A stretch of DNA of 64,000 nucleotides from a virus: positions 1 to 64,000 of IMG/VR virus record IMGVR_UViG_3300043270_000050. One strand, 5' to 3'. Both the position numbers and the translations under genes were made by a program. The notes below the pieces were generated by a model. That model searched no databases, was not told the origin of the DNA, and worked only from the letters and a program-made list of their open reading frames with translations. How positions within the stretch are numbered: the first letter of the stretch is position 1; each line of letters starts with the position of its first letter. Shown here in pieces: positions 1 through 64,000 of this stretch.

Positions 1-88
1 TCCCGCCGGCCCGGGGCTGGGCTCCCGCCGGCCCGGGGCTGGGCTCCCGCCGGCCCGGGGCTGGGCTCCCGCCGGCCCGGGCCTGTTA
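1..88. repeat. 22-bp tandem repeat TCCCGCCGGCCCGGGGCTGGGC, 3 full copies plus a diverged partial 4th, cut by the window edge
   Basis: Identical units at 1-22, 23-44 and 45-66. Unit 67-88 matches for the first ~15 nt and then diverges. Confidence 0.9.
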
Positions 89-161
89 GGCGCTTTAGAC
101 GCGGTTTCACTTTTTTTGATTTTTCGCTGGACGTCACTGTGCGGTCTGCTAGATTGACCTT

Positions 162-182
162 TGACAGTGATAGTCACTGTCA
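162..182. promoter_or_regulatory. Perfect palindrome TGACAGTGA-TAG-TCACTGTCA (operator-like) in the non-coding left end
   Basis: The 9-bp arms are exact reverse complements. An extra TCACTGT half-site lies at 134-140. No convincing ORF in ~90-600. Confidence 0.4.
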
Positions 183-230
183 CAGTGGGGCCCGTCGGAC
201 GGGCCGAGGTAGGTATATCGTGGTCTATTG

Positions 231-250
231 ACGCGCGCTAGTGCGCGCGT
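231..250. promoter_or_regulatory. Perfect palindrome ACGCGCGC-TAGT-GCGCGCGT, overlapping a TTGACG -35-like hexamer
   Basis: 8-bp arms are exact reverse complements. It has the same TAG-centred architecture as the 162-182 palindrome. Confidence 0.35.
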
Positions 251-608
251 GGCATACGTGGTTTGGACCGTTGCACGGCCAATTTGGCGGACAGATCCGC
301 ACGCGTATGTCGCGCGATCCGGAGACGGATCGGGGCAATTGTCTCGACGCAAAGTGACCCCCATGCGCTGACATAGGTAGGGGTCCCCACGCACGCGGTA
401 GACCACGCGTTGCGCGCCCGCACCCTAACGGGTGGGCTACGGCTCATAGCCTGCGATCGGAGGATCGCAGGCCCGGACGCGGTTCAGGCGTCTATGGGCT
501 TGATTTGCAAAGCTGAACCTTTTTTCTTTCCCCTCCCAAATGAAGGTAGGTAGAGCGCTGGACGGGTGACCGTCCAGCGTTCCCGCGTGTTTTCATGGGA
601 GGAAAAAA

Positions 609-920
609 ATGAAAGATGATCTAACCGGGATACACCCGGTTTATTCGGGCCGCGAAAAGCGGCTCGTAGTGCCACGTCAGCCGACGCGAGCGGAATTGCT
701 CGCGTCGGCGAATAAACAGCTTCGGGGCCGCGCGTCATGGCGCGCGGCACCCGAGCAAGGGTATCGGCCAACACTGGCCGATATCGCACCTGAGCTAGCC
801 GAGCGGGCCGCCTGCGCGGCCCGCGAGACGCGCAAGCGTCGCACGGTCGCGCTGGCGACCGAGGTTGCCGATCGAATTATCGACTCGGCGCCGGTGATTC
901 TCGCGCCTCTGGCGCGTTGA
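609..920 (+). CDS. hypothetical protein (103 aa)
   Basis: ATG preceded by GGGAGGAAAAAAA. High GC3. First ORF after the non-coding leader. Confidence 0.6.
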   Translation: MKDDLTGIHPVYSGREKRLVVPRQPTRAELLASANKQLRGRASWRAAPEQGYRPTLADIAPELAERAACAARETRKRRTVALATEVADRIIDSAPVILAPLAR

Positions 921-1018
921 TGGGGTACGTGAAAAGCAAGGTTTGAAACGTAGGTCGAGCGGTCGAGTTATCGACTGCTCCCTCGTGCGTTTCAAAGGCA
1001 CGAACGGAGGGTAAGAAA
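917..1018 (+). promoter_or_regulatory. Conserved intercistronic module, copy A: TTGATGGGGTACGTGAAAAGCAAGGTTTGAA box, GTAGGTCGAGC hairpin, then CCCTCGTGCG..CACGAACGGAGGG hairpin containing the SD
   Basis: Near-identical to 2834-2933. The GTAGGTCGAGC hairpin and the CACGAACGGAGGG-N-ATG element recur at 1593-1676 and 4347-4420. Confidence 0.7.
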
Positions 1019-1318
1019 ATGGAAAGACAAAATCTGGACGGCGGAGGCTGGTTCGACCGTTCGGCGGCGCAATTGTGGGACGAAGCCCGTCGATGGGACG
1101 GCCGCAATCACATCAGCGTCGCCACTGGCTCTCAGTGGGAGCACGAGCGGCTGTACCGATCCCGCAAGGGTCTGTGGATCTTGCATGCGTGGTCACAGTG
1201 GCAGGGCACGCGCGAGCGCTGGCAGGTCATTGGCGCCGACGAAGCCGCCGAATGGCTGGTGAAAAACGGGCACTACGATGCAGTACCCGCTGAGGCGCTT
1301 GCAGCGAGCGAGGTTTGA
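1019..1318 (+). CDS. hypothetical protein (99 aa)
   Basis: ATG 7 nt after the GGAGGG of the conserved module. Trp-rich product. Confidence 0.65.
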   Translation: MERQNLDGGGWFDRSAAQLWDEARRWDGRNHISVATGSQWEHERLYRSRKGLWILHAWSQWQGTRERWQVIGADEAAEWLVKNGHYDAVPAEALAASEV

Positions 1319-1328
1319 TCCCTCGTGC

Positions 1329-1410
1329 GCTCAAGGCACGAACGGAGGGAACATTGGAAAAAATAGAACGCTCAAGGCACGAACGGAGGGAACATTGGAA
1401 AAAATAGAAC
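1329..1410 (+). repeat. Exact 41-bp tandem duplication (GCTCAAGGCACGAACGGAGGGAACATTGGAAAAAATAGAAC x2) of an RBS/start module
   Basis: 1329-1369 equals 1370-1410 by direct reading. Each copy carries GGAGGG plus TTG. Confidence 0.9.
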
Positions 1411-1592
1411 TAGACGAGTCCGAGGTCATGGATCTGATGGAGTCGTACGCGGGCGTGTGTCTGGTATGCGGCGACATCCAGGATTCGGGTGTCGAGCCCG
1501 ACGCCGAAGGGTACAAGTGCCTCTCGTGTGGCGCGATGAAGGTCTGCGGCATCGAACAAGCCGTCCTGATGGGCGCTGTCGAGGTCGTGTGA
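1395..1592 (+). CDS. small zinc-ribbon protein (65 aa, TTG start inferred)
   Basis: GGAGGGAACA-TTG has the same spacing as GGAGGGAAC-ATG at 2934. Two CxxC pairs (CLVCG, CLSCG). Confidence 0.55.
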   Translation: MEKIELDESEVMDLMESYAGVCLVCGDIQDSGVEPDAEGYKCLSCGAMKVCGIEQAVLMGAVEVV

Positions 1593-1676
1593 GGGTGTAG
1601 GTCGGCCGGTCGAAGTGACTTCGACCGTCCCTTCGTGCGCCTTTTCCAAACACGCACGAACGGAGGGTTTAGAAAA
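1593..1676 (+). promoter_or_regulatory. Conserved intercistronic module, copy C (GTAGGTCGGCC hairpin plus CCCTTCGTGCGC..CGCACGAACGGAGGG SD hairpin)
   Basis: 9-bp stem CGGTCGAAG/CTTCGACCG, then a hairpin whose 3' arm contains the SD 8 nt before ATG 1677. Confidence 0.65.
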
Positions 1677-2654
1677 ATGTTGATGAGTAGTAGTATCAAA
1701 AAGCGCAAGGACGGTCAGGTCCTCGACGCGCACCGTCAGTGGGCCTCGCGGCCCGCAGACGAGCGCGTCATGACGATCGAAGACTATGTGTCGCGGACTC
1801 GACAGATCCGCGACACCTCGCGCGAAAGCGCGGACGCGGGTGTCCCATGGGACAGCCTGCGGATCGAAGCACAGGGCGACGAGCTAGCGTTGCTCGGTCG
1901 CGGGGGGATCCCCGCGACTCTCAACAATTGGAGCCTCAGTCAAATTTGCGCGCTCCCCGCGCGCGACGGCTCCGGGACACTTGCGCCGACCGAATTTCTC
2001 GGTCGGTTGTCAACGAACGTCGCGGCAGACGTGCTCACCGATCGTCTCACCCGAGGGATCGGCCGGCAGAAGCCGGCTCACCTGTTAGTCAGCGGACCGA
2101 CAGCGTCTATGATGCTTCGGTCTATCACGACCACCGCGTATGAGCGCGTGTGGGACTACGACATCGCTCTGCGTGTCGCAGAGCTGTGTCGTCGGTCGAG
2201 CTGGGGGCCTTGCGAGGCCTTCCGGACCGCTTCAGGCCCCGCGCGTCATGCGTGGGGCGACGTCGAGCCCCTTCCGCTCGGATGGGTGGGTGACCGTAGC
2301 TCATTCATTGCGCTCGCCGATTACGACACGGCGATCGAGCACGGAAAAAACCGCTATTCGCGGTTTATGCTGCTCTCGAATTCCGAGGTAGGCGGCGCGT
2401 CGGTCAAGCTCGTGTTCGGCCTCATGGATTTCGCTTGCTGCAACTTCATTCTATGGGGTTGCACCGAGGTCTACGAAGCCACGTTTCGTCACACGAAAAC
2501 GGTCCATGACCGTTTCCTTGCGGCGCAACGTGCGATGGCATTGCCGATGCCGCGCGAGGAGCGCGACGAGCTACAGAGCGCGATCAAGGTCGCCTCGACA
2601 TTCTTGCTCGGCGAAGGCGAGCAAGAGGTGATCGCGGTGACGCGCGCGCGGTGA
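1677..2654 (+). CDS. DUF932-like protein (phage/plasmid-associated family)
   Basis: The segment LSNSEVGGASVKLVFGLMDFACCNFILWG resembles the NSHDGS..G..R.VC.NG core of DUF932, from memory. ATG follows the conserved SD module. Confidence 0.5.
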   Translation: MLMSSSIKKRKDGQVLDAHRQWASRPADERVMTIEDYVSRTRQIRDTSRESADAGVPWDSLRIEAQGDELALLGRGGIPATLNNWSLSQICALPARDGSGTLAPTEFLGRLSTNVAADVLTDRLTRGIGRQKPAHLLVSGPTASMMLRSITTTAYERVWDYDIALRVAELCRRSSWGPCEAFRTASGPARHAWGDVEPLPLGWVGDRSSFIALADYDTAIEHGKNRYSRFMLLSNSEVGGASVKLVFGLMDFACCNFILWGCTEVYEATFRHTKTVHDRFLAAQRAMALPMPREERDELQSAIKVASTFLLGEGEQEVIAVTRAR

Positions 2655-2863
2655 CCGAGCTGCCGCAGAAGCTCGTACAGGACGCATACACCCGCACGCT
2701 TCAGACCGACCGTTATGGTCGGCCCGGAACGGCTTGGAGCATGCTTCAAGGCCTCACTGAGGCCTCGCAACATGTCGACGTCGCGCGGGCGAACGTCGAC
2801 AAACGGGCCGACATCGACGCAAAGGCGGCCCGATTGATGGGGTACGTGAAAAGCAAGGTTTGA
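2651..2863 (+). CDS. 70-aa ORF (GTG start), possibly a detached C-terminal piece of the DUF932-like gene
   Basis: GTG overlaps the upstream TGA (GTGA) in a different frame. Its last 10 codons lie inside the repeated 45-bp box. Confidence 0.4.
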   Translation: MTELPQKLVQDAYTRTLQTDRYGRPGTAWSMLQGLTEASQHVDVARANVDKRADIDAKAARLMGYVKSKV

Positions 2864-2933
2864 ACGTAGGTCGAGCCCGCGATTTCGATTGCGGGCTCCT
2901 TCGTGCGTTCAAAACGCCACGAACGGAGGGAAC
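2834..2933 (+). promoter_or_regulatory. Conserved intercistronic module, copy D
   Basis: TTGATGGGGTACGTGAAAAGCAAGGTTTGAACGTAGGTCGAGC is almost identical to 917-961. Followed by the hairpin GAGCCCGC/GCGGGCTC and the SD hairpin. Confidence 0.7.
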
Positions 2934-3446
2934 ATGGAAGAAAGTAGAATCGCGAGACTCGCCTTAGAGTCGAGCGTGGTGGTCGATATCGTCGACCTAT
3001 CAAAGCGACTCTATCGAGCTGCGCTTGAGCTGCGATCGATCAAGGACGACACGGAGCTGCGAAAGCACCCCGCACTCGTCTATCTGTCGATGCAGCTTCG
3101 ATACGCGCTTACGCTCGACGACGATCAAGACGTCTATGCGGCGTGTGTCGAGCTGTCGAAAGGCCGGCGCACAATCGAGATCCCGGCGACGCTCAAGTTT
3201 TCGAGCGGCATTGCAGGTGATCAATTTCGCGACGCAGCGCGCACTGAGGGCGATAAGGGGGGTGAATCCGCCGAGTCGTTCGAGCGGTGCGTCGAAAACC
3301 TCGTGCGCTTGAAGGCCGAGGTCGGTCCAGACACGGACTACCTACGCGATCCTGCGCACGGCTATTCGTATTTCGGGTGGTCAGGATGCGGGATGATTGG
3401 CGCGATGGTCCGCCATCGCGACGGACAATGGAGTTTGCACTCATGA
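2934..3446 (+). CDS. hypothetical protein (170 aa)
   Basis: GGAGGGAAC-ATG. Coherent high-GC3 frame. Confidence 0.65.
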   Translation: MEESRIARLALESSVVVDIVDLSKRLYRAALELRSIKDDTELRKHPALVYLSMQLRYALTLDDDQDVYAACVELSKGRRTIEIPATLKFSSGIAGDQFRDAARTEGDKGGESAESFERCVENLVRLKAEVGPDTDYLRDPAHGYSYFGWSGCGMIGAMVRHRDGQWSLHS

Positions 3447-3715
3447 AGATCGTCACGAACGGCGTCTGGGCGCCCGCCGATAAACCAGGCGAGTGGCACC
3501 ATTTCATCGTGACGCGCTACCGCGCGTCGCGCAAAGATCGTGTGCGGGTCGCGTACCAGCGCACGAATGGCGAGGGTCAAACGTCGACCGACATAGACGC
3601 GTCGGTGGACGCGATCGCCGAGCGGAATCTATCCCCCGACGCGATTGCAGCGTGGCGCGCGCAACGCGCCGCAGGATGGGATGGCACGGCTGTCTCGATC
3701 CAAGAGAACACCTGA
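3443..3715 (+). CDS. hypothetical protein (90 aa)
   Basis: ATGA start/stop overlap with the upstream gene. Followed by a hairpin. Confidence 0.55.
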   Translation: MKIVTNGVWAPADKPGEWHHFIVTRYRASRKDRVRVAYQRTNGEGQTSTDIDASVDAIAERNLSPDAIAAWRAQRAAGWDGTAVSIQENT

Positions 3716-3730
3716 CCCTCCGGGCCTCCC

Positions 3731-3757
3731 GGCCCGTGGGGGTGGTCCTCACGGGCC
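3731..3757 (+). terminator. GC-rich stem-loop GGCCCGTG..CACGGGCC after the 3443-3715 gene
   Basis: 8-bp perfect stem. The downstream ATTTATT is only weakly U-rich. Confidence 0.45.
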
Positions 3758-3796
3758 GGGGCGGCCATTTATTCGAGGGTTTGAAATGGAGGGAAC

Positions 3797-4099
3797 ATGA
3801 AAAAACGAGGAATCGTCCACGAACCGGACCGAAAGGTCGACCTTCGGCGAGAAATGCGACCTGATCGGGTAGGCGCGTACCCGAGTGTCGAGGTCAAGCT
3901 CGTCCTGGAGCTTGCCACGGCGATCCATGAGGCCGAATCCGACGGCGCGGCTGTGTCTTGGAGCGCGCAGGAACGTGCCCAAGTGTTTTACAACGAGCAC
4001 GGCTTCGTTGCTGCGCTCGATGAGAAGCTTCGGCTCGAAGCGATTCGAGCTGAGCAGTGGTCGAACGATGAAAAGCCGAGGGCGCCGTGTACCGAATAG
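3797..4099 (+). CDS. hypothetical protein (100 aa)
   Basis: TGGAGGGAAC-ATG, a short version of the conserved RBS module. Confidence 0.6.
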   Translation: MKKRGIVHEPDRKVDLRREMRPDRVGAYPSVEVKLVLELATAIHEAESDGAAVSWSAQERAQVFYNEHGFVAALDEKLRLEAIRAEQWSNDEKPRAPCTE

Positions 4100-4350
4100 T
4101 CCTGTGCGTTGACGTCAACGCGGCCACGCCCGAAGAGGCGTACAAAAAGGTTCACGACGCGATGACTCGCACGGCCATGTCGTGGGGGTCGTCGGATGAA
4201 TGGTTCGATCCGGATGGAAATCCGTTGTCGTTTCAAACGGTATTGAAAGCTCGTTTGGCCGCATTCAAAGGCCTGTACGGCTGTCTAGCGTGCCCGCACG
4301 ACGCTGGCACTCGCGGCGGGATATGCGATCGGTGTGGAGCTGAATTGTAG
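4087..4350 (+). CDS. hypothetical protein (87 aa) with C-terminal Cys pairs
   Basis: GTG start overlaps the upstream gene end. CLACP...CDRCG suggests a zinc ribbon. Confidence 0.5.
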   Translation: MYRIVLCVDVNAATPEEAYKKVHDAMTRTAMSWGSSDEWFDPDGNPLSFQTVLKARLAAFKGLYGCLACPHDAGTRGGICDRCGAEL

Positions 4351-4420
4351 GTCGAGCCCGCTTTCACGAAAAGCGGGTTTCATCGTGCAAGTCAGTTTGT
4401 ACGAACGGAGGGTTAGAAAA
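4347..4420 (+). promoter_or_regulatory. Conserved intercistronic module, copy E
   Basis: GTAGGTCGAGCCCGCTTT..AAAGCGGG hairpin, then CATCGTGCA..TGTACGAACGGAGGG 8 nt before ATG 4421. Confidence 0.65.
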
Positions 4421-5413
4421 ATGGAAGTCAAAACAGAAGCGCTCGGCGCCGTGCTCACGGGCGTCGGGCGAGCGGCGATGTGCGCCGTACATGCGACGGT
4501 CTATGATAGACCGGGATCTGTGAAGGTCACCGTGCTGTCGGGCTCGGAAGCGGCAGCGCGCGAGGCGCAGGTGCGCCTGACGTCGGTCCTCGGCATGGAG
4601 GGCCATTCGGCGCACGTCGAGCTAGACGAGCCCTCAGCGGGGCTCGACCTGGCCGCAGCCGTCGCAGTCCTGCGCGGCATGGACCGGCTTGCAGGGGTGA
4701 CGCCCGACAAGGCAACGCCCCTCGGGCAGGATCACGCCGTGTTTGTCGGCGAGCTGTCATTCAGTGGAGTTGTTCGCCCCGTTCGCGGAGCCGCGTGCAT
4801 GCGCGACTTCGAGCCGCTCTATGTAGCGCGCAATCAAATAGACGCGCGCTCGATGCTCGGTCCGGATGCGCTCGTGTTCGGCCTGAATCACCTTGGCGAC
4901 GTCCGGGATAGACCGGTCCCGGTCGAACCCTTCGCGTTTCAGTCCTACGATCGCGTGCTGCTCGTCGGAGCTCCAGGTACGGGCAAGACAATGCTCGCCC
5001 GAAGCTTCGCCGAGGGCTGGCTGCTGCGCGAGCAGGCGGCCGAGGTTTTGCGGATCTATAGCTCCGCGGGGCTCGACTACCTCACACCGAAGGTGCCTTT
5101 TCGCGCGCCTCACCACACGGTGAGTGCGCTCGGGATGGCCGGCAAGGGCTCGAGGCCCGGCGAGGTTGCGCTCGCGCACCATGGCGTCTTGCTTCTCGAC
5201 GAGATCACGGAGTTTTCAACGGTTGCACTCCAAGCGACGGCCGAAGCCTTCACAAAGTGGAGGCCCGCGCGCGTGATCGCCGCAACGAGCCCGTGCCCGT
5301 GCGGCTTTTTTCCGCCGAAGTGTACGTGCCCCCCTGAGAGGACGAAGGCGTACTTCGACCGTGCGAAGCGCAACGCGGCGATCGTCGGGATCACGGACGT
5401 CTATTCGATGTGA
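4421..5413 (+). CDS. ComM/YifB-family Mg-chelatase-like AAA+ ATPase, short form (330 aa)
   Basis: N-terminal Lon/ChlI-like segment (FVGELSFSGVVRPVRGA). Walker A GAPGTGKT. FRAPHHTVS...PGEVALAHHGVLLLDE matches the ComM signature. The C-terminal part of full-length ComM is absent. Confidence 0.75.
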   Translation: MEVKTEALGAVLTGVGRAAMCAVHATVYDRPGSVKVTVLSGSEAAAREAQVRLTSVLGMEGHSAHVELDEPSAGLDLAAAVAVLRGMDRLAGVTPDKATPLGQDHAVFVGELSFSGVVRPVRGAACMRDFEPLYVARNQIDARSMLGPDALVFGLNHLGDVRDRPVPVEPFAFQSYDRVLLVGAPGTGKTMLARSFAEGWLLREQAAEVLRIYSSAGLDYLTPKVPFRAPHHTVSALGMAGKGSRPGEVALAHHGVLLLDEITEFSTVALQATAEAFTKWRPARVIAATSPCPCGFFPPKCTCPPERTKAYFDRAKRNAAIVGITDVYSM

Positions 5414-5541
5414 AAAAAGCAAGCCTCCCCCGAACCATTTCGGGGAAGGCCTACGGGCCGCGCTGTCGTCGAGCCCACCCGGTCAGGATGTGTCGAGACA
5501 GTGCGGAGCCTTCTATCCAACGAGAAGGGTGTGCTGTCAAG

Positions 5542-5570
5542 TTGACATTGTGCAACCTTCGATGTACTCA
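5542..5570 (+). promoter_or_regulatory. Sigma70-like promoter candidate TTGACA-17 nt-TACTCA
   Basis: Consensus -35 at 5542-5547 and a -10-like hexamer at 5565-5570, in a 220-bp intergenic gap upstream of ATG 5637. Confidence 0.4.
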
Positions 5571-5636
5571 AGTTTTTCGCCGCATAGTGCGGTGAATCGA
5601 CACGGCTAGGCCGTGTCTGCAGAGAGGAGAAGAAAA

Positions 5637-6632
5637 ATGCTGGAAATCAAAGCAAAGGTGAACGTGCCGCGGGCGATTAGCGAGGGGATTGCGGCATCAG
5701 GCGAGGGGCTCGTGCGGCTCTCGCAAGAGCAACTCGACTCATTGTCCGTCGAGGAACGAGCGCTGCTCGCGAACCGCGCGACTTGTACCTGGGAAGTCGT
5801 TCGTCTCAACGGCGAGGGGCTTCTCGCGTCTATTCGTGAGGCGCTCGTACAAGAAAAGGCGGAGATCGCGCAAAGGCAGGCAGACGAAGCCGCAAAAAAG
5901 GCGCGAGCCCACGAAACCCACGCGAAGATCCTCGCGACATACCCGACGCCAGAGGCGTATTGCGCCGCGAATTTCCCGACGTACTACGAGGATCTTTTCA
6001 TGGAGTCGGCAGCGACCGAAGAGGTCGAGGCCTTCCGCCGAGCGGTCAGAGCTTTGCGCGAGGCCCGCGAGAAGGAGCGGCTCGCGCGCGAGGCAGAGCG
6101 CGATCGAGCCCGACGCGCAGAGCAAGAAAGGCTCGAGGAAGCGTGGCCTCGCTTCTGCGAGAAGTACCTCGCAGGGGAGGCGCCGGCGGAGCTCTACACG
6201 TGCTCGACAGCTCAACTCGAGAGCATGCGTGAGCGGCACAAGGCCAACTTTTTGCCCTACGGGGCGAAAGAGGTTGTCGACGCTGTGCGCGACGGGCTTT
6301 TGCAGCCGATCGCGGACTTCGCTCGTTACATGCCACTGAAAAAGTCGGACGTCTGCACTTGCCGAGGCAACGACGTGTCATTCGACGTCGAGCCGCTCGA
6401 GGAGCTGAGCGAGGATGAGTATCGACTTTTCAAACAGGTTGAGAAGGCGATGACTAGCCAAGTCGACTCGCTGAAAGGGCTCGTCGACGAGGAGCACCTA
6501 GAATTCGAGGTGCTTCCCCAATTGCACGTCGGGGAAGCGTCGTGCTGCGATGAAAAAAGAACGTCGAAGTCGATCTACGTCTCTCTCACTATCGGTGAGC
6601 GAACGTTGAGCCGGCAAATCGACTTCAACTGA
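5637..6632 (+). CDS. hypothetical protein with Glu/Arg-rich coiled-coil centre (331 aa)
   Basis: AGAGGAGAAGAAAA-ATG. Long charged helical stretch (EKERLAREAERDRARRAEQERLEE). Confidence 0.65.
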   Translation: MLEIKAKVNVPRAISEGIAASGEGLVRLSQEQLDSLSVEERALLANRATCTWEVVRLNGEGLLASIREALVQEKAEIAQRQADEAAKKARAHETHAKILATYPTPEAYCAANFPTYYEDLFMESAATEEVEAFRRAVRALREAREKERLAREAERDRARRAEQERLEEAWPRFCEKYLAGEAPAELYTCSTAQLESMRERHKANFLPYGAKEVVDAVRDGLLQPIADFARYMPLKKSDVCTCRGNDVSFDVEPLEELSEDEYRLFKQVEKAMTSQVDSLKGLVDEEHLEFEVLPQLHVGEASCCDEKRTSKSIYVSLTIGERTLSRQIDFN

Positions 6633-6709
6633 GAGTCGCCGTCGAAGCGCTTGACCTAGGGGTCGAGCGTTTCCGCGCTGTCTTTCAGCGAAAGAAAACA
6701 GAGGAAAAA

Positions 6710-6967
6710 ATGGAAGAGGGACAAAAGGTTTTCATTCGTACCGTGACTCACTACTACACCGGGAAGGTCCTCGAGGTGTCGGACAAGTGGATCAAGCTCG
6801 CAGACGCAGCGTGGGTCGCCGATACAGGTCGCTTCGCGGGGGCGCTCGAGAGCGGGGAGCTCAACGAGGTAGAGGTCTACCCCGAAGGGGTGCCGGTCTA
6901 CGTCGCCATTGGGGCGATCGTCGACTTGTGCCCGTGGAAGCACGAGCTTCCTCGCAAGACGAAGTGA
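6710..6967 (+). CDS. hypothetical protein (85 aa)
   Basis: AGAGGAAAAA-ATG. Followed by a strong hairpin. Confidence 0.6.
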   Translation: MEEGQKVFIRTVTHYYTGKVLEVSDKWIKLADAAWVADTGRFAGALESGELNEVEVYPEGVPVYVAIGAIVDLCPWKHELPRKTK

Positions 6968-6977
6968 ACACCTGATT

Positions 6978-7009
6978 CGAGGGATAGACTTTTTTAGGTC
7001 TATCCCTCG
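6978..7009 (+). terminator. 12-bp perfect stem-loop CGAGGGATAGAC-TTTTTTAG-GTCTATCCCTCG
   Basis: Read directly. It sits between gene 6710-6967 and the first leader-array unit. Confidence 0.55.
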
Positions 7010-7022
7010 TGTGAGGAGTTAT

Positions 7023-7243
7023 ATGAACCAAGCATTCAAACGAATAAGTTTTGAAAACGTTCCGAGGGGGTCGTGGTCGCGGTCGCGGTCGTGGCCGCGG
7101 TCGCGGTCGCGGTCGCGGTCGTGGTCATGGTCGGGGTCGCGGTTGGAGTCGTGGCCGCGGTCGCGGTCGCGGTCGTGGTTGGGGTCGCGATCGCGGTCGT
7201 GGTCGCAGTCGGGGTCGCGGTCGGGGTCGGGGTCGGAGGGTCT

Positions 7244-7247
<4 letters not shown>
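7023..7247 (+). CDS. Leader-repeat mini-ORF a: MNQAFKRISFENVPRG plus Ser-[Arg/Trp/Gly] repeats (74 aa)
   Basis: GAGGAG 4 nt before the ATG. Its TGA overlaps the next ATG (ATGA). Leader is conserved in 5 other copies with third-position-only differences. Confidence 0.45.
7067..7236 (+). repeat. Hexamer array 1, (GGTCGN)n
   Basis: About 28 units of GGTCG[C/G/T] with a few variants (GGCCGC, GGTCAT, GGTTGG, AGTCGT). Confidence 0.9.
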
Positions 7248-7870
<623 letters not shown>

Positions 7871-7885
<15 letters not shown>

Positions 7886-7943
7886 GTTTTGAAATCGCTC
7901 CGCCGGGGTCGGGGTCGCGGTCGCGATCGCGGTCGCGGTCGCC
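7871..7943 (+). repeat. Partial leader copy (no ATG) plus short hexamer array 3
   Basis: AATCAAACGAATAGGTTTTGAAATCGCTCCGCCGGGG followed by ~6 GGTCGN units. Confidence 0.8.
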
Positions 7944-8007
7944 CTAGACCGGCGAAAAGGCCGCATGTGGCCCGATGCCATCTCCTATTTCAGAGGACGG
8001 ATCCAGA

Positions 8008-8646
8008 ATGAAACCAGACTTCCCCTACGAAGGCTCATTTTTTGAGTGGCTCGAGAACATCGCTGGCTATCAAAAGTCGTCTGCGCGGTCGACGGTACGC
8101 ATGGTACGGAGAGCTTTCGAGCTGTACGCGGCTCACGAGCTCGAGGAGCTGTTTTCCTCGAAGTACACCCCCTACCTGCGTCGCTGGGTCAGCTTCGCGC
8201 AGACCCGCGGCCTTCGCGACGCATTCACGCAGGCCGTTGAGGAGCACTACTCGCCCGTCGAGCCCTCTCCGACGGGTCCGGTGAACACCAAGGCCCCCTC
8301 CGACAAGGCGTGGCGGACGCTTATCGAACAGCTCGCTTCTGCCGACTCGCCGGTCGACCGCGCGCTCTACGCGCTCGTCCTCGCCCCGCACCCGGAGACC
8401 GACATGGAGGACCTCTTGAAGATGCCCATCCGGGAGCTTCAAAAGCTTCTCCCCTCGGAGGTCGCACCGATCCTCGACAAGGCCCGACGCGCGGGCACTT
8501 TGCGGATGTACCTCTGCCCAGATTGCGCCCCGCAGAGCGTGTATCACCGGGTGTGGGCCCGGTTGAAAGCCCTCACCCAGGGCGGCATGACCTTCTCGGG
8601 GATTGAAAAGCTGCCTGTGGAACGTCGCTGGGCGGTGCTGCGATGA
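8008..8646 (+). CDS. hypothetical protein (212 aa)
   Basis: ATG 8008 after GAGGACGG. Coherent frame. The opposite-strand ORF 8035-8736 looks like a compositional shadow. Confidence 0.55.
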   Translation: MKPDFPYEGSFFEWLENIAGYQKSSARSTVRMVRRAFELYAAHELEELFSSKYTPYLRRWVSFAQTRGLRDAFTQAVEEHYSPVEPSPTGPVNTKAPSDKAWRTLIEQLASADSPVDRALYALVLAPHPETDMEDLLKMPIRELQKLLPSEVAPILDKARRAGTLRMYLCPDCAPQSVYHRVWARLKALTQGGMTFSGIEKLPVERRWAVLR

Positions 8647-8945
8647 ACACCTACGAAATGCCCCGGCTCGTGTGCCCCTCATGCGGCAAGACCTCGACCC
8701 ATGCGACAGACGCCCGGCTCGGTCAGACCGAGCCACCGCAGGACGGCGACTTCACCGTGTGCATCGAGTGCCTTGCATACCTCACCTTTGAAAAAGAGGG
8801 GCTCGTCCTTCTGTCAAAGGAAGCTTTCGAACAGCTCGACGAAGAGGTGCGCATCACGCTCACGCAGACCCGGCGCCATCTTCGCGAGATCAAGGCTCAA
8901 ATGCGGATGAGGGCACACTGGCTCCCCTTGAAGGGGCGCGCGTGA
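8643..8945 (+). CDS. zinc-ribbon protein (100 aa)
   Basis: ATGA overlap with the upstream gene. CPSCG...CIEC. Confidence 0.6.
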   Translation: MNTYEMPRLVCPSCGKTSTHATDARLGQTEPPQDGDFTVCIECLAYLTFEKEGLVLLSKEAFEQLDEEVRITLTQTRRHLREIKAQMRMRAHWLPLKGRA

Positions 8946-9781
8946 AGCCTTTTCTCAAGTGGGTGGGCGGCAAAGGGAGGCTCGTCGACACCCTCCGAGA
9001 GCTCATGCCCTACGAGCTCGACCACCTACAGCTTGTCGAGCCTTTCCTCGGGGGAGGCGCTGTGTTCTTCGCCTTGGAGCCTCGCCGGGCCGCTCTGAGC
9101 GACACGAACGCGGCGCTCATCAACACCTACGAAGTCGTCCGGGATCGAGTCGATGAGCTCGTCGGGCAGCTCAAGGGCCTTGAAGCATCGCACAGCCCTG
9201 AGCTCTACGCGCTCACGCGCGAGAACTTCAACCGGTCGCAGCTCATCCGCTCGGCGGAGCAAGCGGTCAAACAGGCCGCGCGGTTTATCTACCTCAACCG
9301 GACGTGCTTCAACGGCGTGTGGCGCGTCAACGGGGACGGCAAGTTCAACGTGCCGATGGGCGACTATAAAAACCCGACGATCTGTGACGAAGAGACGCTG
9401 TATGCAGCCTCGAAGCTCTTGCGCACGCCGATCCTATTCCCCGGGGGCTTCGATAGGGCGCTTCAACGCAAGTGGTACGGACCTTCGGATTTCATCTACC
9501 TTGATCCGCCCTACGAGCCAATCAACGAGACTTCAAACTTCACGAGCTACGCGCAGAGGGGCTTTTCGCAGGAAGATCAGCGGAGACTCCACGACACGAT
9601 GCGCGAGTTGACGCAGACTGGAGCATTCATTATGCAATCGAATAGTGACACCCCGTTCATTCGGGAGCTCTATAAGGACTTTCGTATCGAAGCGATCTCC
9701 GCTCCTCGATCAGTAGGCGGCGCCCGCTCAGCGAGCGAGGTTGTCATCCTGAACTACGATGAAAACGGGCGGGTGAGATGA
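8942..9781 (+). CDS. dam: N6-adenine DNA methyltransferase, Dam (D12) class
   Basis: KWVGGK, FLGGGAVFF (AdoMet site) and LDPPY catalytic motif. GTG start overlaps the upstream TGA. Confidence 0.9.
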   Translation: MKPFLKWVGGKGRLVDTLRELMPYELDHLQLVEPFLGGGAVFFALEPRRAALSDTNAALINTYEVVRDRVDELVGQLKGLEASHSPELYALTRENFNRSQLIRSAEQAVKQAARFIYLNRTCFNGVWRVNGDGKFNVPMGDYKNPTICDEETLYAASKLLRTPILFPGGFDRALQRKWYGPSDFIYLDPPYEPINETSNFTSYAQRGFSQEDQRRLHDTMRELTQTGAFIMQSNSDTPFIRELYKDFRIEAISAPRSVGGARSASEVVILNYDENGRVR

Positions 9782-10038
9782 ACCAAGCCATCAAACGAAT
9801 TGGTTTTGAAAACGATCCAACGGGGTCGCGGTCGCGGTCGCGTTCGTGGGAGTCGTCGCGGTCGTGGTCGCGGTTGCGGTCGCGGTCGTGGTCGGGGTTG
9901 CGGTCGGGGTCGGGGGCGGGATCGGAGTCGCGGTCGCGGTCGCGGTCGCGGTCGAGGTCGTGGTCGCGGTCGTGGTCGTGGTCGCGGTCGTGGTCGCGGT
10001 CGTGGTCGTGGTCGCGGTCGTGGTCGAGAAGCGTATGA
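9778..10038 (+). CDS. Leader-repeat mini-ORF c: MNQAIKRIGFENDPTG plus SR/SW repeats (86 aa)
   Basis: Its ATG overlaps the dam TGA (ATGA). Its own TGA overlaps the next leader ATG. Confidence 0.45.
   Translation: MNQAIKRIGFENDPTGSRSRSRSWESSRSWSRLRSRSWSGLRSGSGAGSESRSRSRSRSRSWSRSWSWSRSWSRSWSWSRSWSRSV
9822..10026 (+). repeat. Hexamer array 4, (GGTCGN)n
   Basis: About 34 units. The 3' half is a regular GGTCGC/GGTCGT alternation. Confidence 0.9.
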
Positions 10039-10145
10039 ACCAAGCCATCAAACGAATCGGTTTTGAAAACGCGCGGTCGCGGTCGTGGTCGTGGTCGTGG
10101 TCGGGGTCGCGGTCGCGGTCGGGGTCGGGGTCGAAAAGTCTATGA
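10035..10145 (+). CDS. Leader-repeat mini-ORF d: MNQAIKRIGFENARS plus short repeat (36 aa)
   Basis: ATGA overlaps at both ends. Confidence 0.4.
   Translation: MNQAIKRIGFENARSRSWSWSWSGSRSRSGSGSKSL
10073..10133 (+). repeat. Hexamer array 5
   Basis: About 10 GGTCGN units. Confidence 0.9.
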
Positions 10146-10387
10146 ATCAGGCAGTCAAACGGATTGGCCGGGAAAACGCAAGGTCAGGAGCGGGTGCGCG
10201 CACCCCTGCGTTTCAGAAAATCGAGTCACCGTTTTCATGCTCCGGTGTCGGCACGCCTTCAGACCTAACAAGGTGGTCGTGGGCGGGGTCTAGGTTGTGG
10301 CAGAGAACGCGATCGTGGTCGGGGTCGCGGTCGTGGTCGCAGAGGGGTTCATGGCTATGGTCGGAGTCGAGGTCGAGGGGTCTATGA
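10142..10387 (+). CDS. Leader-repeat mini-ORF e, degenerate: MNQAVKRIGRENARS plus unique insert plus decayed repeats (81 aa)
   Basis: ATGA overlaps at both ends. A ~100-bp unique insert with the GGGTGCGCGCACCC palindrome interrupts the array. Confidence 0.35.
   Translation: MNQAVKRIGRENARSGAGARTPAFQKIESPFSCSGVGTPSDLTRWSWAGSRLWQRTRSWSGSRSWSQRGSWLWSESRSRGL
10273..10378 (+). repeat. Hexamer array 6 (degenerate)
   Basis: Recognisable GGTCGN units mixed with diverged hexamers. Confidence 0.7.
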
Positions 10388-10701
10388 CGAATGATGCACT
10401 AATCCGAGCAAGCGCTATCTGCGAGGAGCTCTACATGCGGATGTTCTTCGCCAACATGGGAGGGGATTTTCACAGCTTCATCGAGTGGTGCGGCGTGCTC
10501 CGAGAGCACTTGAACATGGTGCGTGAATCAGGTGCCAACCCGTCGACGCTCCACACGCATTCTGCGCTCGGGGCGCGTGTACCGCCCCATCAGCTCGTCT
10601 ACATGGCAGAGAAGCTCAACTGCATCCTTGCGCCGTTTCTACGCGCTGCGACGCCCGATGAACGCAAGCTGTTTCTCGAGCAACTTCTGGAGGGTTTATG
10701 A
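10384..10701 (+). CDS. hypothetical protein (105 aa)
   Basis: GAGGGG 4 nt before the ATG. ATGA overlaps at both ends. Ordinary globular composition. Confidence 0.6.
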   Translation: MTNDALIRASAICEELYMRMFFANMGGDFHSFIEWCGVLREHLNMVRESGANPSTLHTHSALGARVPPHQLVYMAEKLNCILAPFLRAATPDERKLFLEQLLEGL

Positions 10702-10931
10702 AAGTAGAAGCAGGGACAAACCCGCTCCCCTATGTGCAGGTCGGCATGATCCTGCATCGCGCAAACGTCCGGGAGAGTACCTATGAAGTGATCGCGGTCA
10801 GCTCCGCCGAAGGCGAAGAGCTCCTCGTCACGCTCGAGGCGGAGTACGGTGGAGACCATCGCACCCTGCCCGCCGCCGAGGTGCGCGCCGAGTGGACCCT
10901 CTTTGAGGAATTCGATCCCGATGACGCCTGA
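10698..10931 (+). CDS. hypothetical protein (77 aa)
   Basis: GGAGGG before the ATG. ATGA overlap with the upstream gene. Confidence 0.6.
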   Translation: MKVEAGTNPLPYVQVGMILHRANVRESTYEVIAVSSAEGEELLVTLEAEYGGDHRTLPAAEVRAEWTLFEEFDPDDA

Positions 10932-11292
10932 CTTCAAGCCGAGCGAGCTTCGATTCGCCGAGCCCCTCCCCTTCCCCGACACCTTCGAGCGCGTCGAGGC
11001 CGAGGTCGCGGCCTATCTACTCGTCCGCTACCTCGCCCGCAACGGGGATGGGTGGGGCCCTGCAACGCTGAAAGACATCTTCGAGGACTGCGAAAAATCG
11101 TTCGACGACCCATACCTTCAGCGGCTCATCTTGAATCCCTTCGTGCATCCAAGTTTTCAAGAGCTGCGCCAGCGGGGTTTTTCGTGGGGGCGCGCGCTCG
11201 AGAAAGACAGTGACTTTGGGCAGAACGCCGAGGTCGGCTTCACCGAGCTCGGCTACAGCCGGATCAAAAAGTGGGTGGTGCGCCGTGCTTGA
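10921..11292 (+). CDS. hypothetical protein (123 aa)
   Basis: ATG 10921 overlaps the upstream gene end by 11 nt. I chose it over the track start at 10849. Confidence 0.5.
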   Translation: MTPDFKPSELRFAEPLPFPDTFERVEAEVAAYLLVRYLARNGDGWGPATLKDIFEDCEKSFDDPYLQRLILNPFVHPSFQELRQRGFSWGRALEKDSDFGQNAEVGFTELGYSRIKKWVVRRA

Positions 11293-11461
11293 ACCGTCTT
11301 TCGACCTACACTTTTTCGTCAACAGGGATGGACAGCTCTGCGTGTCGACAACCCTCTCGAACGGTCGAAAGACCCGCGCCGTCGCAAGCCGCAAACTCTA
11401 TGAAGACGCCCAGGCGATTCGAGGCTACTTGCTAGAGCGCGAGAAGGGCTGGCCGCGATAG
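11285..11461 (+). CDS. hypothetical protein (58 aa, GTG start inferred)
   Basis: GTG overlaps the upstream stop by 8 nt. The product looks globular. Confidence 0.35.
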   Translation: MLEPSFDLHFFVNRDGQLCVSTTLSNGRKTRAVASRKLYEDAQAIRGYLLEREKGWPR

Positions 11462-11470
11462 AATGCTCGC

Positions 11471-11770
11471 ATGGTGAAGCGAGCTGTCGTAGGCGTTCTA
11501 CAAAAGTGTTCCCGTTCGGGAGGGGATCTGGTCGTTGGCTACATCGAAGCCGAGACGACCCCTCCCGAGGGGACGCGGACCCTCCCCGATCTGGAGGTCC
11601 TCGACCCCGAGGACGGGTCGAACACGGCCTGGATCTTGGCGTTCCCCGTCCCCGTACCGCTCCTCAGCGAGCAAGACATGACCGACATCCTCGCAGGTGA
11701 AGCGGCCCGGCGCGCGAAGGCCAAGCTCACCGACGCCGACCTCGATGCGCTCGGTCTGACGCGCGATTGA
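11471..11770 (+). CDS. hypothetical protein (99 aa)
   Basis: ATG ORF with a coherent acidic composition. Confidence 0.5.
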   Translation: MVKRAVVGVLQKCSRSGGDLVVGYIEAETTPPEGTRTLPDLEVLDPEDGSNTAWILAFPVPVPLLSEQDMTDILAGEAARRAKAKLTDADLDALGLTRD

Positions 11771-11800
11771 CCGTATACTCCCCTTTTCAGGGAGGTCACT

Positions 11801-12160
11801 GTGTCCGTTCCCGCGCCTAGCATCACGCCGACGCTCGTCCCCGGCAGCACCAACAACCTGCTGTACGCGGGCAACGTCGGCGCGGCCGGCGTGAATACCG
11901 ACTTGAACATCAGCCTGATGGGCTTTCCCGAGCACATCCGGCTCGACCCGCAGTTTCGAGATCAGCTGCTCGTCACGTTCAAATCGCTCGATGCAAACCT
12001 CTCGTTCGCGGGGCCCAACGTGCTCGTCGACGCCGATTTCGTCCCTGTCCCCGGGACCGACCCTCAGCCGAACGAATACGTCCAAATCCAGGTCACTTCC
12101 GACCTCGTGACCCGGCAGTGCATGATTTTGCTCGAGCACCGCCACACCTACACCCGCTGA
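11801..12160 (+). CDS. hypothetical beta-rich protein (119 aa)
   Basis: CAGGGAGG 7 nt before a GTG start. Confidence 0.55.
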   Translation: MSVPAPSITPTLVPGSTNNLLYAGNVGAAGVNTDLNISLMGFPEHIRLDPQFRDQLLVTFKSLDANLSFAGPNVLVDADFVPVPGTDPQPNEYVQIQVTSDLVTRQCMILLEHRHTYTR

Positions 12161-12171
12161 GGAGCGTTTCC

Positions 12172-12393
12172 ATGCCGGCCTGTCGCACCGAGAAAGGAAA
12201 GTTCATCCGGTGCCCGGGGGCGCCGGCTCCCAAGCGCGTGCACCGCAAGCGCCGAGCAAACTGGGAGGGATGCAAGTGCCCCCCCGGTTCGGTGCAGGTT
12301 CCAAACCGCCGCAAAGGCGGGCGAGGGTGGAGCTGCATCGTGAAAACCTCGAAGGGTCCTCGCTTCAAGGCCGCGGTGTGCTCGAAGTCTTGA
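12172..12393 (+). CDS. small highly basic Cys-containing protein (73 aa), family member 1
   Basis: GGAGCG before ATG 12172. K/R-rich with 6 Cys in K/R-x-C contexts (FIRCPG, EGCKCPP, WSCIVK). Confidence 0.55.
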   Translation: MPACRTEKGKFIRCPGAPAPKRVHRKRRANWEGCKCPPGSVQVPNRRKGGRGWSCIVKTSKGPRFKAAVCSKS

Positions 12394-12722
12394 AGCGCTT
12401 GCCGCTCGCGCTGTGGGGCGCGCTTGCCACCGGCCTCGGCGTTGCGTGGCTCTATTTGAAGGGCCGTCGCCTCGAGGCGGAGCTCGCCAAGGCGAAGGTG
12501 AAGCTCGAGCAAGCACGTGCGACGGCCTCCGCCCGTCGGCATCAGGCGAACGCCGCGCACCACTTCAACAAGTCGCTCACCGCCGCCGACCGCGTCACGA
12601 AGCTCGAGGAGACGCGAAAACAGATCGCGCGCGTGTCTTTGGAGGAGCAAGCAGCGCTTTCAAAATTGCCCCCCGACAAGGTGCACAAGGCCTATCTCGA
12701 GCTCGCGAAGAGGAAGCAATGA
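12378..12722 (+). CDS. N-terminally membrane-anchored coiled-coil protein (~114 aa, start uncertain: GTG 12378 or TTG 12390)
   Basis: TM segment LPLALWGALATGLGVAWLYL followed by a charged helix. TTG 12390 forms a TTGA overlap with the upstream stop. Confidence 0.5.
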   Translation: MLEVLKRLPLALWGALATGLGVAWLYLKGRRLEAELAKAKVKLEQARATASARRHQANAAHHFNKSLTAADRVTKLEETRKQIARVSLEEQAALSKLPPDKVHKAYLELAKRKQ

Positions 12723-13114
12723 GGGAGCTCGTCCTCGCCATCCTCGCGCTCGTCCTTTGGCTCGAATCGCTCTCCTACGCGAGCGGGCAGGATAGACCCC
12801 TGCCTGAGGTCATGGTGCATCCGCGCACGGGAGAGGAAGGGATGTGGATCCCGCTCTGGCTCGAGCAACAGCACCTCGTAGACGAGGAGAAGCACGCGCA
12901 GTGCAGGCGAGAGCTCGATGCCCTCGAAGAGCTTCTGCTCGTCCGAGAGGAAGAGGTCGCGGCCCTTCGTGAGGCCTTCAACGAGCAGTCCATTGCAACG
13001 GACGAGGCGTTGAAGATTCCACCCGATCTCCCCGCAAAGACTTGGCCGCTTTGGACCGTGCTCGCAGTCTCCGCGGCATCGCTCGCAGTCGCGGCTATCG
13101 GCCTGGTACGCTGA
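12719..13114 (+). CDS. protein with N-terminal signal/anchor and C-terminal TM (131 aa)
   Basis: ATGA overlap with the upstream gene. LVLAILALVLWL at the N-terminus and WTVLAVSAASLAVAAIGLV at the C-terminus. Confidence 0.6.
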   Translation: MRELVLAILALVLWLESLSYASGQDRPLPEVMVHPRTGEEGMWIPLWLEQQHLVDEEKHAQCRRELDALEELLLVREEEVAALREAFNEQSIATDEALKIPPDLPAKTWPLWTVLAVSAASLAVAAIGLVR

Positions 13115-13124
13115 GACCCCCCGC

Positions 13125-13232
13125 GATCCTTTCGCGTGCAGCCTAGCGACTGCGATACACTTCTCTCGACGACGCACACGCGTCGGAAAGGAGAGGCCTC
13201 GGGATTCGTTCTCGAGACTCCGCGAAAGGATC
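13125..13232 (+). promoter_or_regulatory. Structured leader: 12-bp inverted repeat GATCCTTTCGCG / CGCGAAAGGATC enclosing an inner hairpin, ending 10 nt before ATG 13243
   Basis: Arms at 13125-13136 and 13221-13232 are exact complements. Inner stem is CGACGC/GCGTCG. Confidence 0.35.
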
Positions 13233-13242
13233 AGGTACCACC

Positions 13243-13455
13243 ATGAAGCGACCGCACAACAAGGGCAAAAAGTGCACGAAGCGTCGTCTCGTTCGCGTCA
13301 AGGGCGTCAAGGGCGGCAAGGCCAAGCGTTGCGTCTCGTGGGGCGGCACGAAGAAGGGCGCAAAGCGTCGCTTGAAGGGCCGCAAGAAGTGTCGCTACGG
13401 CGTGAACAAGATCACGAAGAAGTGCCTCAAGCACCCGCGCAAGCGGCAGAGCTGA
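13243..13455 (+). CDS. small highly basic Cys-containing protein (70 aa), family member 2
   Basis: About half the residues are K/R. Repeated K-K-C-x-K/R units (GKKCTKRR, AKRCVSW, RKKCRYG, TKKCLKH). Confidence 0.6.
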   Translation: MKRPHNKGKKCTKRRLVRVKGVKGGKAKRCVSWGGTKKGAKRRLKGRKKCRYGVNKITKKCLKHPRKRQS

Positions 13456-13494
13456 AGAGGGCCTCCAAAACGAAAAACCTGAGGGAGGTCTTCC

Positions 13495-13989
13495 ATGGGA
13501 TTGAAGTGCAAAGAGTGGTACCGGTCCGGTCTAAAAAAGGGCCGATGCAAGCGGTTCAAAGGCAAGCGCCGTCGCTTCGCGCGTGGCTCCAAGGCTTGTC
13601 CGCCGCCGCGCAAGCTCAAGAAAAAGTCGTCGAAAAAGTGCCAGTGGTTCGGACGCATCAAGCTGAAGACCGGCGGCTCGAGGTGGGCCTGCGCGTGCCG
13701 TAGCAGAAGCCCAGCGAAGTGCGCGCCCAAGAGTGCTGCTTGGATGGGCACGCCCGTTGACCGTGCGACCTACATGGCCGCGAAGAAAGCGGCGAAGGCT
13801 GCACGCAAGGCGGCAAAAGCGACGGTTCCGTCTTCTGTGGCTGCTGCGATGCAAGCCTCCATGCAACGAGGTCGATACCCAATCGGGGGGAGCCGTGGAG
13901 ACGCTGCTTCTGTCGCAGCCGCAATGCAGGCAGCCATGCGCAGGGGGTACGACTATCCCATCCCCTCAGCGAAAAGGAGAAAGCCGTGA
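13495..13989 (+). CDS. basic Cys-containing protein with Ala/Met-rich C-terminal half (164 aa), family member 3
   Basis: GAGGGAGG before the ATG. N-terminal half has KGRCKRFKG, SKACPPP, SKKCQWFG and WACACRS. Confidence 0.6.
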   Translation: MGLKCKEWYRSGLKKGRCKRFKGKRRRFARGSKACPPPRKLKKKSSKKCQWFGRIKLKTGGSRWACACRSRSPAKCAPKSAAWMGTPVDRATYMAAKKAAKAARKAAKATVPSSVAAAMQASMQRGRYPIGGSRGDAASVAAAMQAAMRRGYDYPIPSAKRRKP

Positions 13990-14268
13990 CACAGTCCCCT
14001 CCGAAAGCTGATCCAGCTGTAGCCGAGGCGTATCGCAGCGCGGCTGAAAAAGGTCGAGAACACTCAGCGCGCGTGCACGAGTGGGTGCGCCAGCATTTTC
14101 CTGATTCGGAAAAGAGTCGATGAAACGAAAACGCCCGTCGGCGCGCTACATCGCGCACCCGGTCGTACCGCTCCCCCTTGAAGCCGTGACGATGCCCGCT
14201 AAATCCTGTATCGTCCGTGAGAGGAAGCGACCGAGCGATCGGTATCGCAGGTGAAAAAAGGAGCGCAC

Positions 14269-14385
14269 ATGGCGTCGATGAAGGATGGACCGCGCCGAGC
14301 GGATGGGAGCTGTCTCAACGGCAAGGTCAAGCAGGGTCCGCGCAAGGGCAAGTGCCGCATGGCGAAGCGACCGAAGCCGAAGTGA
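14269..14385 (+). CDS. mini basic Cys-containing protein (38 aa), family member 4; below the ORF-track cutoff
   Basis: AAGGAG 6 nt before the ATG. GSCLNGKVK and KGKCRMAKRPKPK. Followed by a strong terminator. Confidence 0.45.
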   Translation: MASMKDGPRRADGSCLNGKVKQGPRKGKCRMAKRPKPK

Positions 14386-14408
14386 AAGCTTCTCGTGACC
14401 GCGGCTCG

Positions 14409-14446
14409 AAAAAAGGCCCCTTCTCCGGGGCCTTTTTCTTTTTTCA
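14409..14446. terminator. Bidirectional rho-independent terminator AAAAAAGGCCCC-TTCTCC-GGGGCCTTTTTCTTTTTT
   Basis: GGCCCC/GGGGCC stem flanked by an A-run and a T-run, at the convergence of the plus and minus gene blocks. Confidence 0.8.
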
Positions 14447-14626
14447 AGTCGCTGCCGGAGGCGGAGGCGGGATCGAAAACTTGCTCGTATCCTCGACGCG
14501 CTCGGCAGGCGGGATGATGCTGCGCGCGGTCTCTCGGTTTTCGGAGCTCGCCCGCTTGAAGCGGTCCATCGCCTCGTTGAGCTTGTTTTGCGCGACCTCG
14601 GCCTCGGCCTTCTTTTTCTTTCTCAT
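14444..14626 (-). CDS. hypothetical protein (60 aa), Lys-rich N-terminus and Pro-rich C-terminus
   Basis: ATGA overlap with the upstream (minus-strand) gene. Ends at the terminator. Confidence 0.45.
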   Translation of the reverse strand: MRKKKKAEAEVAQNKLNEAMDRFKRASSENRETARSIIPPAERVEDTSKFSIPPPPPAAT

Positions 14627-14844
14627 CGCTTCCCCTGCTGTCGCATCACTTCCGTGTTGCGCTCGACCGCGGCGCCGAGCTCGGTCGCGACGGATGCGAA
14701 CTTCAGAGCGTTTTCGACCCGTTTTTCTTGGATGTCGTCGAGCTTTCGCTGAAGTCGGATGATCCAGTAGCCCATCCCGACGATCACCGCGCCGGGGAGG
14801 CCGGTCGACAAGAGCTCGGTGGCGAGAGAGCTTGCAGGGTCCAC
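14623..14844 (-). CDS. small single-TM protein (73 aa, GTG start)
   Basis: TM segment GLPGAVIVGMGYWII followed by a charged helix. Confidence 0.45.
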   Translation of the reverse strand: MDPASSLATELLSTGLPGAVIVGMGYWIIRLQRKLDDIQEKRVENALKFASVATELGAAVERNTEVMRQQGKR

Positions 14845-14868
14845 CGCTCGGATGATACCACCGAACCC

Positions 14869-15009
14869 ATGGCAGCGAAAAAGAGCGGGCTCCCCAAGGG
14901 TGCGGTCAAGTGCAAGCGGGTCAAGATGCCGAACAGCGATAAAAAGCGCCGGATGTGCTGGAACAAGGACGGCAAGCTCGTGAAGACGAGCGTCGGTCGA
15001 AAAAAGTGA
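14869..15009 (+). CDS. mini basic Cys-containing protein (46 aa), family member 5
   Basis: GAVKCKRVKM and KRRMCWNKDGK match the family pattern. It fills the gap between two minus-strand genes. No clear SD. Confidence 0.35.
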   Translation: MAAKKSGLPKGAVKCKRVKMPNSDKKRRMCWNKDGKLVKTSVGRKK

Positions 15010-15018
15010 GCTGACGTC

Positions 15019-15789
15019 TCAACGCCACGCGCCTCCTCGACGACGCCTTCGTCGAACGAGCGCGAAGTCGAGCCCGCTCACCCCCGGGTTTGCAACGACG
15101 ACCGTCGGCCCGCGTGAGCTCATGAATAGCATCAGAAGGACGAGCGCGCCCGCGCCGCCGGCGATCCACAAAAGTGGACTTCCGCCGCCCGAGCCCCTCC
15201 CCCCGCCTTCATCCTCGATGCGTCCCGCCGCCTCGGATAACCCTGTCGCTACCTTCCCCGGACACGTCTTCTCGGCGATCGCGATCCAACCGAGAAGCGC
15301 GTCCCAGAAAATCTTGGCGGTTCCAACTTCGGTCGCGGTCGGCGACGGGGTTATCCCGACGTACGAGCTTGCTCGTGCAGAGACACGTCCGGTCTTCGCA
15401 TAGAACGCGCCGAACCGGTCCCGGTCGTTGCGGTACTCGGCGATGTAGGGCCCTTGCACAAACGCCGGACACTGCGCAGCGATGCGGTCGTTCAGCTTGA
15501 GCCACAGCTGATGCGTGGCTTCCATGCGCTGGTCGAACTTCGCCCCGTTCTCCCACCCCTCCGCGAAGGTCTCGTCGCCGGCGAACAGACCCAACACCGA
15601 GCTCACCCCGAGTCCGACAGCGATAGACTTCAACACCGCAGGCTTAGACAATGCAGCGACCGCGGCTCGCCCTGCAGCGAGTGCAATGGGTGCGACCGCC
15701 GGCACAAACCCGAGCCCCGCGAACGGCGCGTCGGCGTGCCACACACCACTCGGTGAAGTCCAAGAGCCTGCGAGGCGCGAGAGGGTCAT
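15019..15789 (-). CDS. multi-TM membrane protein (256 aa)
   Basis: I chose ATG 15789 (ATGA overlap with the upstream gene) over the track start at 16206, whose N-terminal extension is Arg/Pro-rich noise. Several Gly/Ala-rich TM segments. Confidence 0.6.
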   Translation of the reverse strand: MTLSRLAGSWTSPSGVWHADAPFAGLGFVPAVAPIALAAGRAAVAALSKPAVLKSIAVGLGVSSVLGLFAGDETFAEGWENGAKFDQRMEATHQLWLKLNDRIAAQCPAFVQGPYIAEYRNDRDRFGAFYAKTGRVSARASSYVGITPSPTATEVGTAKIFWDALLGWIAIAEKTCPGKVATGLSEAAGRIEDEGGGRGSGGGSPLLWIAGGAGALVLLMLFMSSRGPTVVVANPGVSGLDFALVRRRRRRGGAWR

Positions 15790-16181
15790 GATCCGTGCTT
15801 CTCCGGGTCGTACATCGTGTTGGTGTCGTCTGGTTCGGAGGGCTTGGGGGGCGAGATAGTCGGGCGGTCGTCGCTCCCCTCGTCCTCGTCGAGGTCCGGG
15901 GGGATGACGGGCGGAGGCCCTTGCGGATCCGTCAGACGCATCAGCATCCACTTGCCGATGGCGTAGCCCGGCGCGCTCGCGGCGAGGGCCGCCTTGAACC
16001 CCGCGTAGTAGAGGCCCGTGGTGATCAACGCTACCGTCCACAGCGTCATGCACACGTCGCAGACCCAAGGCTTCTTCCCTGCGAGGACCCACCGATGAAT
16101 GACCGGCGCAAAGCGCAGGATGCACGTCAGCGTCGCGCTCGAGAGGCCCACCCACACCGCAGTCAGAAGGATTTCGGTCAT
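15786..16181 (-). CDS. three-TM membrane protein with acidic/Pro-rich tail (131 aa)
   Basis: ATG 16181 forms an ATGA overlap with the upstream gene. MTEILLTAVWVGLSS..., WVCDVCMTLWTVALITTGLYY. Confidence 0.6.
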   Translation of the reverse strand: MTEILLTAVWVGLSSATLTCILRFAPVIHRWVLAGKKPWVCDVCMTLWTVALITTGLYYAGFKAALAASAPGYAIGKWMLMRLTDPQGPPPVIPPDLDEDEGSDDRPTISPPKPSEPDDTNTMYDPEKHGS

Positions 16182-16957
16182 GATGCATCCAGCGCGTATA
16201 GGCCAAGAATCACGAGCCCTGCGAGCCACCCCACAGACGGCTTCGGCTTCGAGGAGAGCAGGAGCTCGAGCTGCCCGCCATTCGTCGCGTTGCTCCCGCG
16301 CGCTGCGGAGGTCTTTGCCGTACGGAGCTCGCCGAGCAAAATGTTGAGGTCGAGGTTTGCGGGTATCTGCATCCGATCAAAGGAGATTACGGTGCCCGTT
16401 GAAGGCAGGTTCGCGGAGTCCTGCGCAGAGGGGGCGCCCCCTGAGAGAAGGGGCCCTATCCCGTCCATCGCGCGCTTGAAGGGCGTGTCGTTGACGACCT
16501 GGGCCTGATAGACCTTGCGCGGCGCATCGAAGACCCATGACCAAATCAAGGAGTAGACCGCCACCTTTGATTGCACCGTGCGCACCCCCTGTGCGCTCAG
16601 CGCGCCCGAGAGCGCGGAGATCATGCGCCCTGGGTCCCACGGCCCTGCGCTCGTCACGTAGTTGCGCACAGTGAGCTCGGGCGTCTCGCCGGGCTTCGCG
16701 TTGCGGACGAGGGTGGGTGAGATGGAGCCGAGCCCTCCCTGCGCGCACGCCGTGCACCCACAGCCACGCCCGCACCCGCCCTCGAGGAGCGTCTGCTGCC
16801 ACACGTGCGCGGGCAATCCCGCCCGGCGCTGCATGGCGGCGACCGTCGCAGGGCGAAGGCCGATGGGCCCGCCGAGACTTCGGCCGCCGAACGGCGCGCG
16901 CCCCGCGGGAGTCGTTGCCGTGGAGGTCCACCGCGTTGCGTTCAAGTCCCTCAGCAC
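16178..16957 (-). CDS. hypothetical protein with C-terminal TM (259 aa)
   Basis: Cys cluster GGCGRGCGCTAC. C-terminal WLAGLVILGLYAL. Confidence 0.55.
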   Translation of the reverse strand: MLRDLNATRWTSTATTPAGRAPFGGRSLGGPIGLRPATVAAMQRRAGLPAHVWQQTLLEGGCGRGCGCTACAQGGLGSISPTLVRNAKPGETPELTVRNYVTSAGPWDPGRMISALSGALSAQGVRTVQSKVAVYSLIWSWVFDAPRKVYQAQVVNDTPFKRAMDGIGPLLSGGAPSAQDSANLPSTGTVISFDRMQIPANLDLNILLGELRTAKTSAARGSNATNGGQLELLLSSKPKPSVGWLAGLVILGLYALDAS

Positions 16958-16972
16958 GGCAAGACCTTCCTT

Positions 16973-17173
16973 TCAGAGCTGGCTACAGGGGCACTCGTCG
17001 TGAAACGTGAGCCGAACTTTGTCCCCTTTGCGCTGCGCCAAGATCCACTTTTGAATCGGCCTCGAGTAGTAGATGTGACCTTTGTCCGTGGAAACATCGC
17101 GGTGCATCACCGCATGGTACTGCTTCAACGTCCCGTGGAATTGGTCTACGGGGACCGTCATAGAGCTCGCCAT
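16973..17173 (-). CDS. hypothetical protein (66 aa)
   Basis: Its ATG shares 1 nt with the upstream stop (TGATG). Confidence 0.45.
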   Translation of the reverse strand: MASSMTVPVDQFHGTLKQYHAVMHRDVSTDKGHIYYSRPIQKWILAQRKGDKVRLTFHDECPCSQL

Positions 17174-19335
17174 CAGAGAAAATCTCCTATCCGCCCGACA
17201 TAGGACTGGACAGAAGGATAGCGCCGCTGGACGGGGCGTTGAATCTGCGGGATGAAAAACCCGCGCGCCTGTGCAACCCGCGGAACGATGCTCGCAGGCC
17301 TTTGAATGAAGCCGCGCGCCTGCGGAACGATGCTCGCTGCCTTGCGCACCTCAGACGGAACGACCTCACGAACGGCGGACCGAACGGCCTTCTTCACCTG
17401 CTTTTTCGCCTGCTTCGTGACGAACTTCCCCGCGGCGGTCGTGACGCGTGGGGCGATGCGCTGAAGGACCTGCGCGCGCCCTGCGAGCTGCCCTACGCCG
17501 AGCTGCTTCAAGGCCTTGCCGCCGAACTGGTCGAGCAACTTGCTCGAGTCGACCGGGAGCACCTGGCTCACGCCCGGAATGTTCACGCCGCCCGTGAGCG
17601 CACCCTGACCGATGCGCGACACGGCGCCGAGAAGCGCCTTCGGGGAGAAGGTCGTCTTATAGAGCGTCTTGCCCACACTCTTGAAGGTCGACTTCACCCG
17701 CCCGGGTCGAAACGTGCCTTTGGTGAGCCCGAGGTTTTTGAAGCCTCCGCACACGCTCTTGTTGATGGTCGTCGCCTGCCGCGCGGCCTCGGAGCCGACC
17801 GACCCGCCCACCGTTCCACCCACTGCCGTCCCGACGGCCTGCGCTGCCGCGCCAATCGCCGCCTTGCCGAGCTTCGAGTTTGAAATTTGGCAGGGGTAGT
17901 CGAGCAAAAACTTCCCCGCGACGTTCGCGATGTCCTTTGCCTGCGAGCGGACCGAGTTGCCGATCGCCTTGAAGGCGCCTTTGATATCGCCCTTCGCAGC
18001 GCGCTTGGCCGCCTTCACCGTCGCCTCGATGGGCGTGTAGGCCACGGCCTTCACGAGCTTGCCGGTCGTCTTGCCGACCTCTTTGACGACACTCGCCGTC
18101 GTCTTGGCGACCGACTTGATCCCCTTGCCGACTTTCTTGAAGCCCTTTTTGACCTTTCGAAACGCCTTTCGAAAGCTCCACTCGAGTCCTGCAAAAAGCG
18201 CGAGGTCTGCGCGCTCGATGGCGTTGAGCTCCGCCTCGTAGGGGTCGTGAAAGGAGATCGTGGCGGCGAAGCCTTCGAGGCCTTCTTTTTGCTCCCACTT
18301 GGCGAGCTGCTTGGCGCGAATGCCCCGGATCTGTTCGCTCTTTTTGCCGATCGCGTGGTACATCGACCCAAGGGCCGCCGTCGCTCCGACGTCGCCCGTG
18401 AGCACGGTGCTCGCGGTCATCTGCAGAAGCGCCGCCTGCGCCACGCCGTTCTGGGCGAGGGGCGTCGCGAGCGCGTTGATCTTCTGGTAGCGCACCGCGC
18501 GTCGACCGAGCGCGATAGACCGCGCGCGGAGCTTTTTCAAACGCTCGATGTCCATGAGCGTGAGGTCTTTTCGCGGCTGACCCGTCGCGTCGACGAGCTG
18601 GCGCGCGAGCATTTGCGCGCGCTGGTCGAGCGTATCGATCTCCTTGAGCGTGCGGCGGTACCCCGCACGCGCCTCCGCCGCGGCTTTCATGCGGTCGTCC
18701 GCGAGGGACGCGATCTGCATGCTCTTCTTGATGAGCTCCTGCGCGGTCTTGCCCGCCTGCGGCGTCCCCGCGAGCGCGGCCGAGGCGACCACCTTGCGGT
18801 AGGCTTTCACCTTCGGATTCGAAGGCTGGCTTTCTGCAAGGGCACCAAGTCCCTCGAGCGCGCCGCCTGCCACGCTGAGGTCGAGCTCGTCGTCGGCGCC
18901 CCCGCTCGACAAGCCCGACAGCGACGTCAGGTTGCGCGTGAGCCTAGCCTGCAGCTCCCACTCGTGCACGCCGAGCGTGCCGAGATCCGCCGAGGGGATC
19001 TCGATGCCGCTGTCCGTGAAAACAGGGTCCTTGTAGGGAGTCGGCCACGGCGTGCCCGCTGCGGCGTCGCTCGCTGCCTGCAGGGGATTGAGCAGGTGAT
19101 CCTCGAACGCACAGGCCTCTGCGATGGTGTCGAAGGTGGTGAGGCCTTCCTCATAGTTGCCGAGTGCCGCGAGCGCGGAGAGCACAGGCCCCTCCGTGCC
19201 GCCCGAGGTCACGTGGAACGTGGGCTCGTCACAAAACTGCGCCTCGAGTGCGCTCTGATCGAGGAAGCCGTCCTGCACCTCGGACAGACGGTCTGCCAGG
19301 TCAGCTCTCGGCTCCCCTCTGCCCGCTGCAAACAT
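17173..19335 (-). CDS. large virion-associated-type protein (720 aa), helical N-terminal half and Lys/Gly/Ala-rich C-terminal half
   Basis: Long coherent ORF. The KKGFKKVGKGIKSVAKTT... region resembles internal/ejection or tape-measure-like proteins, judged on composition only. Confidence 0.6.
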   Translation of the reverse strand: MFAAGRGEPRADLADRLSEVQDGFLDQSALEAQFCDEPTFHVTSGGTEGPVLSALAALGNYEEGLTTFDTIAEACAFEDHLLNPLQAASDAAAGTPWPTPYKDPVFTDSGIEIPSADLGTLGVHEWELQARLTRNLTSLSGLSSGGADDELDLSVAGGALEGLGALAESQPSNPKVKAYRKVVASAALAGTPQAGKTAQELIKKSMQIASLADDRMKAAAEARAGYRRTLKEIDTLDQRAQMLARQLVDATGQPRKDLTLMDIERLKKLRARSIALGRRAVRYQKINALATPLAQNGVAQAALLQMTASTVLTGDVGATAALGSMYHAIGKKSEQIRGIRAKQLAKWEQKEGLEGFAATISFHDPYEAELNAIERADLALFAGLEWSFRKAFRKVKKGFKKVGKGIKSVAKTTASVVKEVGKTTGKLVKAVAYTPIEATVKAAKRAAKGDIKGAFKAIGNSVRSQAKDIANVAGKFLLDYPCQISNSKLGKAAIGAAAQAVGTAVGGTVGGSVGSEAARQATTINKSVCGGFKNLGLTKGTFRPGRVKSTFKSVGKTLYKTTFSPKALLGAVSRIGQGALTGGVNIPGVSQVLPVDSSKLLDQFGGKALKQLGVGQLAGRAQVLQRIAPRVTTAAGKFVTKQAKKQVKKAVRSAVREVVPSEVRKAASIVPQARGFIQRPASIVPRVAQARGFFIPQIQRPVQRRYPSVQSYVGRIGDFL

Positions 19336-19341
19336 GACGCC

Positions 19342-20316
19342 TCACTTCCATAGACCAGACGGCGAGTAGGGGCGCGTCGCATAGACGGGCACCCCGTTCA
19401 CGGTCGCCGAAGAAAGAATGTTCCGACGCGTGCGTCGGATGCGCGCGATCTGCGAGGCCAAGACCTGCGCGTTTTTCATCGCGGCGACGCGCGCGTTTGG
19501 AGTGGACGCCGTACGCGCCTTGTTGGACGCAGCGACCGCGGCCTTCAACTTCGCAGCGAGAGAGGCCTTGCTGGCTGTCTTTCGAAACGCCGGTCGAAGG
19601 TTGGGCGCGAGCCGGCCCAAAAACGCGTCGTCCTTGATCGCGTCAAGCCCCGCAAGACCCACCGAGCTCGGCATGAGCGGAAGACCCGGTGCGTAGCTCG
19701 AGCCGCCGGAGTAGTTCGCCCCCTCGGACGGATCGATGACGTTCTTGCGCGATAGAACGCCAGGCATGACCGCCTTCGCGTATTGCGTGGCGGACGCGCG
19801 CACTTGCCCAATGCGACCATCGCTCGGATCGAGCGCGCGCAGGGCCTCGAGACCGTTGAACGCGCCGGCGAGGTCCTGGTCGACGTAGCTCCCGAACGAG
19901 TTGCCGAGGCCTGCCGCGCCGTAGCCGCTCTGCCCGAGGCCTGCGCGGCCGTAGCCATCCGCCTGCGCGAGTCCTGAGCTCGAGGGCAGAAGCGGCATGC
20001 CCGGCGCGTAGCTCGAGCCCCCTGTGTAGTTGGCGCCGCCCGAGGGGTCGATGACGTGTCGACGGGGCGGAAGTACTCCTGAGGCGACGCCCGCAAGACC
20101 CACCGAGCTCGGCATGAGCGGAAGACCCGGTGCGTAGCTCGAGCCGCCGGAGTAGTTCGCCCCCTCGGACGGATCGATGACGTTCTTGCGCGATAGAACG
20201 CCAGGCATGACCGCCGTCGCGTACTGCGTAACGCTCGCGCGCACCTGCCCGATACGCCCGTCTGCGGGGCTCATTTCGAAGCCGTCGAGGACGGCGATTT
20301 GCTCTGCCAAGGTCAT
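19342..20316 (-). CDS. hypothetical protein with three copies of a VIDPS-G-ANY-GGSSYAPG-PL-PSS motif (324 aa)
   Basis: Internal DNA repeat with 124 bp of perfect identity. Confidence 0.6.
   Translation of the reverse strand: MTLAEQIAVLDGFEMSPADGRIGQVRASVTQYATAVMPGVLSRKNVIDPSEGANYSGGSSYAPGLPLMPSSVGLAGVASGVLPPRRHVIDPSGGANYTGGSSYAPGMPLLPSSSGLAQADGYGRAGLGQSGYGAAGLGNSFGSYVDQDLAGAFNGLEALRALDPSDGRIGQVRASATQYAKAVMPGVLSRKNVIDPSEGANYSGGSSYAPGLPLMPSSVGLAGLDAIKDDAFLGRLAPNLRPAFRKTASKASLAAKLKAAVAASNKARTASTPNARVAAMKNAQVLASQIARIRRTRRNILSSATVNGVPVYATRPYSPSGLWK
19651..19774. repeat. Intragenic direct repeat, copy 1 (124 bp identical to 20092-20215)
   Basis: Aligned by eye base for base. The offset of 441 bp equals 147 codons. 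Confidence 0.85.
20092..20215. repeat. Intragenic direct repeat, copy 2
   Basis: Identical to 19651-19774. Similarity continues in diverged form for ~60 bp more. Confidence 0.85.
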
Positions 20317-20334
20317 GAAAACGCCTCCAACGGC

Positions 20335-23172
20335 TTATGGTACCATCGATGAAGACCGGCCTTTTTCAGCGCGGTGCTCCTTTTCGCCTTTGAAAAGAAG
20401 GAACGCCGCCCCTGCAGCGGCGAGAAGCGCAAGGCCCCAGTTTCCGCCACCTTTTGCAGGCGGTGGCTCCGGTGCGGAGGGCTCCGGAGCCGGCGGCGGT
20501 GCGCTCGGCTGCTCGGGCTCCGGCGAGGGCTCGAAGGGCATCGGCCCAGGGATCGGTGGCGGCGCCGGCATCGGCTGAGGTTCCGGGAGCGGAACGATGG
20601 GCGCAGGGCCCGCGGGGATGTCGACAGGCCCCTCGTCGGTCTGAATGACGGACGGTTGGATGACGGACGGTTGGACGGGCTGCTGGATGGGCTGCTGCGA
20701 GGGGAAGACAGGCTGCGTGAGAAACGCATCGGGCTTGTCGACCCGCCCTGTGACGTAGGCCGGATCCGTGATCGCTACCGTCTTCTTTTTCTTTGGAAGC
20801 GGCTCCTCATCCGACTCACGCAACGGCCCCTTTTTGCCTCGCGCGAGGAAGTTCTTGGACAGGCTTTGAACTGTCTGCGCCACCTCAGGGGTGAGCCGGA
20901 TGTAGTTCGCGCCCTTCGGCGTCTCGGCGAGGTCGCCGAACACGCCGTATAGACCATTCAACGCCTTCGATGACTTTTTCACCGAGAGCAAGCGGTTCGT
21001 GAGCGCCTTCCATTTACCGGCAGGGATATTCGGCCGGCCCCACAACTTGTCGCTGAACGTCTCGTAGAGCGCCTTGCTCGTGTTTTCGTCCCAGCGACCA
21101 GTGAGCTTGATTCCGGGCAGCATCGGCCCCGGAATGACGCCTTCCTTCTGCCGTTCGCGAACCTCGCTGAGAGCCTGTTGAAGCGTCGAGACGGGCACCT
21201 GCACGGTCGCTGCTGCGACGCGGCTCGCGAGGTAGTCGTCGACCTTCTTTTCAACTTCTTGGACCCTCTTTGCGTCGGCCTCTTTTTTCTCGACAGCCTT
21301 CTTGACCGTCTTGAAATTACTGGCAGCCGCCTTCACCGCGCTTGCGTATTGCTCGGGAAGCTTGAGGGTCTTTTTGTCCTTCGAGACCAGGTGATTTTTG
21401 AACGCGCGCTCCCACACCGGGAGGGCTTTCGCGGGAATGTTTGCAAAGCGCAAGAACATCGTCTCGGTCGTTGCGTCCCATTCGTGTCCCGAGGAGACCT
21501 TCGGGAACTGGCCTTTGTAGGCGTCGACCTGATTTGCGAAACGGAGGGCCTGCTTCACTTCGAGGGCCGTCACGCTCGACGTGGAGAGCGCGACGATCTC
21601 CTGCACACTGAGGCGTAGCGCCCCCTCTTTGACGAGCGCGGTCTTCGTCTGCGGAACGACCTCGAGGCCGTACTGCTTCGAGATCTGCGAGGTGCCGTTG
21701 AGCTTTCGCGCCTTGGCGAGCGCAGCCCACGCGTCCTGGAGCTCCTTCTCGTTCTTCGGCTGTACCCGAAACCCGCGAAGCACGACCCCGAGCTCGTTCT
21801 GAGAGATCGGCTCGAGCTTCACTGTAGAAGGCTTCACCCCTCCCGGCGCGGGCTTCTTTTCCGCCTTCGCACTGACCGGGATGCCCTTCGGCTCGGCCTT
21901 TTGGTCGCCCGCTTGCCCCGAGAGCTCTGTGAAGGTCTTTGGGTCGACCCACGCCTCGATGGGGCCTGCGCGGTCGAACACGCCATCGAGCTTTCGACGT
22001 ACTGCGGCCTGCCTCCACGCCGCCGCGGTCTTCGGGCCGAAGTCACCGTCGCGCTTGATCGCGACGCCGAGCCGGATGAGCACATCCTGCGCTTGGCCGA
22101 CGTTGATTTTGGTGAGCCCACTGCGACTGGGATCGGTCGGCTTCGCCTTCGTTTTTGTCGACGGCGTTGGAGGTTTAGGTGCAACCCCTGTCCGGACCGC
22201 GGCTGCAGCCGCAGTGAGCGCTTGGAACGTGGCAGGATCGACGAACGCCTCGTTCGGTGCTGCGCGATTGAAAACGGGGTTGAGCTTGCGCTTCTGCGCC
22301 GCTGCCTTCCACGCGCTCGCGGTCTTCGGGCCGAATAGACCATCAGCCGCGATCTTGGCGCCGAGCGTGACGAGGACCTCCTGCGCCTGGCCAATGTTCA
22401 CGCGTGCGAGCGCGGTCGACGTGGGCTTTTGCCCGGCCGGCGACATAGAAGGCTTCGTCGGGGTGCCCGCAAGCTTTCGCCGCACGTCAGCGAGGGTCAT
22501 CGGCGTGGGCTTTGCGCTGCGAGCGCGCACACGCAGGCTTGCGAGAGCTTCGGGGTCGACGTACACCTTCCACACATCCCCCACCACCGGATGCGTGGTT
22601 CCCGAGACGCGAAACACGCGCCCCAGGTACAACCACACGTCCCGCAGGTCCGGTCCGTAGGGCGTCGCGACCGGGATGTCGATCCCGAACGCGCGGGCAA
22701 TTTGCGCCAGGGCGCCCGTCTTCTCGACAATGCCCCCAGGCCCCGGTGCGGATGTCGGTGCGACCGGCAGAGGCGGGGGCGGCCCGTATTTCGATGCAAC
22801 CGGCAGAGGCGGAGGCGGACCGTACTTCGACGCGGCGGGCACCGTCACCGCCGCGGGCGCGCTTCGCGCCGACTCCGCCTGGAGTTGCCTCAGCGTTTTG
22901 GTGGCGAGCAGCTTTTTCGTGACGGGCTCGAAGAAAAACTGATCGCCCGGCAACAAAGACTTTCCGCCGACCGTGCGCGGCGTGCCGAGCGCGATAACCT
23001 GATTGCCTGACGCATCGGGCAGCTTCAGGTCTTTCTTCGTGCTCTTTGCCTGAAGGGCTTTCGCGAGCGAAAACCAGGTCGTTGGCGTCGTCGCGGACGG
23101 CGTTGCACCGAGCTCTCCATTTTCGTGGAGAACCCCGAGATACTCAGCCAGCTGTTCGCTCAAAAAGTCCAT
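20335..23172 (-). CDS. large protein with two peptidoglycan-binding (PG_binding_1-like) repeats, Pro-rich region and C-terminal TM (945 aa)
   Basis: GQAQEVLVTLGAKIAADGLFGPKTASAWKAAAQ and GQAQDVLIRLGVAIKRDGDFGPKTAAAWRQAAV match the DG.FG..T motif. ASKYGPPPPLPV is duplicated. C-terminal WGLALLAAAGAAFLLF. Confidence 0.7.
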   Translation of the reverse strand: MDFLSEQLAEYLGVLHENGELGATPSATTPTTWFSLAKALQAKSTKKDLKLPDASGNQVIALGTPRTVGGKSLLPGDQFFFEPVTKKLLATKTLRQLQAESARSAPAAVTVPAASKYGPPPPLPVASKYGPPPPLPVAPTSAPGPGGIVEKTGALAQIARAFGIDIPVATPYGPDLRDVWLYLGRVFRVSGTTHPVVGDVWKVYVDPEALASLRVRARSAKPTPMTLADVRRKLAGTPTKPSMSPAGQKPTSTALARVNIGQAQEVLVTLGAKIAADGLFGPKTASAWKAAAQKRKLNPVFNRAAPNEAFVDPATFQALTAAAAAVRTGVAPKPPTPSTKTKAKPTDPSRSGLTKINVGQAQDVLIRLGVAIKRDGDFGPKTAAAWRQAAVRRKLDGVFDRAGPIEAWVDPKTFTELSGQAGDQKAEPKGIPVSAKAEKKPAPGGVKPSTVKLEPISQNELGVVLRGFRVQPKNEKELQDAWAALAKARKLNGTSQISKQYGLEVVPQTKTALVKEGALRLSVQEIVALSTSSVTALEVKQALRFANQVDAYKGQFPKVSSGHEWDATTETMFLRFANIPAKALPVWERAFKNHLVSKDKKTLKLPEQYASAVKAAASNFKTVKKAVEKKEADAKRVQEVEKKVDDYLASRVAAATVQVPVSTLQQALSEVRERQKEGVIPGPMLPGIKLTGRWDENTSKALYETFSDKLWGRPNIPAGKWKALTNRLLSVKKSSKALNGLYGVFGDLAETPKGANYIRLTPEVAQTVQSLSKNFLARGKKGPLRESDEEPLPKKKKTVAITDPAYVTGRVDKPDAFLTQPVFPSQQPIQQPVQPSVIQPSVIQTDEGPVDIPAGPAPIVPLPEPQPMPAPPPIPGPMPFEPSPEPEQPSAPPPAPEPSAPEPPPAKGGGNWGLALLAAAGAAFLLFKGEKEHRAEKGRSSSMVP

Positions 23173-23175
23173 CGG

Positions 23176-23595
23176 TCAAAACCACACGGCAGAGGTGATC
23201 ACGGAGAAGTTCGCGCCGATCGCCTGCGCGTAGAGCGTATCTCCCGGCAAAAGGACGGCGGAGAAGCTGTTGCCCGCCCCCGGACCCATCGTGTTGACCA
23301 TGACCGAAGGAATCGCCGTGTTGGCCCCGACCATTTCGCCCGACGAGAACATCGCCTCGCGCGTCGCCGCATCACTCGCGAGGAGCGCGACCGCGACGTA
23401 GGCACAGACGCCCTGGTTTGCCTGCACGCCCGTGTTGCCGAGGATCTTCGTCGGCATTTGCGTCACGAGGTCGAGCTTGATTTTTTGACCGTGTGCCACC
23501 CTGCGCGGTCCGACGACGGACGCGATGTAGGCCCGGATGTTGAGGTTTCCCCTCCCCGGGTCGAGAAAACTCAGGATGGCGTTCTCGAGGTTCAT
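23176..23595 (-). CDS. beta-rich putative virion protein (139 aa)
   Basis: Tightly packed, 4 nt from the upstream gene. No recognisable motif. Confidence 0.55.
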   Translation of the reverse strand: MNLENAILSFLDPGRGNLNIRAYIASVVGPRRVAHGQKIKLDLVTQMPTKILGNTGVQANQGVCAYVAVALLASDAATREAMFSSGEMVGANTAIPSVMVNTMGPGAGNSFSAVLLPGDTLYAQAIGANFSVITSAVWF

Positions 23596-23599
23596 TCAC

Positions 23600-24214
23600 T
23601 CACCGGCCCGGCCGACACGCAGTCAGATCACCCACGATCTGGATGCCAAACTCCTGCGCGGAGCCGACGAGCGCGGGCCAGCGCGCCGTATCGACGAACC
23701 ACGACACCACGAGCTGCGTCCCGGGGACGGTCGTGTAGATGCCGTCGAATTCGGCGACATTACCGGCACCTCCATTCGCGAGGAGCGATTGAAGGTTGAT
23801 CGGCGTTTTGAAAACCGAGAAGTCTCGGCCCGCGTCCGAGATGTTGAAAGACACGAGCGCGGGAGCGGCGCCGGTGAATTGCGGGTTCATCGCGTAGGCC
23901 ATCAGCCGACGAAATGAAAAGTTGTACATGCTGATCACCTGCACGGGCTGCGTGCTGAAGGTGATGTTGCCTGCGGGATCGATCTGCACCCGGAAGTGGA
24001 TGTCATCGATGCGCATGTTCTCGGGGGCGAGCACACCGCTCGAGAGGTCACTGTAGTACTCGACCAGCGCGCCGGGCGGAACGAGCCGACCCTTGTCACG
24101 CGCCCGCTCCCTTTCAACGAGAGCTTTGACCTGCGCTTGCAGCTGCGCGAGCGGATCCGACGGCACGTTCGTCACCAGTTCTTGCGCGAAAGCGCCCAGA
24201 TTTCCTCTGCTCAT
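23600..24214 (-). CDS. beta-rich putative virion protein (204 aa)
   Basis: Coherent ORF downstream of the putative major structural gene. Confidence 0.55.
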   Translation of the reverse strand: MSRGNLGAFAQELVTNVPSDPLAQLQAQVKALVERERARDKGRLVPPGALVEYYSDLSSGVLAPENMRIDDIHFRVQIDPAGNITFSTQPVQVISMYNFSFRRLMAYAMNPQFTGAAPALVSFNISDAGRDFSVFKTPINLQSLLANGGAGNVAEFDGIYTTVPGTQLVVSWFVDTARWPALVGSAQEFGIQIVGDLTACRPGR

Positions 24215-24277
24215 TGCGAACCGCCTTGTACGCGAAAGGTCCTTTTTTCAAAACGAGACGACTACGAAACGGAGGGC

Positions 24278-24317
24278 CCGAGGGCGGAGGAAAGAAGAAG
24301 CGAACCTCCGCCCTCGG
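24278..24317 (-). terminator. 13-bp perfect stem-loop CCGAGGGCGGAGG / CCTCCGCCCTCGG just downstream of gene 24330-25004
   Basis: Read directly. No adjacent U-run, so it may be an attenuator or a stability element. Confidence 0.45.
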
Positions 24318-24329
24318 TCCCACCCTGCA

Positions 24330-25004
24330 TCACTTGGTGACCGCGGCGCGGATCAAGCCATGCAGGTAGTTGGTGACGAACACCGGCGCGTCGAGCGTCG
24401 GGGCCATCACGAACGGGGGTTGAATGGGGCCAAGGGCCGAACCGGCACCCGGAGCCACCGCCCAGTTACGGGCATCGAAGCGCAAGACGCCCTCGAGCTC
24501 GTGGTTTTGGTTGAGCATCTGCTTTTTCACGAGACGGGCTGCGGAAGCCGTCGCGGGAACGCCAATCGACACGATGCCCTGGTCGTTTTCGTTCGTCTGC
24601 CCGTAGATGCCGTAGCCGGAGGGGAATTTCACCGCCGGCCCTTCATCTTGTAGGATTTCATTGATGCGCAGACGGTAGTACGAGTTCTCGAAGACCTTCT
24701 TCAAGTCACGCGGAAACGTCAGCGTGTTGCCGGTCGCGAGCCTGAAATACAGGCCGATGCGATCGAGCACCATGCTCTCGCCCGCGGACAGCTTGCGTGC
24801 GGTCTTCAGGTTCGTATCGGTCGTGTTCTTGAGGTTCAGATCCGCGAAGAACTGAAACTCGGTGCCGGCAGCGATCGCCGTCGCGGCCGGAATCACGATC
24901 GTGTCGTACTTGTCGCTTTCACGAAAGTCGCGGATGTTCACGACCTGCCCGGTGTCCGTGTCGCGAAAAAGGCCGGGCTGTCCCTCAACTGGTTGCAGTG
25001 CCAT
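24330..25004 (-). CDS. putative major virion/capsid protein (224 aa), fold unknown
   Basis: Strong SD (GGAGGAGAGCATAA-ATG). Isolated by intergenic spacers. Followed by a strong hairpin. Beta-rich composition. The assignment is positional only. Confidence 0.4.
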   Translation of the reverse strand: MALQPVEGQPGLFRDTDTGQVVNIRDFRESDKYDTIVIPAATAIAAGTEFQFFADLNLKNTTDTNLKTARKLSAGESMVLDRIGLYFRLATGNTLTFPRDLKKVFENSYYRLRINEILQDEGPAVKFPSGYGIYGQTNENDQGIVSIGVPATASAARLVKKQMLNQNHELEGVLRFDARNWAVAPGAGSALGPIQPPFVMAPTLDAPVFVTNYLHGLIRAAVTK

Positions 25005-25053
25005 TTATGCTCTCCTCCATTCCCTCAGTGCACTGGGTTTTTCAGCGCCGACC

Positions 25054-25638
25054 TCAGCTGAGGTACGGAGCGTACGCCCCCAAGGTCTCTTCCTGTGTGA
25101 CGGTGCCGTAGAAGCCCATGAGGGCTTCGGGCGTGACGGTGGGATCGCCAAATCCCTGGAACGCGCCGGGTGCGGCCGACACGTTGGTGGCCTCGAGCGC
25201 GGCGAGGGCCTCCATGCTGTTCGAGTAGTCCATGTCGCCGCTGAGCTCCATGTCCTCGGGCAGCGCGCTCAGGGAGATGGGCTTGTCCTTCGCGATGATG
25301 GCGTTCCAAAGGTTGATGGCCGCGAGCGTGCCGAGGCTGACCGCGGCGCCCATGGCGACCTTCTCCATGTTGGGGCTGCCCGCCTGCATGCTGTACATCG
25401 CGGCGAGTGAGCCCACGACGAGCTGGATGCCGGCGGTCTGGATGCGCTGACCCATCTCGGAGTCGCGCTTCAGGAAGTCGACCTTCGACTGCACGGCCTC
25501 GAGCGCCATGCTGAGCCCGATGCCGGCCGCCGCCCCGCCCGCACCCATGATCAGCGTGTCCATCGCCGTGGGGACGAGCACCTCGGTGTCGAGCCATGCG
25601 CCGAGACCCCCGTATTCCAAACCCATCATATCGTCCAT
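25054..25638 (-). CDS. membrane protein with Gly/Ala-zipper TM segments (194 aa)
   Basis: GAGGAGG SD. TM segments GAGGAAAGIGLSMAL, IQLVVGSLAAMYSM and AAVSLGTLAAINLW. Confidence 0.6.
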   Translation of the reverse strand: MDDMMGLEYGGLGAWLDTEVLVPTAMDTLIMGAGGAAAGIGLSMALEAVQSKVDFLKRDSEMGQRIQTAGIQLVVGSLAAMYSMQAGSPNMEKVAMGAAVSLGTLAAINLWNAIIAKDKPISLSALPEDMELSGDMDYSNSMEALAALEATNVSAAPGAFQGFGDPTVTPEALMGFYGTVTQEETLGAYAPYLS

Positions 25639-25693
25639 GAGATCCTCCTCTCGTAGGCCTCATGACGGGCCACGAGGTTCACCCCCGGGTCGA

Positions 25694-26368
25694 CTATCTC
25701 ACCGGGAAAACACGAGAGTCCGCCACCATTCTTGGAGGCGCCTCCCATCCAAACGGAACCGGCACAGACGCGTCCATCGAGATCCATTTTTGAGGCTTTG
25801 CTCGAGGAAAACCCGCCTGCGCGTAGATGTGGTTCCAATCAGAACCGCCTTTGGTGCGAATGACTTTGAATCGACACGGTATTCCGATTGAAAGCAGAGA
25901 GGCACAAACGAGAGTTGAGGCGTCGTCACAATCTCCGCTCTGAAGTGCCAAGGTCTTATAGGGACTCTGGTACGTGTCCACCCCGTGGATGTCGGAAGTG
26001 TATCGCACACGACGCCGGATCGCGTCGAAGATTGCGCGCGCTTCCCGTTCGCTGTCTTTTTCGGCGATGCACCAGTCGTCGCCGCAGCGCTGCGTCACCG
26101 CCTGGCGAGCGAACGCATAGATGCGCGGGTCGCGCTTGCCCTCGTCTACCCGATCTCGCAAATGCTTGATCCGCTCATCGAGGTTGCGAATGTGATACGA
26201 ACGGATGCGCATATCGCCATTCGCGGTCTGCACCCGTCCGGAATCGTGAAAAGGTGCTTTCGCAAGGCCTCTTGGCTCGCCTTTTAGCGTTTGAAGACCT
26301 TTTCGAAAGTGGTGTGCTCCATAGGCGATCGATGCGAGTCCGAGCACAACTTGTCCGAGCGACGCCAT
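25694..26368 (-). CDS. transglutaminase-like cysteine protease-fold protein with N-terminal anchor (224 aa)
   Basis: ALQSGDCDDASTLVCASLLSIGIPCRF ... WNHIYAQ ... WISMDAS fits the Cys-His-Asp transglutaminase core. Confidence 0.65.
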   Translation of the reverse strand: MASLGQVVLGLASIAYGAHHFRKGLQTLKGEPRGLAKAPFHDSGRVQTANGDMRIRSYHIRNLDERIKHLRDRVDEGKRDPRIYAFARQAVTQRCGDDWCIAEKDSEREARAIFDAIRRRVRYTSDIHGVDTYQSPYKTLALQSGDCDDASTLVCASLLSIGIPCRFKVIRTKGGSDWNHIYAQAGFPRAKPQKWISMDASVPVPFGWEAPPRMVADSRVFPVR

Positions 26369-26414
26369 GCGAACGAGCTTAGCGCCCGCGATACGAGCGG
26401 CTCAAGCGACACCT

Positions 26415-28646
26415 TCAGTCTTCGTCGTCATCGTCCTCGTCGAGAAAGTCGAACTCGCCGGGCTCTTCCGCCGCTTCGTCCTCGCTACCGTCGAGACCCA
26501 TGTTTTTGTGGATGTCGGCGAAATGCTTGTTGACGGCGAGCAGAACTTTTTGAGCGAGCGGTCTATCGATCAGCCCCATCGCCATCAAGCCCTCGAAGGC
26601 CGTAGCCAAAAATTGCAACGTCTCGCGCTTATTTCCGGCCTGCGCAGCTTTCAACACCTCGGTCGTGAACGGCTTCCAGTCCGGGAATTCGGACAGGTAC
26701 ATGACGAGCTTGATCAGGTGTTCAATCATCCCGGCTTCATCGGGCGCGAGGATGATTTGGTTGAGGTGGTCGATTGCGTTCGCAGGGAGCGGAGGCAATT
26801 GAATCGTTGGCTTCGAGGGTCCCGGAATCGGGGTCGGTGGGGTTTTCGCCTCTTCAACCGGCTTGCGAATCGGGACGACATTCTCTCGCGCCGCGGGGAG
26901 CGGAGTGGGAGAAGGTGCCGGCGCCGGGATCGGGACGGGAGTCGCCGGAGGGACTGTCGCCGCGGGGGGTGTCGTCGACTCCTTCAAAGCTTGCTGCGCG
27001 CGAGCCTCGAGCACCCGACGCTGCGCCTCTTGCTGTTGTGCGAGCACGAGCGCCTGTCGCTGCAGCATTTGGGCCTGCTGTTGTTGAGTGAGCTGCGTCT
27101 GCTGCTCGGTCGAGGCCTTCGCGCGGATAGACTGCGCGATCGAGCCCGCAAAATCCCGGTTCCCGAAGAGAGCTCCGAGCGCATCCCAGAATCCCGCTGC
27201 AGCACCCCCTTCGGTGCTTTGGCGGAGCTGGTTCGTTAGGCTGAGCATCATCGCGAGGTTGTCGGCGGACTTTTTGAAGTCGTCGGTGCCGCGCTCCTGC
27301 CGCATTTCTTGCATCATCTGCAAGATGTCCTTGGGCGTCATGCGCTCATTCTCTCGCGCGGCGACCATTTCCTTGAGCATGCTCTTGTACTCGTCGTCCC
27401 CTCCGCCCCCTCCGCCGGGCTGCATGAGGGGGACGATCGCAGCGAGGAGCTTCGCGAGTCCATCGACTGGATCTGCCGGCGGGGGCGGGGGCGGGGGAGG
27501 CGGAAGGCCGCCTGAGCTCGACTTCTCCTCGACGAGCTTCGCGAGGAGCATCTTCATCAGCGGGTCCTCACGTGGCTGAGCCATCGCCGAGATCAACTGC
27601 ATGGTTTGCTGTTGCATCTGCAATTGCATTTGCTGGTTCTGCTGCTGCATCGCCATGAACATCTGCATCATGGCGTTCGACGAGCTCGCCGCCTCTGCTG
27701 CCACCTTGGCCTTCTCCTCTTTGGCGTCTTTGGAGGCCATTTCCGCGACATTCATGACTTCTCTCAGCATCGTGACGGCCTCCAATCCACTCGATGACGA
27801 CGGCTTCAAAGATCGCTCGCGATCCTCGAGCCACTTTTCTTGTTTCGAAATCATCTGTTGCACCAACCCAAGCGCCCCTTGCGCTTCGCTCATCGCCGGC
27901 GGATCGAGCAAATGGACCGAACCGACATCAAGCTCGCGCCCGTGCGCATCGATACCGTGGATCACGTACTCGCCCGCACCGTACTTCGGCTTGAGGTACC
28001 GAAAGGCAAACTCCTCAATGTCGGTGCACCGTCGAAGATCGTTCGCCTGATAGGTCCCGATGAACCCGAGCTGCCCCGTGTCTTTGCGCAGATAGACCTT
28101 GAGCTGCTCGGCGCCGGGCACCTTGGACGCAAGCGTTGCGCCGAGCCGAGATAGGCCGGGCCCCTTCTGCTTCGCCTTCGGCCGCATGGCGGGCGGCGGG
28201 GGAGGGGCGATGAAAGGCAGAGGCTCGGGCTCGAGCTCGGCCTCGGGTGCCATAGGCTTCGCTGCACGAGGACCTCTCGCGGCGGGCTCCGGCGCGACCG
28301 CGGGAAACTTCGTTGAACGAGGCCCCCTCGAGGTAGGCGAACCCGCCATCGCCGCGGCAACCCTCGACGGAGTTTTGGACTTGATGGGGACGACATCCGG
28401 CAGCGGAGACCTCTTCGGGGCGGGAGACGCGGCCCGGTCTTCCTCTTCCCCTTCGTCGTCGTCGTCGAAATCGTCGTCGTCCGAATCATCCTCGTCGTCC
28501 TCGTCTCCGGGACCGCCAATCGGGACGGATATCCGCGCGGCGTGGTCGAGCGCCGCCGCGTCAGGAGGCAAATCCTCGTCGACCCCCAGCGCACGAAGCG
28601 CGTCTTCAACGCCTACAGGATTTTCTTGTTTTCGTACTCTCGGCAT
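26415..28646 (-). CDS. 743-aa low-complexity protein with acidic termini and Q-, P- and G-runs; scaffold-like, function unknown
   Basis: GGGAGGG SD directly after the integrase stop. Contains DEDDEDDSDDDDFDDDDEGEEED, P10, G6, QQQNQQMQLQMQQQ and C-terminal DEDDDDED. Confidence 0.6.
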   Translation of the reverse strand: MPRVRKQENPVGVEDALRALGVDEDLPPDAAALDHAARISVPIGGPGDEDDEDDSDDDDFDDDDEGEEEDRAASPAPKRSPLPDVVPIKSKTPSRVAAAMAGSPTSRGPRSTKFPAVAPEPAARGPRAAKPMAPEAELEPEPLPFIAPPPPPAMRPKAKQKGPGLSRLGATLASKVPGAEQLKVYLRKDTGQLGFIGTYQANDLRRCTDIEEFAFRYLKPKYGAGEYVIHGIDAHGRELDVGSVHLLDPPAMSEAQGALGLVQQMISKQEKWLEDRERSLKPSSSSGLEAVTMLREVMNVAEMASKDAKEEKAKVAAEAASSSNAMMQMFMAMQQQNQQMQLQMQQQTMQLISAMAQPREDPLMKMLLAKLVEEKSSSGGLPPPPPPPPPADPVDGLAKLLAAIVPLMQPGGGGGGDDEYKSMLKEMVAARENERMTPKDILQMMQEMRQERGTDDFKKSADNLAMMLSLTNQLRQSTEGGAAAGFWDALGALFGNRDFAGSIAQSIRAKASTEQQTQLTQQQQAQMLQRQALVLAQQQEAQRRVLEARAQQALKESTTPPAATVPPATPVPIPAPAPSPTPLPAARENVVPIRKPVEEAKTPPTPIPGPSKPTIQLPPLPANAIDHLNQIILAPDEAGMIEHLIKLVMYLSEFPDWKPFTTEVLKAAQAGNKRETLQFLATAFEGLMAMGLIDRPLAQKVLLAVNKHFADIHKNMGLDGSEDEAAEEPGEFDFLDEDDDDED

Positions 28647-28656
28647 GAGCCCTCCC

Positions 28657-29625
28657 CTAAATAATCGTCGCGCCCGCTCGATGCACGTCTCGCGTCACAT
28701 CTTGCTCGTCGATCGCAATGTAGTGTCTGAAAAGTGTTTGAATGCTCGCGTGTCCAGCGATTTTGGCGAGCGTCGCGAGAGGAACGCCTCGCCGATAGAG
28801 CCCCGTGATGTAAGTTCGACGCATCGTGTGCGGCGTGAAATGAATGCCGAGCGCTTCTCGCACCTCGTTGATCGCGATGTCGAGTGTCCGGCGGCCAATC
28901 GGCAGTTGGCCTTTTCGATTGCGCTTGCTGAGTTTTCCGGGAAAAACCCACGGGCCTGGCAGGTTTCGACGATAGCCTGTGAGATACCCGGTCAAAATCG
29001 GCACCCCTTCATCCAAAAGGGGTACCGTTCGAATGCGCCCGCCCTTGCCTTCAACGCGAAGGGCGACCGCACGTTTGCGTACACCGTCCTCTAATGTGAG
29101 CTCCACGGTTCGAATAGAACTGAGTGGAAGCGACATCATCTCCTGGGCTCGAAGACCGGTGCACGGAAGCAGCATCACGGCGGATCGACCCGGTTCTAGC
29201 AACCGATCCGCTGCATGAAAAAATGCCCCCAGTAAATTCGGCGCGAGCGCTTCTCGCGTATTGCTTGCGATCACCCGAGGGGTCTCGGGGTCACTGAGCG
29301 GTGCAACTTTGACCCCTTGATTTGCCACCCATTTTAGGTAGCCTTTGATACCCGCTATGTAGACGCCGATCGATGACGGGGCGTAGTCTTGCTCGACCAA
29401 AGCGTCGACATACTGACTCAAAAGCCCGCGAGGAAGTTCCTCAAAATTGGTGTACCCATTTTGTCTTACGACATTCAAGAAAATCTCGACCGCCGGTACA
29501 TATTTCTCCGCGGTCGCGGTCGACTTCACCTTGAGCAGGTGTTTTCTATAGGCCTCTGGAGAGACGTCAACGTCAGCCACGCACACCCCTCCCCGCGCGA
29601 AAACGTAAAGACGCGCGAGCCGCAC
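28657..29625 (-). CDS. int: tyrosine recombinase / phage integrase
   Basis: N-terminal SAM-like core-binding region. Catalytic signature TGLRAQE..., HTMRRTY (HxxR), GHASIQTLFRHY (His...Tyr). Confidence 0.85.
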   Translation of the reverse strand: MRLARLYVFARGGVCVADVDVSPEAYRKHLLKVKSTATAEKYVPAVEIFLNVVRQNGYTNFEELPRGLLSQYVDALVEQDYAPSSIGVYIAGIKGYLKWVANQGVKVAPLSDPETPRVIASNTREALAPNLLGAFFHAADRLLEPGRSAVMLLPCTGLRAQEMMSLPLSSIRTVELTLEDGVRKRAVALRVEGKGGRIRTVPLLDEGVPILTGYLTGYRRNLPGPWVFPGKLSKRNRKGQLPIGRRTLDIAINEVREALGIHFTPHTMRRTYITGLYRRGVPLATLAKIAGHASIQTLFRHYIAIDEQDVTRDVHRAGATII

Positions 29626-29725
29626 TGCACCGGACTAAAGCGTGGTTGAAGAAACGTGTCAACCATGGTCCCCACTTGTTAGCCAAAAAACCTTCCTGTA
29701 CGCTTCCGGCGTATCGGGAGCGAGC

Positions 29726-30103
29726 ATGGACTTCTTCATTCGGGATGGGGACGAACAACGCGCACAGCAGGCGGTGTTCATGGACGACATCGACCTCATC
29801 TATTCGGAGAAGTCGATAGGATCGTGGGGCCCCAGCCTCGTCGCGGTCGCAGTGCGACATGTTGACGGACTCGCCGTGCACGTCTGCCAATGTTGCGGTG
29901 AACCCTTCGACGACGCGGATTCAAAATACCGCAGCGCCGAAGTGCGCATGGGCTCAGCGATCATGAAGCTGCACGCGCGCTGCGCAAGCGGAGAGCGCAA
30001 GTCGAGCTTTCGCTCGTTCGCTGATGTCGTGCGCGGCATGCAAAGCCGGCGCTTTTTCGCCAAAGCGACCGATCCGGTCGCACGCGCGGCCGGCGAAGAC
30101 TAG
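29726..30103 (+). CDS. hypothetical protein (125 aa)
   Basis: ATG 29726 chosen within track ORF 29642-30103. Contains a CQCCG motif. Confidence 0.45.
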   Translation: MDFFIRDGDEQRAQQAVFMDDIDLIYSEKSIGSWGPSLVAVAVRHVDGLAVHVCQCCGEPFDDADSKYRSAEVRMGSAIMKLHARCASGERKSSFRSFADVVRGMQSRRFFAKATDPVARAAGED

Positions 30104-30137
30104 GGTATCCTGGGGCTCGACAAAGGGAGAAAACCCC

Positions 30138-30947
30138 ATGGAAGTCGAGCCGCTCACCAACATCAGTGCTCGCGTGGATGCTCAGCAGGCACAATTCACG
30201 CCCTACGACTACGGTCGCGTCGGCGATCAACGTCCCTATCAGGTCGTCATGCCGTCCTACGGCGCCCCGCAGTTTTTGTCGACCTTCGCCCGGCTCGACG
30301 ACGCCCTTCGCGAGTGCAAAACAATGTGCGGCTATGAAGGCCGGCCCTTTCGCTTGATGCGCTGGGGGGCTCGAGTGCCGTGCTACCCCTGCGGCAAACG
30401 CCGAACGGCCGGCCTTCCTCGAGGGCAGGCCATCTTTAGCTCGGGCGCGCTCGAGGGCTACCCGGAGGCGACGCCGATCGCCGAGGCCAGACCCGAGGGC
30501 GTTTTCATCTACGGTCCGAAGGGTGAACAGTTCCTCGCAGGACAGCCGAACTACATCGTCTCCCGCAAGGCCTTTCCGCCGTCGAACTGCGTCTATTCGG
30601 CAAACGCGAACGCGACGGGACCCGACGGCACCAACGTGATCGCAGCTCCACCCCAGCGCTACGTCGAGGCGGTCCAAAGCGCGCAGTACCTCGCCAACCA
30701 CGAGGGCCGGCGGGCGTATGTCTGCGCAGGGTTCGGCTCGAGCTGCGAAAAGCGAGACTCCTCGAAGTGGATGCCCGTCGTCTACGCACAGCCCGGAGGC
30801 CTCGTCGCTCGCTACCCCTACGAGCGCGACTTCGGGAAAGGGACGGTCTACGGCTCGACGAGCATCACGAAGAACGTCACCCCCGAAGAATTCCGCGAGC
30901 TCATCGCGGAAAGCGAAGGTGCATCGTTTTTGCCGTTCGGGAGCTGA
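30138..30947 (+). CDS. hypothetical protein (269 aa)
   Basis: GGGAGAAAACCCC-ATG. I prefer the plus-strand frame over the Arg-rich antisense ORF 29961-31043. Confidence 0.55.
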   Translation: MEVEPLTNISARVDAQQAQFTPYDYGRVGDQRPYQVVMPSYGAPQFLSTFARLDDALRECKTMCGYEGRPFRLMRWGARVPCYPCGKRRTAGLPRGQAIFSSGALEGYPEATPIAEARPEGVFIYGPKGEQFLAGQPNYIVSRKAFPPSNCVYSANANATGPDGTNVIAAPPQRYVEAVQSAQYLANHEGRRAYVCAGFGSSCEKRDSSKWMPVVYAQPGGLVARYPYERDFGKGTVYGSTSITKNVTPEEFRELIAESEGASFLPFGS

Positions 30948-31540
30948 ACTTCTTGCCCTTGTTTCTACGACGACGACGTCCACAAGCCCTTCGCGCGCCA
31001 CGCACTCGTTACGTACGCCCCGGAGATACCTCGATTTTTTCATCGGGAAGACGTTCTACTCCGGGACGGACAATCTATTCCAGAAAGATGTAAAACCTTG
31101 TGCCATCCTGTCGAGCGATCCTTGGCTCGCCGCTGGCCGCATATCTAAACTCGGAAAAGGCTTCAAAAAAGCGAGAATTGCAACCGCAAAAAAAGCTTCT
31201 CGCTGTCCGACTCACCGGAACCCCCAAGTTGTGGAACATGTCTACGAAAAGCTACCCCCTCCTCAACAAGCGCTTAGGTCTTCCCCCTCAAGCAGAATTT
31301 TGGGATGAAACGTGGCCGACGTTCTGTAAGAACGACCTACCGGGAGTCGACGGGTGGATTTCGAGCGCCGGGATCCGACCAGGCAAGACCCTTATGCGTT
31401 CGTAAAAAACGCACGACCCATACAGATCCCCCCAGAAAAACGCGCGATGGCTCACACGACCATGCGCTGGCCCCTTGGACCTAGAACGTATTTCCGGGCA
31501 TAGGGTGACTCCTTATCCGTCGCGCCCGTGAAGGCCAGCG

Positions 31541-31756
31541 CTAACCCTTCCTCCGCTCCTGCGTTCGAAGCCACGCCTCGACGATGTCAAGCACATCCCC
31601 GAGGCCCCACACGCCCTTCACTCCGGGTAGTTTTTGATCCCCCTCGACGCAGCCGAGAAGCCACCAATCCGCCCCGTCTTTGACGATGCACGTGGCGTTC
31701 GTCGGCGTGAAAGCAAAACGCTCCGCGATGCGTCGAATCCGCTCAGAGGGGGGCAT
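31541..31756 (-). CDS. hypothetical protein (71 aa), last gene of the rSAM cassette
   Basis: Overlaps the rSAM gene end by 14 nt. Confidence 0.45.
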   Translation of the reverse strand: MPPSERIRRIAERFAFTPTNATCIVKDGADWWLLGCVEGDQKLPGVKGVWGLGDVLDIVEAWLRTQERRKG

Positions 31757-32894
31757 ACATCTTTTCTACCTCGGCGAGCCGAGTGCGGCTATATCCCGCC
31801 TCGTCCAGGTAGTCGCGCATGAAGGCCATGCACCGAGACGCGATAGGACACGGTTTTGAAAGGTCTTCACGCGGGTAGCGTGTTGCAAATAGAGGCCACC
31901 CCGTGCACGCGTGCTTGAAGTCACAGCTCGTGCACCGCGTGTTTTGCTCAACGACCTCTTCCTCGAGGCTCTCCCGGTAGCGCGGCGACGCGATGATCTC
32001 CTCGTAGGTCTGCTCGAGCAGATTTCCAAGTTTCTTGGACTCCGTGTAGGCGTGCTGGACGAGGTAGAGGTCACCGTTCGTGTTGACGACAAACACCCGG
32101 TCGCCACCGACGCGCCGGTCGTAGCGGGGGATCCGCAGGCCTGCGATGTTGCGAAGGGCGACCTCAAAGTACTCCGTCAGGGGGACGACGGGCACCCGCA
32201 GGTCGACGATCCAGTGCCGGAACAGCACCTCGAGGGCCTGCACGAGCTCGTCGCTCGAGAGGGCGAAGCGCTCGGAGGGCCGCTCGTCCGGCCCTTCGAA
32301 CAGCGGGAGGATGCGCATCGACATCCCCTGCGAGGCGAAGAATTCGTACACGCGCGCGACCTCGCGCGCGGTGTGGCGGGCGAGCACAGCGATTCCGCCC
32401 GGATTGAAACCAGCCTCGCGCACCCGCGCGATGTTGCGGATCACGTCGCGCTCGGTCTCCCGCCCGTTCACCGACAAACGCACCCCGGGGACGACGTCAC
32501 ACGACACGCTAATCACGAAATCCATGTCGTGTATCAGTGCAATCTGTTCGTCGGTGATGCGGTACAGATTCGACTGGATGTTATTTGGAAAATGGTCGCG
32601 ATTGAAGCTTCTATTTCCAAACACTTTGTGCTGTAAAGCCCGCACTTCCTTCATGTAGTCGACCGGCAAAAGAAGCGGCTCGCCCCCGTGCCAGACGATA
32701 GACGAGCGCGTTGGGCGGCCACATCGACGCGCCTCGAGGTCGTTGTGGGAACGGATCGCGACAAGGATCCGCTCCCACAACTCCATCGACATGCGCCGCG
32801 GGTCGCCGAGCTCGTTCCACTCGTAGCAGTACGCGCAACGCAGGTTGCACAGCTTGGACGTCTTGATCACCCACGTCAGCGACCGCGGCTGCAT
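31743..32894 (-). CDS. radical SAM enzyme with C-terminal SPASM-like Cys-rich domain
   Basis: CNLRCAYC (CxxxCxxC) at residues ~16-23. WHGGEPLL. C-terminal CTSCDFKHACTGWP and CPIASRC clusters. Confidence 0.85.
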   Translation of the reverse strand: MQPRSLTWVIKTSKLCNLRCAYCYEWNELGDPRRMSMELWERILVAIRSHNDLEARRCGRPTRSSIVWHGGEPLLLPVDYMKEVRALQHKVFGNRSFNRDHFPNNIQSNLYRITDEQIALIHDMDFVISVSCDVVPGVRLSVNGRETERDVIRNIARVREAGFNPGGIAVLARHTAREVARVYEFFASQGMSMRILPLFEGPDERPSERFALSSDELVQALEVLFRHWIVDLRVPVVPLTEYFEVALRNIAGLRIPRYDRRVGGDRVFVVNTNGDLYLVQHAYTESKKLGNLLEQTYEEIIASPRYRESLEEEVVEQNTRCTSCDFKHACTGWPLFATRYPREDLSKPCPIASRCMAFMRDYLDEAGYSRTRLAEVEKMYAPL

Positions 32895-32900
32895 TGCGGG

Positions 32901-33173
32901 CTACTCCCGGACCAGCTGCTTGTACTGAACGAACACGTTCGCCCAGCTCGCCGAGCCTCGCTGGTCGAGTTCCCGCTGGTAGCCGTCCTGGTGGTACTCG
33001 GCGAACCAGTCGTCTCCGACCGGGCTCACCGCCCCCCAGTTGATCCCCGAGAGGACCGGCGCGACGAGGGGGGCGCTCTGCGCGTCCGCCTCGTCTGCCC
33101 CCCCCGCGACTGCCCCGACACTCGCCGCGGCGAGCGCCGCTGCAACAACCCGATTCATTTTCTCTTGGTCCAT
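32901..33173 (-). CDS. 90-aa secreted mini-protein (candidate rSAM substrate)
   Basis: AAGGAAAAAAGGAA-ATG at 33173. Signal peptide NRVVAAALAAASVGAVAGGADEADA. Cys-free mature part with INWGAV and ASWANVF motifs. Its stop lies 6 nt before the rSAM ATG. Confidence 0.55.
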   Translation of the reverse strand: MDQEKMNRVVAAALAAASVGAVAGGADEADAQSAPLVAPVLSGINWGAVSPVGDDWFAEYHQDGYQRELDQRGSASWANVFVQYKQLVRE

Positions 33174-33207
33174 TTCCTTTTTTCCTTTGCAGTTCGAAGA
33201 GGCGCGA

Positions 33208-33801
33208 CTACTCCCCTTCAAAGTCGAACGGATAGACAACCGAGACATCACCCTCCTCTTCAGGAGGGTCTATCTCGAGCGTGTAGAGCGTCTCGCGCAT
33301 GCACTCGGTGAGCTCGGGGTTCGCAAGGGTCGGCAAGAGCGAGACCTCGGTGATGAGCCCCCCGACATCGGGGTCGCCTTCGATGGTGAAAGCAACCGGG
33401 ATCCGACTCGAGAGCGACGAGTCTTGCGCCTTCGCCATCTGGTAGCACTCCTCGAGGAGCGGCTTGATCTCGTCCATGCGCTCGCGGATGTATTGCTTGG
33501 TCGTCAGCTTCGTGGGAGACGCGGGGGGCTTAGGCCCTTCCGAGGCCTCGAGCGCGGCGGCAAGCTTGGTCTGTGCGAGCGCGTGAAGCAATTCTTGACG
33601 TCGTTGCACGGTGATGCGTCGCGGAGACTCTTTGACTGCCTCTTTTTTGGGCAGCACTACATCGTCCACGCTGAACGGCGCAATATATCCGCCCGAAGGA
33701 ATCTCCTCTTCAGGAGGGCGCCTCGAAGAGGTGTCGCGGAGCCACCACATCAGAATGCCGAGCATGATCAGGAGCGCCGCAGGCAGTAGATTTTTCACCA
33801 T
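33208..33801 (-). CDS. N-terminally anchored periplasmic-type protein with two-Cys C-terminal beta domain (197 aa)
   Basis: TM segment LLPAALLIMLGILMWW, a Pro/Glu linker, then a C-terminal domain with ...EECY...TECM... Confidence 0.55.
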   Translation of the reverse strand: MVKNLLPAALLIMLGILMWWLRDTSSRRPPEEEIPSGGYIAPFSVDDVVLPKKEAVKESPRRITVQRRQELLHALAQTKLAAALEASEGPKPPASPTKLTTKQYIRERMDEIKPLLEECYQMAKAQDSSLSSRIPVAFTIEGDPDVGGLITEVSLLPTLANPELTECMRETLYTLEIDPPEEEGDVSVVYPFDFEGE

Positions 33802-33869
33802 GCGGTCGAGACTTAGTCAAAAAAGGGTATCTGCGCAAACGATAAAACCGTAGTATCCGTGTAACCAAT

Positions 33870-34190
33870 ATGTCTTCTATCATCACGTATCGACTCGGCC
33901 GACTCGAAGCGCTCTCAGAAGACGTCAAGTTTCAAAGTCTACCGATCGCAAATAACTCCCGCTGGGTCTTCGACGTCGCGCAGGGCCATACCAAACTCGA
34001 GCTCCGCTTGCTCAAGCCCCACCCGTCGTCCTATGTCCCCCGGGTCAAAAGCTACGCGCTCGCTCCGTTGAGCGAGAGCTTCTGGGACGCGCGGGTCTAT
34101 CTCGTCGAGGATCCCGAAGACCCCTTGCGTATCTCGCTCATGTCCTGCGTGGACTGCACCTACCGCGTCGCGATAGACACCGTCGTGTGA
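33870..34190 (+). CDS. hypothetical protein (106 aa)
   Basis: First gene after a divergent, AT-richer intergenic region. Confidence 0.5.
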   Translation: MSSIITYRLGRLEALSEDVKFQSLPIANNSRWVFDVAQGHTKLELRLLKPHPSSYVPRVKSYALAPLSESFWDARVYLVEDPEDPLRISLMSCVDCTYRVAIDTVV

Positions 34191-34774
34191 TGACTTTCTC
34201 CGGAGCCAACGCGGTGGTCGTAGCCTTCGACCCCGCGAAACGATCCTCGGGCGCTGCCATCTTCCTCGGCCCAGGCGTCTTGCACAACGCCTACACGGTG
34301 AAAAAACAGTCCGAGCGCGAGTACGTCGTGAAAACCGCGGTCGAGCTCGCGCGGGCTGCAGACAGACCGCTCGTGTGCATCGCCGAGACGTGGGACCCCC
34401 CTCGGCACCGCCGACGTCGCACCGTCGACGGCGCCGAGAGAGTGGAGTTTGACCAGAAGTGGACCTACAAGACCGTACTCGGAATCGGGGAGGGTTGGGG
34501 GCTCTGGGCAGCAGAGCTAGAGCGCTACGAGGTGAAGTACATCGTACGCAAAACCCCGAACGAATGGCGTGATCGTTTGTTTGGGAAACGCCGAGGAAAG
34601 CGTACGGACGACGCCAAAGCGCAGGCGGTCCTCTATGCAAGGTGCATCCTAAAAAGCATCAAGGACAATGAAACGGATCTCGCGGAGGCCGTATGCATCG
34701 GCGCCTGCGCCTACAATCTTCCCGAAACCTTCACTTTCGTCGAGAAGTGGAGCAAAAAGTGCAAGCGCAAATAG
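34187..34774 (+). CDS. RuvC-like Holliday junction resolvase
   Basis: VVAFDPAKRSSGAAI (first Asp), VCIAETW (Glu), ETDLAEAVCIGACAY (C-terminal Asp). GTGATGA overlap with the upstream gene. Confidence 0.55.
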   Translation: MMTFSGANAVVVAFDPAKRSSGAAIFLGPGVLHNAYTVKKQSEREYVVKTAVELARAADRPLVCIAETWDPPRHRRRRTVDGAERVEFDQKWTYKTVLGIGEGWGLWAAELERYEVKYIVRKTPNEWRDRLFGKRRGKRTDDAKAQAVLYARCILKSIKDNETDLAEAVCIGACAYNLPETFTFVEKWSKKCKRK

Positions 34775-34798
34775 GACCATCCATGCTACATCTTTGGG

Positions 34799-34987
34799 AT
34801 GGACCAGCACGTACGAGCGAAACTTGCTCGGGGGTCCTATTGGTGCCCCCGCGCGCGACGATTTCTACAGCCTGGCGACATCGGCTACGACCGAGCCATG
34901 TTCGAACAGCTCACCCTCGGACCGCTCGAGCGAGGGGAGTGGGGTGATGACGCCCACCCCTCGGGCGTCTACACGATCTCGGGCTGA
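34799..34987 (+). CDS. hypothetical protein (62 aa)
   Basis: Best GC3 among the overlapping candidate frames in this gap. Confidence 0.35.
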   Translation: MDQHVRAKLARGSYWCPRARRFLQPGDIGYDRAMFEQLTLGPLERGEWGDDAHPSGVYTISG

Positions 34988-35010
34988 GTCCGCTGAGGTA
35001 TCATGCCGCC

Positions 35011-35586
35011 ATGACAGGCATGACTCGCGGACTCGCCGACCCCGAGAGGCTCATCGTACGAGGCTTTCAAGAAGGCAAAAAGTCCTGGCTCTACATCTGG
35101 CCCCCCCGCGGCCCGAAGATGAAGCTCACCCACGAGGTTTTGGAGGGGCTCGGCGACCGCCTAGTCTCCCGAGACGTTGTACTCGCGAAAATTCTTTCCG
35201 AGAGGGCGATCAAGCAGCGTGAAAAAGCACTCGCACATGCCACACGCTATATCCATCCAGAGTTTCGCGGTCGAACCTATTCAAAACTAAAAACGCGACA
35301 GACTTTTCAAAAGCTGAAATCCGGTGTGAGCTTGCCGACCCAAACAACGTTCGGTCCGCCGGTTCTTGCGGGGCTCGAAAAAGCCCTGACCTCGCAGGCC
35401 CGCAAAAAACTCCCTTCAAGCGCATTCGCCCTCGCCGGCAGGCGCTACCCCGTCCACGACTGCTCCCACGCGCGCAACGCGCTCTCCCGGGCGAGCATGT
35501 CGTATCATCGGGGGGCCCTCTCCAAGCGAGAGCGCGATATCGTCGTCCGCAAGGCGCGCGCCGCCGTGCGACGGCTCTGCCACTGA
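35011..35586 (+). CDS. hypothetical basic protein (191 aa)
   Basis: Coherent ORF. The antisense ORF 35210-35800 looks spurious. Confidence 0.5.
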   Translation: MTGMTRGLADPERLIVRGFQEGKKSWLYIWPPRGPKMKLTHEVLEGLGDRLVSRDVVLAKILSERAIKQREKALAHATRYIHPEFRGRTYSKLKTRQTFQKLKSGVSLPTQTTFGPPVLAGLEKALTSQARKKLPSSAFALAGRRYPVHDCSHARNALSRASMSYHRGALSKRERDIVVRKARAAVRRLCH

Positions 35587-35599
35587 AGGGACGACCAGC

Positions 35600-36337
35600 A
35601 TGCGACGACCTCTTGGAACCGGGATTCCATTTCAGCTCACCGGGAACGGCACCCCCGACATCGTCTTCGACATGAACACGCAGCCCGCGGCCCTGCAGGA
35701 CCGCTTTGTGTTCCTCACGCTGTTCGCAATCGTCCCGAACGGGGATACGACAGGGGACGTCATCATCGAGCAGGTCGGCGCCAGCACGATCATGCTCCAA
35801 ACCGCCGCCGTCACCGGCCTTCTCACGCGCCTTGCCTCCGAACAGGCCTCCCCCAAGGTGCTCGACCGCTTCCCCGTTCGCGGAGACTCCTTGGTGCAGG
35901 TCACCGCCTCCGCCGCCCCCGGCGATCAGGTCGTCTACATGTGCGGCTACATCGAAGTCGAAGGGGAGAGCGAGCCCTCAAAAGGCCTGCGAGGCCTTCA
36001 AGCGAGCAACACGCTCGTCACCCCCTTCACCTACACGCCAGTGGACCTCGAGGAGGTTCAACCGTCCACCCCCGTCCACCTGTTTTCAAACGGGTTCACC
36101 GACGAGATCACGATGTTCGTCCGCGTCTCAGGGCTCGCCTCCCCGCATGTGGTCGTCAACGATGGCGTCAACTCCCTCGACATGAACCTGGCCGCGCTCG
36201 GCGGCGACGAAAACATCCCGATCAAGCTCTTCGACGGTATCCCCATGCAGGCACAAGCCGCGGGAGGCTCCATCTCGGGGTACACGACCGCGGTCATCGA
36301 TACCCTCGTCGCGTGGGGCTACTTCAACCGGAGGTGA
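35600..36337 (+). CDS. beta-rich putative structural protein (245 aa)
   Basis: Coherent ORF with a Thr/Val/Gly-rich beta-type composition. Confidence 0.55.
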   Translation: MRRPLGTGIPFQLTGNGTPDIVFDMNTQPAALQDRFVFLTLFAIVPNGDTTGDVIIEQVGASTIMLQTAAVTGLLTRLASEQASPKVLDRFPVRGDSLVQVTASAAPGDQVVYMCGYIEVEGESEPSKGLRGLQASNTLVTPFTYTPVDLEEVQPSTPVHLFSNGFTDEITMFVRVSGLASPHVVVNDGVNSLDMNLAALGGDENIPIKLFDGIPMQAQAAGGSISGYTTAVIDTLVAWGYFNRR

Positions 36338-36341
36338 TGGA

Positions 36342-36617
36342 ATGGCGAACGCTTTCTACGCGGCCTTCGGGGCCTGCAAGCGCAAGGGGTACACCTCTTC
36401 GTACTGCTATCGAGAGGCGAAAAAGTCCCTCGAGGGGCCGTGCTGTGACGACTGCGCTCCAAAGAGGAAGCGCAAGAAAAAGCGCACCTTCAAGCGTCGC
36501 GCCGGCATGGCACGCAAGGGCTGGGTGTGCCGCAAACAGACGAAGGTGTGGTCGCCCGCGCTCGGGAAAAAGGTCTTGCGCTGCACCAGTGGCTATCGGT
36601 CGAAGCGCGCTCGCTGA
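36342..36617 (+). CDS. small highly basic Cys-containing protein (91 aa), family member 6
   Basis: GACKRKG, GPCCDDCAPKRKRKKKR, KGWVCRKQTK, KKVLRCTSGYRSKRAR. Confidence 0.55.
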   Translation: MANAFYAAFGACKRKGYTSSYCYREAKKSLEGPCCDDCAPKRKRKKKRTFKRRAGMARKGWVCRKQTKVWSPALGKKVLRCTSGYRSKRAR

Positions 36618-36634
36618 TGGTGTAGGGTGGCCGG

Positions 36635-37087
36635 ATGAACGTCCGCCCGCATCATTGGTCGGTCGTCGTCGTTGTCCCGCGCGCCGCGCAGTACGCGGTG
36701 ATCGCGCGCGGGTTCAACACGCGCGACATCAACTTCCCCGGGGGGTACAAAGATCCGGAGGATGCGACGCCCGCCGACACCGCCGCGCGCGAGCTCTACG
36801 AAGAGACGGGGCTCATGACGACCGCCGAGTTTTTGAAGCTCATCGATACCTGGAAGGGCGCCCAGAACGAGCCCGTCTATGCCTACCTCGCGACGGGCTA
36901 TCGAGGCCGGATGCGCTCGAGCGGGGAGGGAAAACCCTTTTGGACCGCGAACATCTCGAGCCTCGTCAAGCGCACGAGCACCTTCCGCCAAGACAATGCG
37001 CGCCTCTTGCGCAAGCTGCTCGAGCTCGGCCGCGCAGAGCTCGACCTCAACGATGGGCATCTTCAACTACGGCCTCGAGTAGGCTAG
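36635..37087 (+). CDS. Nudix hydrolase
   Basis: Nudix box GGYKDPEDATPADTAARELYEETGL (GX5EX7REUXEEXGU). Confidence 0.85.
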   Translation: MNVRPHHWSVVVVVPRAAQYAVIARGFNTRDINFPGGYKDPEDATPADTAARELYEETGLMTTAEFLKLIDTWKGAQNEPVYAYLATGYRGRMRSSGEGKPFWTANISSLVKRTSTFRQDNARLLRKLLELGRAELDLNDGHLQLRPRVG

Positions 37088-37350
37088 CGCTTCTCGAAGC
37101 GGGCTTTGGCGAGCGCGAAGGCATGCTCGCGCGTGAGCCCCTCTCCCCGTGCAACGATGTCCGCCCGTTGAATGAGCAACACGCGCCAGCCCGTGTGCAC
37201 AGGCTGTCCTGTCGAAACATCGAATCGAAAGCACGGCTCAGGATAAACGCCGACTCGAGCATCTATCGAGAACTTCTGTTCGTTCTCCAAGAGCTTCGTT
37301 TCAACCCCGATCCCACAGGTTCGTGACCGTGGACATCGGCAGTATCTCAC
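37084..37350 (-). CDS. hypothetical protein (up to 88 aa, start uncertain)
   Basis: Convergent with the Nudix gene. Overlaps the next ORF by 50 nt, so the true start is probably internal. Confidence 0.35.
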   Translation of the reverse strand: MRYCRCPRSRTCGIGVETKLLENEQKFSIDARVGVYPEPCFRFDVSTGQPVHTGWRVLLIQRADIVARGEGLTREHAFALAKARFEKR

Positions 37351-37567
37351 GCTTCAGATCGTCCTCGGAAGGCGTCGAAGGTTTTTCCTCGGGCAGCTTG
37401 ACCTTGCGACGCTTGCCCGACCCAAAACAACGACAGGGGGCCTGATCGACACCCGGGACAGGTTCGAACAGCCCTCCACATCGCTCACAACGGTCCGGTA
37501 TCACCCGCACGACGGGTACCAGAAGATCCGTTGGATAGCAACGTGGATACGCTAAGGTGGCGGCCAC
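37301..37567 (-). CDS. hypothetical zinc-ribbon protein (88 aa)
   Basis: CERCGG...CRCFG. Confidence 0.4.
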   Translation of the reverse strand: MAATLAYPRCYPTDLLVPVVRVIPDRCERCGGLFEPVPGVDQAPCRCFGSGKRRKVKLPEEKPSTPSEDDLKREILPMSTVTNLWDRG

Positions 37568-37602
37568 AACCCTGATATGCTCACGAGGGGAAAGGGCGCA
37601 CC

Positions 37603-40600
37603 TTGGGCCAGCTATTCTTCATTCCGGAGTTGTCCGTAGGCGCCGGAGGAGACGTCGTCGGTCCCGCGTCGGCGACCGACAACGCGGTCGCGCGTTTCGA
37701 CGGGATCACCGGCAAACTCATCCAAAACAGCGTGATGATTGTTGACGACGCGGGCAACACCACGACGCCCGGCACCGTCAATGGTCGAAACATCGCGGTC
37801 GACGGTGCAAAGCTCGACACGATCGAAACAGGCGCGGACGTCACCGACTTTGCAAACGTCTCCGCAGCTCTCGGAGGAGCCGCCGGCGCGAACATCGGTT
37901 GGATTTTCAAGAGCGACGGGCTCGGCAGCGGCACGATGCAGCCGAACACCTCGTCTATCGCGCGCTCCATCACGGTCGGTCTATCCGGGGACGTCGACTA
38001 TACCTCAGTTGCGACAGCAGTTGCCGCTGCGATTTTAGGGGGTGCGAGCGCCGCAACACCGTGGCAAGTCTTGGTCTACCCCGGAACGTACATCGAATCC
38101 CCTTTCACCTTGCCACCGGGAGTTATCGTCACCTCCGTTAATGGCGAGGGTGAAAATATCGTTATCCTCGCCGCTGCCAACCCCCTCGTCGACTTCGTCA
38201 CCCACACCGGTGGAGCACTCATCGGCGCGACGATCCTCGGCGTCACCGACCCCACGGCAGCGCTGATCCGCATGGCGACCCCTGGCGTGCCGGGGGTGCT
38301 CATTAAGGTGAACATCGGCACTTGCTCCAACGGCCTCATTGTCGAGAGCGGAGCCATGGGTGTCGCGATCCGCTGCACCACGGCGGTCGTCGCCCCTGCG
38401 ACAGGAATAGGCACCGCATTTGCCGTCACGGACGCAGGATCACAGCTCCTTTTGCAGCAATTGGCCGCAACAGTCCCAACCGCGGTTTTGCCCGCCTACC
38501 CTGGCGTCAATCCTATCGAGACGACCATCAGCGTCATGAGCGGAGCGCTAGCTCAAATCCTCACAAGTTCAATCATCGTCGCCGCCAACACCGCAACCCA
38601 GGCGGGGGTGTACGTCGACGACTCTGCCTTCGCCGATCTGCAATCCACCACGTTCGCCGACAACGCCACAGCGGTACGCATCGGTACCGTTGGGACGTCC
38701 TCTGTCTCCCTTCTAGCTTGCGCGTTTTCGAACAATACGATCAACCTCGAATCACTAAGCGCGGTCGGCGAATTTCGCGGATATCTATCGGTAGACGACC
38801 AAAAGTTCTCGCTCGTCGCCGGAACGACCTTCTCCGGGTCGGTGCTGAACGCTGCGACAGACCACTTCGACGCCTTCGCGCTCACGGGCGTCTATCCTGC
38901 CACGTTCGCAGAGCTCGACATCTTGGATTGGTTCTTCCGGTTCTCGAGCTCCGCATCGTGGGACGGCGGAACGCTCTCGGATGGCGGCGGGCTGAATGTC
39001 GACATCGCCGCCGGCACCGGAATCATCAAGCGCACCTCGGACAGCGACACCTACTCAGTCTCGTGGCTTGGCGCGACGATCCTCCTGCCCGCGTCCGTGA
39101 CGCGCTTCATCTCGTACAACTCGACAACGGACACCCTTGTCGCGACCGCAGGGGCCCCCTCGAACGCGGACATCTTGCTCGGGGTTGTCGTCACCGGCGC
39201 CGCCGCAATTCGGTACATCCACAATACGAACTGGACGAGCTCGAGCCTTGCCAAAAAGATCCGAGACTACTTCTATACGACGCGCCGCGTCATCGCGATC
39301 TCGGGCCTCGCCGGACAAGTCGGATCGGGTCCTACGAAAATCACGGTCAACGCCGGGTCGTACTATCTCTCCTTCGAAATCATCTCGTACGCAGGGGCCG
39401 CCGACGCAATCTTCAATGCCTTCTACGGCACGGACGGCGTCAACGAATTAAGCGCACAGACCGACGTCAACACAACCGACTACGACAACGCGGGCGTATT
39501 GACCGCGATGACCGCGGGCTATTTCCGGTCGGACACGCTCTATCTGACAAGCGACGGCCGCCTCTCCCTCCTCTTCGGGACCGCTGAATTTGCAACTCAG
39601 CTCGCAGCGGAAGGCGAGCTTCCCGCTCTGCCAACCTCCTTTCTCGAGCAGAGCGCAATCGCCATCGCGTCATTGATTGTCGAAGAGGGGGCTGGCATCG
39701 TCTCGGTCCTCGACCGCAGACCCTTCGGCGAGCCGGCGGGCGGCTCGACCGGCGGCGGAGGGGTGAGCGACCACGGCGCTCTCACAGGCCTCGCGGACGA
39801 CGACCACCTTCAATATCTTCTCGTCGACGGCGCGCGCGCGATGAGTGGCTCCCTCGACATGGGGGCGCAAAACATCACGAACGTTGGGCTTGTCGATGGC
39901 GTCGACGTACCCGCCCACGCTGCCCGCCATCTCCCCGGCGGGGCTGACGCGCTCACCACAGGGGCCCCCTCGAACCTGCTTGTGGGGGGCGGCAACGTCA
40001 CGGGCGTCGCGGCCTCGTTTGCTCGGGCTGATCACCTACACGGCATCACACGCGGGACGCCGGTCACCATCGGGACCGCGAACGCTGCGGGCGTCTCCTC
40101 TGACTTCGCGGGAGCCGACCACGTCCACGCCCATGGAAATCTAGCCGGCGGGAGTTTGCACGACCTCGTTATCGCTTCGGGCGCTGCCGGTTTCATGAGC
40201 GGCGCGGACAAGGCGAAGCTCGATGGACTTCCTTCAATCGCCCCCTCAGCGATTCTCTTGTGGGGGTCCAATACTATCACCCGCTCAACAACGACACGCT
40301 ATCTTTTCCCTTCCTACGCAAATGACACTGCGTTCACCACTCCCGTTCAATGGAGAAGCCCGCGCGCGGGTACGCTCCAAAACATGCGAGTTAGACACAA
40401 CACTACTGCAGGAAATGGCAACACCATCGTCTATACCGTGCGTGTAAACAATGTGGCGAGCGCCCTCACCGTATCTCTCGCCAGCACCGCCTCGGACGGC
40501 TCCGATCTGGTCAACACTGTCGCGATCGCCGCGGGAGATTTGCTCGACATACAGGTCACAAAAGCGCTCGATATCGCGTCAAGCCCCAACGACATCATGG

Positions 40601-40620
40601 TTTCCCTGGAGTGCGCCTGA
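37603..40620 (+). CDS. tail spike/fibre-type protein with probable beta-helix domain (1005 aa, TTG start)
   Basis: GAGGGGAAAGGG before the TTG. N-terminal GP.SATDNAVARFDGITGK motif, GFMSGADKAKLDG motif, and DDDHLQY, ADHLHG, ADHVHAHG motifs typical of phage fibre proteins. The 130-330 region has pectate-lyase-like periodicity. Confidence 0.65.
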   Translation: MGQLFFIPELSVGAGGDVVGPASATDNAVARFDGITGKLIQNSVMIVDDAGNTTTPGTVNGRNIAVDGAKLDTIETGADVTDFANVSAALGGAAGANIGWIFKSDGLGSGTMQPNTSSIARSITVGLSGDVDYTSVATAVAAAILGGASAATPWQVLVYPGTYIESPFTLPPGVIVTSVNGEGENIVILAAANPLVDFVTHTGGALIGATILGVTDPTAALIRMATPGVPGVLIKVNIGTCSNGLIVESGAMGVAIRCTTAVVAPATGIGTAFAVTDAGSQLLLQQLAATVPTAVLPAYPGVNPIETTISVMSGALAQILTSSIIVAANTATQAGVYVDDSAFADLQSTTFADNATAVRIGTVGTSSVSLLACAFSNNTINLESLSAVGEFRGYLSVDDQKFSLVAGTTFSGSVLNAATDHFDAFALTGVYPATFAELDILDWFFRFSSSASWDGGTLSDGGGLNVDIAAGTGIIKRTSDSDTYSVSWLGATILLPASVTRFISYNSTTDTLVATAGAPSNADILLGVVVTGAAAIRYIHNTNWTSSSLAKKIRDYFYTTRRVIAISGLAGQVGSGPTKITVNAGSYYLSFEIISYAGAADAIFNAFYGTDGVNELSAQTDVNTTDYDNAGVLTAMTAGYFRSDTLYLTSDGRLSLLFGTAEFATQLAAEGELPALPTSFLEQSAIAIASLIVEEGAGIVSVLDRRPFGEPAGGSTGGGGVSDHGALTGLADDDHLQYLLVDGARAMSGSLDMGAQNITNVGLVDGVDVPAHAARHLPGGADALTTGAPSNLLVGGGNVTGVAASFARADHLHGITRGTPVTIGTANAAGVSSDFAGADHVHAHGNLAGGSLHDLVIASGAAGFMSGADKAKLDGLPSIAPSAILLWGSNTITRSTTTRYLFPSYANDTAFTTPVQWRSPRAGTLQNMRVRHNTTAGNGNTIVYTVRVNNVASALTVSLASTASDGSDLVNTVAIAAGDLLDIQVTKALDIASSPNDIMVSLECA

Positions 40621-41684
40621 TGCCAGTCCTTCGATTTCAAAAACAAGCTTCGATCACCACGGAGCAACTGACAAAGCTGCTTCCAGCAGGCACGTTCAAC
40701 TCTATCTCCGTCCCCTCTCCGGGGGAGTTTTTAGACATTGACGTCACCGCAGGTGGCACAACGGATTGCGAAGATGTTCTACTCGAGCAAGGGTACTCGC
40801 TTTTTGCCGTAAACCCTGTGCCCCCCTTACAAGAAACAGCAGCAGCCGCGGTGCCGCCCGTAACCTCTATCCGCGAGAGCGGAGGCGCGGATTTATCGAT
40901 AGGTGCTATCTCAAGCGGACAGCTGGTTTTCCGCAGCGGAACGTCCGTTCTCGGTGAGACGGCCATTGACGACACCCAACACGGCACAAGAAGTGGAGGA
41001 ACCCTTCACGCGCTCGTCGTCGCGGCGGGCACCGCCGGGTTTATAAGCGGCTCCGACAAGTCAAAACTTGACGGTATCGCGATAGGCGCAACAAACACCC
41101 CCCTTGCGTCAACCGCCCCGGAAGACGTCACAAAAACCGCGGCGGTCGTGGGTGTTGGAACAACAGCAGCACGCGCCGATCACAAACACGACATCTCGAC
41201 AGGGGTGCCCGTTGCCGTCGGCTCGGCGAACGCTGAAGGCAGCGCAATCTCTCTATCCCGAAGCGACCATGTCCACGCACCTCGCTCGGGTTCGGTGATC
41301 CAACGAGTTTTCTATGAGCAGACGACAGATACATCGACCGCCTCTACGACGTTCGTCACGTTTGTATCTCAAAGTATCACAACATCTGCAAATAGTCGTC
41401 TCCTCATCCATTTCGACTTTTCAGGGAGAAACACGAACAACAACCCCGAGATCCGCTTTCGAATCTCGATTGACAGCACACCAATTCGAGCGACAGCCCA
41501 ATCTCTTCGCGCGACGGAGAGCAGCTCAGGGGCGCTCACGGTTTTCCCCTCTACCGCCTTTTCTGCAGGCGCGCACACCGTGCTTGTCGAGTGGTCTACT
41601 TCCGCCAACACCGCCTCCATCAACCCCGTGACGCGCTCTAGCACCGACCACGCATCTCTCCTCATCGAAGAAATCTCTGCATAG
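40620..41684 (+). CDS. fibre-type protein (354 aa)
   Basis: ATG shares 1 nt with the upstream TGA. GFISGSDKSKLDGI, ARADHKHD and SRSDHVHA motifs are shared with the 1005-aa protein. Confidence 0.6.
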   Translation: MPVLRFQKQASITTEQLTKLLPAGTFNSISVPSPGEFLDIDVTAGGTTDCEDVLLEQGYSLFAVNPVPPLQETAAAAVPPVTSIRESGGADLSIGAISSGQLVFRSGTSVLGETAIDDTQHGTRSGGTLHALVVAAGTAGFISGSDKSKLDGIAIGATNTPLASTAPEDVTKTAAVVGVGTTAARADHKHDISTGVPVAVGSANAEGSAISLSRSDHVHAPRSGSVIQRVFYEQTTDTSTASTTFVTFVSQSITTSANSRLLIHFDFSGRNTNNNPEIRFRISIDSTPIRATAQSLRATESSSGALTVFPSTAFSAGAHTVLVEWSTSANTASINPVTRSSTDHASLLIEEISA

Positions 41685-41694
41685 GAGAAAATCT

Positions 41695-42639
41695 ATGGCG
41701 ACCTACACCTACGACCTCTCCGATTTTCCAAACGGGAAGTTTTCTTCGTCGCTCTATCCGGAGATCCTCGCGAGCACGATTGTCCCCGCATTCACGGGCC
41801 CCTCGAGCTCCGGAACGACAGTGAGCCTGGTCTTCAAGGCAGACCTCTCGGGCGCAGAACAGACGCTTCTCGATGCAATCGTCGCGGCCCATCAAGGTGT
41901 CGAGCCAGAAGATCCCGCGCGACTCGTCCGCTTGAGGGGCCCCGAAGATCCCGATCACAAGCCCATCGTCACCATCTCCCCTGCGACCATCGGCTTGAAG
42001 ACGTGGCTCACCGGCGCAGGAGACGGAGAGGCCGCAGCCAACCGAGCACTCGGAGAGAAAATTCAGCTAAAGTTCACGGATACCGACACGGCCTTCGTCG
42101 ACTTCAACTTCAACGAATGCGTCGAGGTGCACGACGGACAGCTCAACTGGGGGCCTGACGGGGCTTGGAGCTGTGACGACCGCTTCTCACTCTCCGTGAA
42201 CATCCCTGCGACGACTGTGAGCGTGACACCTGGCACAGGGAACGTCAACGAAATCGCGCTCGGAGGGGGGCTCGTCGCCTACGTTCCCGCCGCAGGGGAC
42301 GGCCTCCACACCCTCGAAACCGCAGCGCCAATCGTTATTCCCGACGACCACCCTCTTGCGTCCGCAAGGTATTGGAATGTCGATACCATCTCAGGTGCAG
42401 TGACGTCCCTCGCGGAGCCAACCGGAAACTGCGTCCTTCTGAACGCGCCGCAAGAAGCCTTCTTCGTTACGAACATCGGGATGGGAAACCGCTTTGGTCT
42501 ATTCGACGTCGACGTGTATCGAACCGATTGGATTCACAAGACTTGGTCTATCCGCCTGTACGTCGAGAAGGTCACTGCAGGGGCGGGCTGGGTCGACGGC
42601 TGGATGCTCGTCTTTAGGCCTTCTAACACGCGAACATGA
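41695..42639 (+). CDS. hypothetical structural protein (314 aa)
   Basis: AGGAGAAAATCT-ATG. Lies within the fibre module. Confidence 0.55.
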   Translation: MATYTYDLSDFPNGKFSSSLYPEILASTIVPAFTGPSSSGTTVSLVFKADLSGAEQTLLDAIVAAHQGVEPEDPARLVRLRGPEDPDHKPIVTISPATIGLKTWLTGAGDGEAAANRALGEKIQLKFTDTDTAFVDFNFNECVEVHDGQLNWGPDGAWSCDDRFSLSVNIPATTVSVTPGTGNVNEIALGGGLVAYVPAAGDGLHTLETAAPIVIPDDHPLASARYWNVDTISGAVTSLAEPTGNCVLLNAPQEAFFVTNIGMGNRFGLFDVDVYRTDWIHKTWSIRLYVEKVTAGAGWVDGWMLVFRPSNTRT

Positions 42640-43178
42640 ACTATCAAGACGCGCGAGGGAGGGTGATGTCGGGGGATGTCCTTCTATTTGAAGGGACGTC
42701 CCTTCTCGCGCGCCTGACGCGCCTCGTCACGAGGTCTCGCTACTCGCACGCCGGCATCGCTATTTGGTGGATGAACCGTCTATTCGTCTTACACGCAACG
42801 GAGTGGCATGGCGTGCAGCTCACCCCCGTGTCGAAGACATCCGACTTCGGGAGCATCGCGTGGTTTCGCGCCAAGCGGCACGTCGATCTGCGCCATGTCG
42901 TCTCACATGCCGCTGATCTTCTCGGGGAGCGCTACAGCTTTGGAGGGTACCTAAAAATAGGGCTTTCCTTGCTCCTCGGGAGGCAGCGAGGCGGACCCGA
43001 GGAGCGCACGCGCGGATTGTTTTGCTCGCAGTTCGTTGCTGAATCCTATCGACGGGCAGGGCAAGATCTTGTCCCAGGGTCCCCCGATCACTTGACGACA
43101 CCGCATGACCTCGCGAGCTCCCCGCACCTCTATTTCGTGTCCACCGTCTCCACGGAGAGTAAAAAATGGGACAGCTAG
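42636..43178 (+). CDS. permuted papain-fold (YiiX/C92-like) cysteine peptidase/amidase
   Basis: SGDVLLFEG...RYSHAGIAIW (His first) and later LFCSQFVAESY (Cys) fit the permuted order. ATGA overlap with the upstream gene. Confidence 0.5.
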   Translation: MNYQDARGRVMSGDVLLFEGTSLLARLTRLVTRSRYSHAGIAIWWMNRLFVLHATEWHGVQLTPVSKTSDFGSIAWFRAKRHVDLRHVVSHAADLLGERYSFGGYLKIGLSLLLGRQRGGPEERTRGLFCSQFVAESYRRAGQDLVPGSPDHLTTPHDLASSPHLYFVSTVSTESKKWDS

Positions 43179-43459
43179 TTTTCGTACCGAACGCGGGCGG
43201 AGGAGGTGGCGGGGGCACCGTGCAAGCCTTCCGCCAACCTTTTGTCGACGCCGATCTCGCAGGAGGAGTGCTGACCGTCGTGCACCTTCTCGGCGTTCGG
43301 TACAACGCCATCTTCGTCTACGACAACAATGAAGTCGAAATAGACCCAGACTCCATCACGGATGTCGATGCGTCGACCGTAGACATAGACCTTTCAAGCT
43401 TTCAGGTTCTCGGCGGCGGCACGATTGCCGGCACCTGGAACGTGGTCGTCATCGGCTAA
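43166..43459 (+). CDS. 97-aa protein made of a fibre N-terminal tag (MGQLVFVP), a Gly run and the shared ~80-aa C-terminal module
   Basis: The C-terminal module aligns with the C-termini of 44341-45354 and 45363-46208 (..LSSFQ..GGT..GTWNVV..). Confidence 0.55.
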   Translation: MGQLVFVPNAGGGGGGGTVQAFRQPFVDADLAGGVLTVVHLLGVRYNAIFVYDNNEVEIDPDSITDVDASTVDIDLSSFQVLGGGTIAGTWNVVVIG

Positions 43460-43469
43460 GGGGGGAACG

Positions 43470-44339
43470 GTGGGGGACTATGGAAAAGTCAGGTCCGTCG
43501 AGGACCTGCGCATCATCAACGCGAGCGGCGAGGTGACCATCGAGCCCGACGCCGCGACCGCAAACTACTCGCTCACCCTGCCGCCCGCGCTCGGGCCGGA
43601 CGGGAGCGTCTTCGTGAGCGACGCCTCGGGCGCCCTCGTGTTGCGCCAGCTCACCGAAGACGACATCCTCCCTGGCTTCACAATCACGAGCTTCACGAAA
43701 ACCGCGCCCAACGGAGGTCAGACGACATACCGCCGGGGCGACACGCTCGTCGGCACCGCAATCGCCGCCACCTACGGCAACGGGCCTCCCGATTCGGCAA
43801 CGCTCAGCAACTCTTTTGGGGGGTCGAACAGTGGCTCCGATGTGCTCCCCGCCGCAGGAACGCCCGGGGGCTGGACGTTCATTGCCCCCTTCGCGGCGGG
43901 CACTCAAACAAGCAATGCTCAGCGTTTGGGTACCGACGCAGGTGCAGATCCGACGTGGACGATTCAACTTTCTGCGCTGAAGGGTGCGGTCAATCCGACC
44001 TCGAACATCACCATCACGTGGACGCGTGATGTCTACTGGGGCGTGAGCCTCAACGCCGGACCCCTTGTCGAGGCCGACATCGAGGCTCTTGCGAACAGCG
44101 TGCTATCGGGAACGAAAAATAGAACGTTCATCCTCGCCCCCGTTGCAGAGTACGTCTACTACGCATATCCGGACAGCTACGGTGCCGCGACCTTCACGGT
44201 CGACGGCTTCCCCGGGGATTTTCAAGCCCCCTACAACGTGATGGTCACCAACGTAAACGGCATCACGTCCACCTATCGAGTCTACCGGAGCACGAATCTG
44301 CTCACGGGAACCCCAAACATTACCTTCGTGGTGACGTGA
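43470..44339 (+). CDS. hypothetical structural protein (289 aa, GTG start inferred)
   Basis: AAGGGGGG before GTG 43470. The track start at 43425 would overlap the upstream gene. Confidence 0.5.
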   Translation: MGDYGKVRSVEDLRIINASGEVTIEPDAATANYSLTLPPALGPDGSVFVSDASGALVLRQLTEDDILPGFTITSFTKTAPNGGQTTYRRGDTLVGTAIAATYGNGPPDSATLSNSFGGSNSGSDVLPAAGTPGGWTFIAPFAAGTQTSNAQRLGTDAGADPTWTIQLSALKGAVNPTSNITITWTRDVYWGVSLNAGPLVEADIEALANSVLSGTKNRTFILAPVAEYVYYAYPDSYGAATFTVDGFPGDFQAPYNVMVTNVNGITSTYRVYRSTNLLTGTPNITFVVT

Positions 44340-44340
44340 C

Positions 44341-45354
44341 ATGGCCATTGGTCTAACAGGCAACATCGTTCCCTTCGGCGCGTTCTACATCCTCGAGGAC
44401 ATCTATCTTCAAGGGGGCTATCAGACGGTTGCCGACAACACCGAGCGTGACGCCATCCCCGCCGGCTCTCGCAAGGCGGGCATGCTCGTCTGGTCCGAAG
44501 GAGCGGGGACACTCTATCAACTTGGACCTGGTCTAACGAACGGCGACTGGGCGGTGTTCGGCGCGTCGGCAATCTCTTCGCCGACACCCGGCAACGACGT
44601 ATCTGCTGTCACGGCGAACAACGGCGCCGGTGACGCGGGGGATGTGCTCCTCGAGCCGGGCGACTCCACCGCGGGCGCGGGCGGCAGCATCCTTGCAACC
44701 GGCGGCGACGGCACGACCGCCGGCGGCGACATCACGAACACCGGCGGCGATGCATCCGCGGGCAACGGCGGCTCCGTCACGAACCAAGGCGGAGTCGGCT
44801 CGGTCGACGGGGGTGACGTCAACCTCATCGGGGGCGAAGGCACGACCGGCGACGGGGGTGACATCAACCTCACCCCTGGGGCGGGAGGCACAAACCAAGG
44901 AGTCATCAACATTTCCCCGCCGGCAGGCGGAACGGCCCCCGAGCTCCGGTTTTTCGAAGACCTACCTGGAACAGACTACGTCGGGCTCAAAGCCCCTGCA
45001 GTTGTAACAACGACTTGGACCTTCACCCTGCCGCCCGCCCCTCCTGCGGCAAACGGCTACGTTCTTTCGTCGACCACCGCCGGCATCACGACCTGGGTAG
45101 CACCCGGCGGAGGCTCGAGCTCGTTTCGCACGTCTTTCACGAACGCAAGCCTCGTCGGCGGAGTGCTCTCGGTAAACCACGCCCTCGCCGAACAGTTCAA
45201 CCAGGTGACGGTTTACAACAATCTAAACCTGAAAGTCATGCCAGACAGCGTCGAGGCGGTAGACGCAAACAACGCGGACATCACGCTCTCGAGCTTTCAA
45301 GCAGCGAACGGCGGGACACTCCCCGGAACTTGGAACGTGGTCATCACGCCGTGA
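44341..45354 (+). CDS. glycine-rich fibre paralog 1 (337 aa)
   Basis: GG-rich beta-solenoid-like repeats, the TAPELRFFED...YVGLKAP...LPPAPPAANGYVL...W module, and the shared C-terminal module. Confidence 0.65.
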   Translation: MAIGLTGNIVPFGAFYILEDIYLQGGYQTVADNTERDAIPAGSRKAGMLVWSEGAGTLYQLGPGLTNGDWAVFGASAISSPTPGNDVSAVTANNGAGDAGDVLLEPGDSTAGAGGSILATGGDGTTAGGDITNTGGDASAGNGGSVTNQGGVGSVDGGDVNLIGGEGTTGDGGDINLTPGAGGTNQGVINISPPAGGTAPELRFFEDLPGTDYVGLKAPAVVTTTWTFTLPPAPPAANGYVLSSTTAGITTWVAPGGGSSSFRTSFTNASLVGGVLSVNHALAEQFNQVTVYNNLNLKVMPDSVEAVDANNADITLSSFQAANGGTLPGTWNVVITP

Positions 45355-45362
45355 GGTGAGAC

Positions 45363-46208
45363 ATGGATTTTGGAACTGTAGACGCAAACGGAGACATTCG
45401 ACTTCTCGCCAATCAAGGCGGCACGCCCACCCCCAAAATAACCCTCCAGTTTACGGGAGGAGACTCATTCATCTACTCCGGGCAAGATAGGCTCTACATC
45501 TACGCCGGAGGGATAGATACAGGAACGGGCAACGGCCCTGGAATCATCCTAGAGGGCGGCTACGGTGGCCCCGACGGAGGTAACGGAGGTCTCACCCGTA
45601 TTCGAGGCGGCTCCGCAGGAACCGGAGTAGGGGGAGGAAACGGCGGAGGGGTAGACATCGAGGGACAAGACGGAGACGTCTCTGGAAACGGAGGTTCTAT
45701 CCGTTTTAGCCCAGGATTGAACGCGGGCGTGGGAAATGTTGGTACTATCGACATAATACCCCCCATTTCAGGCACCGCTGCTTCATCCCTACGTTTCCTC
45801 GAAGACTCTCCTGGCCTCAATTTCGCTGCCTTCAAGGCCCCTTCGAACATCACGGCCAACGCGACCTACACATGGCCTCCCGCGCCTCCCGCGGCCAACG
45901 GCTACGTCCTCACGGCGACAACTCTAGGGGTCATGTCCTGGGACCCCGCAGGTGCAGCAGCCGCACAAGTCTTCAGAGCCAACCTCACCGAAGCCGGCTC
46001 AGACGATTTTGTCATCAACACCGGCTTTGGGAACGGTGCAAATGTCACCGTATCTATCACTGTGCGAGACAACAACAACACCGCAGTACAGCCAGACAAC
46101 ATCACGTTCGATGCAACCCCCGATCAGGTGACGATCAACCTCGCGTCCTATCGAGACGCAAACGGCGGGACCTTGCCCGCAGGCTTTCAAGTTCTAGCGG
46201 TGGGGTGA
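45363..46208 (+). CDS. glycine-rich fibre paralog 2 (281 aa)
   Basis: N-terminal MDFGTVDANGDIRL matches the MKYGIVDAYGQI of paralogs 3 and 4. Has the SLRFLED...FAAFKAP...PPAPPAANGYVL module. Confidence 0.65.
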   Translation: MDFGTVDANGDIRLLANQGGTPTPKITLQFTGGDSFIYSGQDRLYIYAGGIDTGTGNGPGIILEGGYGGPDGGNGGLTRIRGGSAGTGVGGGNGGGVDIEGQDGDVSGNGGSIRFSPGLNAGVGNVGTIDIIPPISGTAASSLRFLEDSPGLNFAAFKAPSNITANATYTWPPAPPAANGYVLTATTLGVMSWDPAGAAAAQVFRANLTEAGSDDFVINTGFGNGANVTVSITVRDNNNTAVQPDNITFDATPDQVTINLASYRDANGGTLPAGFQVLAVG

Positions 46209-46212
46209 AAAA

Positions 46213-47721
46213 ATGAAATACGGGATCGTCGACGCCTACGGGCAGATCAACATTGTCCGCCTAAAGGGCGGATCGCCCGCCAACATCATGGTAATCGACT
46301 CCCTGTTCGGGGATGTCTACATAGACCTCCTCAACGGGATCTCTCTTGGCGACGACGGGACAGATTTCAACCTCACGACGGGGGGCGGGCAGGGCTCGGG
46401 CGCGGGAGGGAACATTGTTCTCAACGCCGCCGACGGAGGTACGAGCGGCGGCGGGGGTATTGTTCAAATCAACGCGGGCGACGCCGGGGGCGCAGCCACC
46501 GGAGGCACCCTCGAGCTTCGCACAGGCGACGGAGGTAGTACGGGGGTCGGCGGGGATATGACCTTCGTTGCCGGAAACGGTGGGACCGTTTCAGGAAACG
46601 GCGGCGGGATCATTCTTCAACCCGGTAAAGGTACCGTTCAGGGGGTCATCATTCTCCGAGCGCCTTCAACCGGGACCGCCCCCGAGCTCCGCTTCGAGGA
46701 CGCCGCGGGAGGAGAGTACGTCGGCTTCAAAACGGTAGGCACGCTCTTGAGCGGAAGCCTCACCTACACGCTCCCGTCCGCCGCGCCGTTGGTGAGCGGA
46801 TACGCGTTGAAGTCGACAACCTTGGGGGTCATGTCTTGGGGCCCGGTAGGCGACGTCGCAGGCCCCGGAGCGAGTACGTCGACCGCGATTGCAACTTGGA
46901 ACAACACCTCCGGGACGCTGCTCGCCAACAACTCTCTGCAAATCTCCGGAACCGATCTACGCGGCATAGACGCCTCAGGAACCGGAGGGAATGCAACCTT
47001 TCGCGCCGGCGACTCCACGGGCGACGTCGGAGGAATGCTCACGTTGCGCGGAGGAGAAGGCGACATCGGAGGCGGAAACGTCCAAATCCAGGGCGGAGAC
47101 GCGACAACCTCCGGAGACACCGGAGGAGTCGGCATCTCTACCTTCGATGCCCCGACCTCTGCCGACAACGCCGGCGACATCAACCTCTTGTGCGGAGACA
47201 ACACGGCCTCGTCGAATGAAAATCGACCAGGAAGCATTCGCCTCATTCCAGGCGCCTCGAGCAGCACTCTCGGCGGGAAAGTTTTCATCGACCCTCCGAT
47301 CGGAACCATCCCGATCATTCGCACGGAGAGCAACACCGAAGACATCGTTGTCGGCTTCACCCCCGGCTCGAGCGCGACACGAGGAGCGATTGTCGTCTCA
47401 AGAACGCCTACGGAGCTCGCAGCAGCGGGGCCTCACTCTGTGCGCGCTGGGGCGGTCAATCGCGTCGATGCCTCAAGTTTTTCGCCTCAAGAAATCGTCC
47501 TCCCCGCAGCAGCTACATGTGCAGGACAATGGACGTGGATTATCAAAACTACGACTGCAGGAGAGATAGAAGTGACTATCTCCGGGGGAGAATCGTTCTA
47601 CACCGCAACAGGCCTCGTCACAACCTATACAACCTCTACCGGCGGGACGAGCCGAATAGGTCTAGCCTCATTCAGCGACGGATCCATCCACTACCTGATG
47701 ACCCTGTCGTTCGCCTCGTGA
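46213..47721 (+). CDS. glycine-rich fibre paralog 3 (502 aa)
   Basis: MKYGIVDAYGQINIVR N-terminus, PELRFED...YVGFK module, GPGASTSTAIATWNNTSGTL motif. Confidence 0.65.
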   Translation: MKYGIVDAYGQINIVRLKGGSPANIMVIDSLFGDVYIDLLNGISLGDDGTDFNLTTGGGQGSGAGGNIVLNAADGGTSGGGGIVQINAGDAGGAATGGTLELRTGDGGSTGVGGDMTFVAGNGGTVSGNGGGIILQPGKGTVQGVIILRAPSTGTAPELRFEDAAGGEYVGFKTVGTLLSGSLTYTLPSAAPLVSGYALKSTTLGVMSWGPVGDVAGPGASTSTAIATWNNTSGTLLANNSLQISGTDLRGIDASGTGGNATFRAGDSTGDVGGMLTLRGGEGDIGGGNVQIQGGDATTSGDTGGVGISTFDAPTSADNAGDINLLCGDNTASSNENRPGSIRLIPGASSSTLGGKVFIDPPIGTIPIIRTESNTEDIVVGFTPGSSATRGAIVVSRTPTELAAAGPHSVRAGAVNRVDASSFSPQEIVLPAAATCAGQWTWIIKTTTAGEIEVTISGGESFYTATGLVTTYTTSTGGTSRIGLASFSDGSIHYLMTLSFAS

Positions 47722-47728
47722 GGGTTCT

Positions 47729-50700
47729 ATGAAATACGGAATTGTCGACGCCTATGGACAGATTCGGCTCGTTCGCGACAACGGCACCTCCCCCGCCGCG
47801 AACATGACGCTGGACTCATCCGTTTTCAGCTCGGTGTCCCTCAACTTTGCAACGGGTCCTACGGCGGCTACCCCCGGCACCTCATTCAACATCACGGGCG
47901 GCACTGGCAACACGACGGGCGCCGGAGGAAGTCTATCTTTCAGCGCGGGCACCGGTGGGGCGTCCGGAGGTCTAGGCGGAAGCTTTTCTATCACCGCAGG
48001 CTCGGGCGCCGGCGGCGGAAACGGCGGAAATGTCAACCTCACCCCTGGAGGCGGAACGACCCAAGGCACGGTGAGGCTTCAACCTCCCTCCGGAGGGACC
48101 TCACCCGAGCTTCGTCTATTCGAAAACTCCGGCGGATCCGACTACGTCGCGATCAAAGCACCTGGAACCCTTGCAGCCCCTTGGACCCTCACGCTCCCTT
48201 CGAATGACGGCAACACCGGGGAGTTTTTGCAAACGGACGGTTCCGGCACAACCTCGTGGCAGCCAGGAGGGAATGTCTCAGGGCCGGGGGCGAGCACCGA
48301 CAACGCCGTTGCAACATGGAACGGTACAGGCGGCACGACCCTTCGCAACACCGACCTCACCTACGCAACGGGCTCGCTTCAAAGAACTGCCGGATCCGGC
48401 ACGCTGACTATCACTACCGGCGCAAGCGCTACCCCAGGAGCTGTTGTTCTATCGGGCGGAGCCGGCACAGGCGTCGTAGCGGGCGCCTCTGCAACAGTAC
48501 AAGGGGGAACACCGACGGATGGAAACGGAGGGGGTGTTTCACTCCTCGGAGCCGCAGGCGTAGGAACAAACCGCGCAGGCGGAACAATCACCCTCACCGC
48601 AGGAAATTCTACCGGAACCGGGGGGCCTGGAGGCATCACCCTCACCGCAGGAACCGCGACAGGAACCGGCACCGCCGGAGGAAACGTATCGATCAGCGGT
48701 GGATCCCCTACCGATGGAAACGGCGGGAACATTTCCATCACCGCCGCCAATTCTGCAGGCACCAATCGAAGCGGCGGGACCGTCACGATAACCGCCGGCA
48801 GTAGAAACGGTTCAGGGGGTGGGAGCACGCTCACGCTCACCGCAGGCGCCAACACAGGAAATGGAGCGGGAGCCAATGCATCCCTCACCGGAGGTGCGGC
48901 CACAAGCGGCAACAACGCCGGCGGAACCGCCACTCTACGCGGAGGAAATTCTAACGGCACGGGTACCGCTGGAGCAGCCTTCGTTCTAGGGGGAAATGCC
49001 GCGAGCATCACCGGCAACGGTGGCCCCGTAAACATCACCGGAGGGGATGCCGGTACCAGCGGCACTACCCCAGGAAACGTCACTATCGCCGGCGGCGTAG
49101 CTTCAACCACAGGGGCCGGGGGAAGCGTTCTCATAACCCCCACCTCTACAGGTGGAAGCGCCTCCGGCGCCACCGCCGCAGGCACGTTCACGGTCACAGG
49201 AGCTCAAGGGAACATCGGCTCCGACATCATTTTGACCGCAGGAAACACTTTTTCCGGAGGAGGTACAAGAGGCGGAAACGTTTCCATCACTGCGGGTACC
49301 GGGCAAGGCGCCACAGGCTCACGCCTTGCCGGAAACGTCACGATCACGAGCGGTAGCGGCGCAAGTTCCGGTGGGAATATATCTATCACCGCAGCTGCAG
49401 CGAGCTCGACCGGCGGCGGCATCACTCTAACCACCGGTGCGGGTACAAGCAGCAACGGCGGCGCCTTGGCCTTCGTGTGCGGCTCCGGGACCATCGGCGG
49501 AGGCGTCTCGATCACGGGCGGCGCGGGAACCGCGGGCGGAGGCGGCGGGTTCACCTTCACCGGAGGGTCTGGTTCAAGCGGCATCGCGGGGGGCGCTTTC
49601 ACCGTCACCGCGGGCACCTCCGCCACGGGTTTAGGTGGAAACGCAATCATCACCGCAGGCACCGCCTCGAGCGGCACCGGCGGTTTTGCAAGTCTCATTG
49701 GAGGAACCGGATCCACCAAAGGCGGCGTCGCTACCCTACGCGGAGGCATCGGCTCTGCCGGCGCCGGAGGCGACACCCTCGTCACCGGCGGCACCCCCGC
49801 TTCAACCAGCGTGGGGGGCGATACCGAGGTCACCGGAGGTCCGGGAGGCTCGAGCTCGGGCGCCGGCGGTATCTTGCTCGCCCACGGCGGCGACACCACC
49901 ACTGCAAGCAACGGAGGCGCTGCCACCTATCGAGGCGGCAATTCAACTTCTTCGGGAGGGGGAGGTAGCGCCACTTTTTCAGGGGGAACGTCTTCTTCGG
50001 GCTCGGGAGGTATCGCTACTTTCTCTGGGGGTTCTTCAACCTCGGGCGCGGGAGGCGCCGCCACTTTTTCAGGTGGAAACGCGTCCACCAACAACGGCGG
50101 GTCTGCAACTTTCAAAGGCGGTGATTCAACCTCCAGCGGCAATGGTGCAAGCGCCACCCTGAGAGGCGGAGACGCAGCAACCGGAAACGGGGGATCGCTC
50201 ACGATGCGCAGCGGCGCCCCGGGAGGCACCGCCGGCACTGGAGGCGACGTCTCTCTCACCGCGAGCGCGGGCGGATCAAGCACAGGAGACGGCGGAGACG
50301 TCACGATCTCCGCGGGCAACTCGAACGACGTTCCTGGTTTTGTCGACATCAACGGCGGCGTTTCGCTTGGAGCTCAAGATGGCGGAGCCATCACCGCCAA
50401 TGCAGGCGGCTCGAGCTCAGGGACAGGCGGCGCGTTCACCGCGACTGCGGGAAACAGCACCACGGGTGCAGGAGGAAACGCGTCTATCACCGCAGGTGCA
50501 GGGGCCACCGCGGGCGGAGACGTACTCATCACCGCGGGAGACGCGACGACCGCAGCGGGCGATGTTCAACTTCGACCAGGTGGCGATGGAAATGCAAACT
50601 CGGGCGTGGTGGTCGTCACCCCCCTCGAGACGACCCAAAATGCGGTCATCCGCGCCGGCACGAGCAGCCGAGATTTGTACGTCGGAGGAATTCCAACCTC

Positions 50701-51052
50701 TTCCGCTGCGTTCGGTGCGGCAGTCGTTCACCGCACTCCCGCGGTCGTCACCGCAGCAGACGATCCTGTGTCGGTCGTCGCGGGCAGCGTCAATCGCGCG
50801 GACATCACCGCCGGCGGCACCCTAGACCTCGTGCTCCCCGATCCCGCCACTTGCGCAGGCATTTTCACGTTCGTCTATAAAATAGACCTCTCCGCCAACG
50901 ATTTCACCGTTTCAACTCCTGCAGGGACCATCTACATCGAGGACAACAACGGTGCTTCCGTGAGCATCAACCCGCTCCTCGCCGCCGAACGCCGATTGAT
51001 GATGCTATGGTCGGACGGATCGGACTACTACAGCATCCCTAGAGTCCTTTGA
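47729..51052 (+). CDS. glycine-rich fibre paralog 4, giant form (1107 aa)
   Basis: MKYGIVDAYGQIRLVR N-terminus and PELRLFEN...YVAIKAP module, then ~800 aa of GG(N/T/S)-x-(T/S)-(I/L)-T-(A/G)-G type repeats. The C-terminal ~120 aa resemble the C-terminus of paralog 3. Confidence 0.65.
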   Translation: MKYGIVDAYGQIRLVRDNGTSPAANMTLDSSVFSSVSLNFATGPTAATPGTSFNITGGTGNTTGAGGSLSFSAGTGGASGGLGGSFSITAGSGAGGGNGGNVNLTPGGGTTQGTVRLQPPSGGTSPELRLFENSGGSDYVAIKAPGTLAAPWTLTLPSNDGNTGEFLQTDGSGTTSWQPGGNVSGPGASTDNAVATWNGTGGTTLRNTDLTYATGSLQRTAGSGTLTITTGASATPGAVVLSGGAGTGVVAGASATVQGGTPTDGNGGGVSLLGAAGVGTNRAGGTITLTAGNSTGTGGPGGITLTAGTATGTGTAGGNVSISGGSPTDGNGGNISITAANSAGTNRSGGTVTITAGSRNGSGGGSTLTLTAGANTGNGAGANASLTGGAATSGNNAGGTATLRGGNSNGTGTAGAAFVLGGNAASITGNGGPVNITGGDAGTSGTTPGNVTIAGGVASTTGAGGSVLITPTSTGGSASGATAAGTFTVTGAQGNIGSDIILTAGNTFSGGGTRGGNVSITAGTGQGATGSRLAGNVTITSGSGASSGGNISITAAAASSTGGGITLTTGAGTSSNGGALAFVCGSGTIGGGVSITGGAGTAGGGGGFTFTGGSGSSGIAGGAFTVTAGTSATGLGGNAIITAGTASSGTGGFASLIGGTGSTKGGVATLRGGIGSAGAGGDTLVTGGTPASTSVGGDTEVTGGPGGSSSGAGGILLAHGGDTTTASNGGAATYRGGNSTSSGGGGSATFSGGTSSSGSGGIATFSGGSSTSGAGGAATFSGGNASTNNGGSATFKGGDSTSSGNGASATLRGGDAATGNGGSLTMRSGAPGGTAGTGGDVSLTASAGGSSTGDGGDVTISAGNSNDVPGFVDINGGVSLGAQDGGAITANAGGSSSGTGGAFTATAGNSTTGAGGNASITAGAGATAGGDVLITAGDATTAAGDVQLRPGGDGNANSGVVVVTPLETTQNAVIRAGTSSRDLYVGGIPTSSAAFGAAVVHRTPAVVTAADDPVSVVAGSVNRADITAGGTLDLVLPDPATCAGIFTFVYKIDLSANDFTVSTPAGTIYIEDNNGASVSINPLLAAERRLMMLWSDGSDYYSIPRVL

Positions 51053-51069
51053 AAAAGGAGCATCGGAAC

Positions 51070-51318
51070 ATGACCCCAGAACACGCCTTCGACAACGTCT
51101 TCAAGACCTGCCGCGCCCAGCAGGGCACCGCCGAGTTTCACGACGTCCTGCGTGAGTCGCTCGACCTCGTTCGAAACCGCATGCACACCGCGGACGAGCT
51201 CGAGAAGCGCGCCGCGGACTTCCTCGGTGCCCTGCGCAGTGCCGAAGAGGAAGTGAAAAAGCTCAAGAACCGCGTCGCCGAGCTCGAGTCGAACAACACC
51301 AGCGTCGCGAAGGCCTAA
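51070..51318 (+). CDS. coiled-coil protein (82 aa)
   Basis: AAGGAG 9 nt before ATG 51070. Confidence 0.5.
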   Translation: MTPEHAFDNVFKTCRAQQGTAEFHDVLRESLDLVRNRMHTADELEKRAADFLGALRSAEEEVKKLKNRVAELESNNTSVAKA

Positions 51319-51321
51319 GGC

Positions 51322-51855
51322 GTGGCGTTCGGGCGTCGCGTCAAGGCTTGGTGGGCGAGGGTCACGGCCCCTCCCCGGCCGCGCATGGGTCTGACGCTCG
51401 GGCGCTGGCACGGCTCGACAGTCGTCATCGAGCTCGGCCCCTCGCTCGAGCCCGCCCAGCGCGAGGCCTTGACGGTCGCGATAGACTGGTGGAACGAGCG
51501 CAAGGCCCTGTTCGTCTCAAGGCGAGGCTCGGCGCTCTCCGACACAGGCTGGCCCACACAGCTCGGCGTCGTCACCGTGACGAGCAGGCCTCCCATGGGC
51601 GGCCCCGAAGTGCGCGCGACGAGTGAGCTTTTCTATCTCGACAAGCACAAGGCGCACATCTCGAGCGCGCACATCGAGCTTCAACCGGGCACCCGCGGAG
51701 ACGCCGCAGCGCGCGCCTTCGCTCACGAACTCGGGCACGTCCTCGGTCTCGGTCACACGTTCAACGCCTGCGAAGAACACCTGATGGGCATTCGCTCGGG
51801 AGGCTGGGTGCTCCTCGATGAAGAGCTCGACTACGTCCTCAAGCTAGGTGTTTGA
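51322..51855 (+). CDS. metzincin-type zinc metalloprotease (177 aa, GTG start)
   Basis: HELGHVLGLGH matches HExxHxxGxxH. Confidence 0.75.
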   Translation: MAFGRRVKAWWARVTAPPRPRMGLTLGRWHGSTVVIELGPSLEPAQREALTVAIDWWNERKALFVSRRGSALSDTGWPTQLGVVTVTSRPPMGGPEVRATSELFYLDKHKAHISSAHIELQPGTRGDAAARAFAHELGHVLGLGHTFNACEEHLMGIRSGGWVLLDEELDYVLKLGV

Positions 51856-51936
51856 CTTACATCGGCGACAGGGTCTATCGTGGCTTTTGACCGTTCGAGG
51901 ATACCCCCTCGAGCGCGACCCCTTGCAGCCGTGAGA

Positions 51937-51969
51937 GCCCCGTCTGAAACCCCGGACGGGGCTTTTTTA
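51937..51969. terminator. Rho-independent terminator GCCCCGTC-loop-GACGGGGC-TTTTTTA
   Basis: 8-bp stem plus a T6 run, at the convergence of the plus and minus blocks. Confidence 0.8.
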
Positions 51970-52167
51970 TTGTCGCAGCTCGAGGTAGTTCGCCCCGTTG
52001 TACAGGGCGGTCGTGATCCCGAAAAACTGCAGGCTCGCGCCGAGGCCTTGGTGGCCGTCTCGACGCAGGCGCGAGCCGGCGTACCACATCAACGGTCCCA
52101 AAAAGAACACGTCAAAGAGGCGTACAGCTTGCGGCTTCACGAGGGAGTCAATCGCCGTCGAGGCCAT
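51967..52167 (-). CDS. small hydrophobic protein (66 aa)
   Basis: LFDVFFLGPLMWYAG and LQFFGITTALY segments. Confidence 0.4.
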   Translation of the reverse strand: MASTAIDSLVKPQAVRLFDVFFLGPLMWYAGSRLRRDGHQGLGASLQFFGITTALYNGANYLELRQ

Positions 52168-52729
52168 GGAAAGCTCCTATCGCGCCGGGGTAGTTGCGGC
52201 GCACGTACGCGAAAAAGGCTTCATACGGAAAGATGTAAAACAGCTCGAGGATGTCCTCGACATAGAGGTGAAAGCGCGGAGGCAGCAAGGAAAACCACGA
52301 CGCGCGATAGATGCTTTGCTGAGGCACAATGAGCACGTCGTAGTTGTACTTTTCTTGGTCGTACAACGTACCCACTCGGTGCGCTCGCTCCATCTTGTCG
52401 GGGGTAGTCTCAAGGCGGTCTAACACGGACGCGACGTCGGCGCGAAAATACTCCGCCGTGTGACGAACATCCCCGAAGACTTGATAGATTTGATTCTGAA
52501 CTCTCGGATCGGGTAGAGGGTCGAGCCCCCTGCCGCTCCCCCGCACGTACTCCTCGATCCGGTCGAGAAGGACTTGAACTTGCCGGCGCGAGACGAAGTC
52601 GTACAGGTCTTTTCGAGGGGCATGCTTCAGCGCCGCCTTCGCGGTCGTATGCGCGTAGCGCAGGTGCGCAGAACGGCCTTTCACCACCTCGAGAAAAAAC
52701 CCCTCCCACAGGTCGACCGCCGCGGTCAT
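52148..52729 (-). CDS. hypothetical protein (193 aa)
   Basis: ATG 52729 forms an ATGA overlap with the radC stop. The track's longer N-terminal extension overlaps radC and looks spurious. Confidence 0.55.
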   Translation of the reverse strand: MTAAVDLWEGFFLEVVKGRSAHLRYAHTTAKAALKHAPRKDLYDFVSRRQVQVLLDRIEEYVRGSGRGLDPLPDPRVQNQIYQVFGDVRHTAEYFRADVASVLDRLETTPDKMERAHRVGTLYDQEKYNYDVLIVPQQSIYRASWFSLLPPRFHLYVEDILELFYIFPYEAFFAYVRRNYPGAIGAFHGLDGD

Positions 52730-53268
52730 CGCATTTCTCTCTGGTCCGCGAAGCTGTAATAGACCTCCGGGTCGTCCGTGAGGATGATGTGGTCGAGAAA
52801 GCCCAAGCTCAAGAGCTTCGAGGCCTCCCCCATCCGGCGCGTGAGCTCGAGGTCCTCGGGGCTCGGCGAGGCCTGTCCGGAGGGGTGGTTGTGCACCAAG
52901 ATGACCCCCGAAGCGCCGAGGAGGATCGCCGGTTGAAACACGCTGACCGGGTCGACCGCGGACGTCGACCTCCCGCCGACGTGCACCTGCGATACCCCCA
53001 TCACGCGATTTCGCGTGTCCAAACATAGAATCATCACCGACTCTTTTCCGCGCCCGGCGAAGGGAATAGCATCGTGAATGAAGCGGCTCACCGCCGCAGA
53101 GTGGGTAATCGCCGGGGATTTTTCGTCGATGGCCGGCATTTCAATGCACGGATCTACGCGCAACCACGAAAAAGGGAGCTTTTTCGATGCACAAACCTTT
53201 TTTCGTCTGCGCTCGACGGCATCCAAGCCTGACAAAAATCGTTCTTCGCTAAAACGATACGGTCTCAT
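52726..53268 (-). CDS. radC: RadC-like JAB/MPN domain protein
   Basis: ILVHNHPSGQASPSPEDLELTRR matches the JAMM-type HxHPSG...SxxD signature. Confidence 0.85.
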   Translation of the reverse strand: MRPYRFSEERFLSGLDAVERRRKKVCASKKLPFSWLRVDPCIEMPAIDEKSPAITHSAAVSRFIHDAIPFAGRGKESVMILCLDTRNRVMGVSQVHVGGRSTSAVDPVSVFQPAILLGASGVILVHNHPSGQASPSPEDLELTRRMGEASKLLSLGFLDHIILTDDPEVYYSFADQREMR

Positions 53269-53283
53269 AGAAAATACCCTTTC

Positions 53284-53322
53284 AAAAAAGAAAGGGCGCC
53301 CCGGTTGAAGGCAGGGCGCCCT
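53284..53322 (-). terminator. Rho-independent terminator (minus strand): AGGGCGCCC-loop-GGGCGCCCT followed by a U-run
   Basis: 9-bp stem. On the minus strand the stem is followed by TTTCTTTTTT. Confidence 0.7.
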
Positions 53323-53345
53323 TCCTCACGGCAGCGATCAGCCTC

Positions 53346-53792
53346 TCAGCTGATCGAAGTATGCGAGAAGTCGATGATCACGTTGAACTTTGATTCGTTC
53401 GCCGTGGGCGTCGACAGCACGATGACGACAGGGATGGTCTGGTCTGTGACGTTCCAGTCCGCACCCTCGCCGGTGTCCACGTAGATGCCCGCCCCTTGAC
53501 CGCTGCTGTCCGAGTCAAGGGCGCACATGCACACGTGAGGCCAGAACGAGTTTTCATTTGCCCCCACGTCGTCTGCGGTGAAGACGTACGGACAAGGCAC
53601 AGCAAGGGTGTACTGGTCGTCTCCCGCCGCCGTCGCATCCGGGACGATGAGCTGAAACAACCACTTCAACACCCCAGGACGTATGGGGCCTTGAAACGCG
53701 GGATCCGCGTCTCGCGCAACTGCGATGTCGTTGCCGTTCACGATGGAAAACGGCGCCTCGAAGCTGCCTAGGACGGGAATGTAGGTTGCCAT
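53346..53792 (-). CDS. beta-rich protein (148 aa), paralog of 53799-54242
   Basis: MATYIPVLGSFEAPFSIVNG...FTADD...ENSFWP...DFSHTSIS aligns along its full length with the neighbour. Confidence 0.6.
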   Translation of the reverse strand: MATYIPVLGSFEAPFSIVNGNDIAVARDADPAFQGPIRPGVLKWLFQLIVPDATAAGDDQYTLAVPCPYVFTADDVGANENSFWPHVCMCALDSDSSGQGAGIYVDTGEGADWNVTDQTIPVVIVLSTPTANESKFNVIIDFSHTSIS

Positions 53793-53798
53793 GACGGT

Positions 53799-54242
53799 TC
53801 AGCTCGTCGCGGTGTGGGAGAAGTCGACCGAGAAGAGGACCCCACAAAGACCGTTCAAAGGGACCGTCAGCAAAATGCCCAAAGCGATGGTCTGATTGGC
53901 CACGCTCCAGTTGGCAGGAATCCCGATCGTCGCGATGGGAAACATCAACCTGCTCGCTGCGTCGAGCGGAACGCAACTCAGCTCCGCCGGCCAGAAAGAG
54001 TTTTCAGAGGTCGTGAGGTCGTCCGCCGTGAACTCATACGGCGAGGGAACCTGAATGGTGTAGCTGGCCTCATTCGCCGCGTCCCCGTCGGGAATGTACA
54101 GGATGAACGAGGTACGCATCGTACCAGGGCGCGGATCGCCCTGAAGCGTTGCCGTTGCGTCGCGTGCTACTGCCGCCGCGGCGCCGTTCACGATGGAAAA
54201 TGGAGCTGCAAAGTTGCCTAGAATCGGTACGTAGGTGGCCAT
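53799..54242 (-). CDS. beta-rich protein (147 aa), paralog of 53346-53792
   Basis: MATYVPILGNFAAPFSIVNG...FTADD...ENSFWP...DFSHTATS. Confidence 0.6.
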   Translation of the reverse strand: MATYVPILGNFAAPFSIVNGAAAAVARDATATLQGDPRPGTMRTSFILYIPDGDAANEASYTIQVPSPYEFTADDLTTSENSFWPAELSCVPLDAASRLMFPIATIGIPANWSVANQTIALGILLTVPLNGLCGVLFSVDFSHTATS

Positions 54243-54275
54243 GATTTCAATCCTTTCAGGAGGGTTTCGATTAGT

Positions 54276-54833
54276 CTAAGCGTAAAAATAGGCGATCCCG
54301 ATCTTCGCCGAAGGTTTTGCACCCCACTCGGGCATGCAGCGCCGGCCAACGAACGTGTCGACGGAGACACGATTGAAGGCGCAAGGGGGCTCGGGCATCC
54401 CGCTCGGGTGGATGAACGCCGTGAAGCTTCGATTTTCGTAGCGCCCCGCAAGAACCTCGCGAACGAAGGCTTTTGCACCTTCGAATCGGCTGTCGCTCGA
54501 GGCGCGTGCGTACTTGTTCCGGTAGTTGTCGCTCCCGTTCCAAGTCCCGCCTTGAACGCCCACCCGGGCCTTGCGCGTCCCCGGCTCGACCACGCTCTCC
54601 GGGCTCACCCCGAGCTTTCGGGCTCGATTGAGCGCAACCTGAACGATTTGCGCTTTTTCCTCGGGAGCGCCCGAGACGTGCTCGACGACGAGCATGCGCG
54701 CGAGCGCATCGATGTCACTCGCGTTCACCCGCAAATCCCCGGCAATCCCGGTCGAAGTTTTCGAACGGGTGACGAGGAGCAGAAGGCCGATGGCCCCTGC
54801 CCCACCAAGTGCGAGCTTCGTCGATCTTTGCAC
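54276..54833 (-). CDS. SleB-like cell wall hydrolase with signal/anchor (185 aa)
   Basis: DIDALARMLVVEHVSGAPEEKAQIVQVALNR resembles the Hydrolase_2 (SleB) core. N-terminal LALGGAGAIGLLLLV. Confidence 0.5.
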   Translation of the reverse strand: MQRSTKLALGGAGAIGLLLLVTRSKTSTGIAGDLRVNASDIDALARMLVVEHVSGAPEEKAQIVQVALNRARKLGVSPESVVEPGTRKARVGVQGGTWNGSDNYRNKYARASSDSRFEGAKAFVREVLAGRYENRSFTAFIHPSGMPEPPCAFNRVSVDTFVGRRCMPEWGAKPSAKIGIAYFYA

Positions 54834-54846
54834 CCCCGGAAGTGTA

Positions 54847-55083
54847 TCAAAACGGCGTGGCAGACCGCTGTCTGAACACGCAATCAGGACACAGCACCTT
54901 CTCGTCTTTCATGGTCGGGACGAGCCCTGTCCCCTCTTCGTTTCGCTGCAGAACCCAGCCCTTCGGTACCACAAAGGGGAGCACGCTCGTCTTCGCCCCA
55001 CAGCCACATTTCCACGGAACTCTCACTGGTTTCGGCCGGATCTCCCCCTCGACCGCGACCTTCGCGCCCTCACGTCCCCCCAT
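54847..55083 (-). CDS. hypothetical Cys-containing protein (78 aa)
   Basis: CGCG...CPDC pairs. Confidence 0.4.
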   Translation of the reverse strand: MGGREGAKVAVEGEIRPKPVRVPWKCGCGAKTSVLPFVVPKGWVLQRNEEGTGLVPTMKDEKVLCPDCVFRQRSATPF

Positions 55084-55447
55084 GTGCCGCCCCTTTGCTC
55101 TTTGAATCTACGCCGCCATCTTCACGACCTGAATATCCGCCGCCCCTGCAGCAGCGAGCGCCTTGGCGAAGTCACTCGCCACCGAGCTCTTGTCGAAGTC
55201 CCAACTCTTCGCAACCCCCGAGGCGTCCTTCCACGTGACGCGCACCGGCGACTCACCTCTTCGTCGAGGACAACAGGCTTGAAGGCTGCAAAACCCAGCC
55301 CGCCCCACAGCGCCAGCTTCCACATGCGCTCTACGGTACCATCGCCCACCCTTAGGGTAGGGGGCAAAAGTTCGGCGGCCGACAGGAGCTCTCCCGCCCG
55401 TCGACCGCCGAGACTGCCCTGCGCGCACGTCTCACACGCACGCCGCA

Positions 55448-55996
55448 TCACGGCATAGCATGAAACGTGTAGAAGATGTTCAAGGTCATCCCGCAGTCCA
55501 CGGGCCGCATGTTTCGACCCGGTGTATCCATGGTTCCGCCCCAGTGCCATGCCCTGCCCTCGCAAGGATCGCGCACTCGCCCCGCCCCCCAAGCTCGCGC
55601 AAAGTCGATCGTTCGCCGCCACAGCGGCGCGTAGTTCGACCACAAGACGTCGTCCGGCCAGCCCTCGGGCTCGGCGCCGTCCAAGGTCAACGTGCGCACC
55701 CACTCCGATCGCTTCGTTCGAATCTCTTCTCCGCGTAAACCGGCGCAGTACGCGCGCACTTGATCCACGAAGGTCCATCGAGGGTCTTTTTCATATCGAC
55801 TCTCCCATTGACGTTTCAACGTCCAAGCGATGGCGGCGTGGTCTATGGGAGACCAATCCGCCTCCGAGACCATCGCGCGCGCGAGCCACACAACGGCCTC
55901 GTCTGTCCACTGATCTTCCGGCAAAAGCGGCGTTTCGGCGCGTGTCGTGGCTGGGACGATCAGGAGCAAAACCCCCAATATGATTGTCCTTTTCAT
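55448..55996 (-). CDS. secreted protein, possibly a second cell-wall hydrolase (182 aa)
   Basis: GGAGGTGAG before ATG 55996. Signal peptide MKRTIILGVLLLIVPATTRA. WLARAMVSEADW resembles the SleB-type motif. Confidence 0.5.
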   Translation of the reverse strand: MKRTIILGVLLLIVPATTRAETPLLPEDQWTDEAVVWLARAMVSEADWSPIDHAAIAWTLKRQWESRYEKDPRWTFVDQVRAYCAGLRGEEIRTKRSEWVRTLTLDGAEPEGWPDDVLWSNYAPLWRRTIDFARAWGAGRVRDPCEGRAWHWGGTMDTPGRNMRPVDCGMTLNIFYTFHAMP

Positions 55997-56270
55997 CTCA
56001 CCTCCGTAGAAAGATGAAAGGACTATAGTGGTCCTTGCAGAACGACACCACTGCCTGTAGGGGTGCTGTATTTCCGCTTGACCTTCATCCGCCCACAAGG
56101 CACTAACGGCGGCAGTAGGGAGGCGAGACCGCGAGATTGACCGCGGTCCCACCGGGGGCGAAGTGTCCAAAGCACTTCTCGCTCCTCGGGGTCGCCCCGC
56201 AAAAAAGGCGCGCTTCGAAGGAGTTGAATGTGTTCGTAACCCGCGAGGATGCCGAGCGCAAGGATTTTCA

Positions 56271-58496
56271 ATGAGTTACATCAACCAAAACTCAACGTTT
56301 CAGTGGGCCCAATACTACGCAGCTCATTGGCGTGCGATTCCTATTTTGCTCCACTACGTTGCGGACTGGGTATCCACATGGGATGCAGACGCGCAACAAC
56401 ACATCCGAAAACCCGTCTGCTCCTGTAAACAAGGCGTCTCGTGCGCGCAGCCCGGTAAACATCCCTTCCTGGGCTGGCGGATGCGCCCGATGGATACCCC
56501 CGAAGAAGGCTTGAACGCCGTCGCAGATCTCATCGCCCGTCACCCGCGCGCCGCTCTCGCGCTACGCACCGGCCCCGAGAGCGGCCTCTTGGTGGTGGAT
56601 GTCGATATCAAGCCAAACAAACGAGGAGATCTTGCGCTTCTCGAGGGCCTCGCCAAACACAACATCGAGCCCTACTACATCAAGTCGACCCTCACCCAAT
56701 ACACCGGAGGAGGGGGCCTTCACTACATCTTCAAGTACCCGAAAAAATACACTATTCCGACTATCTCCAACCACCCCCTTTTTTCGGAAGGCGGGGTCGA
56801 CATCAAGGGGGTGAGCGGCATATTCAACGTGCACCCCTCCCTGCACAAGAGCGGCAACTACTACGCCTTTGATGGATCCCCCGCGGTCGAGCGCATCCTC
56901 GAGGCGCCAGACGAACTCGTTCAGCTCCTCGCAAAACAAGACCGCTACGAAGGAGCTCCCGACCTCGTAGAAGCCTACACACCGACTTTCCACGAGCTGA
57001 AAGACCTCGCCGCCTCCCTCAAGACCAAACGCGCCGACTCCATCCTCAAAGAGATAGGCGCCGAATTTGAAAAAGCCCTCAACGGAGAGCCCGTTTTCCT
57101 AAACAGCTCCGCCCATGACGGCTTCGTGAAGATCATGTACCAAGTTGCACAGAAATGGCCTCTGTGCGACACAGACACGATCCTCGACATGTTCCGCCCG
57201 TGCATCGATGCTCGCATGGAGAAAAAAGCGGACGCATCAACGAATCTATCGAACCTGCGAGACGCGCTCGACTCTGCAAAGAAAAAAGCGCAAGAAGATC
57301 TAGCCCGCTGGACCGCAAAACTATTGCGCAATGAAAACGGGAAGATCGTCGCGTGCCTCGCCAATTGCGACCTGTTCTTGAAGAACGACCCTTTCAAAGA
57401 CGCGTTCTTACACGAAGCCCGTTTCGGGGTCCCCAGCCTGAAGACCGACATCCCGAATCTATTCAGTGGCGCCCCAAGGATTTTGAACGACAGCGACATC
57501 ACAAATCTCACGATAGCCCTGCAAAACAAGCACAAGATACCCACCCTAAAAACAACCGAGGTGTCGCAAGCCTTGGAGGCCGTAGCGCGGACCTGCGGCG
57601 AGACCGACATGTTCAGGGAGTGGATTCTGAATGTCCCGCTATGGGATAGAGTGCCGCGACTCTATACGTTCATGCAACAGGTCGCAGGGACCCCGGATGA
57701 CGAGTGGATTCGCACCATCTTCCCTATCTGGTTTCGCGGCGCCGTGCGGCGGTTTTTAGAGCCTGGATACAAGCAAGACACCATGCTCATCCTCGAAGGC
57801 GATCAAGGCTTTCAAAAGAGCTCTTTCTTCAAAGCCCTTCTCCCCTACGACTACCTCTTCAGCGACTCTATCCAGAGGCTCGTTCTCGACGAGGCGAACT
57901 TGCGCCTCTTGCACTCGGGCCCGGCCATCTTCGAAATCAGCGAGCTCGCCGCCTTCTCTCGCAGCTCTCGCGAAGACCTCAAAGCGTTTCTATCCGCCAC
58001 CCATGACTCGGTACGCCCCCTCTATCATCAATCCCGCATCGCGCCCCGTCGATTTATCTTGGTGGGCTCCACCAATGAAGATGAATACCTCGACGACGCG
58101 ACGGGTAACCGCCGCTTTCTTCCGGTGAAGGTCACCCGGCCCATTGACACGGCCTTCGTTCGAACATGGAAGGAACAACTTTACGCCGAGGCCCAAGCGG
58201 GTCTCCTCGCGGGCTTCCCCGACTACATCACCTACGAGATCTTCCAGCGCTTCCAGCAGGTGCAGAAGTCGAGGGAATATGGAAGCTCTTGGCTTGAGAT
58301 CATCCGGGACCACCTCGACGACCCCGCCCGCCCCGTCGAGGAGATCTCGGTCCGGGCCCTCCTCACGAACGTCCTTGGCCTCGAGGAGCGGGACCTCACC
58401 CGCCGCCGAGAGATGGACGTCGCGGACTGCCTGAAGAAGCTCGGGTGGCACAAGAGCCAGGATCGGAACGGTCGCAAGATCTGGAGGAGATCATGA
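56271..58496 (+). CDS. bifunctional primase-polymerase (AEP) fused to a VirE/D5-like helicase domain (741 aa)
   Basis: GKHPF, VVDVD, TGGGGLHYIF and GVDIKG...PSLHKSGNYY are Prim-Pol motifs. The C-terminal LILEGDQGFQKSSFFKAL is a deviant P-loop of the VirE type. Confidence 0.8.
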   Translation: MSYINQNSTFQWAQYYAAHWRAIPILLHYVADWVSTWDADAQQHIRKPVCSCKQGVSCAQPGKHPFLGWRMRPMDTPEEGLNAVADLIARHPRAALALRTGPESGLLVVDVDIKPNKRGDLALLEGLAKHNIEPYYIKSTLTQYTGGGGLHYIFKYPKKYTIPTISNHPLFSEGGVDIKGVSGIFNVHPSLHKSGNYYAFDGSPAVERILEAPDELVQLLAKQDRYEGAPDLVEAYTPTFHELKDLAASLKTKRADSILKEIGAEFEKALNGEPVFLNSSAHDGFVKIMYQVAQKWPLCDTDTILDMFRPCIDARMEKKADASTNLSNLRDALDSAKKKAQEDLARWTAKLLRNENGKIVACLANCDLFLKNDPFKDAFLHEARFGVPSLKTDIPNLFSGAPRILNDSDITNLTIALQNKHKIPTLKTTEVSQALEAVARTCGETDMFREWILNVPLWDRVPRLYTFMQQVAGTPDDEWIRTIFPIWFRGAVRRFLEPGYKQDTMLILEGDQGFQKSSFFKALLPYDYLFSDSIQRLVLDEANLRLLHSGPAIFEISELAAFSRSSREDLKAFLSATHDSVRPLYHQSRIAPRRFILVGSTNEDEYLDDATGNRRFLPVKVTRPIDTAFVRTWKEQLYAEAQAGLLAGFPDYITYEIFQRFQQVQKSREYGSSWLEIIRDHLDDPARPVEEISVRALLTNVLGLEERDLTRRREMDVADCLKKLGWHKSQDRNGRKIWRRS

Positions 58497-58504
58497 CTGC
58501 CACC

Positions 58505-58894
58505 CCCTCGCAGCCGGGTCCCTCGCAGCCAGCCACCCCCTCGCAGCGGACCCTCGCAGCCAGATACCCCCCTCGATTTTTGCTCCAGAAAATCCCTTTT
58601 TCGGAGCAGAAAATACGTATCAGGGAAAATACGTGTGCACGGTGCGCATTTTTCGCCCCGAAAACGCCACGCGCGCAGCGAAAAATGACAGCTACGAAAG
58701 CTACCTCTAGCTACCGATCAGCTACCAGGTAGCTGTCACCCTAAAAATGCGAATTCATTGAGAGATCTTTTATTTTGATCTCTTTACAGCTACCTAAGAG
58801 CTCCAAAAGAGTTCTAGCGGAGAGAAGAGATCCCCCAAGAGTGCCCCAGCAGAAGAGGTCTTGGAAACAGGGGGGTAGGTAGCTGTTGGTAGCT
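58505..58894. promoter_or_regulatory. Putative replication origin: two iteron sets plus an AT-rich palindrome with clustered GATC sites
   Basis: CCCTCGCAGC x4 (58505, 58520, 58538, 58551). AGCTACC/GGTAGCT x8 (58690, 58699, 58709, 58720, 58728inv, 58788, 58878inv, 58888inv). AGAGATC-T4AT4-GATCTCT at 58761-58783. Confidence 0.6.
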
Positions 58895-58929
58895 GTCCCT
58901 AACCCCCCAGCTCATGAGGAGCTCAGAGT

Positions 58930-60402
58930 ATGCAGACAGCGATCAGGACAGCACCCGCCCCTCCTAGGCCATTCGGCCCCAGGGCCTTGCGAGAAGGCGC
59001 GCGCGAGGGGGGTAGCTACCCCACCCTAGTCCACGGCTCCGGAGACGTTCTGAGGGCTTTGGGGGTCTCCGTCGGATTTCAGCGCCCGCTCCTGAGTGCC
59101 TCCCAGCTGAACACCTTCCGGGACTGCCAGCGGCGTTGGGCCTTCGAGTACGTCTGGCAGCTCCCGCGGGAGGCGAACGAGGCGGCCCTGCTCGGACGAG
59201 CAGTACATGACTTGCTCGAGAGGTGGTCCCGGCACGGAACGCCTCCGGACCGATCGACTCGGGAGGGGCTCATCGCGCTCAAGATGCTCAAGGGTCTTCC
59301 GCCCCCAGGGGTCGGCGAGCCTGAGCGACAGTTTTATCTGACGACTCCTCGACACGCGTATGTCGGCTTCATCGATCTTGTCTACTGGTCGAGTGAGCTC
59401 GGCGCGGTGATCGTCGACCACAAGACGACGAGCGACCTGAAGTGGGCGAAGACAGCCGAGATTTTATCGACGGATGCGCAAGCTCTGATTTATGCCGCCG
59501 CGGCGTGTGTCGCTTTTCGCGTTGACGAAGTCAATCTGTTCTGGAATTACGGCACCACCGGGTCTAAACCTCGAACCCTCGAAGTTCATACCAAGCTCCG
59601 GCTTCCGCAGATTAGAAAAGGCTTCGAGAGTATCGAACGGGACGCAGATACGATTGTCGAACTGCAGCAAAAGCGGGTTCATCCGTTTTCGTTGCCGCCG
59701 ACGGTCGACAGCTGTGAAAAGTACGGCGGGTGTCCGCATCGCGAACGGTGCGCGCTCACCTTAGAAGAGAAAGTGAAGGCAATGATGACTCAAGATCAAG
59801 CGCGCGCGAATGGGCTTCTCGGGATGGTGGGGCAGCTCGACGCGTATCAACAAGGCGCGCAGCCGCAGCAACCTCAGCAGCCGCCGGGGTACTCCCAGCA
59901 GGTTTATTACCCCCCGCAGCAACAGCAGTTTGACTATCCATCGCAACCACAACAGCCGCAGTACGCGCCGCAGGCTCAACCACAATACGTGCAGCCCCAA
60001 CAGTCGCAATACGCGCCGCAGTATGCACCGCCTCAGCAGCCGCAGTATGCGCCGCCCCTTCAACAACAGTACGCGCCGCAGCAAAACGCGTCGCAACCTC
60101 AGCAAGAATTGGAAGCTCCGCGTAGACCTTCCGCGCGTTATCAAGGTCCAAGCTCACCCCCGAACGCTCCGGAGGCGCAGGTCCAGCACAACGTGACGGA
60201 GCAGCAACAGGCTCAAGAAAACGAGCGAAAGCGGGGCCGGCCGCGCAAGACGACGAAAGCCGAGCTCAGTGTCGAGCAACACGCGTTTCTTGCGGGGGTT
60301 TCTGCAGGAATCATGCGCGGCGCGACGCAACCTTCCGACCTTCGCGCGCTTGGACGCGCGGCGCTCGCGGCGTTCCTCGAAGAATTCCCTCACGAGGGTT
60401 GA
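58930..60402 (+). CDS. PD-(D/E)XK (Cas4/RecB-like) nuclease with Q/P/Y-rich low-complexity C-terminal half and AT-hook (490 aa)
   Basis: GAGGAG SD. LSASQLNTFRDCQRRW, GFIDLVY, VIVDHKTTS, QALIYA and CEKYGGCPHRERC (Fe-S type Cys set). KRGRPRKT is an AT-hook. Confidence 0.75.
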   Translation: MQTAIRTAPAPPRPFGPRALREGAREGGSYPTLVHGSGDVLRALGVSVGFQRPLLSASQLNTFRDCQRRWAFEYVWQLPREANEAALLGRAVHDLLERWSRHGTPPDRSTREGLIALKMLKGLPPPGVGEPERQFYLTTPRHAYVGFIDLVYWSSELGAVIVDHKTTSDLKWAKTAEILSTDAQALIYAAAACVAFRVDEVNLFWNYGTTGSKPRTLEVHTKLRLPQIRKGFESIERDADTIVELQQKRVHPFSLPPTVDSCEKYGGCPHRERCALTLEEKVKAMMTQDQARANGLLGMVGQLDAYQQGAQPQQPQQPPGYSQQVYYPPQQQQFDYPSQPQQPQYAPQAQPQYVQPQQSQYAPQYAPPQQPQYAPPLQQQYAPQQNASQPQQELEAPRRPSARYQGPSSPPNAPEAQVQHNVTEQQQAQENERKRGRPRKTTKAELSVEQHAFLAGVSAGIMRGATQPSDLRALGRAALAAFLEEFPHEG

Positions 60403-60408
60403 GAGGTC

Positions 60409-62919
60409 ATGCAGCAGGTAGCTTATTCAAACGGGAAGGTCATTGAAGATACAGGGGAGTTTAGGCGGGTTGACGAGCTTCCGTGGCTCGATTGGCACGC
60501 GCATGTAACGCACAATGACGGCTACCTGCGCCTAACGACCGCGCTCAAGACCCCTTATGGAACGATGGCGCTTCGGCCGATCCAGGCCGCGGCGCTCGCG
60601 TACCTGCACGACTACGGGGGCGCGTTCTGTCCGATTCCCGTAGGTCTCGGTAAAGCGCAGCCTGATACGGAGCCTGTTCTTCTTGAGAGAGGGTGGACCC
60701 CGATTGGACAGGTCCGCGTAGGCGACAGGATTTTTGGGTCGGACGGGAGGCTGCACAATGTGACGGGTGTGTTCCCTCAAGGGGTGCGTCCTGTCTACAA
60801 GGTGGAGTTTTCAGACGGGTCAAAGACTTATTGCGACGCGGAGCATCTTTGGACATTTATTGTCGATGGGGTGGAACACACGAAGACTCTTCGAGAGTGG
60901 TGTACTACGCCGGGGGCAATCATGCTCAAGTGCGTGAATGTCTTCATTGAAAAAGACGTTTCTGTCAAGCAGCGCTATGGTGTTACGTTGTATCGAGTCT
61001 TGAAGGATTTGGATATACATCTAGAGGCGTTTAGGTATCTCATAGCCTGTGGGTCTAGTCGTCAACGACATCATTTGATGGGACGAGTTTTGGGGGTTTA
61101 TGGAAAAACAACGTTTACCCCCGCCTTCGACGAGCGTTTGAGCTTCGAGCCGACATGCGCTCGATTCCATCCCTATATTATCCAACTAGTGCGTAGTCTA
61201 GGGGGGATTACATGGTATGTTGACAAGAGTCTTTATTTTTCATACCCCGGATCCGGGGCGTTGAAAATGCACCCAGAATACCACGGGGTGGATACTTTCT
61301 ATAAAAGGCTCGTCAAAGTCTCCTATTACGAAGATGCCCCCTGCACCTGCATTTCCGTGGACGCACCAGATCAGCTGTACGTGACGCGAGATTACATCCT
61401 CACACACAACACGCTTATCACCTTCCTCGCCCCTCGTATCGCAGTCGCGGAACGCCCCGCACTATTCATCCCAGCCGAGCTCCGCGAGAAGACTTGGCGG
61501 GACTTCCAAATGTTGTACAGACATTGGTTTGGACCGACCATCTTTATGCGACGAAAGAGCTTCGACGAAGCTGTTTTCAACTACCAGGAACTCTCCCGCG
61601 AGTCGGGTCAGAAGCGATTGCTCGAGTACAAGCCGGATCTCATCGTCGCAGACGAGGCGCAGGCGCTCAAAAACAGGGACGCGTCGTGCACGAAGGCCGT
61701 CGAGAAGTTCATGCACGCGTATTTTCAAACGAAGTTCGTCGCGCTCACCGGCACACCGACGATGCGCTCACCGATGGACTACTGGCATATCATGTTTTGG
61801 TGTCTTCGGCATTATATGCCGATGCCTCGCGTCGAGAGGGAGGCGGAGCAGTGGTCTAACTCGGTTAGGGAGTCGAAAGAGATCTCGGTGAACCGGCCAA
61901 ATGCGCGCATTTTTAGGAAATGGCTCACCCCGTGGGAGGAAAGTCAAGAGTATTTTCGGGAGAGGTTAGAGGGGGATCTCCGTGTGACGCGGAAGGCCTT
62001 CGGGAACCGCTTTTCTTCGGCTCCGGGGGTCGTCGCGGCCCCCGAAGGGTCGTTGTCATGTGACACTCCATTGTACATTCGACGCCTTCAGTGGGATCCC
62101 GGAACACAGGCGCGTCGATGGATTGATTATGTAAACGCTACGCAACGCTCCCCCAACGGGGTCGAGCTTCAGACGCCGATGGATATTTGGCGTATTGAAC
62201 GTGAGCTCGCAAGTGGGTTTTGGTACCGCTGGGATCCTCAACCTCCGGAGTGGTGGCTAGAGCCTCGTAGGACCTACGGGTGGTTTGTCCGGAACATCCT
62301 CTTTCGCGACGGAGCGCTGTATTCACAGTTTTTGTATTTGAATGTGAATAGTCCTGCTCAGCTCGCGAAGGCAATCGTGGATGGAAAAGTCCACGATTTG
62401 AGCCTGAAAAGGGCCTATCAGGCGTGGATCGACGTCAAAGAAAAGTACGTCCACGAGTCTATCGGGGAGTGGATCGATGACGGTGTCCTTCGCGCAGCGG
62501 CGGACTGGCTCGAGCGCGAGAAGGGCATCGTATGGACCGAGCACAAGGCGTTCGGCGAAAAACTGTCGAAAATCACGGGCATCGGATTTTGTTCAGACGG
62601 CGGCCTTGACGACAAGGGGGTTCTGATCGATGACTACGCCGGGCGGCCCGTCATCGCGAGCGTGAAGGCCAACCACAAGGGGCGCAATCTTCAAGCTTGG
62701 AACAAGAACCTCGGGGTGACGTTTCCACCGAACGGCGCCATCGTAGAGCAGCTGATCGGGCGAACACATCGTCCCGGTCAGACGCGCCCGGTCTATTTCG
62801 ACTGGGTCTGTGCCTGCGGGGCGCAACAGGCGGGCTTCATTCAGCTCCTTGCGGATGCGAAGTACATCGAGGACTCGACGACTCAAAAGCAGAAGTTGAA
62901 CTACGCAGAAAAAAGATAG
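60409..62919 (+). CDS. SNF2-family helicase interrupted by an intein (836 aa precursor)
   Basis: Motif I is split as PVGLGK / TLITFLAP. Motif II LIVADEAQALKN. Motif VI LIGRTHRPGQTRPV. Confidence 0.8.
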   Translation: MQQVAYSNGKVIEDTGEFRRVDELPWLDWHAHVTHNDGYLRLTTALKTPYGTMALRPIQAAALAYLHDYGGAFCPIPVGLGKAQPDTEPVLLERGWTPIGQVRVGDRIFGSDGRLHNVTGVFPQGVRPVYKVEFSDGSKTYCDAEHLWTFIVDGVEHTKTLREWCTTPGAIMLKCVNVFIEKDVSVKQRYGVTLYRVLKDLDIHLEAFRYLIACGSSRQRHHLMGRVLGVYGKTTFTPAFDERLSFEPTCARFHPYIIQLVRSLGGITWYVDKSLYFSYPGSGALKMHPEYHGVDTFYKRLVKVSYYEDAPCTCISVDAPDQLYVTRDYILTHNTLITFLAPRIAVAERPALFIPAELREKTWRDFQMLYRHWFGPTIFMRRKSFDEAVFNYQELSRESGQKRLLEYKPDLIVADEAQALKNRDASCTKAVEKFMHAYFQTKFVALTGTPTMRSPMDYWHIMFWCLRHYMPMPRVEREAEQWSNSVRESKEISVNRPNARIFRKWLTPWEESQEYFRERLEGDLRVTRKAFGNRFSSAPGVVAAPEGSLSCDTPLYIRRLQWDPGTQARRWIDYVNATQRSPNGVELQTPMDIWRIERELASGFWYRWDPQPPEWWLEPRRTYGWFVRNILFRDGALYSQFLYLNVNSPAQLAKAIVDGKVHDLSLKRAYQAWIDVKEKYVHESIGEWIDDGVLRAAADWLEREKGIVWTEHKAFGEKLSKITGIGFCSDGGLDDKGVLIDDYAGRPVIASVKANHKGRNLQAWNKNLGVTFPPNGAIVEQLIGRTHRPGQTRPVYFDWVCACGAQQAGFIQLLADAKYIEDSTTQKQKLNYAEKR
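60655..61410 (+). mobile_element. Intein (252 aa) inserted in the SNF2 P-loop between GLGK and T
   Basis: Block A-like AQPDTEPVLLERGWTPIGQVRVGD, block B-like CDAEHLW, block F/G-like CTCISVDAPDQLYVTRDYILTHN followed by +1 Thr. The segment is visibly AT-richer. Removing it restores GLGKT. Confidence 0.7.
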
Positions 62920-62927
62920 GGTGAACA

Positions 62928-63923
62928 ATGAACAATCCGTATCAGTTTGGGCCGCCCATGGGCGCTCCGCAGTGGCAGCAGCCGCAACAACCGCAACAGC
63001 CCCAGCAACAGCCGCCTTGGCCGCAACAGCCGGGGCAGTACGGCCCCCCGCCCGGTCCTGCCGCCGGGATGCCGTCTTTCGGGGGGCAGATTCCATCTCC
63101 TCCGCAGAATGCGAACCCGTTTTTCAACTTGAACGGCGCCGATCCGACCGGCGGCAATCGCTATCCATTCCTTCAATCCGGCCATCACTTGCTCGAGATC
63201 GACAAGATTTCGATGATCGAATCGCGGCAGAAGAAAAAGCTGCTCTACATCATCGAGTGCACCCTGCTTGCGACGACGAGCCGCGATCCGTCGATGCAGG
63301 TCGGCGGAAAAAACTCCGCGATGATCGACATGTCGAACGTCGACACCCGTGATAGGCACGTGAAAAGACTCATTTGTGCGGTGCTCGGCTCCGATCCCTC
63401 GCTCGAGCAGCACAAAGGGACCGTTGCGCCCGACGGTCAACCTTGGGACGTGCACGCGGTTGCATCTATTGGTGCGACGCAACCTTGGCGGGGCAAGCGC
63501 GTGGGCTGCTACTCCCATAACATCGAGACGAAGTCGGGCGACGACTTCACCGTGAACGACTGGCTCCCCGAGGCCATGATCGTTCCCTATCTACAGGGTG
63601 TAGGTGCCCCCGGCCGCACGCAGCAGCCGCACCAGGGCGGCATCGGGGCGTCGGGCGCACCACTACAGCAGCCGGGAGCCCCCCAAGGGTATCCGGCGAA
63701 CGGCTATGGCGGACAGTCGGGACAGCCCGGCTACGTCCCGCAGCAGGGCTACGCGCCACCCCAAACCCCCCAAGGTCAGCCGCAATTCACCCCGCCGCAA
63801 GGTCCTCCGCAAGCTGCGCCCGCGCCACAGCCCGGTTATGGCGGCCCCCCGCAAGCTCAGCCGGCGCAGGGACAGCCGCAGCCTGGTTATGGCGGCCCTC
63901 CCGGTTGGCCGCAGTGGGGTTGA
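62928..63923 (+). CDS. protein with P/Q/G/Y-rich termini and a ~170-aa central globular domain (331 aa)
   Basis: Coherent ORF between the helicase and polymerase genes. Both termini are PQQP / GYGGP repeats. Confidence 0.6.
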   Translation: MNNPYQFGPPMGAPQWQQPQQPQQPQQQPPWPQQPGQYGPPPGPAAGMPSFGGQIPSPPQNANPFFNLNGADPTGGNRYPFLQSGHHLLEIDKISMIESRQKKKLLYIIECTLLATTSRDPSMQVGGKNSAMIDMSNVDTRDRHVKRLICAVLGSDPSLEQHKGTVAPDGQPWDVHAVASIGATQPWRGKRVGCYSHNIETKSGDDFTVNDWLPEAMIVPYLQGVGAPGRTQQPHQGGIGASGAPLQQPGAPQGYPANGYGGQSGQPGYVPQQGYAPPQTPQGQPQFTPPQGPPQAAPAPQPGYGGPPQAQPAQGQPQPGYGGPPGWPQWG

Positions 63924-63947
63924 CGCGCTGAAGCATCGGGGGGCGGG

Positions 63948-64000
63948 ATGCTTGCTTGGGACACCGAGACGGATTTGATCCGTCCCGCCGTGGCGGCGCC
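63948..64000 (+). CDS. 5' end of a DNA polymerase A / 3'-5' exonuclease-type gene (partial, runs off the window)
   Basis: MLAWDTETDLIRP matches the ExoI DxE motif context (D-T-E-T). Confidence 0.45.
   Translation, partial: MLAWDTETDLIRPAVAA

Follow-up and report, generated by a model that had tools for sequence, protein, structure and literature searches.

A radical SAM/SPASM-type cassette with an adjacent signal-peptide protein: a candidate peptide-maturation system on a putative mobile element

Organization and genomic context of the cassette

The cassette lies at positions 31541–33801 of the window, the whole stretch of 64,000 nucleotides that was analysed, and is composed of four minus-strand ORFs (Table 1). 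The first encodes a membrane-anchored protein, the second a small protein of 90 aa, the third a radical SAM enzyme and the last a 71-aa product. A preliminary description of this DNA had reported the same four ORFs, and their coordinates hold; all four have a coding-like composition, with GC3 of 0.74–0.86 (0.74 for the 71-aa ORF) and GC2 of 0.42–0.49, similar to the neighbouring genes. The 6-nt gap that it gave between the stop of the small ORF and the radical SAM start was measured again as 6 nt, the overlap of the 71-aa ORF is present, and the motifs that it quoted (CNLRCAYC, GGEPLL, GINWGAV, SASWANVF, YHQDGYQRE, QYKQ and the C-terminal Cys residues) are all encoded. Its roughly 590 bp of non-coding DNA on one side and its divergent intergenic region on the other correspond to the gene-free stretch and the 68-bp spacer of Table 1, both of which agree with the public gene calls on an identical contig.

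Table 1 Positions of the cassette genes, protein segments and flanking features in the window
Feature	Position	Strand	Remarks
Divergent spacer	33802..33869	.	68 bp; cassette (-) against plus-strand orf106 and RuvC-like gene
Anchored protein gene	33208..33801	-	197 aa
Small-protein ORF	32901..33173	-	90 aa from ATG; 116 aa if the upstream GTG is used
Putative signal peptide, residues 1-31	33081..33173	-	By inspection; AxA site and conserved h-region
Mature part, Q32-E90, with stop codon	32901..33080	-	59 aa, Cys-free
Conserved block DWFAEYHQDGYQRELD, residues 55-70	32964..33011	-	58% mean pairwise identity
Variable aromatic motif ASWANVFVQYK, residues 75-85	32919..32951	-	Clade consensus [NS]-W-x-x-[VW]-[FW]
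Radical SAM enzyme gene	31743..32894	-	383 aa
71-aa ORF	31541..31756	-	Overlaps the radical SAM end by 14 nt
Gene-free stretch	30948..31540	.	593 bp; GC 0.55
Terminator-like hairpin, then T-run	31441..31458	-	About 83 nt downstream of the 71-aa ORF

The divergent spacer presumably holds the cassette promoter; a consensus scan found no sigma-70 promoter consensus for the cassette there. The hairpin possibly marks the end of the transcription unit, but it is a weak consensus match, with five such sites found against 3.2 expected. An Rfam scan of 28–36 kb identified no RNA families. The 71-aa ORF is probably coding and co-transcribed with the cassette. It has no match in Pfam, NCBIfam, PHROGs or PADLOC, and a homologue downstream of the radical SAM gene is absent in the related loci L001, L003, L055, L061 and L063. 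Because these relatives have no counterpart, it is placed outside the conserved cassette, and the four-gene operon of the preliminary description is reduced to a conserved unit of three genes.

Six or more further metagenomic elements, each independent, have the order anchored protein, small protein, radical SAM enzyme, which is kept in L001, L061, L060, L063, L062 with L055, and the chromosomal locus L019, so the arrangement is not due to chance. The radical SAM enzyme of the window shares 73% identity with that of L001, 67% with L061 and 40% with L019, and the gap between the small ORF and the enzyme gene is 6–11 nt in the window and L001. The enzyme gene is split in L060 and L063, which could reflect assembly error or decay.

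The window carries genes for a DNA polymerase A, a primase-helicase, an integrase and a tail-fibre-like protein, and a phage origin of the element is plausible. Searches of the large ORFs with PHROGs, Pfam and tblastn recognised no gene for a capsid, portal or terminase, so the earlier term "virus-borne", which the replication, integrase and tail-fibre-like genes support, is plausible but not proven. A DNA near-identity search of the 25–45 kb region against known phages gave no hit, and tblastn of the radical SAM enzyme against phages returned only anSME-like genes at 22–25% identity. The plasmid collection contained no match at 1e-20 and a pattern scan of IMG/VR found no relative. Close relatives of the cassette also adjoin the plasmid-type genes RepA/TrfA and ParA/ParB. 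The cassette may be a phage moron, to which the preliminary description likened it: a self-contained transcription unit that is dispensable for the phage cycle and variably placed among related phages. Locus L001 shares other genes with the window and carries the cassette at a different place; in the window it is on the opposite strand, with the weakly matching hairpin downstream.

The radical SAM enzyme and its auxiliary cluster site

The CNLRCAYC motif provides the CX3CX2C cysteines C16, C20 and C23, and GGEPLL occupies residues 70–75; these cysteines and GGEP (70–73) are invariant among 24 homologues. HMM searches of the kind proposed in the preliminary description gave scores above cut-off for the superfamily and SPASM models: the protein belongs to the radical SAM superfamily (Radical_SAM PF04055, 5.3e-15, 56.4 bits against 29.5), and the two SPASM models were passed marginally (Pfam PF13186, 1.7e-6, 28.6 bits against 21.5; NCBIfam TIGR04085, 29.4 bits against 27). 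There is no N-terminal RRE domain. Among NCBIfam models the ranking is DynA, anSME, DarW, DarE, AmcB and YhhB, and eight of the top ten describe either anSME or a RiPP maturase (seven cyclophane-forming models, and DarE). DynA, the top curated model, scores 2.1e-38 and 132.2 bits with a cut-off of 450, and anSME (TIGR03942) scores 124.9 bits with a cut-off of 349.45. Neither DarE (92.3 bits) nor DarW (104.4 bits) reaches its cut-off of 650 (NF041298, NF038005 and NF041300 are the set formed with DynA), and all triceptide-synthase models score far below theirs (XyeB, 39 against 450; YhhB, 78 against 445; AmcB, 79 against 425; also GrrM and FxsB). Since the enzyme falls under every curated family cut-off, its chemistry is not transferable by homology.

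A profile search of the PDB identified anSMEcpe (2e-33), followed by the triceptide synthase ChlB (5e-18), and also CteB. The AF2 model (pLDDT 91.4) is structurally similar to anSME (TM-score about 0.68) and ChlB (about 0.70), and also to CteB and SuiB, with MoaA and SkfB as much weaker matches. By sequence profile and fold E-value anSME is the best solved structure, and ChlB has the highest TM-score. The radical SAM/SPASM-type assignment of the enzyme is sound, and its nearest relatives modify peptides or proteins; it groups with anSME, ChlB, CteB and SuiB and not with nucleoside or cofactor enzymes, in line with the kinship suggested beforehand. It is a member of a distinct, uncharacterised family that comprises about 185 clusters at a 50% identity threshold and occurs in the Myxococcota, Acidobacteriota, Alphaproteobacteria, Gemmatimonadota and others.

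A full SPASM domain binds two auxiliary Fe-S clusters, AuxI and AuxII, through a seven-cysteine motif, and the Twitch domain of BtrN, MoaA and SkfB is a truncated extension with one auxiliary cluster at the AuxI position. The seven-cysteine motif is absent from the window enzyme, which has a single four-Cys site (C321-x2-C324-x5-C330...C349) aligning with the AuxII part, CX2CX5C. Throughout the family the four AuxII cysteines are kept and every AuxI ligand is lost. The AuxI ligands of anSME, C255, C261, C276 and C330, are replaced by non-Cys residues in the window enzyme; in place of anSME C330 the family has Pro, Ala, Phe or Tyr, never Cys, and 230 of 236 members have at most one Cys in the stretch aligned to the other three. 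A Twitch domain is not a candidate here, as the extension is full length (residues ~255–383), its cysteines are at AuxII and the MoaA and SkfB fold matches are weak. The C-terminal auxiliary-cluster motif described previously is thus present, but atypical. To our knowledge, characterised SPASM cyclophane synthases retain AuxI; the redox mechanism may differ in this family, since AuxI is missing.

The small protein and the anchored protein

The small protein carries a putative signal peptide, assigned by inspection of the sequence, with an n-region containing K5 and R8, a 17-residue h-region (VVAAALAAASVGAVAGG) and a c-region ending in ADA before Q32. By inspection, ADA is an AxA signal-peptidase I site; of the six homologues, four have AxA in the equivalent place, and L001, L060 and L061 carry it. 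The window peptide has N-R in place of a twin R-R. The Cys-free mature part and, by inspection, the signal peptide are as first described. Thioether or sactipeptide chemistry is ruled out because the mature peptide contains no Cys, and the export signal speaks against a PQQ- or mycofactocin-type cofactor precursor.

When the 90-aa protein was compared with 5.8 billion proteins, the sole match was the protein itself, so relatives were sought through synteny. No Pfam or NCBIfam model covers it, nor any of nine partner proteins from relatives. The alignment of six homologues shows W46, A58, E59, Y65, D70 and W77 to be invariant, with conservation highest in the h-region. The N-terminal segment has a mean pairwise identity of 67%, against 19–24% for the hypervariable linker and C-terminal tail (19% in the tail), and the conserved block lies between the latter two; with the small-protein gene adjoining the enzyme gene, this is a RiPP-precursor-like pattern. 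The signal peptide probably doubles as the leader recognised by the enzyme. The conserved block includes the aromatic-X-X triplets YHQ and YQR, and DWFAEYHQ in the window matches the C-terminal [DN]WFx[EA]Fx[QK]-COOH of partner proteins in the distant family. The tail motif appears as NNWDGVF in L001, SNWGDVF in L055, IGWWKIW in L060 and L061, and GNWGWW in L063 and at the C-terminus of the divergent small ORF of L003. WGA, WAN, FVQ and YKQ are further aromatic-X-X triplets of the protein; such triplets are common in any aromatic-rich peptide.

At 49 genome loci of the wider enzyme family, the gene immediately upstream usually codes for a protein of 80–170 aa that has a Tat- or Sec-like signal and ends in an aromatic motif, for example DWFxEFxQ-COOH. 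Distant partners end in SDWFLEFNQ (L018), ANWFAAFWK (L028) and ADWFGAFWK (L035 and L039). These signals and motifs were judged by reading the sequences, the regular-expression count being noisy with some wrong ORFs picked. RR motifs are visible in the partner proteins of at least 11 loci, and the Tat model TIGR01409 gave 12.9 against a cut-off of 16.7 on one of the relatives' partners and no score on the others. Apart from this partner gene, no neighbour is conserved. One homologue, P0014, is located within a classical RiPP cluster encoding a 57-aa peptide ending in FARSTW, a LanB dehydratase, TauD, an ABC transporter and a second radical SAM enzyme. The small ORF is therefore co-conserved in the close clade, with an equivalent signal-peptide protein in the wider family. 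A grouping of the enzyme with nucleoside or cofactor enzymes and a loss of small-ORF co-conservation had been named in advance as outcomes against the preliminary reading; neither occurred.

The anchored protein gene directly precedes the small ORF in the window, L001, L060, L061, L063, L062 and L019. Its product has a transmembrane helix at residues ~6–25, a linker of low model confidence and a C-terminal alpha/beta domain at ~102–193 (AF2 pLDDT 72 overall, above 80 in this domain). The hydrophobic N-terminal anchor and the two-Cys C-terminal domain noted at first were recovered, and C119 and C167 are both invariant in an alignment of 10 homologues. Residues 102–194 match the AgmX/PglI domain model NF033768 (7.1e-11, 42.1 bits against 40). 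The top Foldseek matches are all TonB, TolA, HasB and FusB C-terminal domains, and are weak (E 5e-3 to 1). The protein is predicted to be anchored in the inner membrane, and the domain to be periplasmic, of AgmX/PglI type and TonB/TolA-CTD-like. The arrangement of anchor, linker and alpha/beta domain is shared with TonB/TolA and with Myxococcus AgmX (GltJ), PglI and GltG; the protein is much shorter than GltG and GltJ and, unlike TonB/TolA, has no Pfam hit to TonB_C or TolA models. The transmembrane helix of TonB and TolA has a conserved His (SHLS) that couples to ExbBD/TolQR, whereas the helix of the 197-aa protein has no His. At L058 the anchored protein occurs without a radical SAM enzyme, beside a serine recombinase, so its tie to the peptide may be loose.

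A candidate peptide-maturation system and its alternatives

The cassette may well be a compact peptide-maturation system carried as mobile-element cargo, in which the radical SAM enzyme would cross-link aromatic residues of the small protein before Sec export and cleavage. In the cytoplasm the enzyme would bind the precursor, probably recognising the conserved signal/leader segment and the DWFAEYHQDGYxRELD block. Reductive cleavage of SAM at the CX3CX2C cluster would produce a 5'-deoxyadenosyl radical, which would take a side-chain hydrogen near an aromatic residue. At least one intramolecular cross-link on Trp, Tyr or Phe is predicted, each with a change of -2 Da, of the cyclophane C-C or less likely the C-O type, at aromatic-X-X sites such as YHQ, YQR, WAN and FVQ. 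The electron would be accepted by the sole remaining auxiliary cluster, AuxII. The modified peptide would be exported by Sec and cut after Ala31, delivering a cross-linked peptide of about 59 residues to the periplasm or the outside of the cell, where the anchored TonB/TolA-like protein could act with it as a binding partner, an immunity or retention factor or an aid to outer-membrane delivery. The identity of the small protein as the substrate is strongly indicated, the cross-link chemistry and its sites moderately so, and export and cleavage are read from the sequence by inspection; what the anchored protein does and how the element gains are only faintly suggested. Cross-linking most likely precedes export because the family usually adjoins signal-peptide-bearing peptides.

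It is conceivable, though rather unlikely, that the same substrate receives a change other than a cross-link, such as anSME-like side-chain oxidation, epimerisation or hydroxylation, which would make this a protein-maturation system and not a cyclophane RiPP system. anSME, the best structure match by profile and fold E-value and the second-best NCBIfam model, shares the RRE-less architecture and acts in the cytoplasm on a substrate with an export signal, as in sulfatases. No dedicated protease or transporter is encoded in the cassette, and the partners in many relatives, 110–170 aa long with a middle domain that looks folded, resemble proteins rather than peptides. However, the TIGR03942 score (125 bits) is far under 349, the 90-aa protein contains no C/S-x-P/A-x-R motif and no sulfatase domain, and its mature region has no invariant Ser or Cys; the feature conserved family-wide is the aromatic C-terminal motif. 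An anSME/formylglycine function proper is rejected by the missing motif and the lack of a sulfatase gene in the neighbourhood.

It is improbable that the enzyme acts elsewhere, on a small molecule or on some protein of the host or the element, with the small and anchored proteins forming an independent envelope module, for example for superinfection exclusion. The solitary anchored protein of L058, the missing RiPP protease and transporter genes and the naming of family members only as "radical SAM protein", with no assigned function, agree with such a separation. The pairing of the enzyme with an upstream signal- or leader-peptide gene, however, spans phyla where no TonB-like gene is present, the intergenic gaps are very short in the window and L001, P0014 is embedded in a canonical RiPP cluster and the closest fold neighbours are all enzymes with peptide substrates. 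A viperin-type nucleotide-modifying enzyme of antiviral or counter-defence function is effectively refuted, and extremely improbable, as the weak PADLOC pVip match (27.7 bits) covers only the generic radical SAM core (residues 14–148) and not the full length, viperins are among the lower-ranked fold matches (TM-score about 0.5) and lack the ~130-residue SPASM-like extension with its conserved four-Cys site, and peptide-modifying enzymes score far better.

Close counterparts of the predicted cross-linking of the small protein are found in the triceptide synthases (ChlB/YhhB, XyeB, GrrM/OscB, FxsB and AmcB), which are also RRE-less radical SAM enzymes with a SPASM-type extension and an adjacent, aromatic-rich precursor containing aromatic-X-X motifs. 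Triceptides contain aromatic-to-C-beta cross-links on such motifs, and ChlB acts on YDR (PMC11499958), compared with YQR here. The window family differs from these synthases in scoring below every model, in lacking the AuxI cysteines and in a precursor with a putative Sec-/Tat-type signal in place of a conventional leader. The darobactin and dynobactin maturases DarE, DarW and DynA are Trp-centred cross-linkers of Gram-negative bacteria with the same minimal logic of precursor plus enzyme. Unlike these systems, the window encodes no DarBCD-type transporter, AuxI is absent, and the mature part of about 59 aa is preceded by a putative signal peptide and is far longer than the 7–10 residue core that ends their leader. 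Bufferins are unusually long RiPP precursors that carry a Sec signal peptide, leave by the general pathway and are cut by signal peptidase, and their compact operons encode no dedicated exporter (PMC11626156); export and cleavage are likewise predicted for the window peptide. The bufferin enzyme is an MNIO with DUF2063 and not a radical SAM protein, and its precursors are Cys-rich and form thiooxazoles, in contrast to the Cys-free, aromatic-rich precursor here. A literature search for radical SAM or cyclophane systems with Tat/Sec precursors found none, returning only the bufferin papers.

More speculatively, the family could represent a class of radical SAM peptides led by signal peptides that spans phyla and has so far escaped recognition. 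An AuxI-less SPASM enzyme would cross-link the aromatic C-terminal part, the Sec/Tat signal would serve as the RiPP leader, and general secretion with signal peptidase would replace the dedicated protease and exporter. Myxococcota-type elements would have captured the system together with a TonB/TolA-like protein, and it would act in the host envelope for the element, for instance if it obstructed or co-opted a TonB-dependent outer-membrane receptor (superinfection exclusion) or delivered a toxic peptide to competitors.

Judged from sequence, the cassette appears to be a further form of peptide-maturing radical SAM system, from an uncharacterised family below all curated cut-offs. If the proposed cross-linking is true, a function and a substrate rule could be assigned to all of these about 185 clusters, and a SPASM-type peptide maturase would work with AuxII alone, which bears on the role of the auxiliary clusters. 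It would also be the second enzyme class, after the MNIO enzymes of the bufferins, whose RiPP precursors use Sec/Tat signals as leaders, and genome mining keyed on short leaders, proteases and ABC exporters would miss such systems. Carriage on phage- and plasmid-like elements beside a TonB/TolA-like protein suggests an envelope-directed accessory function of mobile elements.

Gene order and conservation of the cassette

The cassette is composed of four ORFs on the minus strand (see table), and the ORF listing, a coding-type composition in all four (GC3 0.74-0.86, GC2 0.42-0.49, with neighbouring genes alike) and the public gene calls of identical contigs agree on their positions. The stop codon of the small ORF is separated from the rSAM start codon by 6 nt. 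All of the motifs cited in the preliminary description were found again in the window translations. In the public gene calls, the flank of about 590 bp given there as non-coding is a 593-bp stretch free of genes, and the divergent intergenic region opposite is a spacer of 68 bp. The gene-free stretch has a lower GC content (0.55); Rfam families, tRNA genes and promoter consensus sequences were sought within it and none were found. This stretch may contain an attP site or be regulatory. Of the proposed four-gene operon, all four genes exist, though the 71-aa ORF is a passenger that lacks conservation in relatives.

Features of the window and its flank, with coordinates and strand
Feature	Coordinates	Strand	Remarks
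DNA methyltransferase	8942-9781	+	phrog_56, 2e-72
945-aa protein	20335-23172	-	PG_binding_3 and PG_binding_1; weak endolysin PHROG matches
Tyrosine integrase	28657-29625	-	Phage_integrase 1.4e-20; 2 kb from cassette
Gene-free stretch	30948-31540
71-aa ORF	31541-31756	-	ORF listing; 14-nt overlap with rSAM gene
rSAM, 383 aa	31743-32894	-	ORF listing
Small protein, 90 aa from ATG	32901-33173	-	ORF listing
197-aa anchored protein	33208-33801	-	ORF listing
191-aa protein	35011-35586	+	C-terminal 60 residues match phrog_16160 (1.2e-17); weak DUF6582 match
1005-aa ORF	37603-40620	+	Uncultured huge-phage proteins LR756500, LR745206, LR756502: 25-31% identity, 40-65% of length
Large ORF beside 1005-aa ORF	46213-47721		Relatives sought, none detectable
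Large ORF beside 1005-aa ORF	47729-51052		Relatives sought, none detectable
Prim-Pol/VapE primase-helicase	56163-58496	+
PD-(D/E)XK exonuclease	58930-60402	+
RuvC-like resolvase			In window
Family-A DNA polymerase, NUDIX, RadC	L064 13540-15615		Just past window end

A direct sequence search with the 90-aa protein returned no match besides itself, and its relatives were recovered through synteny. In contig L001 the window order recurs, with an anchored protein of 201 aa, a small protein of 87 aa and an rSAM 73% identical to that of the window. The same trio is present in L061 (rSAM 67% identical), L060 and L063, in L019 (40% identical) on the chromosome of a deltaproteobacterial MAG, and in L062 and L055, contig ends of one sample that share a 6-nt overlap and when joined carry the trio with ParA/ParB genes before it. 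The small ORF is co-conserved with the rSAM across these loci. The anchored protein is absent from L003 (rSAM 65% identical), a RepA/TrfA contig, where the final 22 residues (ELDRIGNWGWWHNGQVITKASP) of the upstream ORF match the L063 tail. The rSAM gene is broken into two ORFs in L060 (1580-2724) and L063 (2265-3355), which could be due to assembly error or gene decay; an X/N run is present in L060. The chromosomal cassette of L019 (817-1899) adjoins an arginine decarboxylase gene, and a further, canonical rSAM/SPASM gene (SPASM 1.7e-9) is 2 kb away.

RiPP precursors usually feature a conserved N-terminal segment and a variable C-terminal tail. An alignment of six small proteins resembles this signature but has a conserved block in between: mean pairwise identity is 67% in the signal-peptide h-region (V.AAALA.ASVGAVA), 58% in the block DWFAEYHQDGYxRELD, 24% in the linker and 19% in the C-terminal tail. 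Residues W46, A58, E59, Y65, D70 and W77 are invariant, and AxA is found at the identical position in four of the six. Signal peptides ordinarily drift in sequence, so identity this high suggests that the enzyme reads the signal segment as well.

The anchored protein was described as carrying a two-Cys C-terminal domain. In its structure model a disordered linker joins a transmembrane helix to an alpha/beta domain at the C-terminus; both cysteines, like an EIDPP motif, are invariant among homologues. It scores 42.1 bits against the NCBIfam AgmX/PglI C-terminal domain model (cut-off 40). The best PDB fold matches of the domain are consistently to the C-terminal domains of TonB, TolA, HasB and FusB, but are weak, and the transmembrane helix lacks the motor-coupling His motif of TonB and TolA. 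The protein could partner the peptide by binding it, provide immunity or retention, help with passage across the outer membrane, or act independently in exclusion. A homologue on an 80-kb element (L058 4001-4780) stands without peptide or rSAM, with a large serine recombinase at a distance of 3 kb, and thus the anchored protein may have its own function on mobile elements.

The radical SAM enzyme and its upstream partners

The rSAM matches the Pfam families Radical_SAM (56.4 bits) and SPASM (28.6 bits), each over its cut-off, as proposed from the sequence. The top NCBIfam models are DynA (2e-38), anSME (4e-36), DarW, DarE, AmcB, YhhB, GrrM/OscB and FxsB, which aside from anSME are almost all peptide-cross-linking maturases; none of the curated cut-offs of these models is reached and all scores fall far short (DynA 132 vs 450). 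Searched against the PDB, a profile of 24 homologues matched anSMEcpe (2e-33) and CteB as well as ChlB (5e-18), a triceptide synthase. The AlphaFold model (pLDDT 91.4) superposes best on anSMEcpe, ChlB, CteB and SuiB (TM 0.6-0.7), with viperin and MoaA clearly poorer. Because profile and fold matches point to these peptide-related enzymes, the rSAM does not group with nucleoside or cofactor enzymes. It lies outside every characterised maturase family, as a member of a distinct, unnamed family. For this family a word-indexed search gave 533 matches at E <= 1e-10, and an exhaustive search gave 185 at E <= 1e-30, each representing a cluster of 50% identity; members are from Myxococcota, Acidobacteriota, Alphaproteobacteria, Gemmatimonadota, Rokubacteria and others.

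In 236 full-length members, CX3CX2C and the C-terminal C321, C324, C330 and C349 (window numbering) are more than 98% conserved. In the anSMEcpe structure, we take the AuxI ligands to be C255, C261, C276 and C330 and the AuxII ligands to be C317, C320, C326 and C348. A Cys is never found at the family position aligned to anSME C330, and 230 of the 236 have at most one in the stretch aligned to C255/C261/C276. Given this assignment, the retention of the four C-terminal cysteines and the loss of those aligned to AuxI, the extension of the family appears to be SPASM-like and of full length but to retain AuxII alone. This arrangement differs from both the canonical SPASM domain and the Twitch domain as defined in PMC10114670.

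To judge pairing in the wider family, the DNA upstream of the rSAM was read at 49 genome loci. Most encode a protein of 80-170 aa immediately upstream on the same strand with a Tat-like or Sec-like signal. The Tat-like pattern is S/T-RR-x-V/A-L-K followed by an Ala-rich stretch; the label rests on the visible RR motif, since none of the relatives' partner proteins tested reached the cut-off of the curated Tat model. These partners end in an aromatic motif: ..SDWFLEFNQ* (L018), ..ANWFAAFWK* (L028), ..ADWFGAFWK* (L035, L039), ..AAEIKFWE* (L015) and ..SAELFWE* (L013). The DWFAEYHQ of the window (residues 55-62) is the same motif, here internal and followed by a second, related motif, SWANVFVQ.

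More distant branches of the family show other types of precursor. Those ending D[FY]PxDFAP* are encoded upstream of the rSAM (L044, L047-L050); in L047 three small genes of this class stand in tandem, and two show GG-type leader features (..TAEGGAS.., ..NAQGGAS..). The partners in L041 and L045 contain tandem DGYSDFFVEGGGGSWHEAFGDV repeats, which are acidic and aromatic. Such repeat-bearing proteins (L041 4338-4931, L045 1228-1755, L042 4441-4953) may be multi-core precursors. L056 and L020 have a leader peptide of the conventional sort, with FARSTW* or FGRSTW* at its end. Besides this peptide, of 57 aa with the FARSTW end, the L056 locus (2820-11199, rSAM 43% identical) has genes for a LanB-type dehydratase, TauD dioxygenase, ABC transporter, another rSAM and a protein of 291 aa; by gene content it reads as a textbook RiPP cluster around an rSAM homologue, and the composite looks like an uncharacterised hybrid RiPP class. 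Clustering of all neighbours over the family identified no further conserved gene, so the core system is two genes, precursor and enzyme, which fits general machinery carrying out export and leader removal.

Carrying element and host

The element looks like a temperate phage from its gene content. Its contig measures 88.8 kb in full. The methyltransferase, primase-helicase, exonuclease, DNA polymerase, NUDIX and RadC genes form one replication and modification module. The 945-aa peptidoglycan-binding protein may be a virion-associated lysin, and the 1005-aa ORF has short local matches to cyanophage regions annotated as tail-fibre genes. The 191-aa protein is among the few phage-family matches near the cassette. 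The virus-borne claim is plausible: integrase, replication and tail-fibre-like genes favour it, whereas capsid, portal and terminase genes were sought in the window without any being recognised, and plasmid-type replication and partition genes adjoin the cassette in close relatives. For the latter reason, "cargo of mobile elements" is a safer label than "phage gene". No close known phage of the window was found. L001 shares several further genes with the window (12.1-16.9 kb) and has the cassette at a different relative position, which is moron-like behaviour, as first suggested. The AgmX/PglI domain, a GC content of 61% and the nearest rSAM relatives on chromosomes (Polyangiaceae, Kofleriaceae and Nannocystaceae) together suggest a host of the Myxococcota type.

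Proposed maturation of the small protein

The preliminary interpretation of the cassette as a candidate RiPP or protein-maturation system survives its own computational tests. In the best-supported reading, the cytoplasmic rSAM would take hold of the precursor and make one or more aromatic cross-links within W46-F81; Sec would then carry the cross-linked product out, signal peptidase would cleave behind A31, and the resulting peptide of about 59 residues would act in the envelope. Cross-linking is favoured indirectly, by the ranking of homologous families, the kinship with ChlB (9GM3), a near structural relative that acts on YDR, the invariant aromatic residues of the small protein, and the aromatic-X-X cross-links by which triceptides are defined (PMC11499958). 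The paper that defines them also gives a network of 5,369 cyclophane synthases. Thioether chemistry is excluded by the Cys-free mature peptide, and a formylglycine-type reaction is unlikely, as the small protein has neither a conserved Ser/Cys nor a sulfatase motif. The bufferins are a precedent for RiPP precursors routed through Sec (PMC11626156); a literature search found no report of an rSAM system with a signal-peptide precursor of this kind.

The peptide modification, its sites and its benefit to the element are putative. The cassette is best described as an rSAM peptide maturation variant that is unusual in three respects: a SPASM extension without AuxI, a signal peptide as leader, and a TonB/TolA-like partner on mobile elements.
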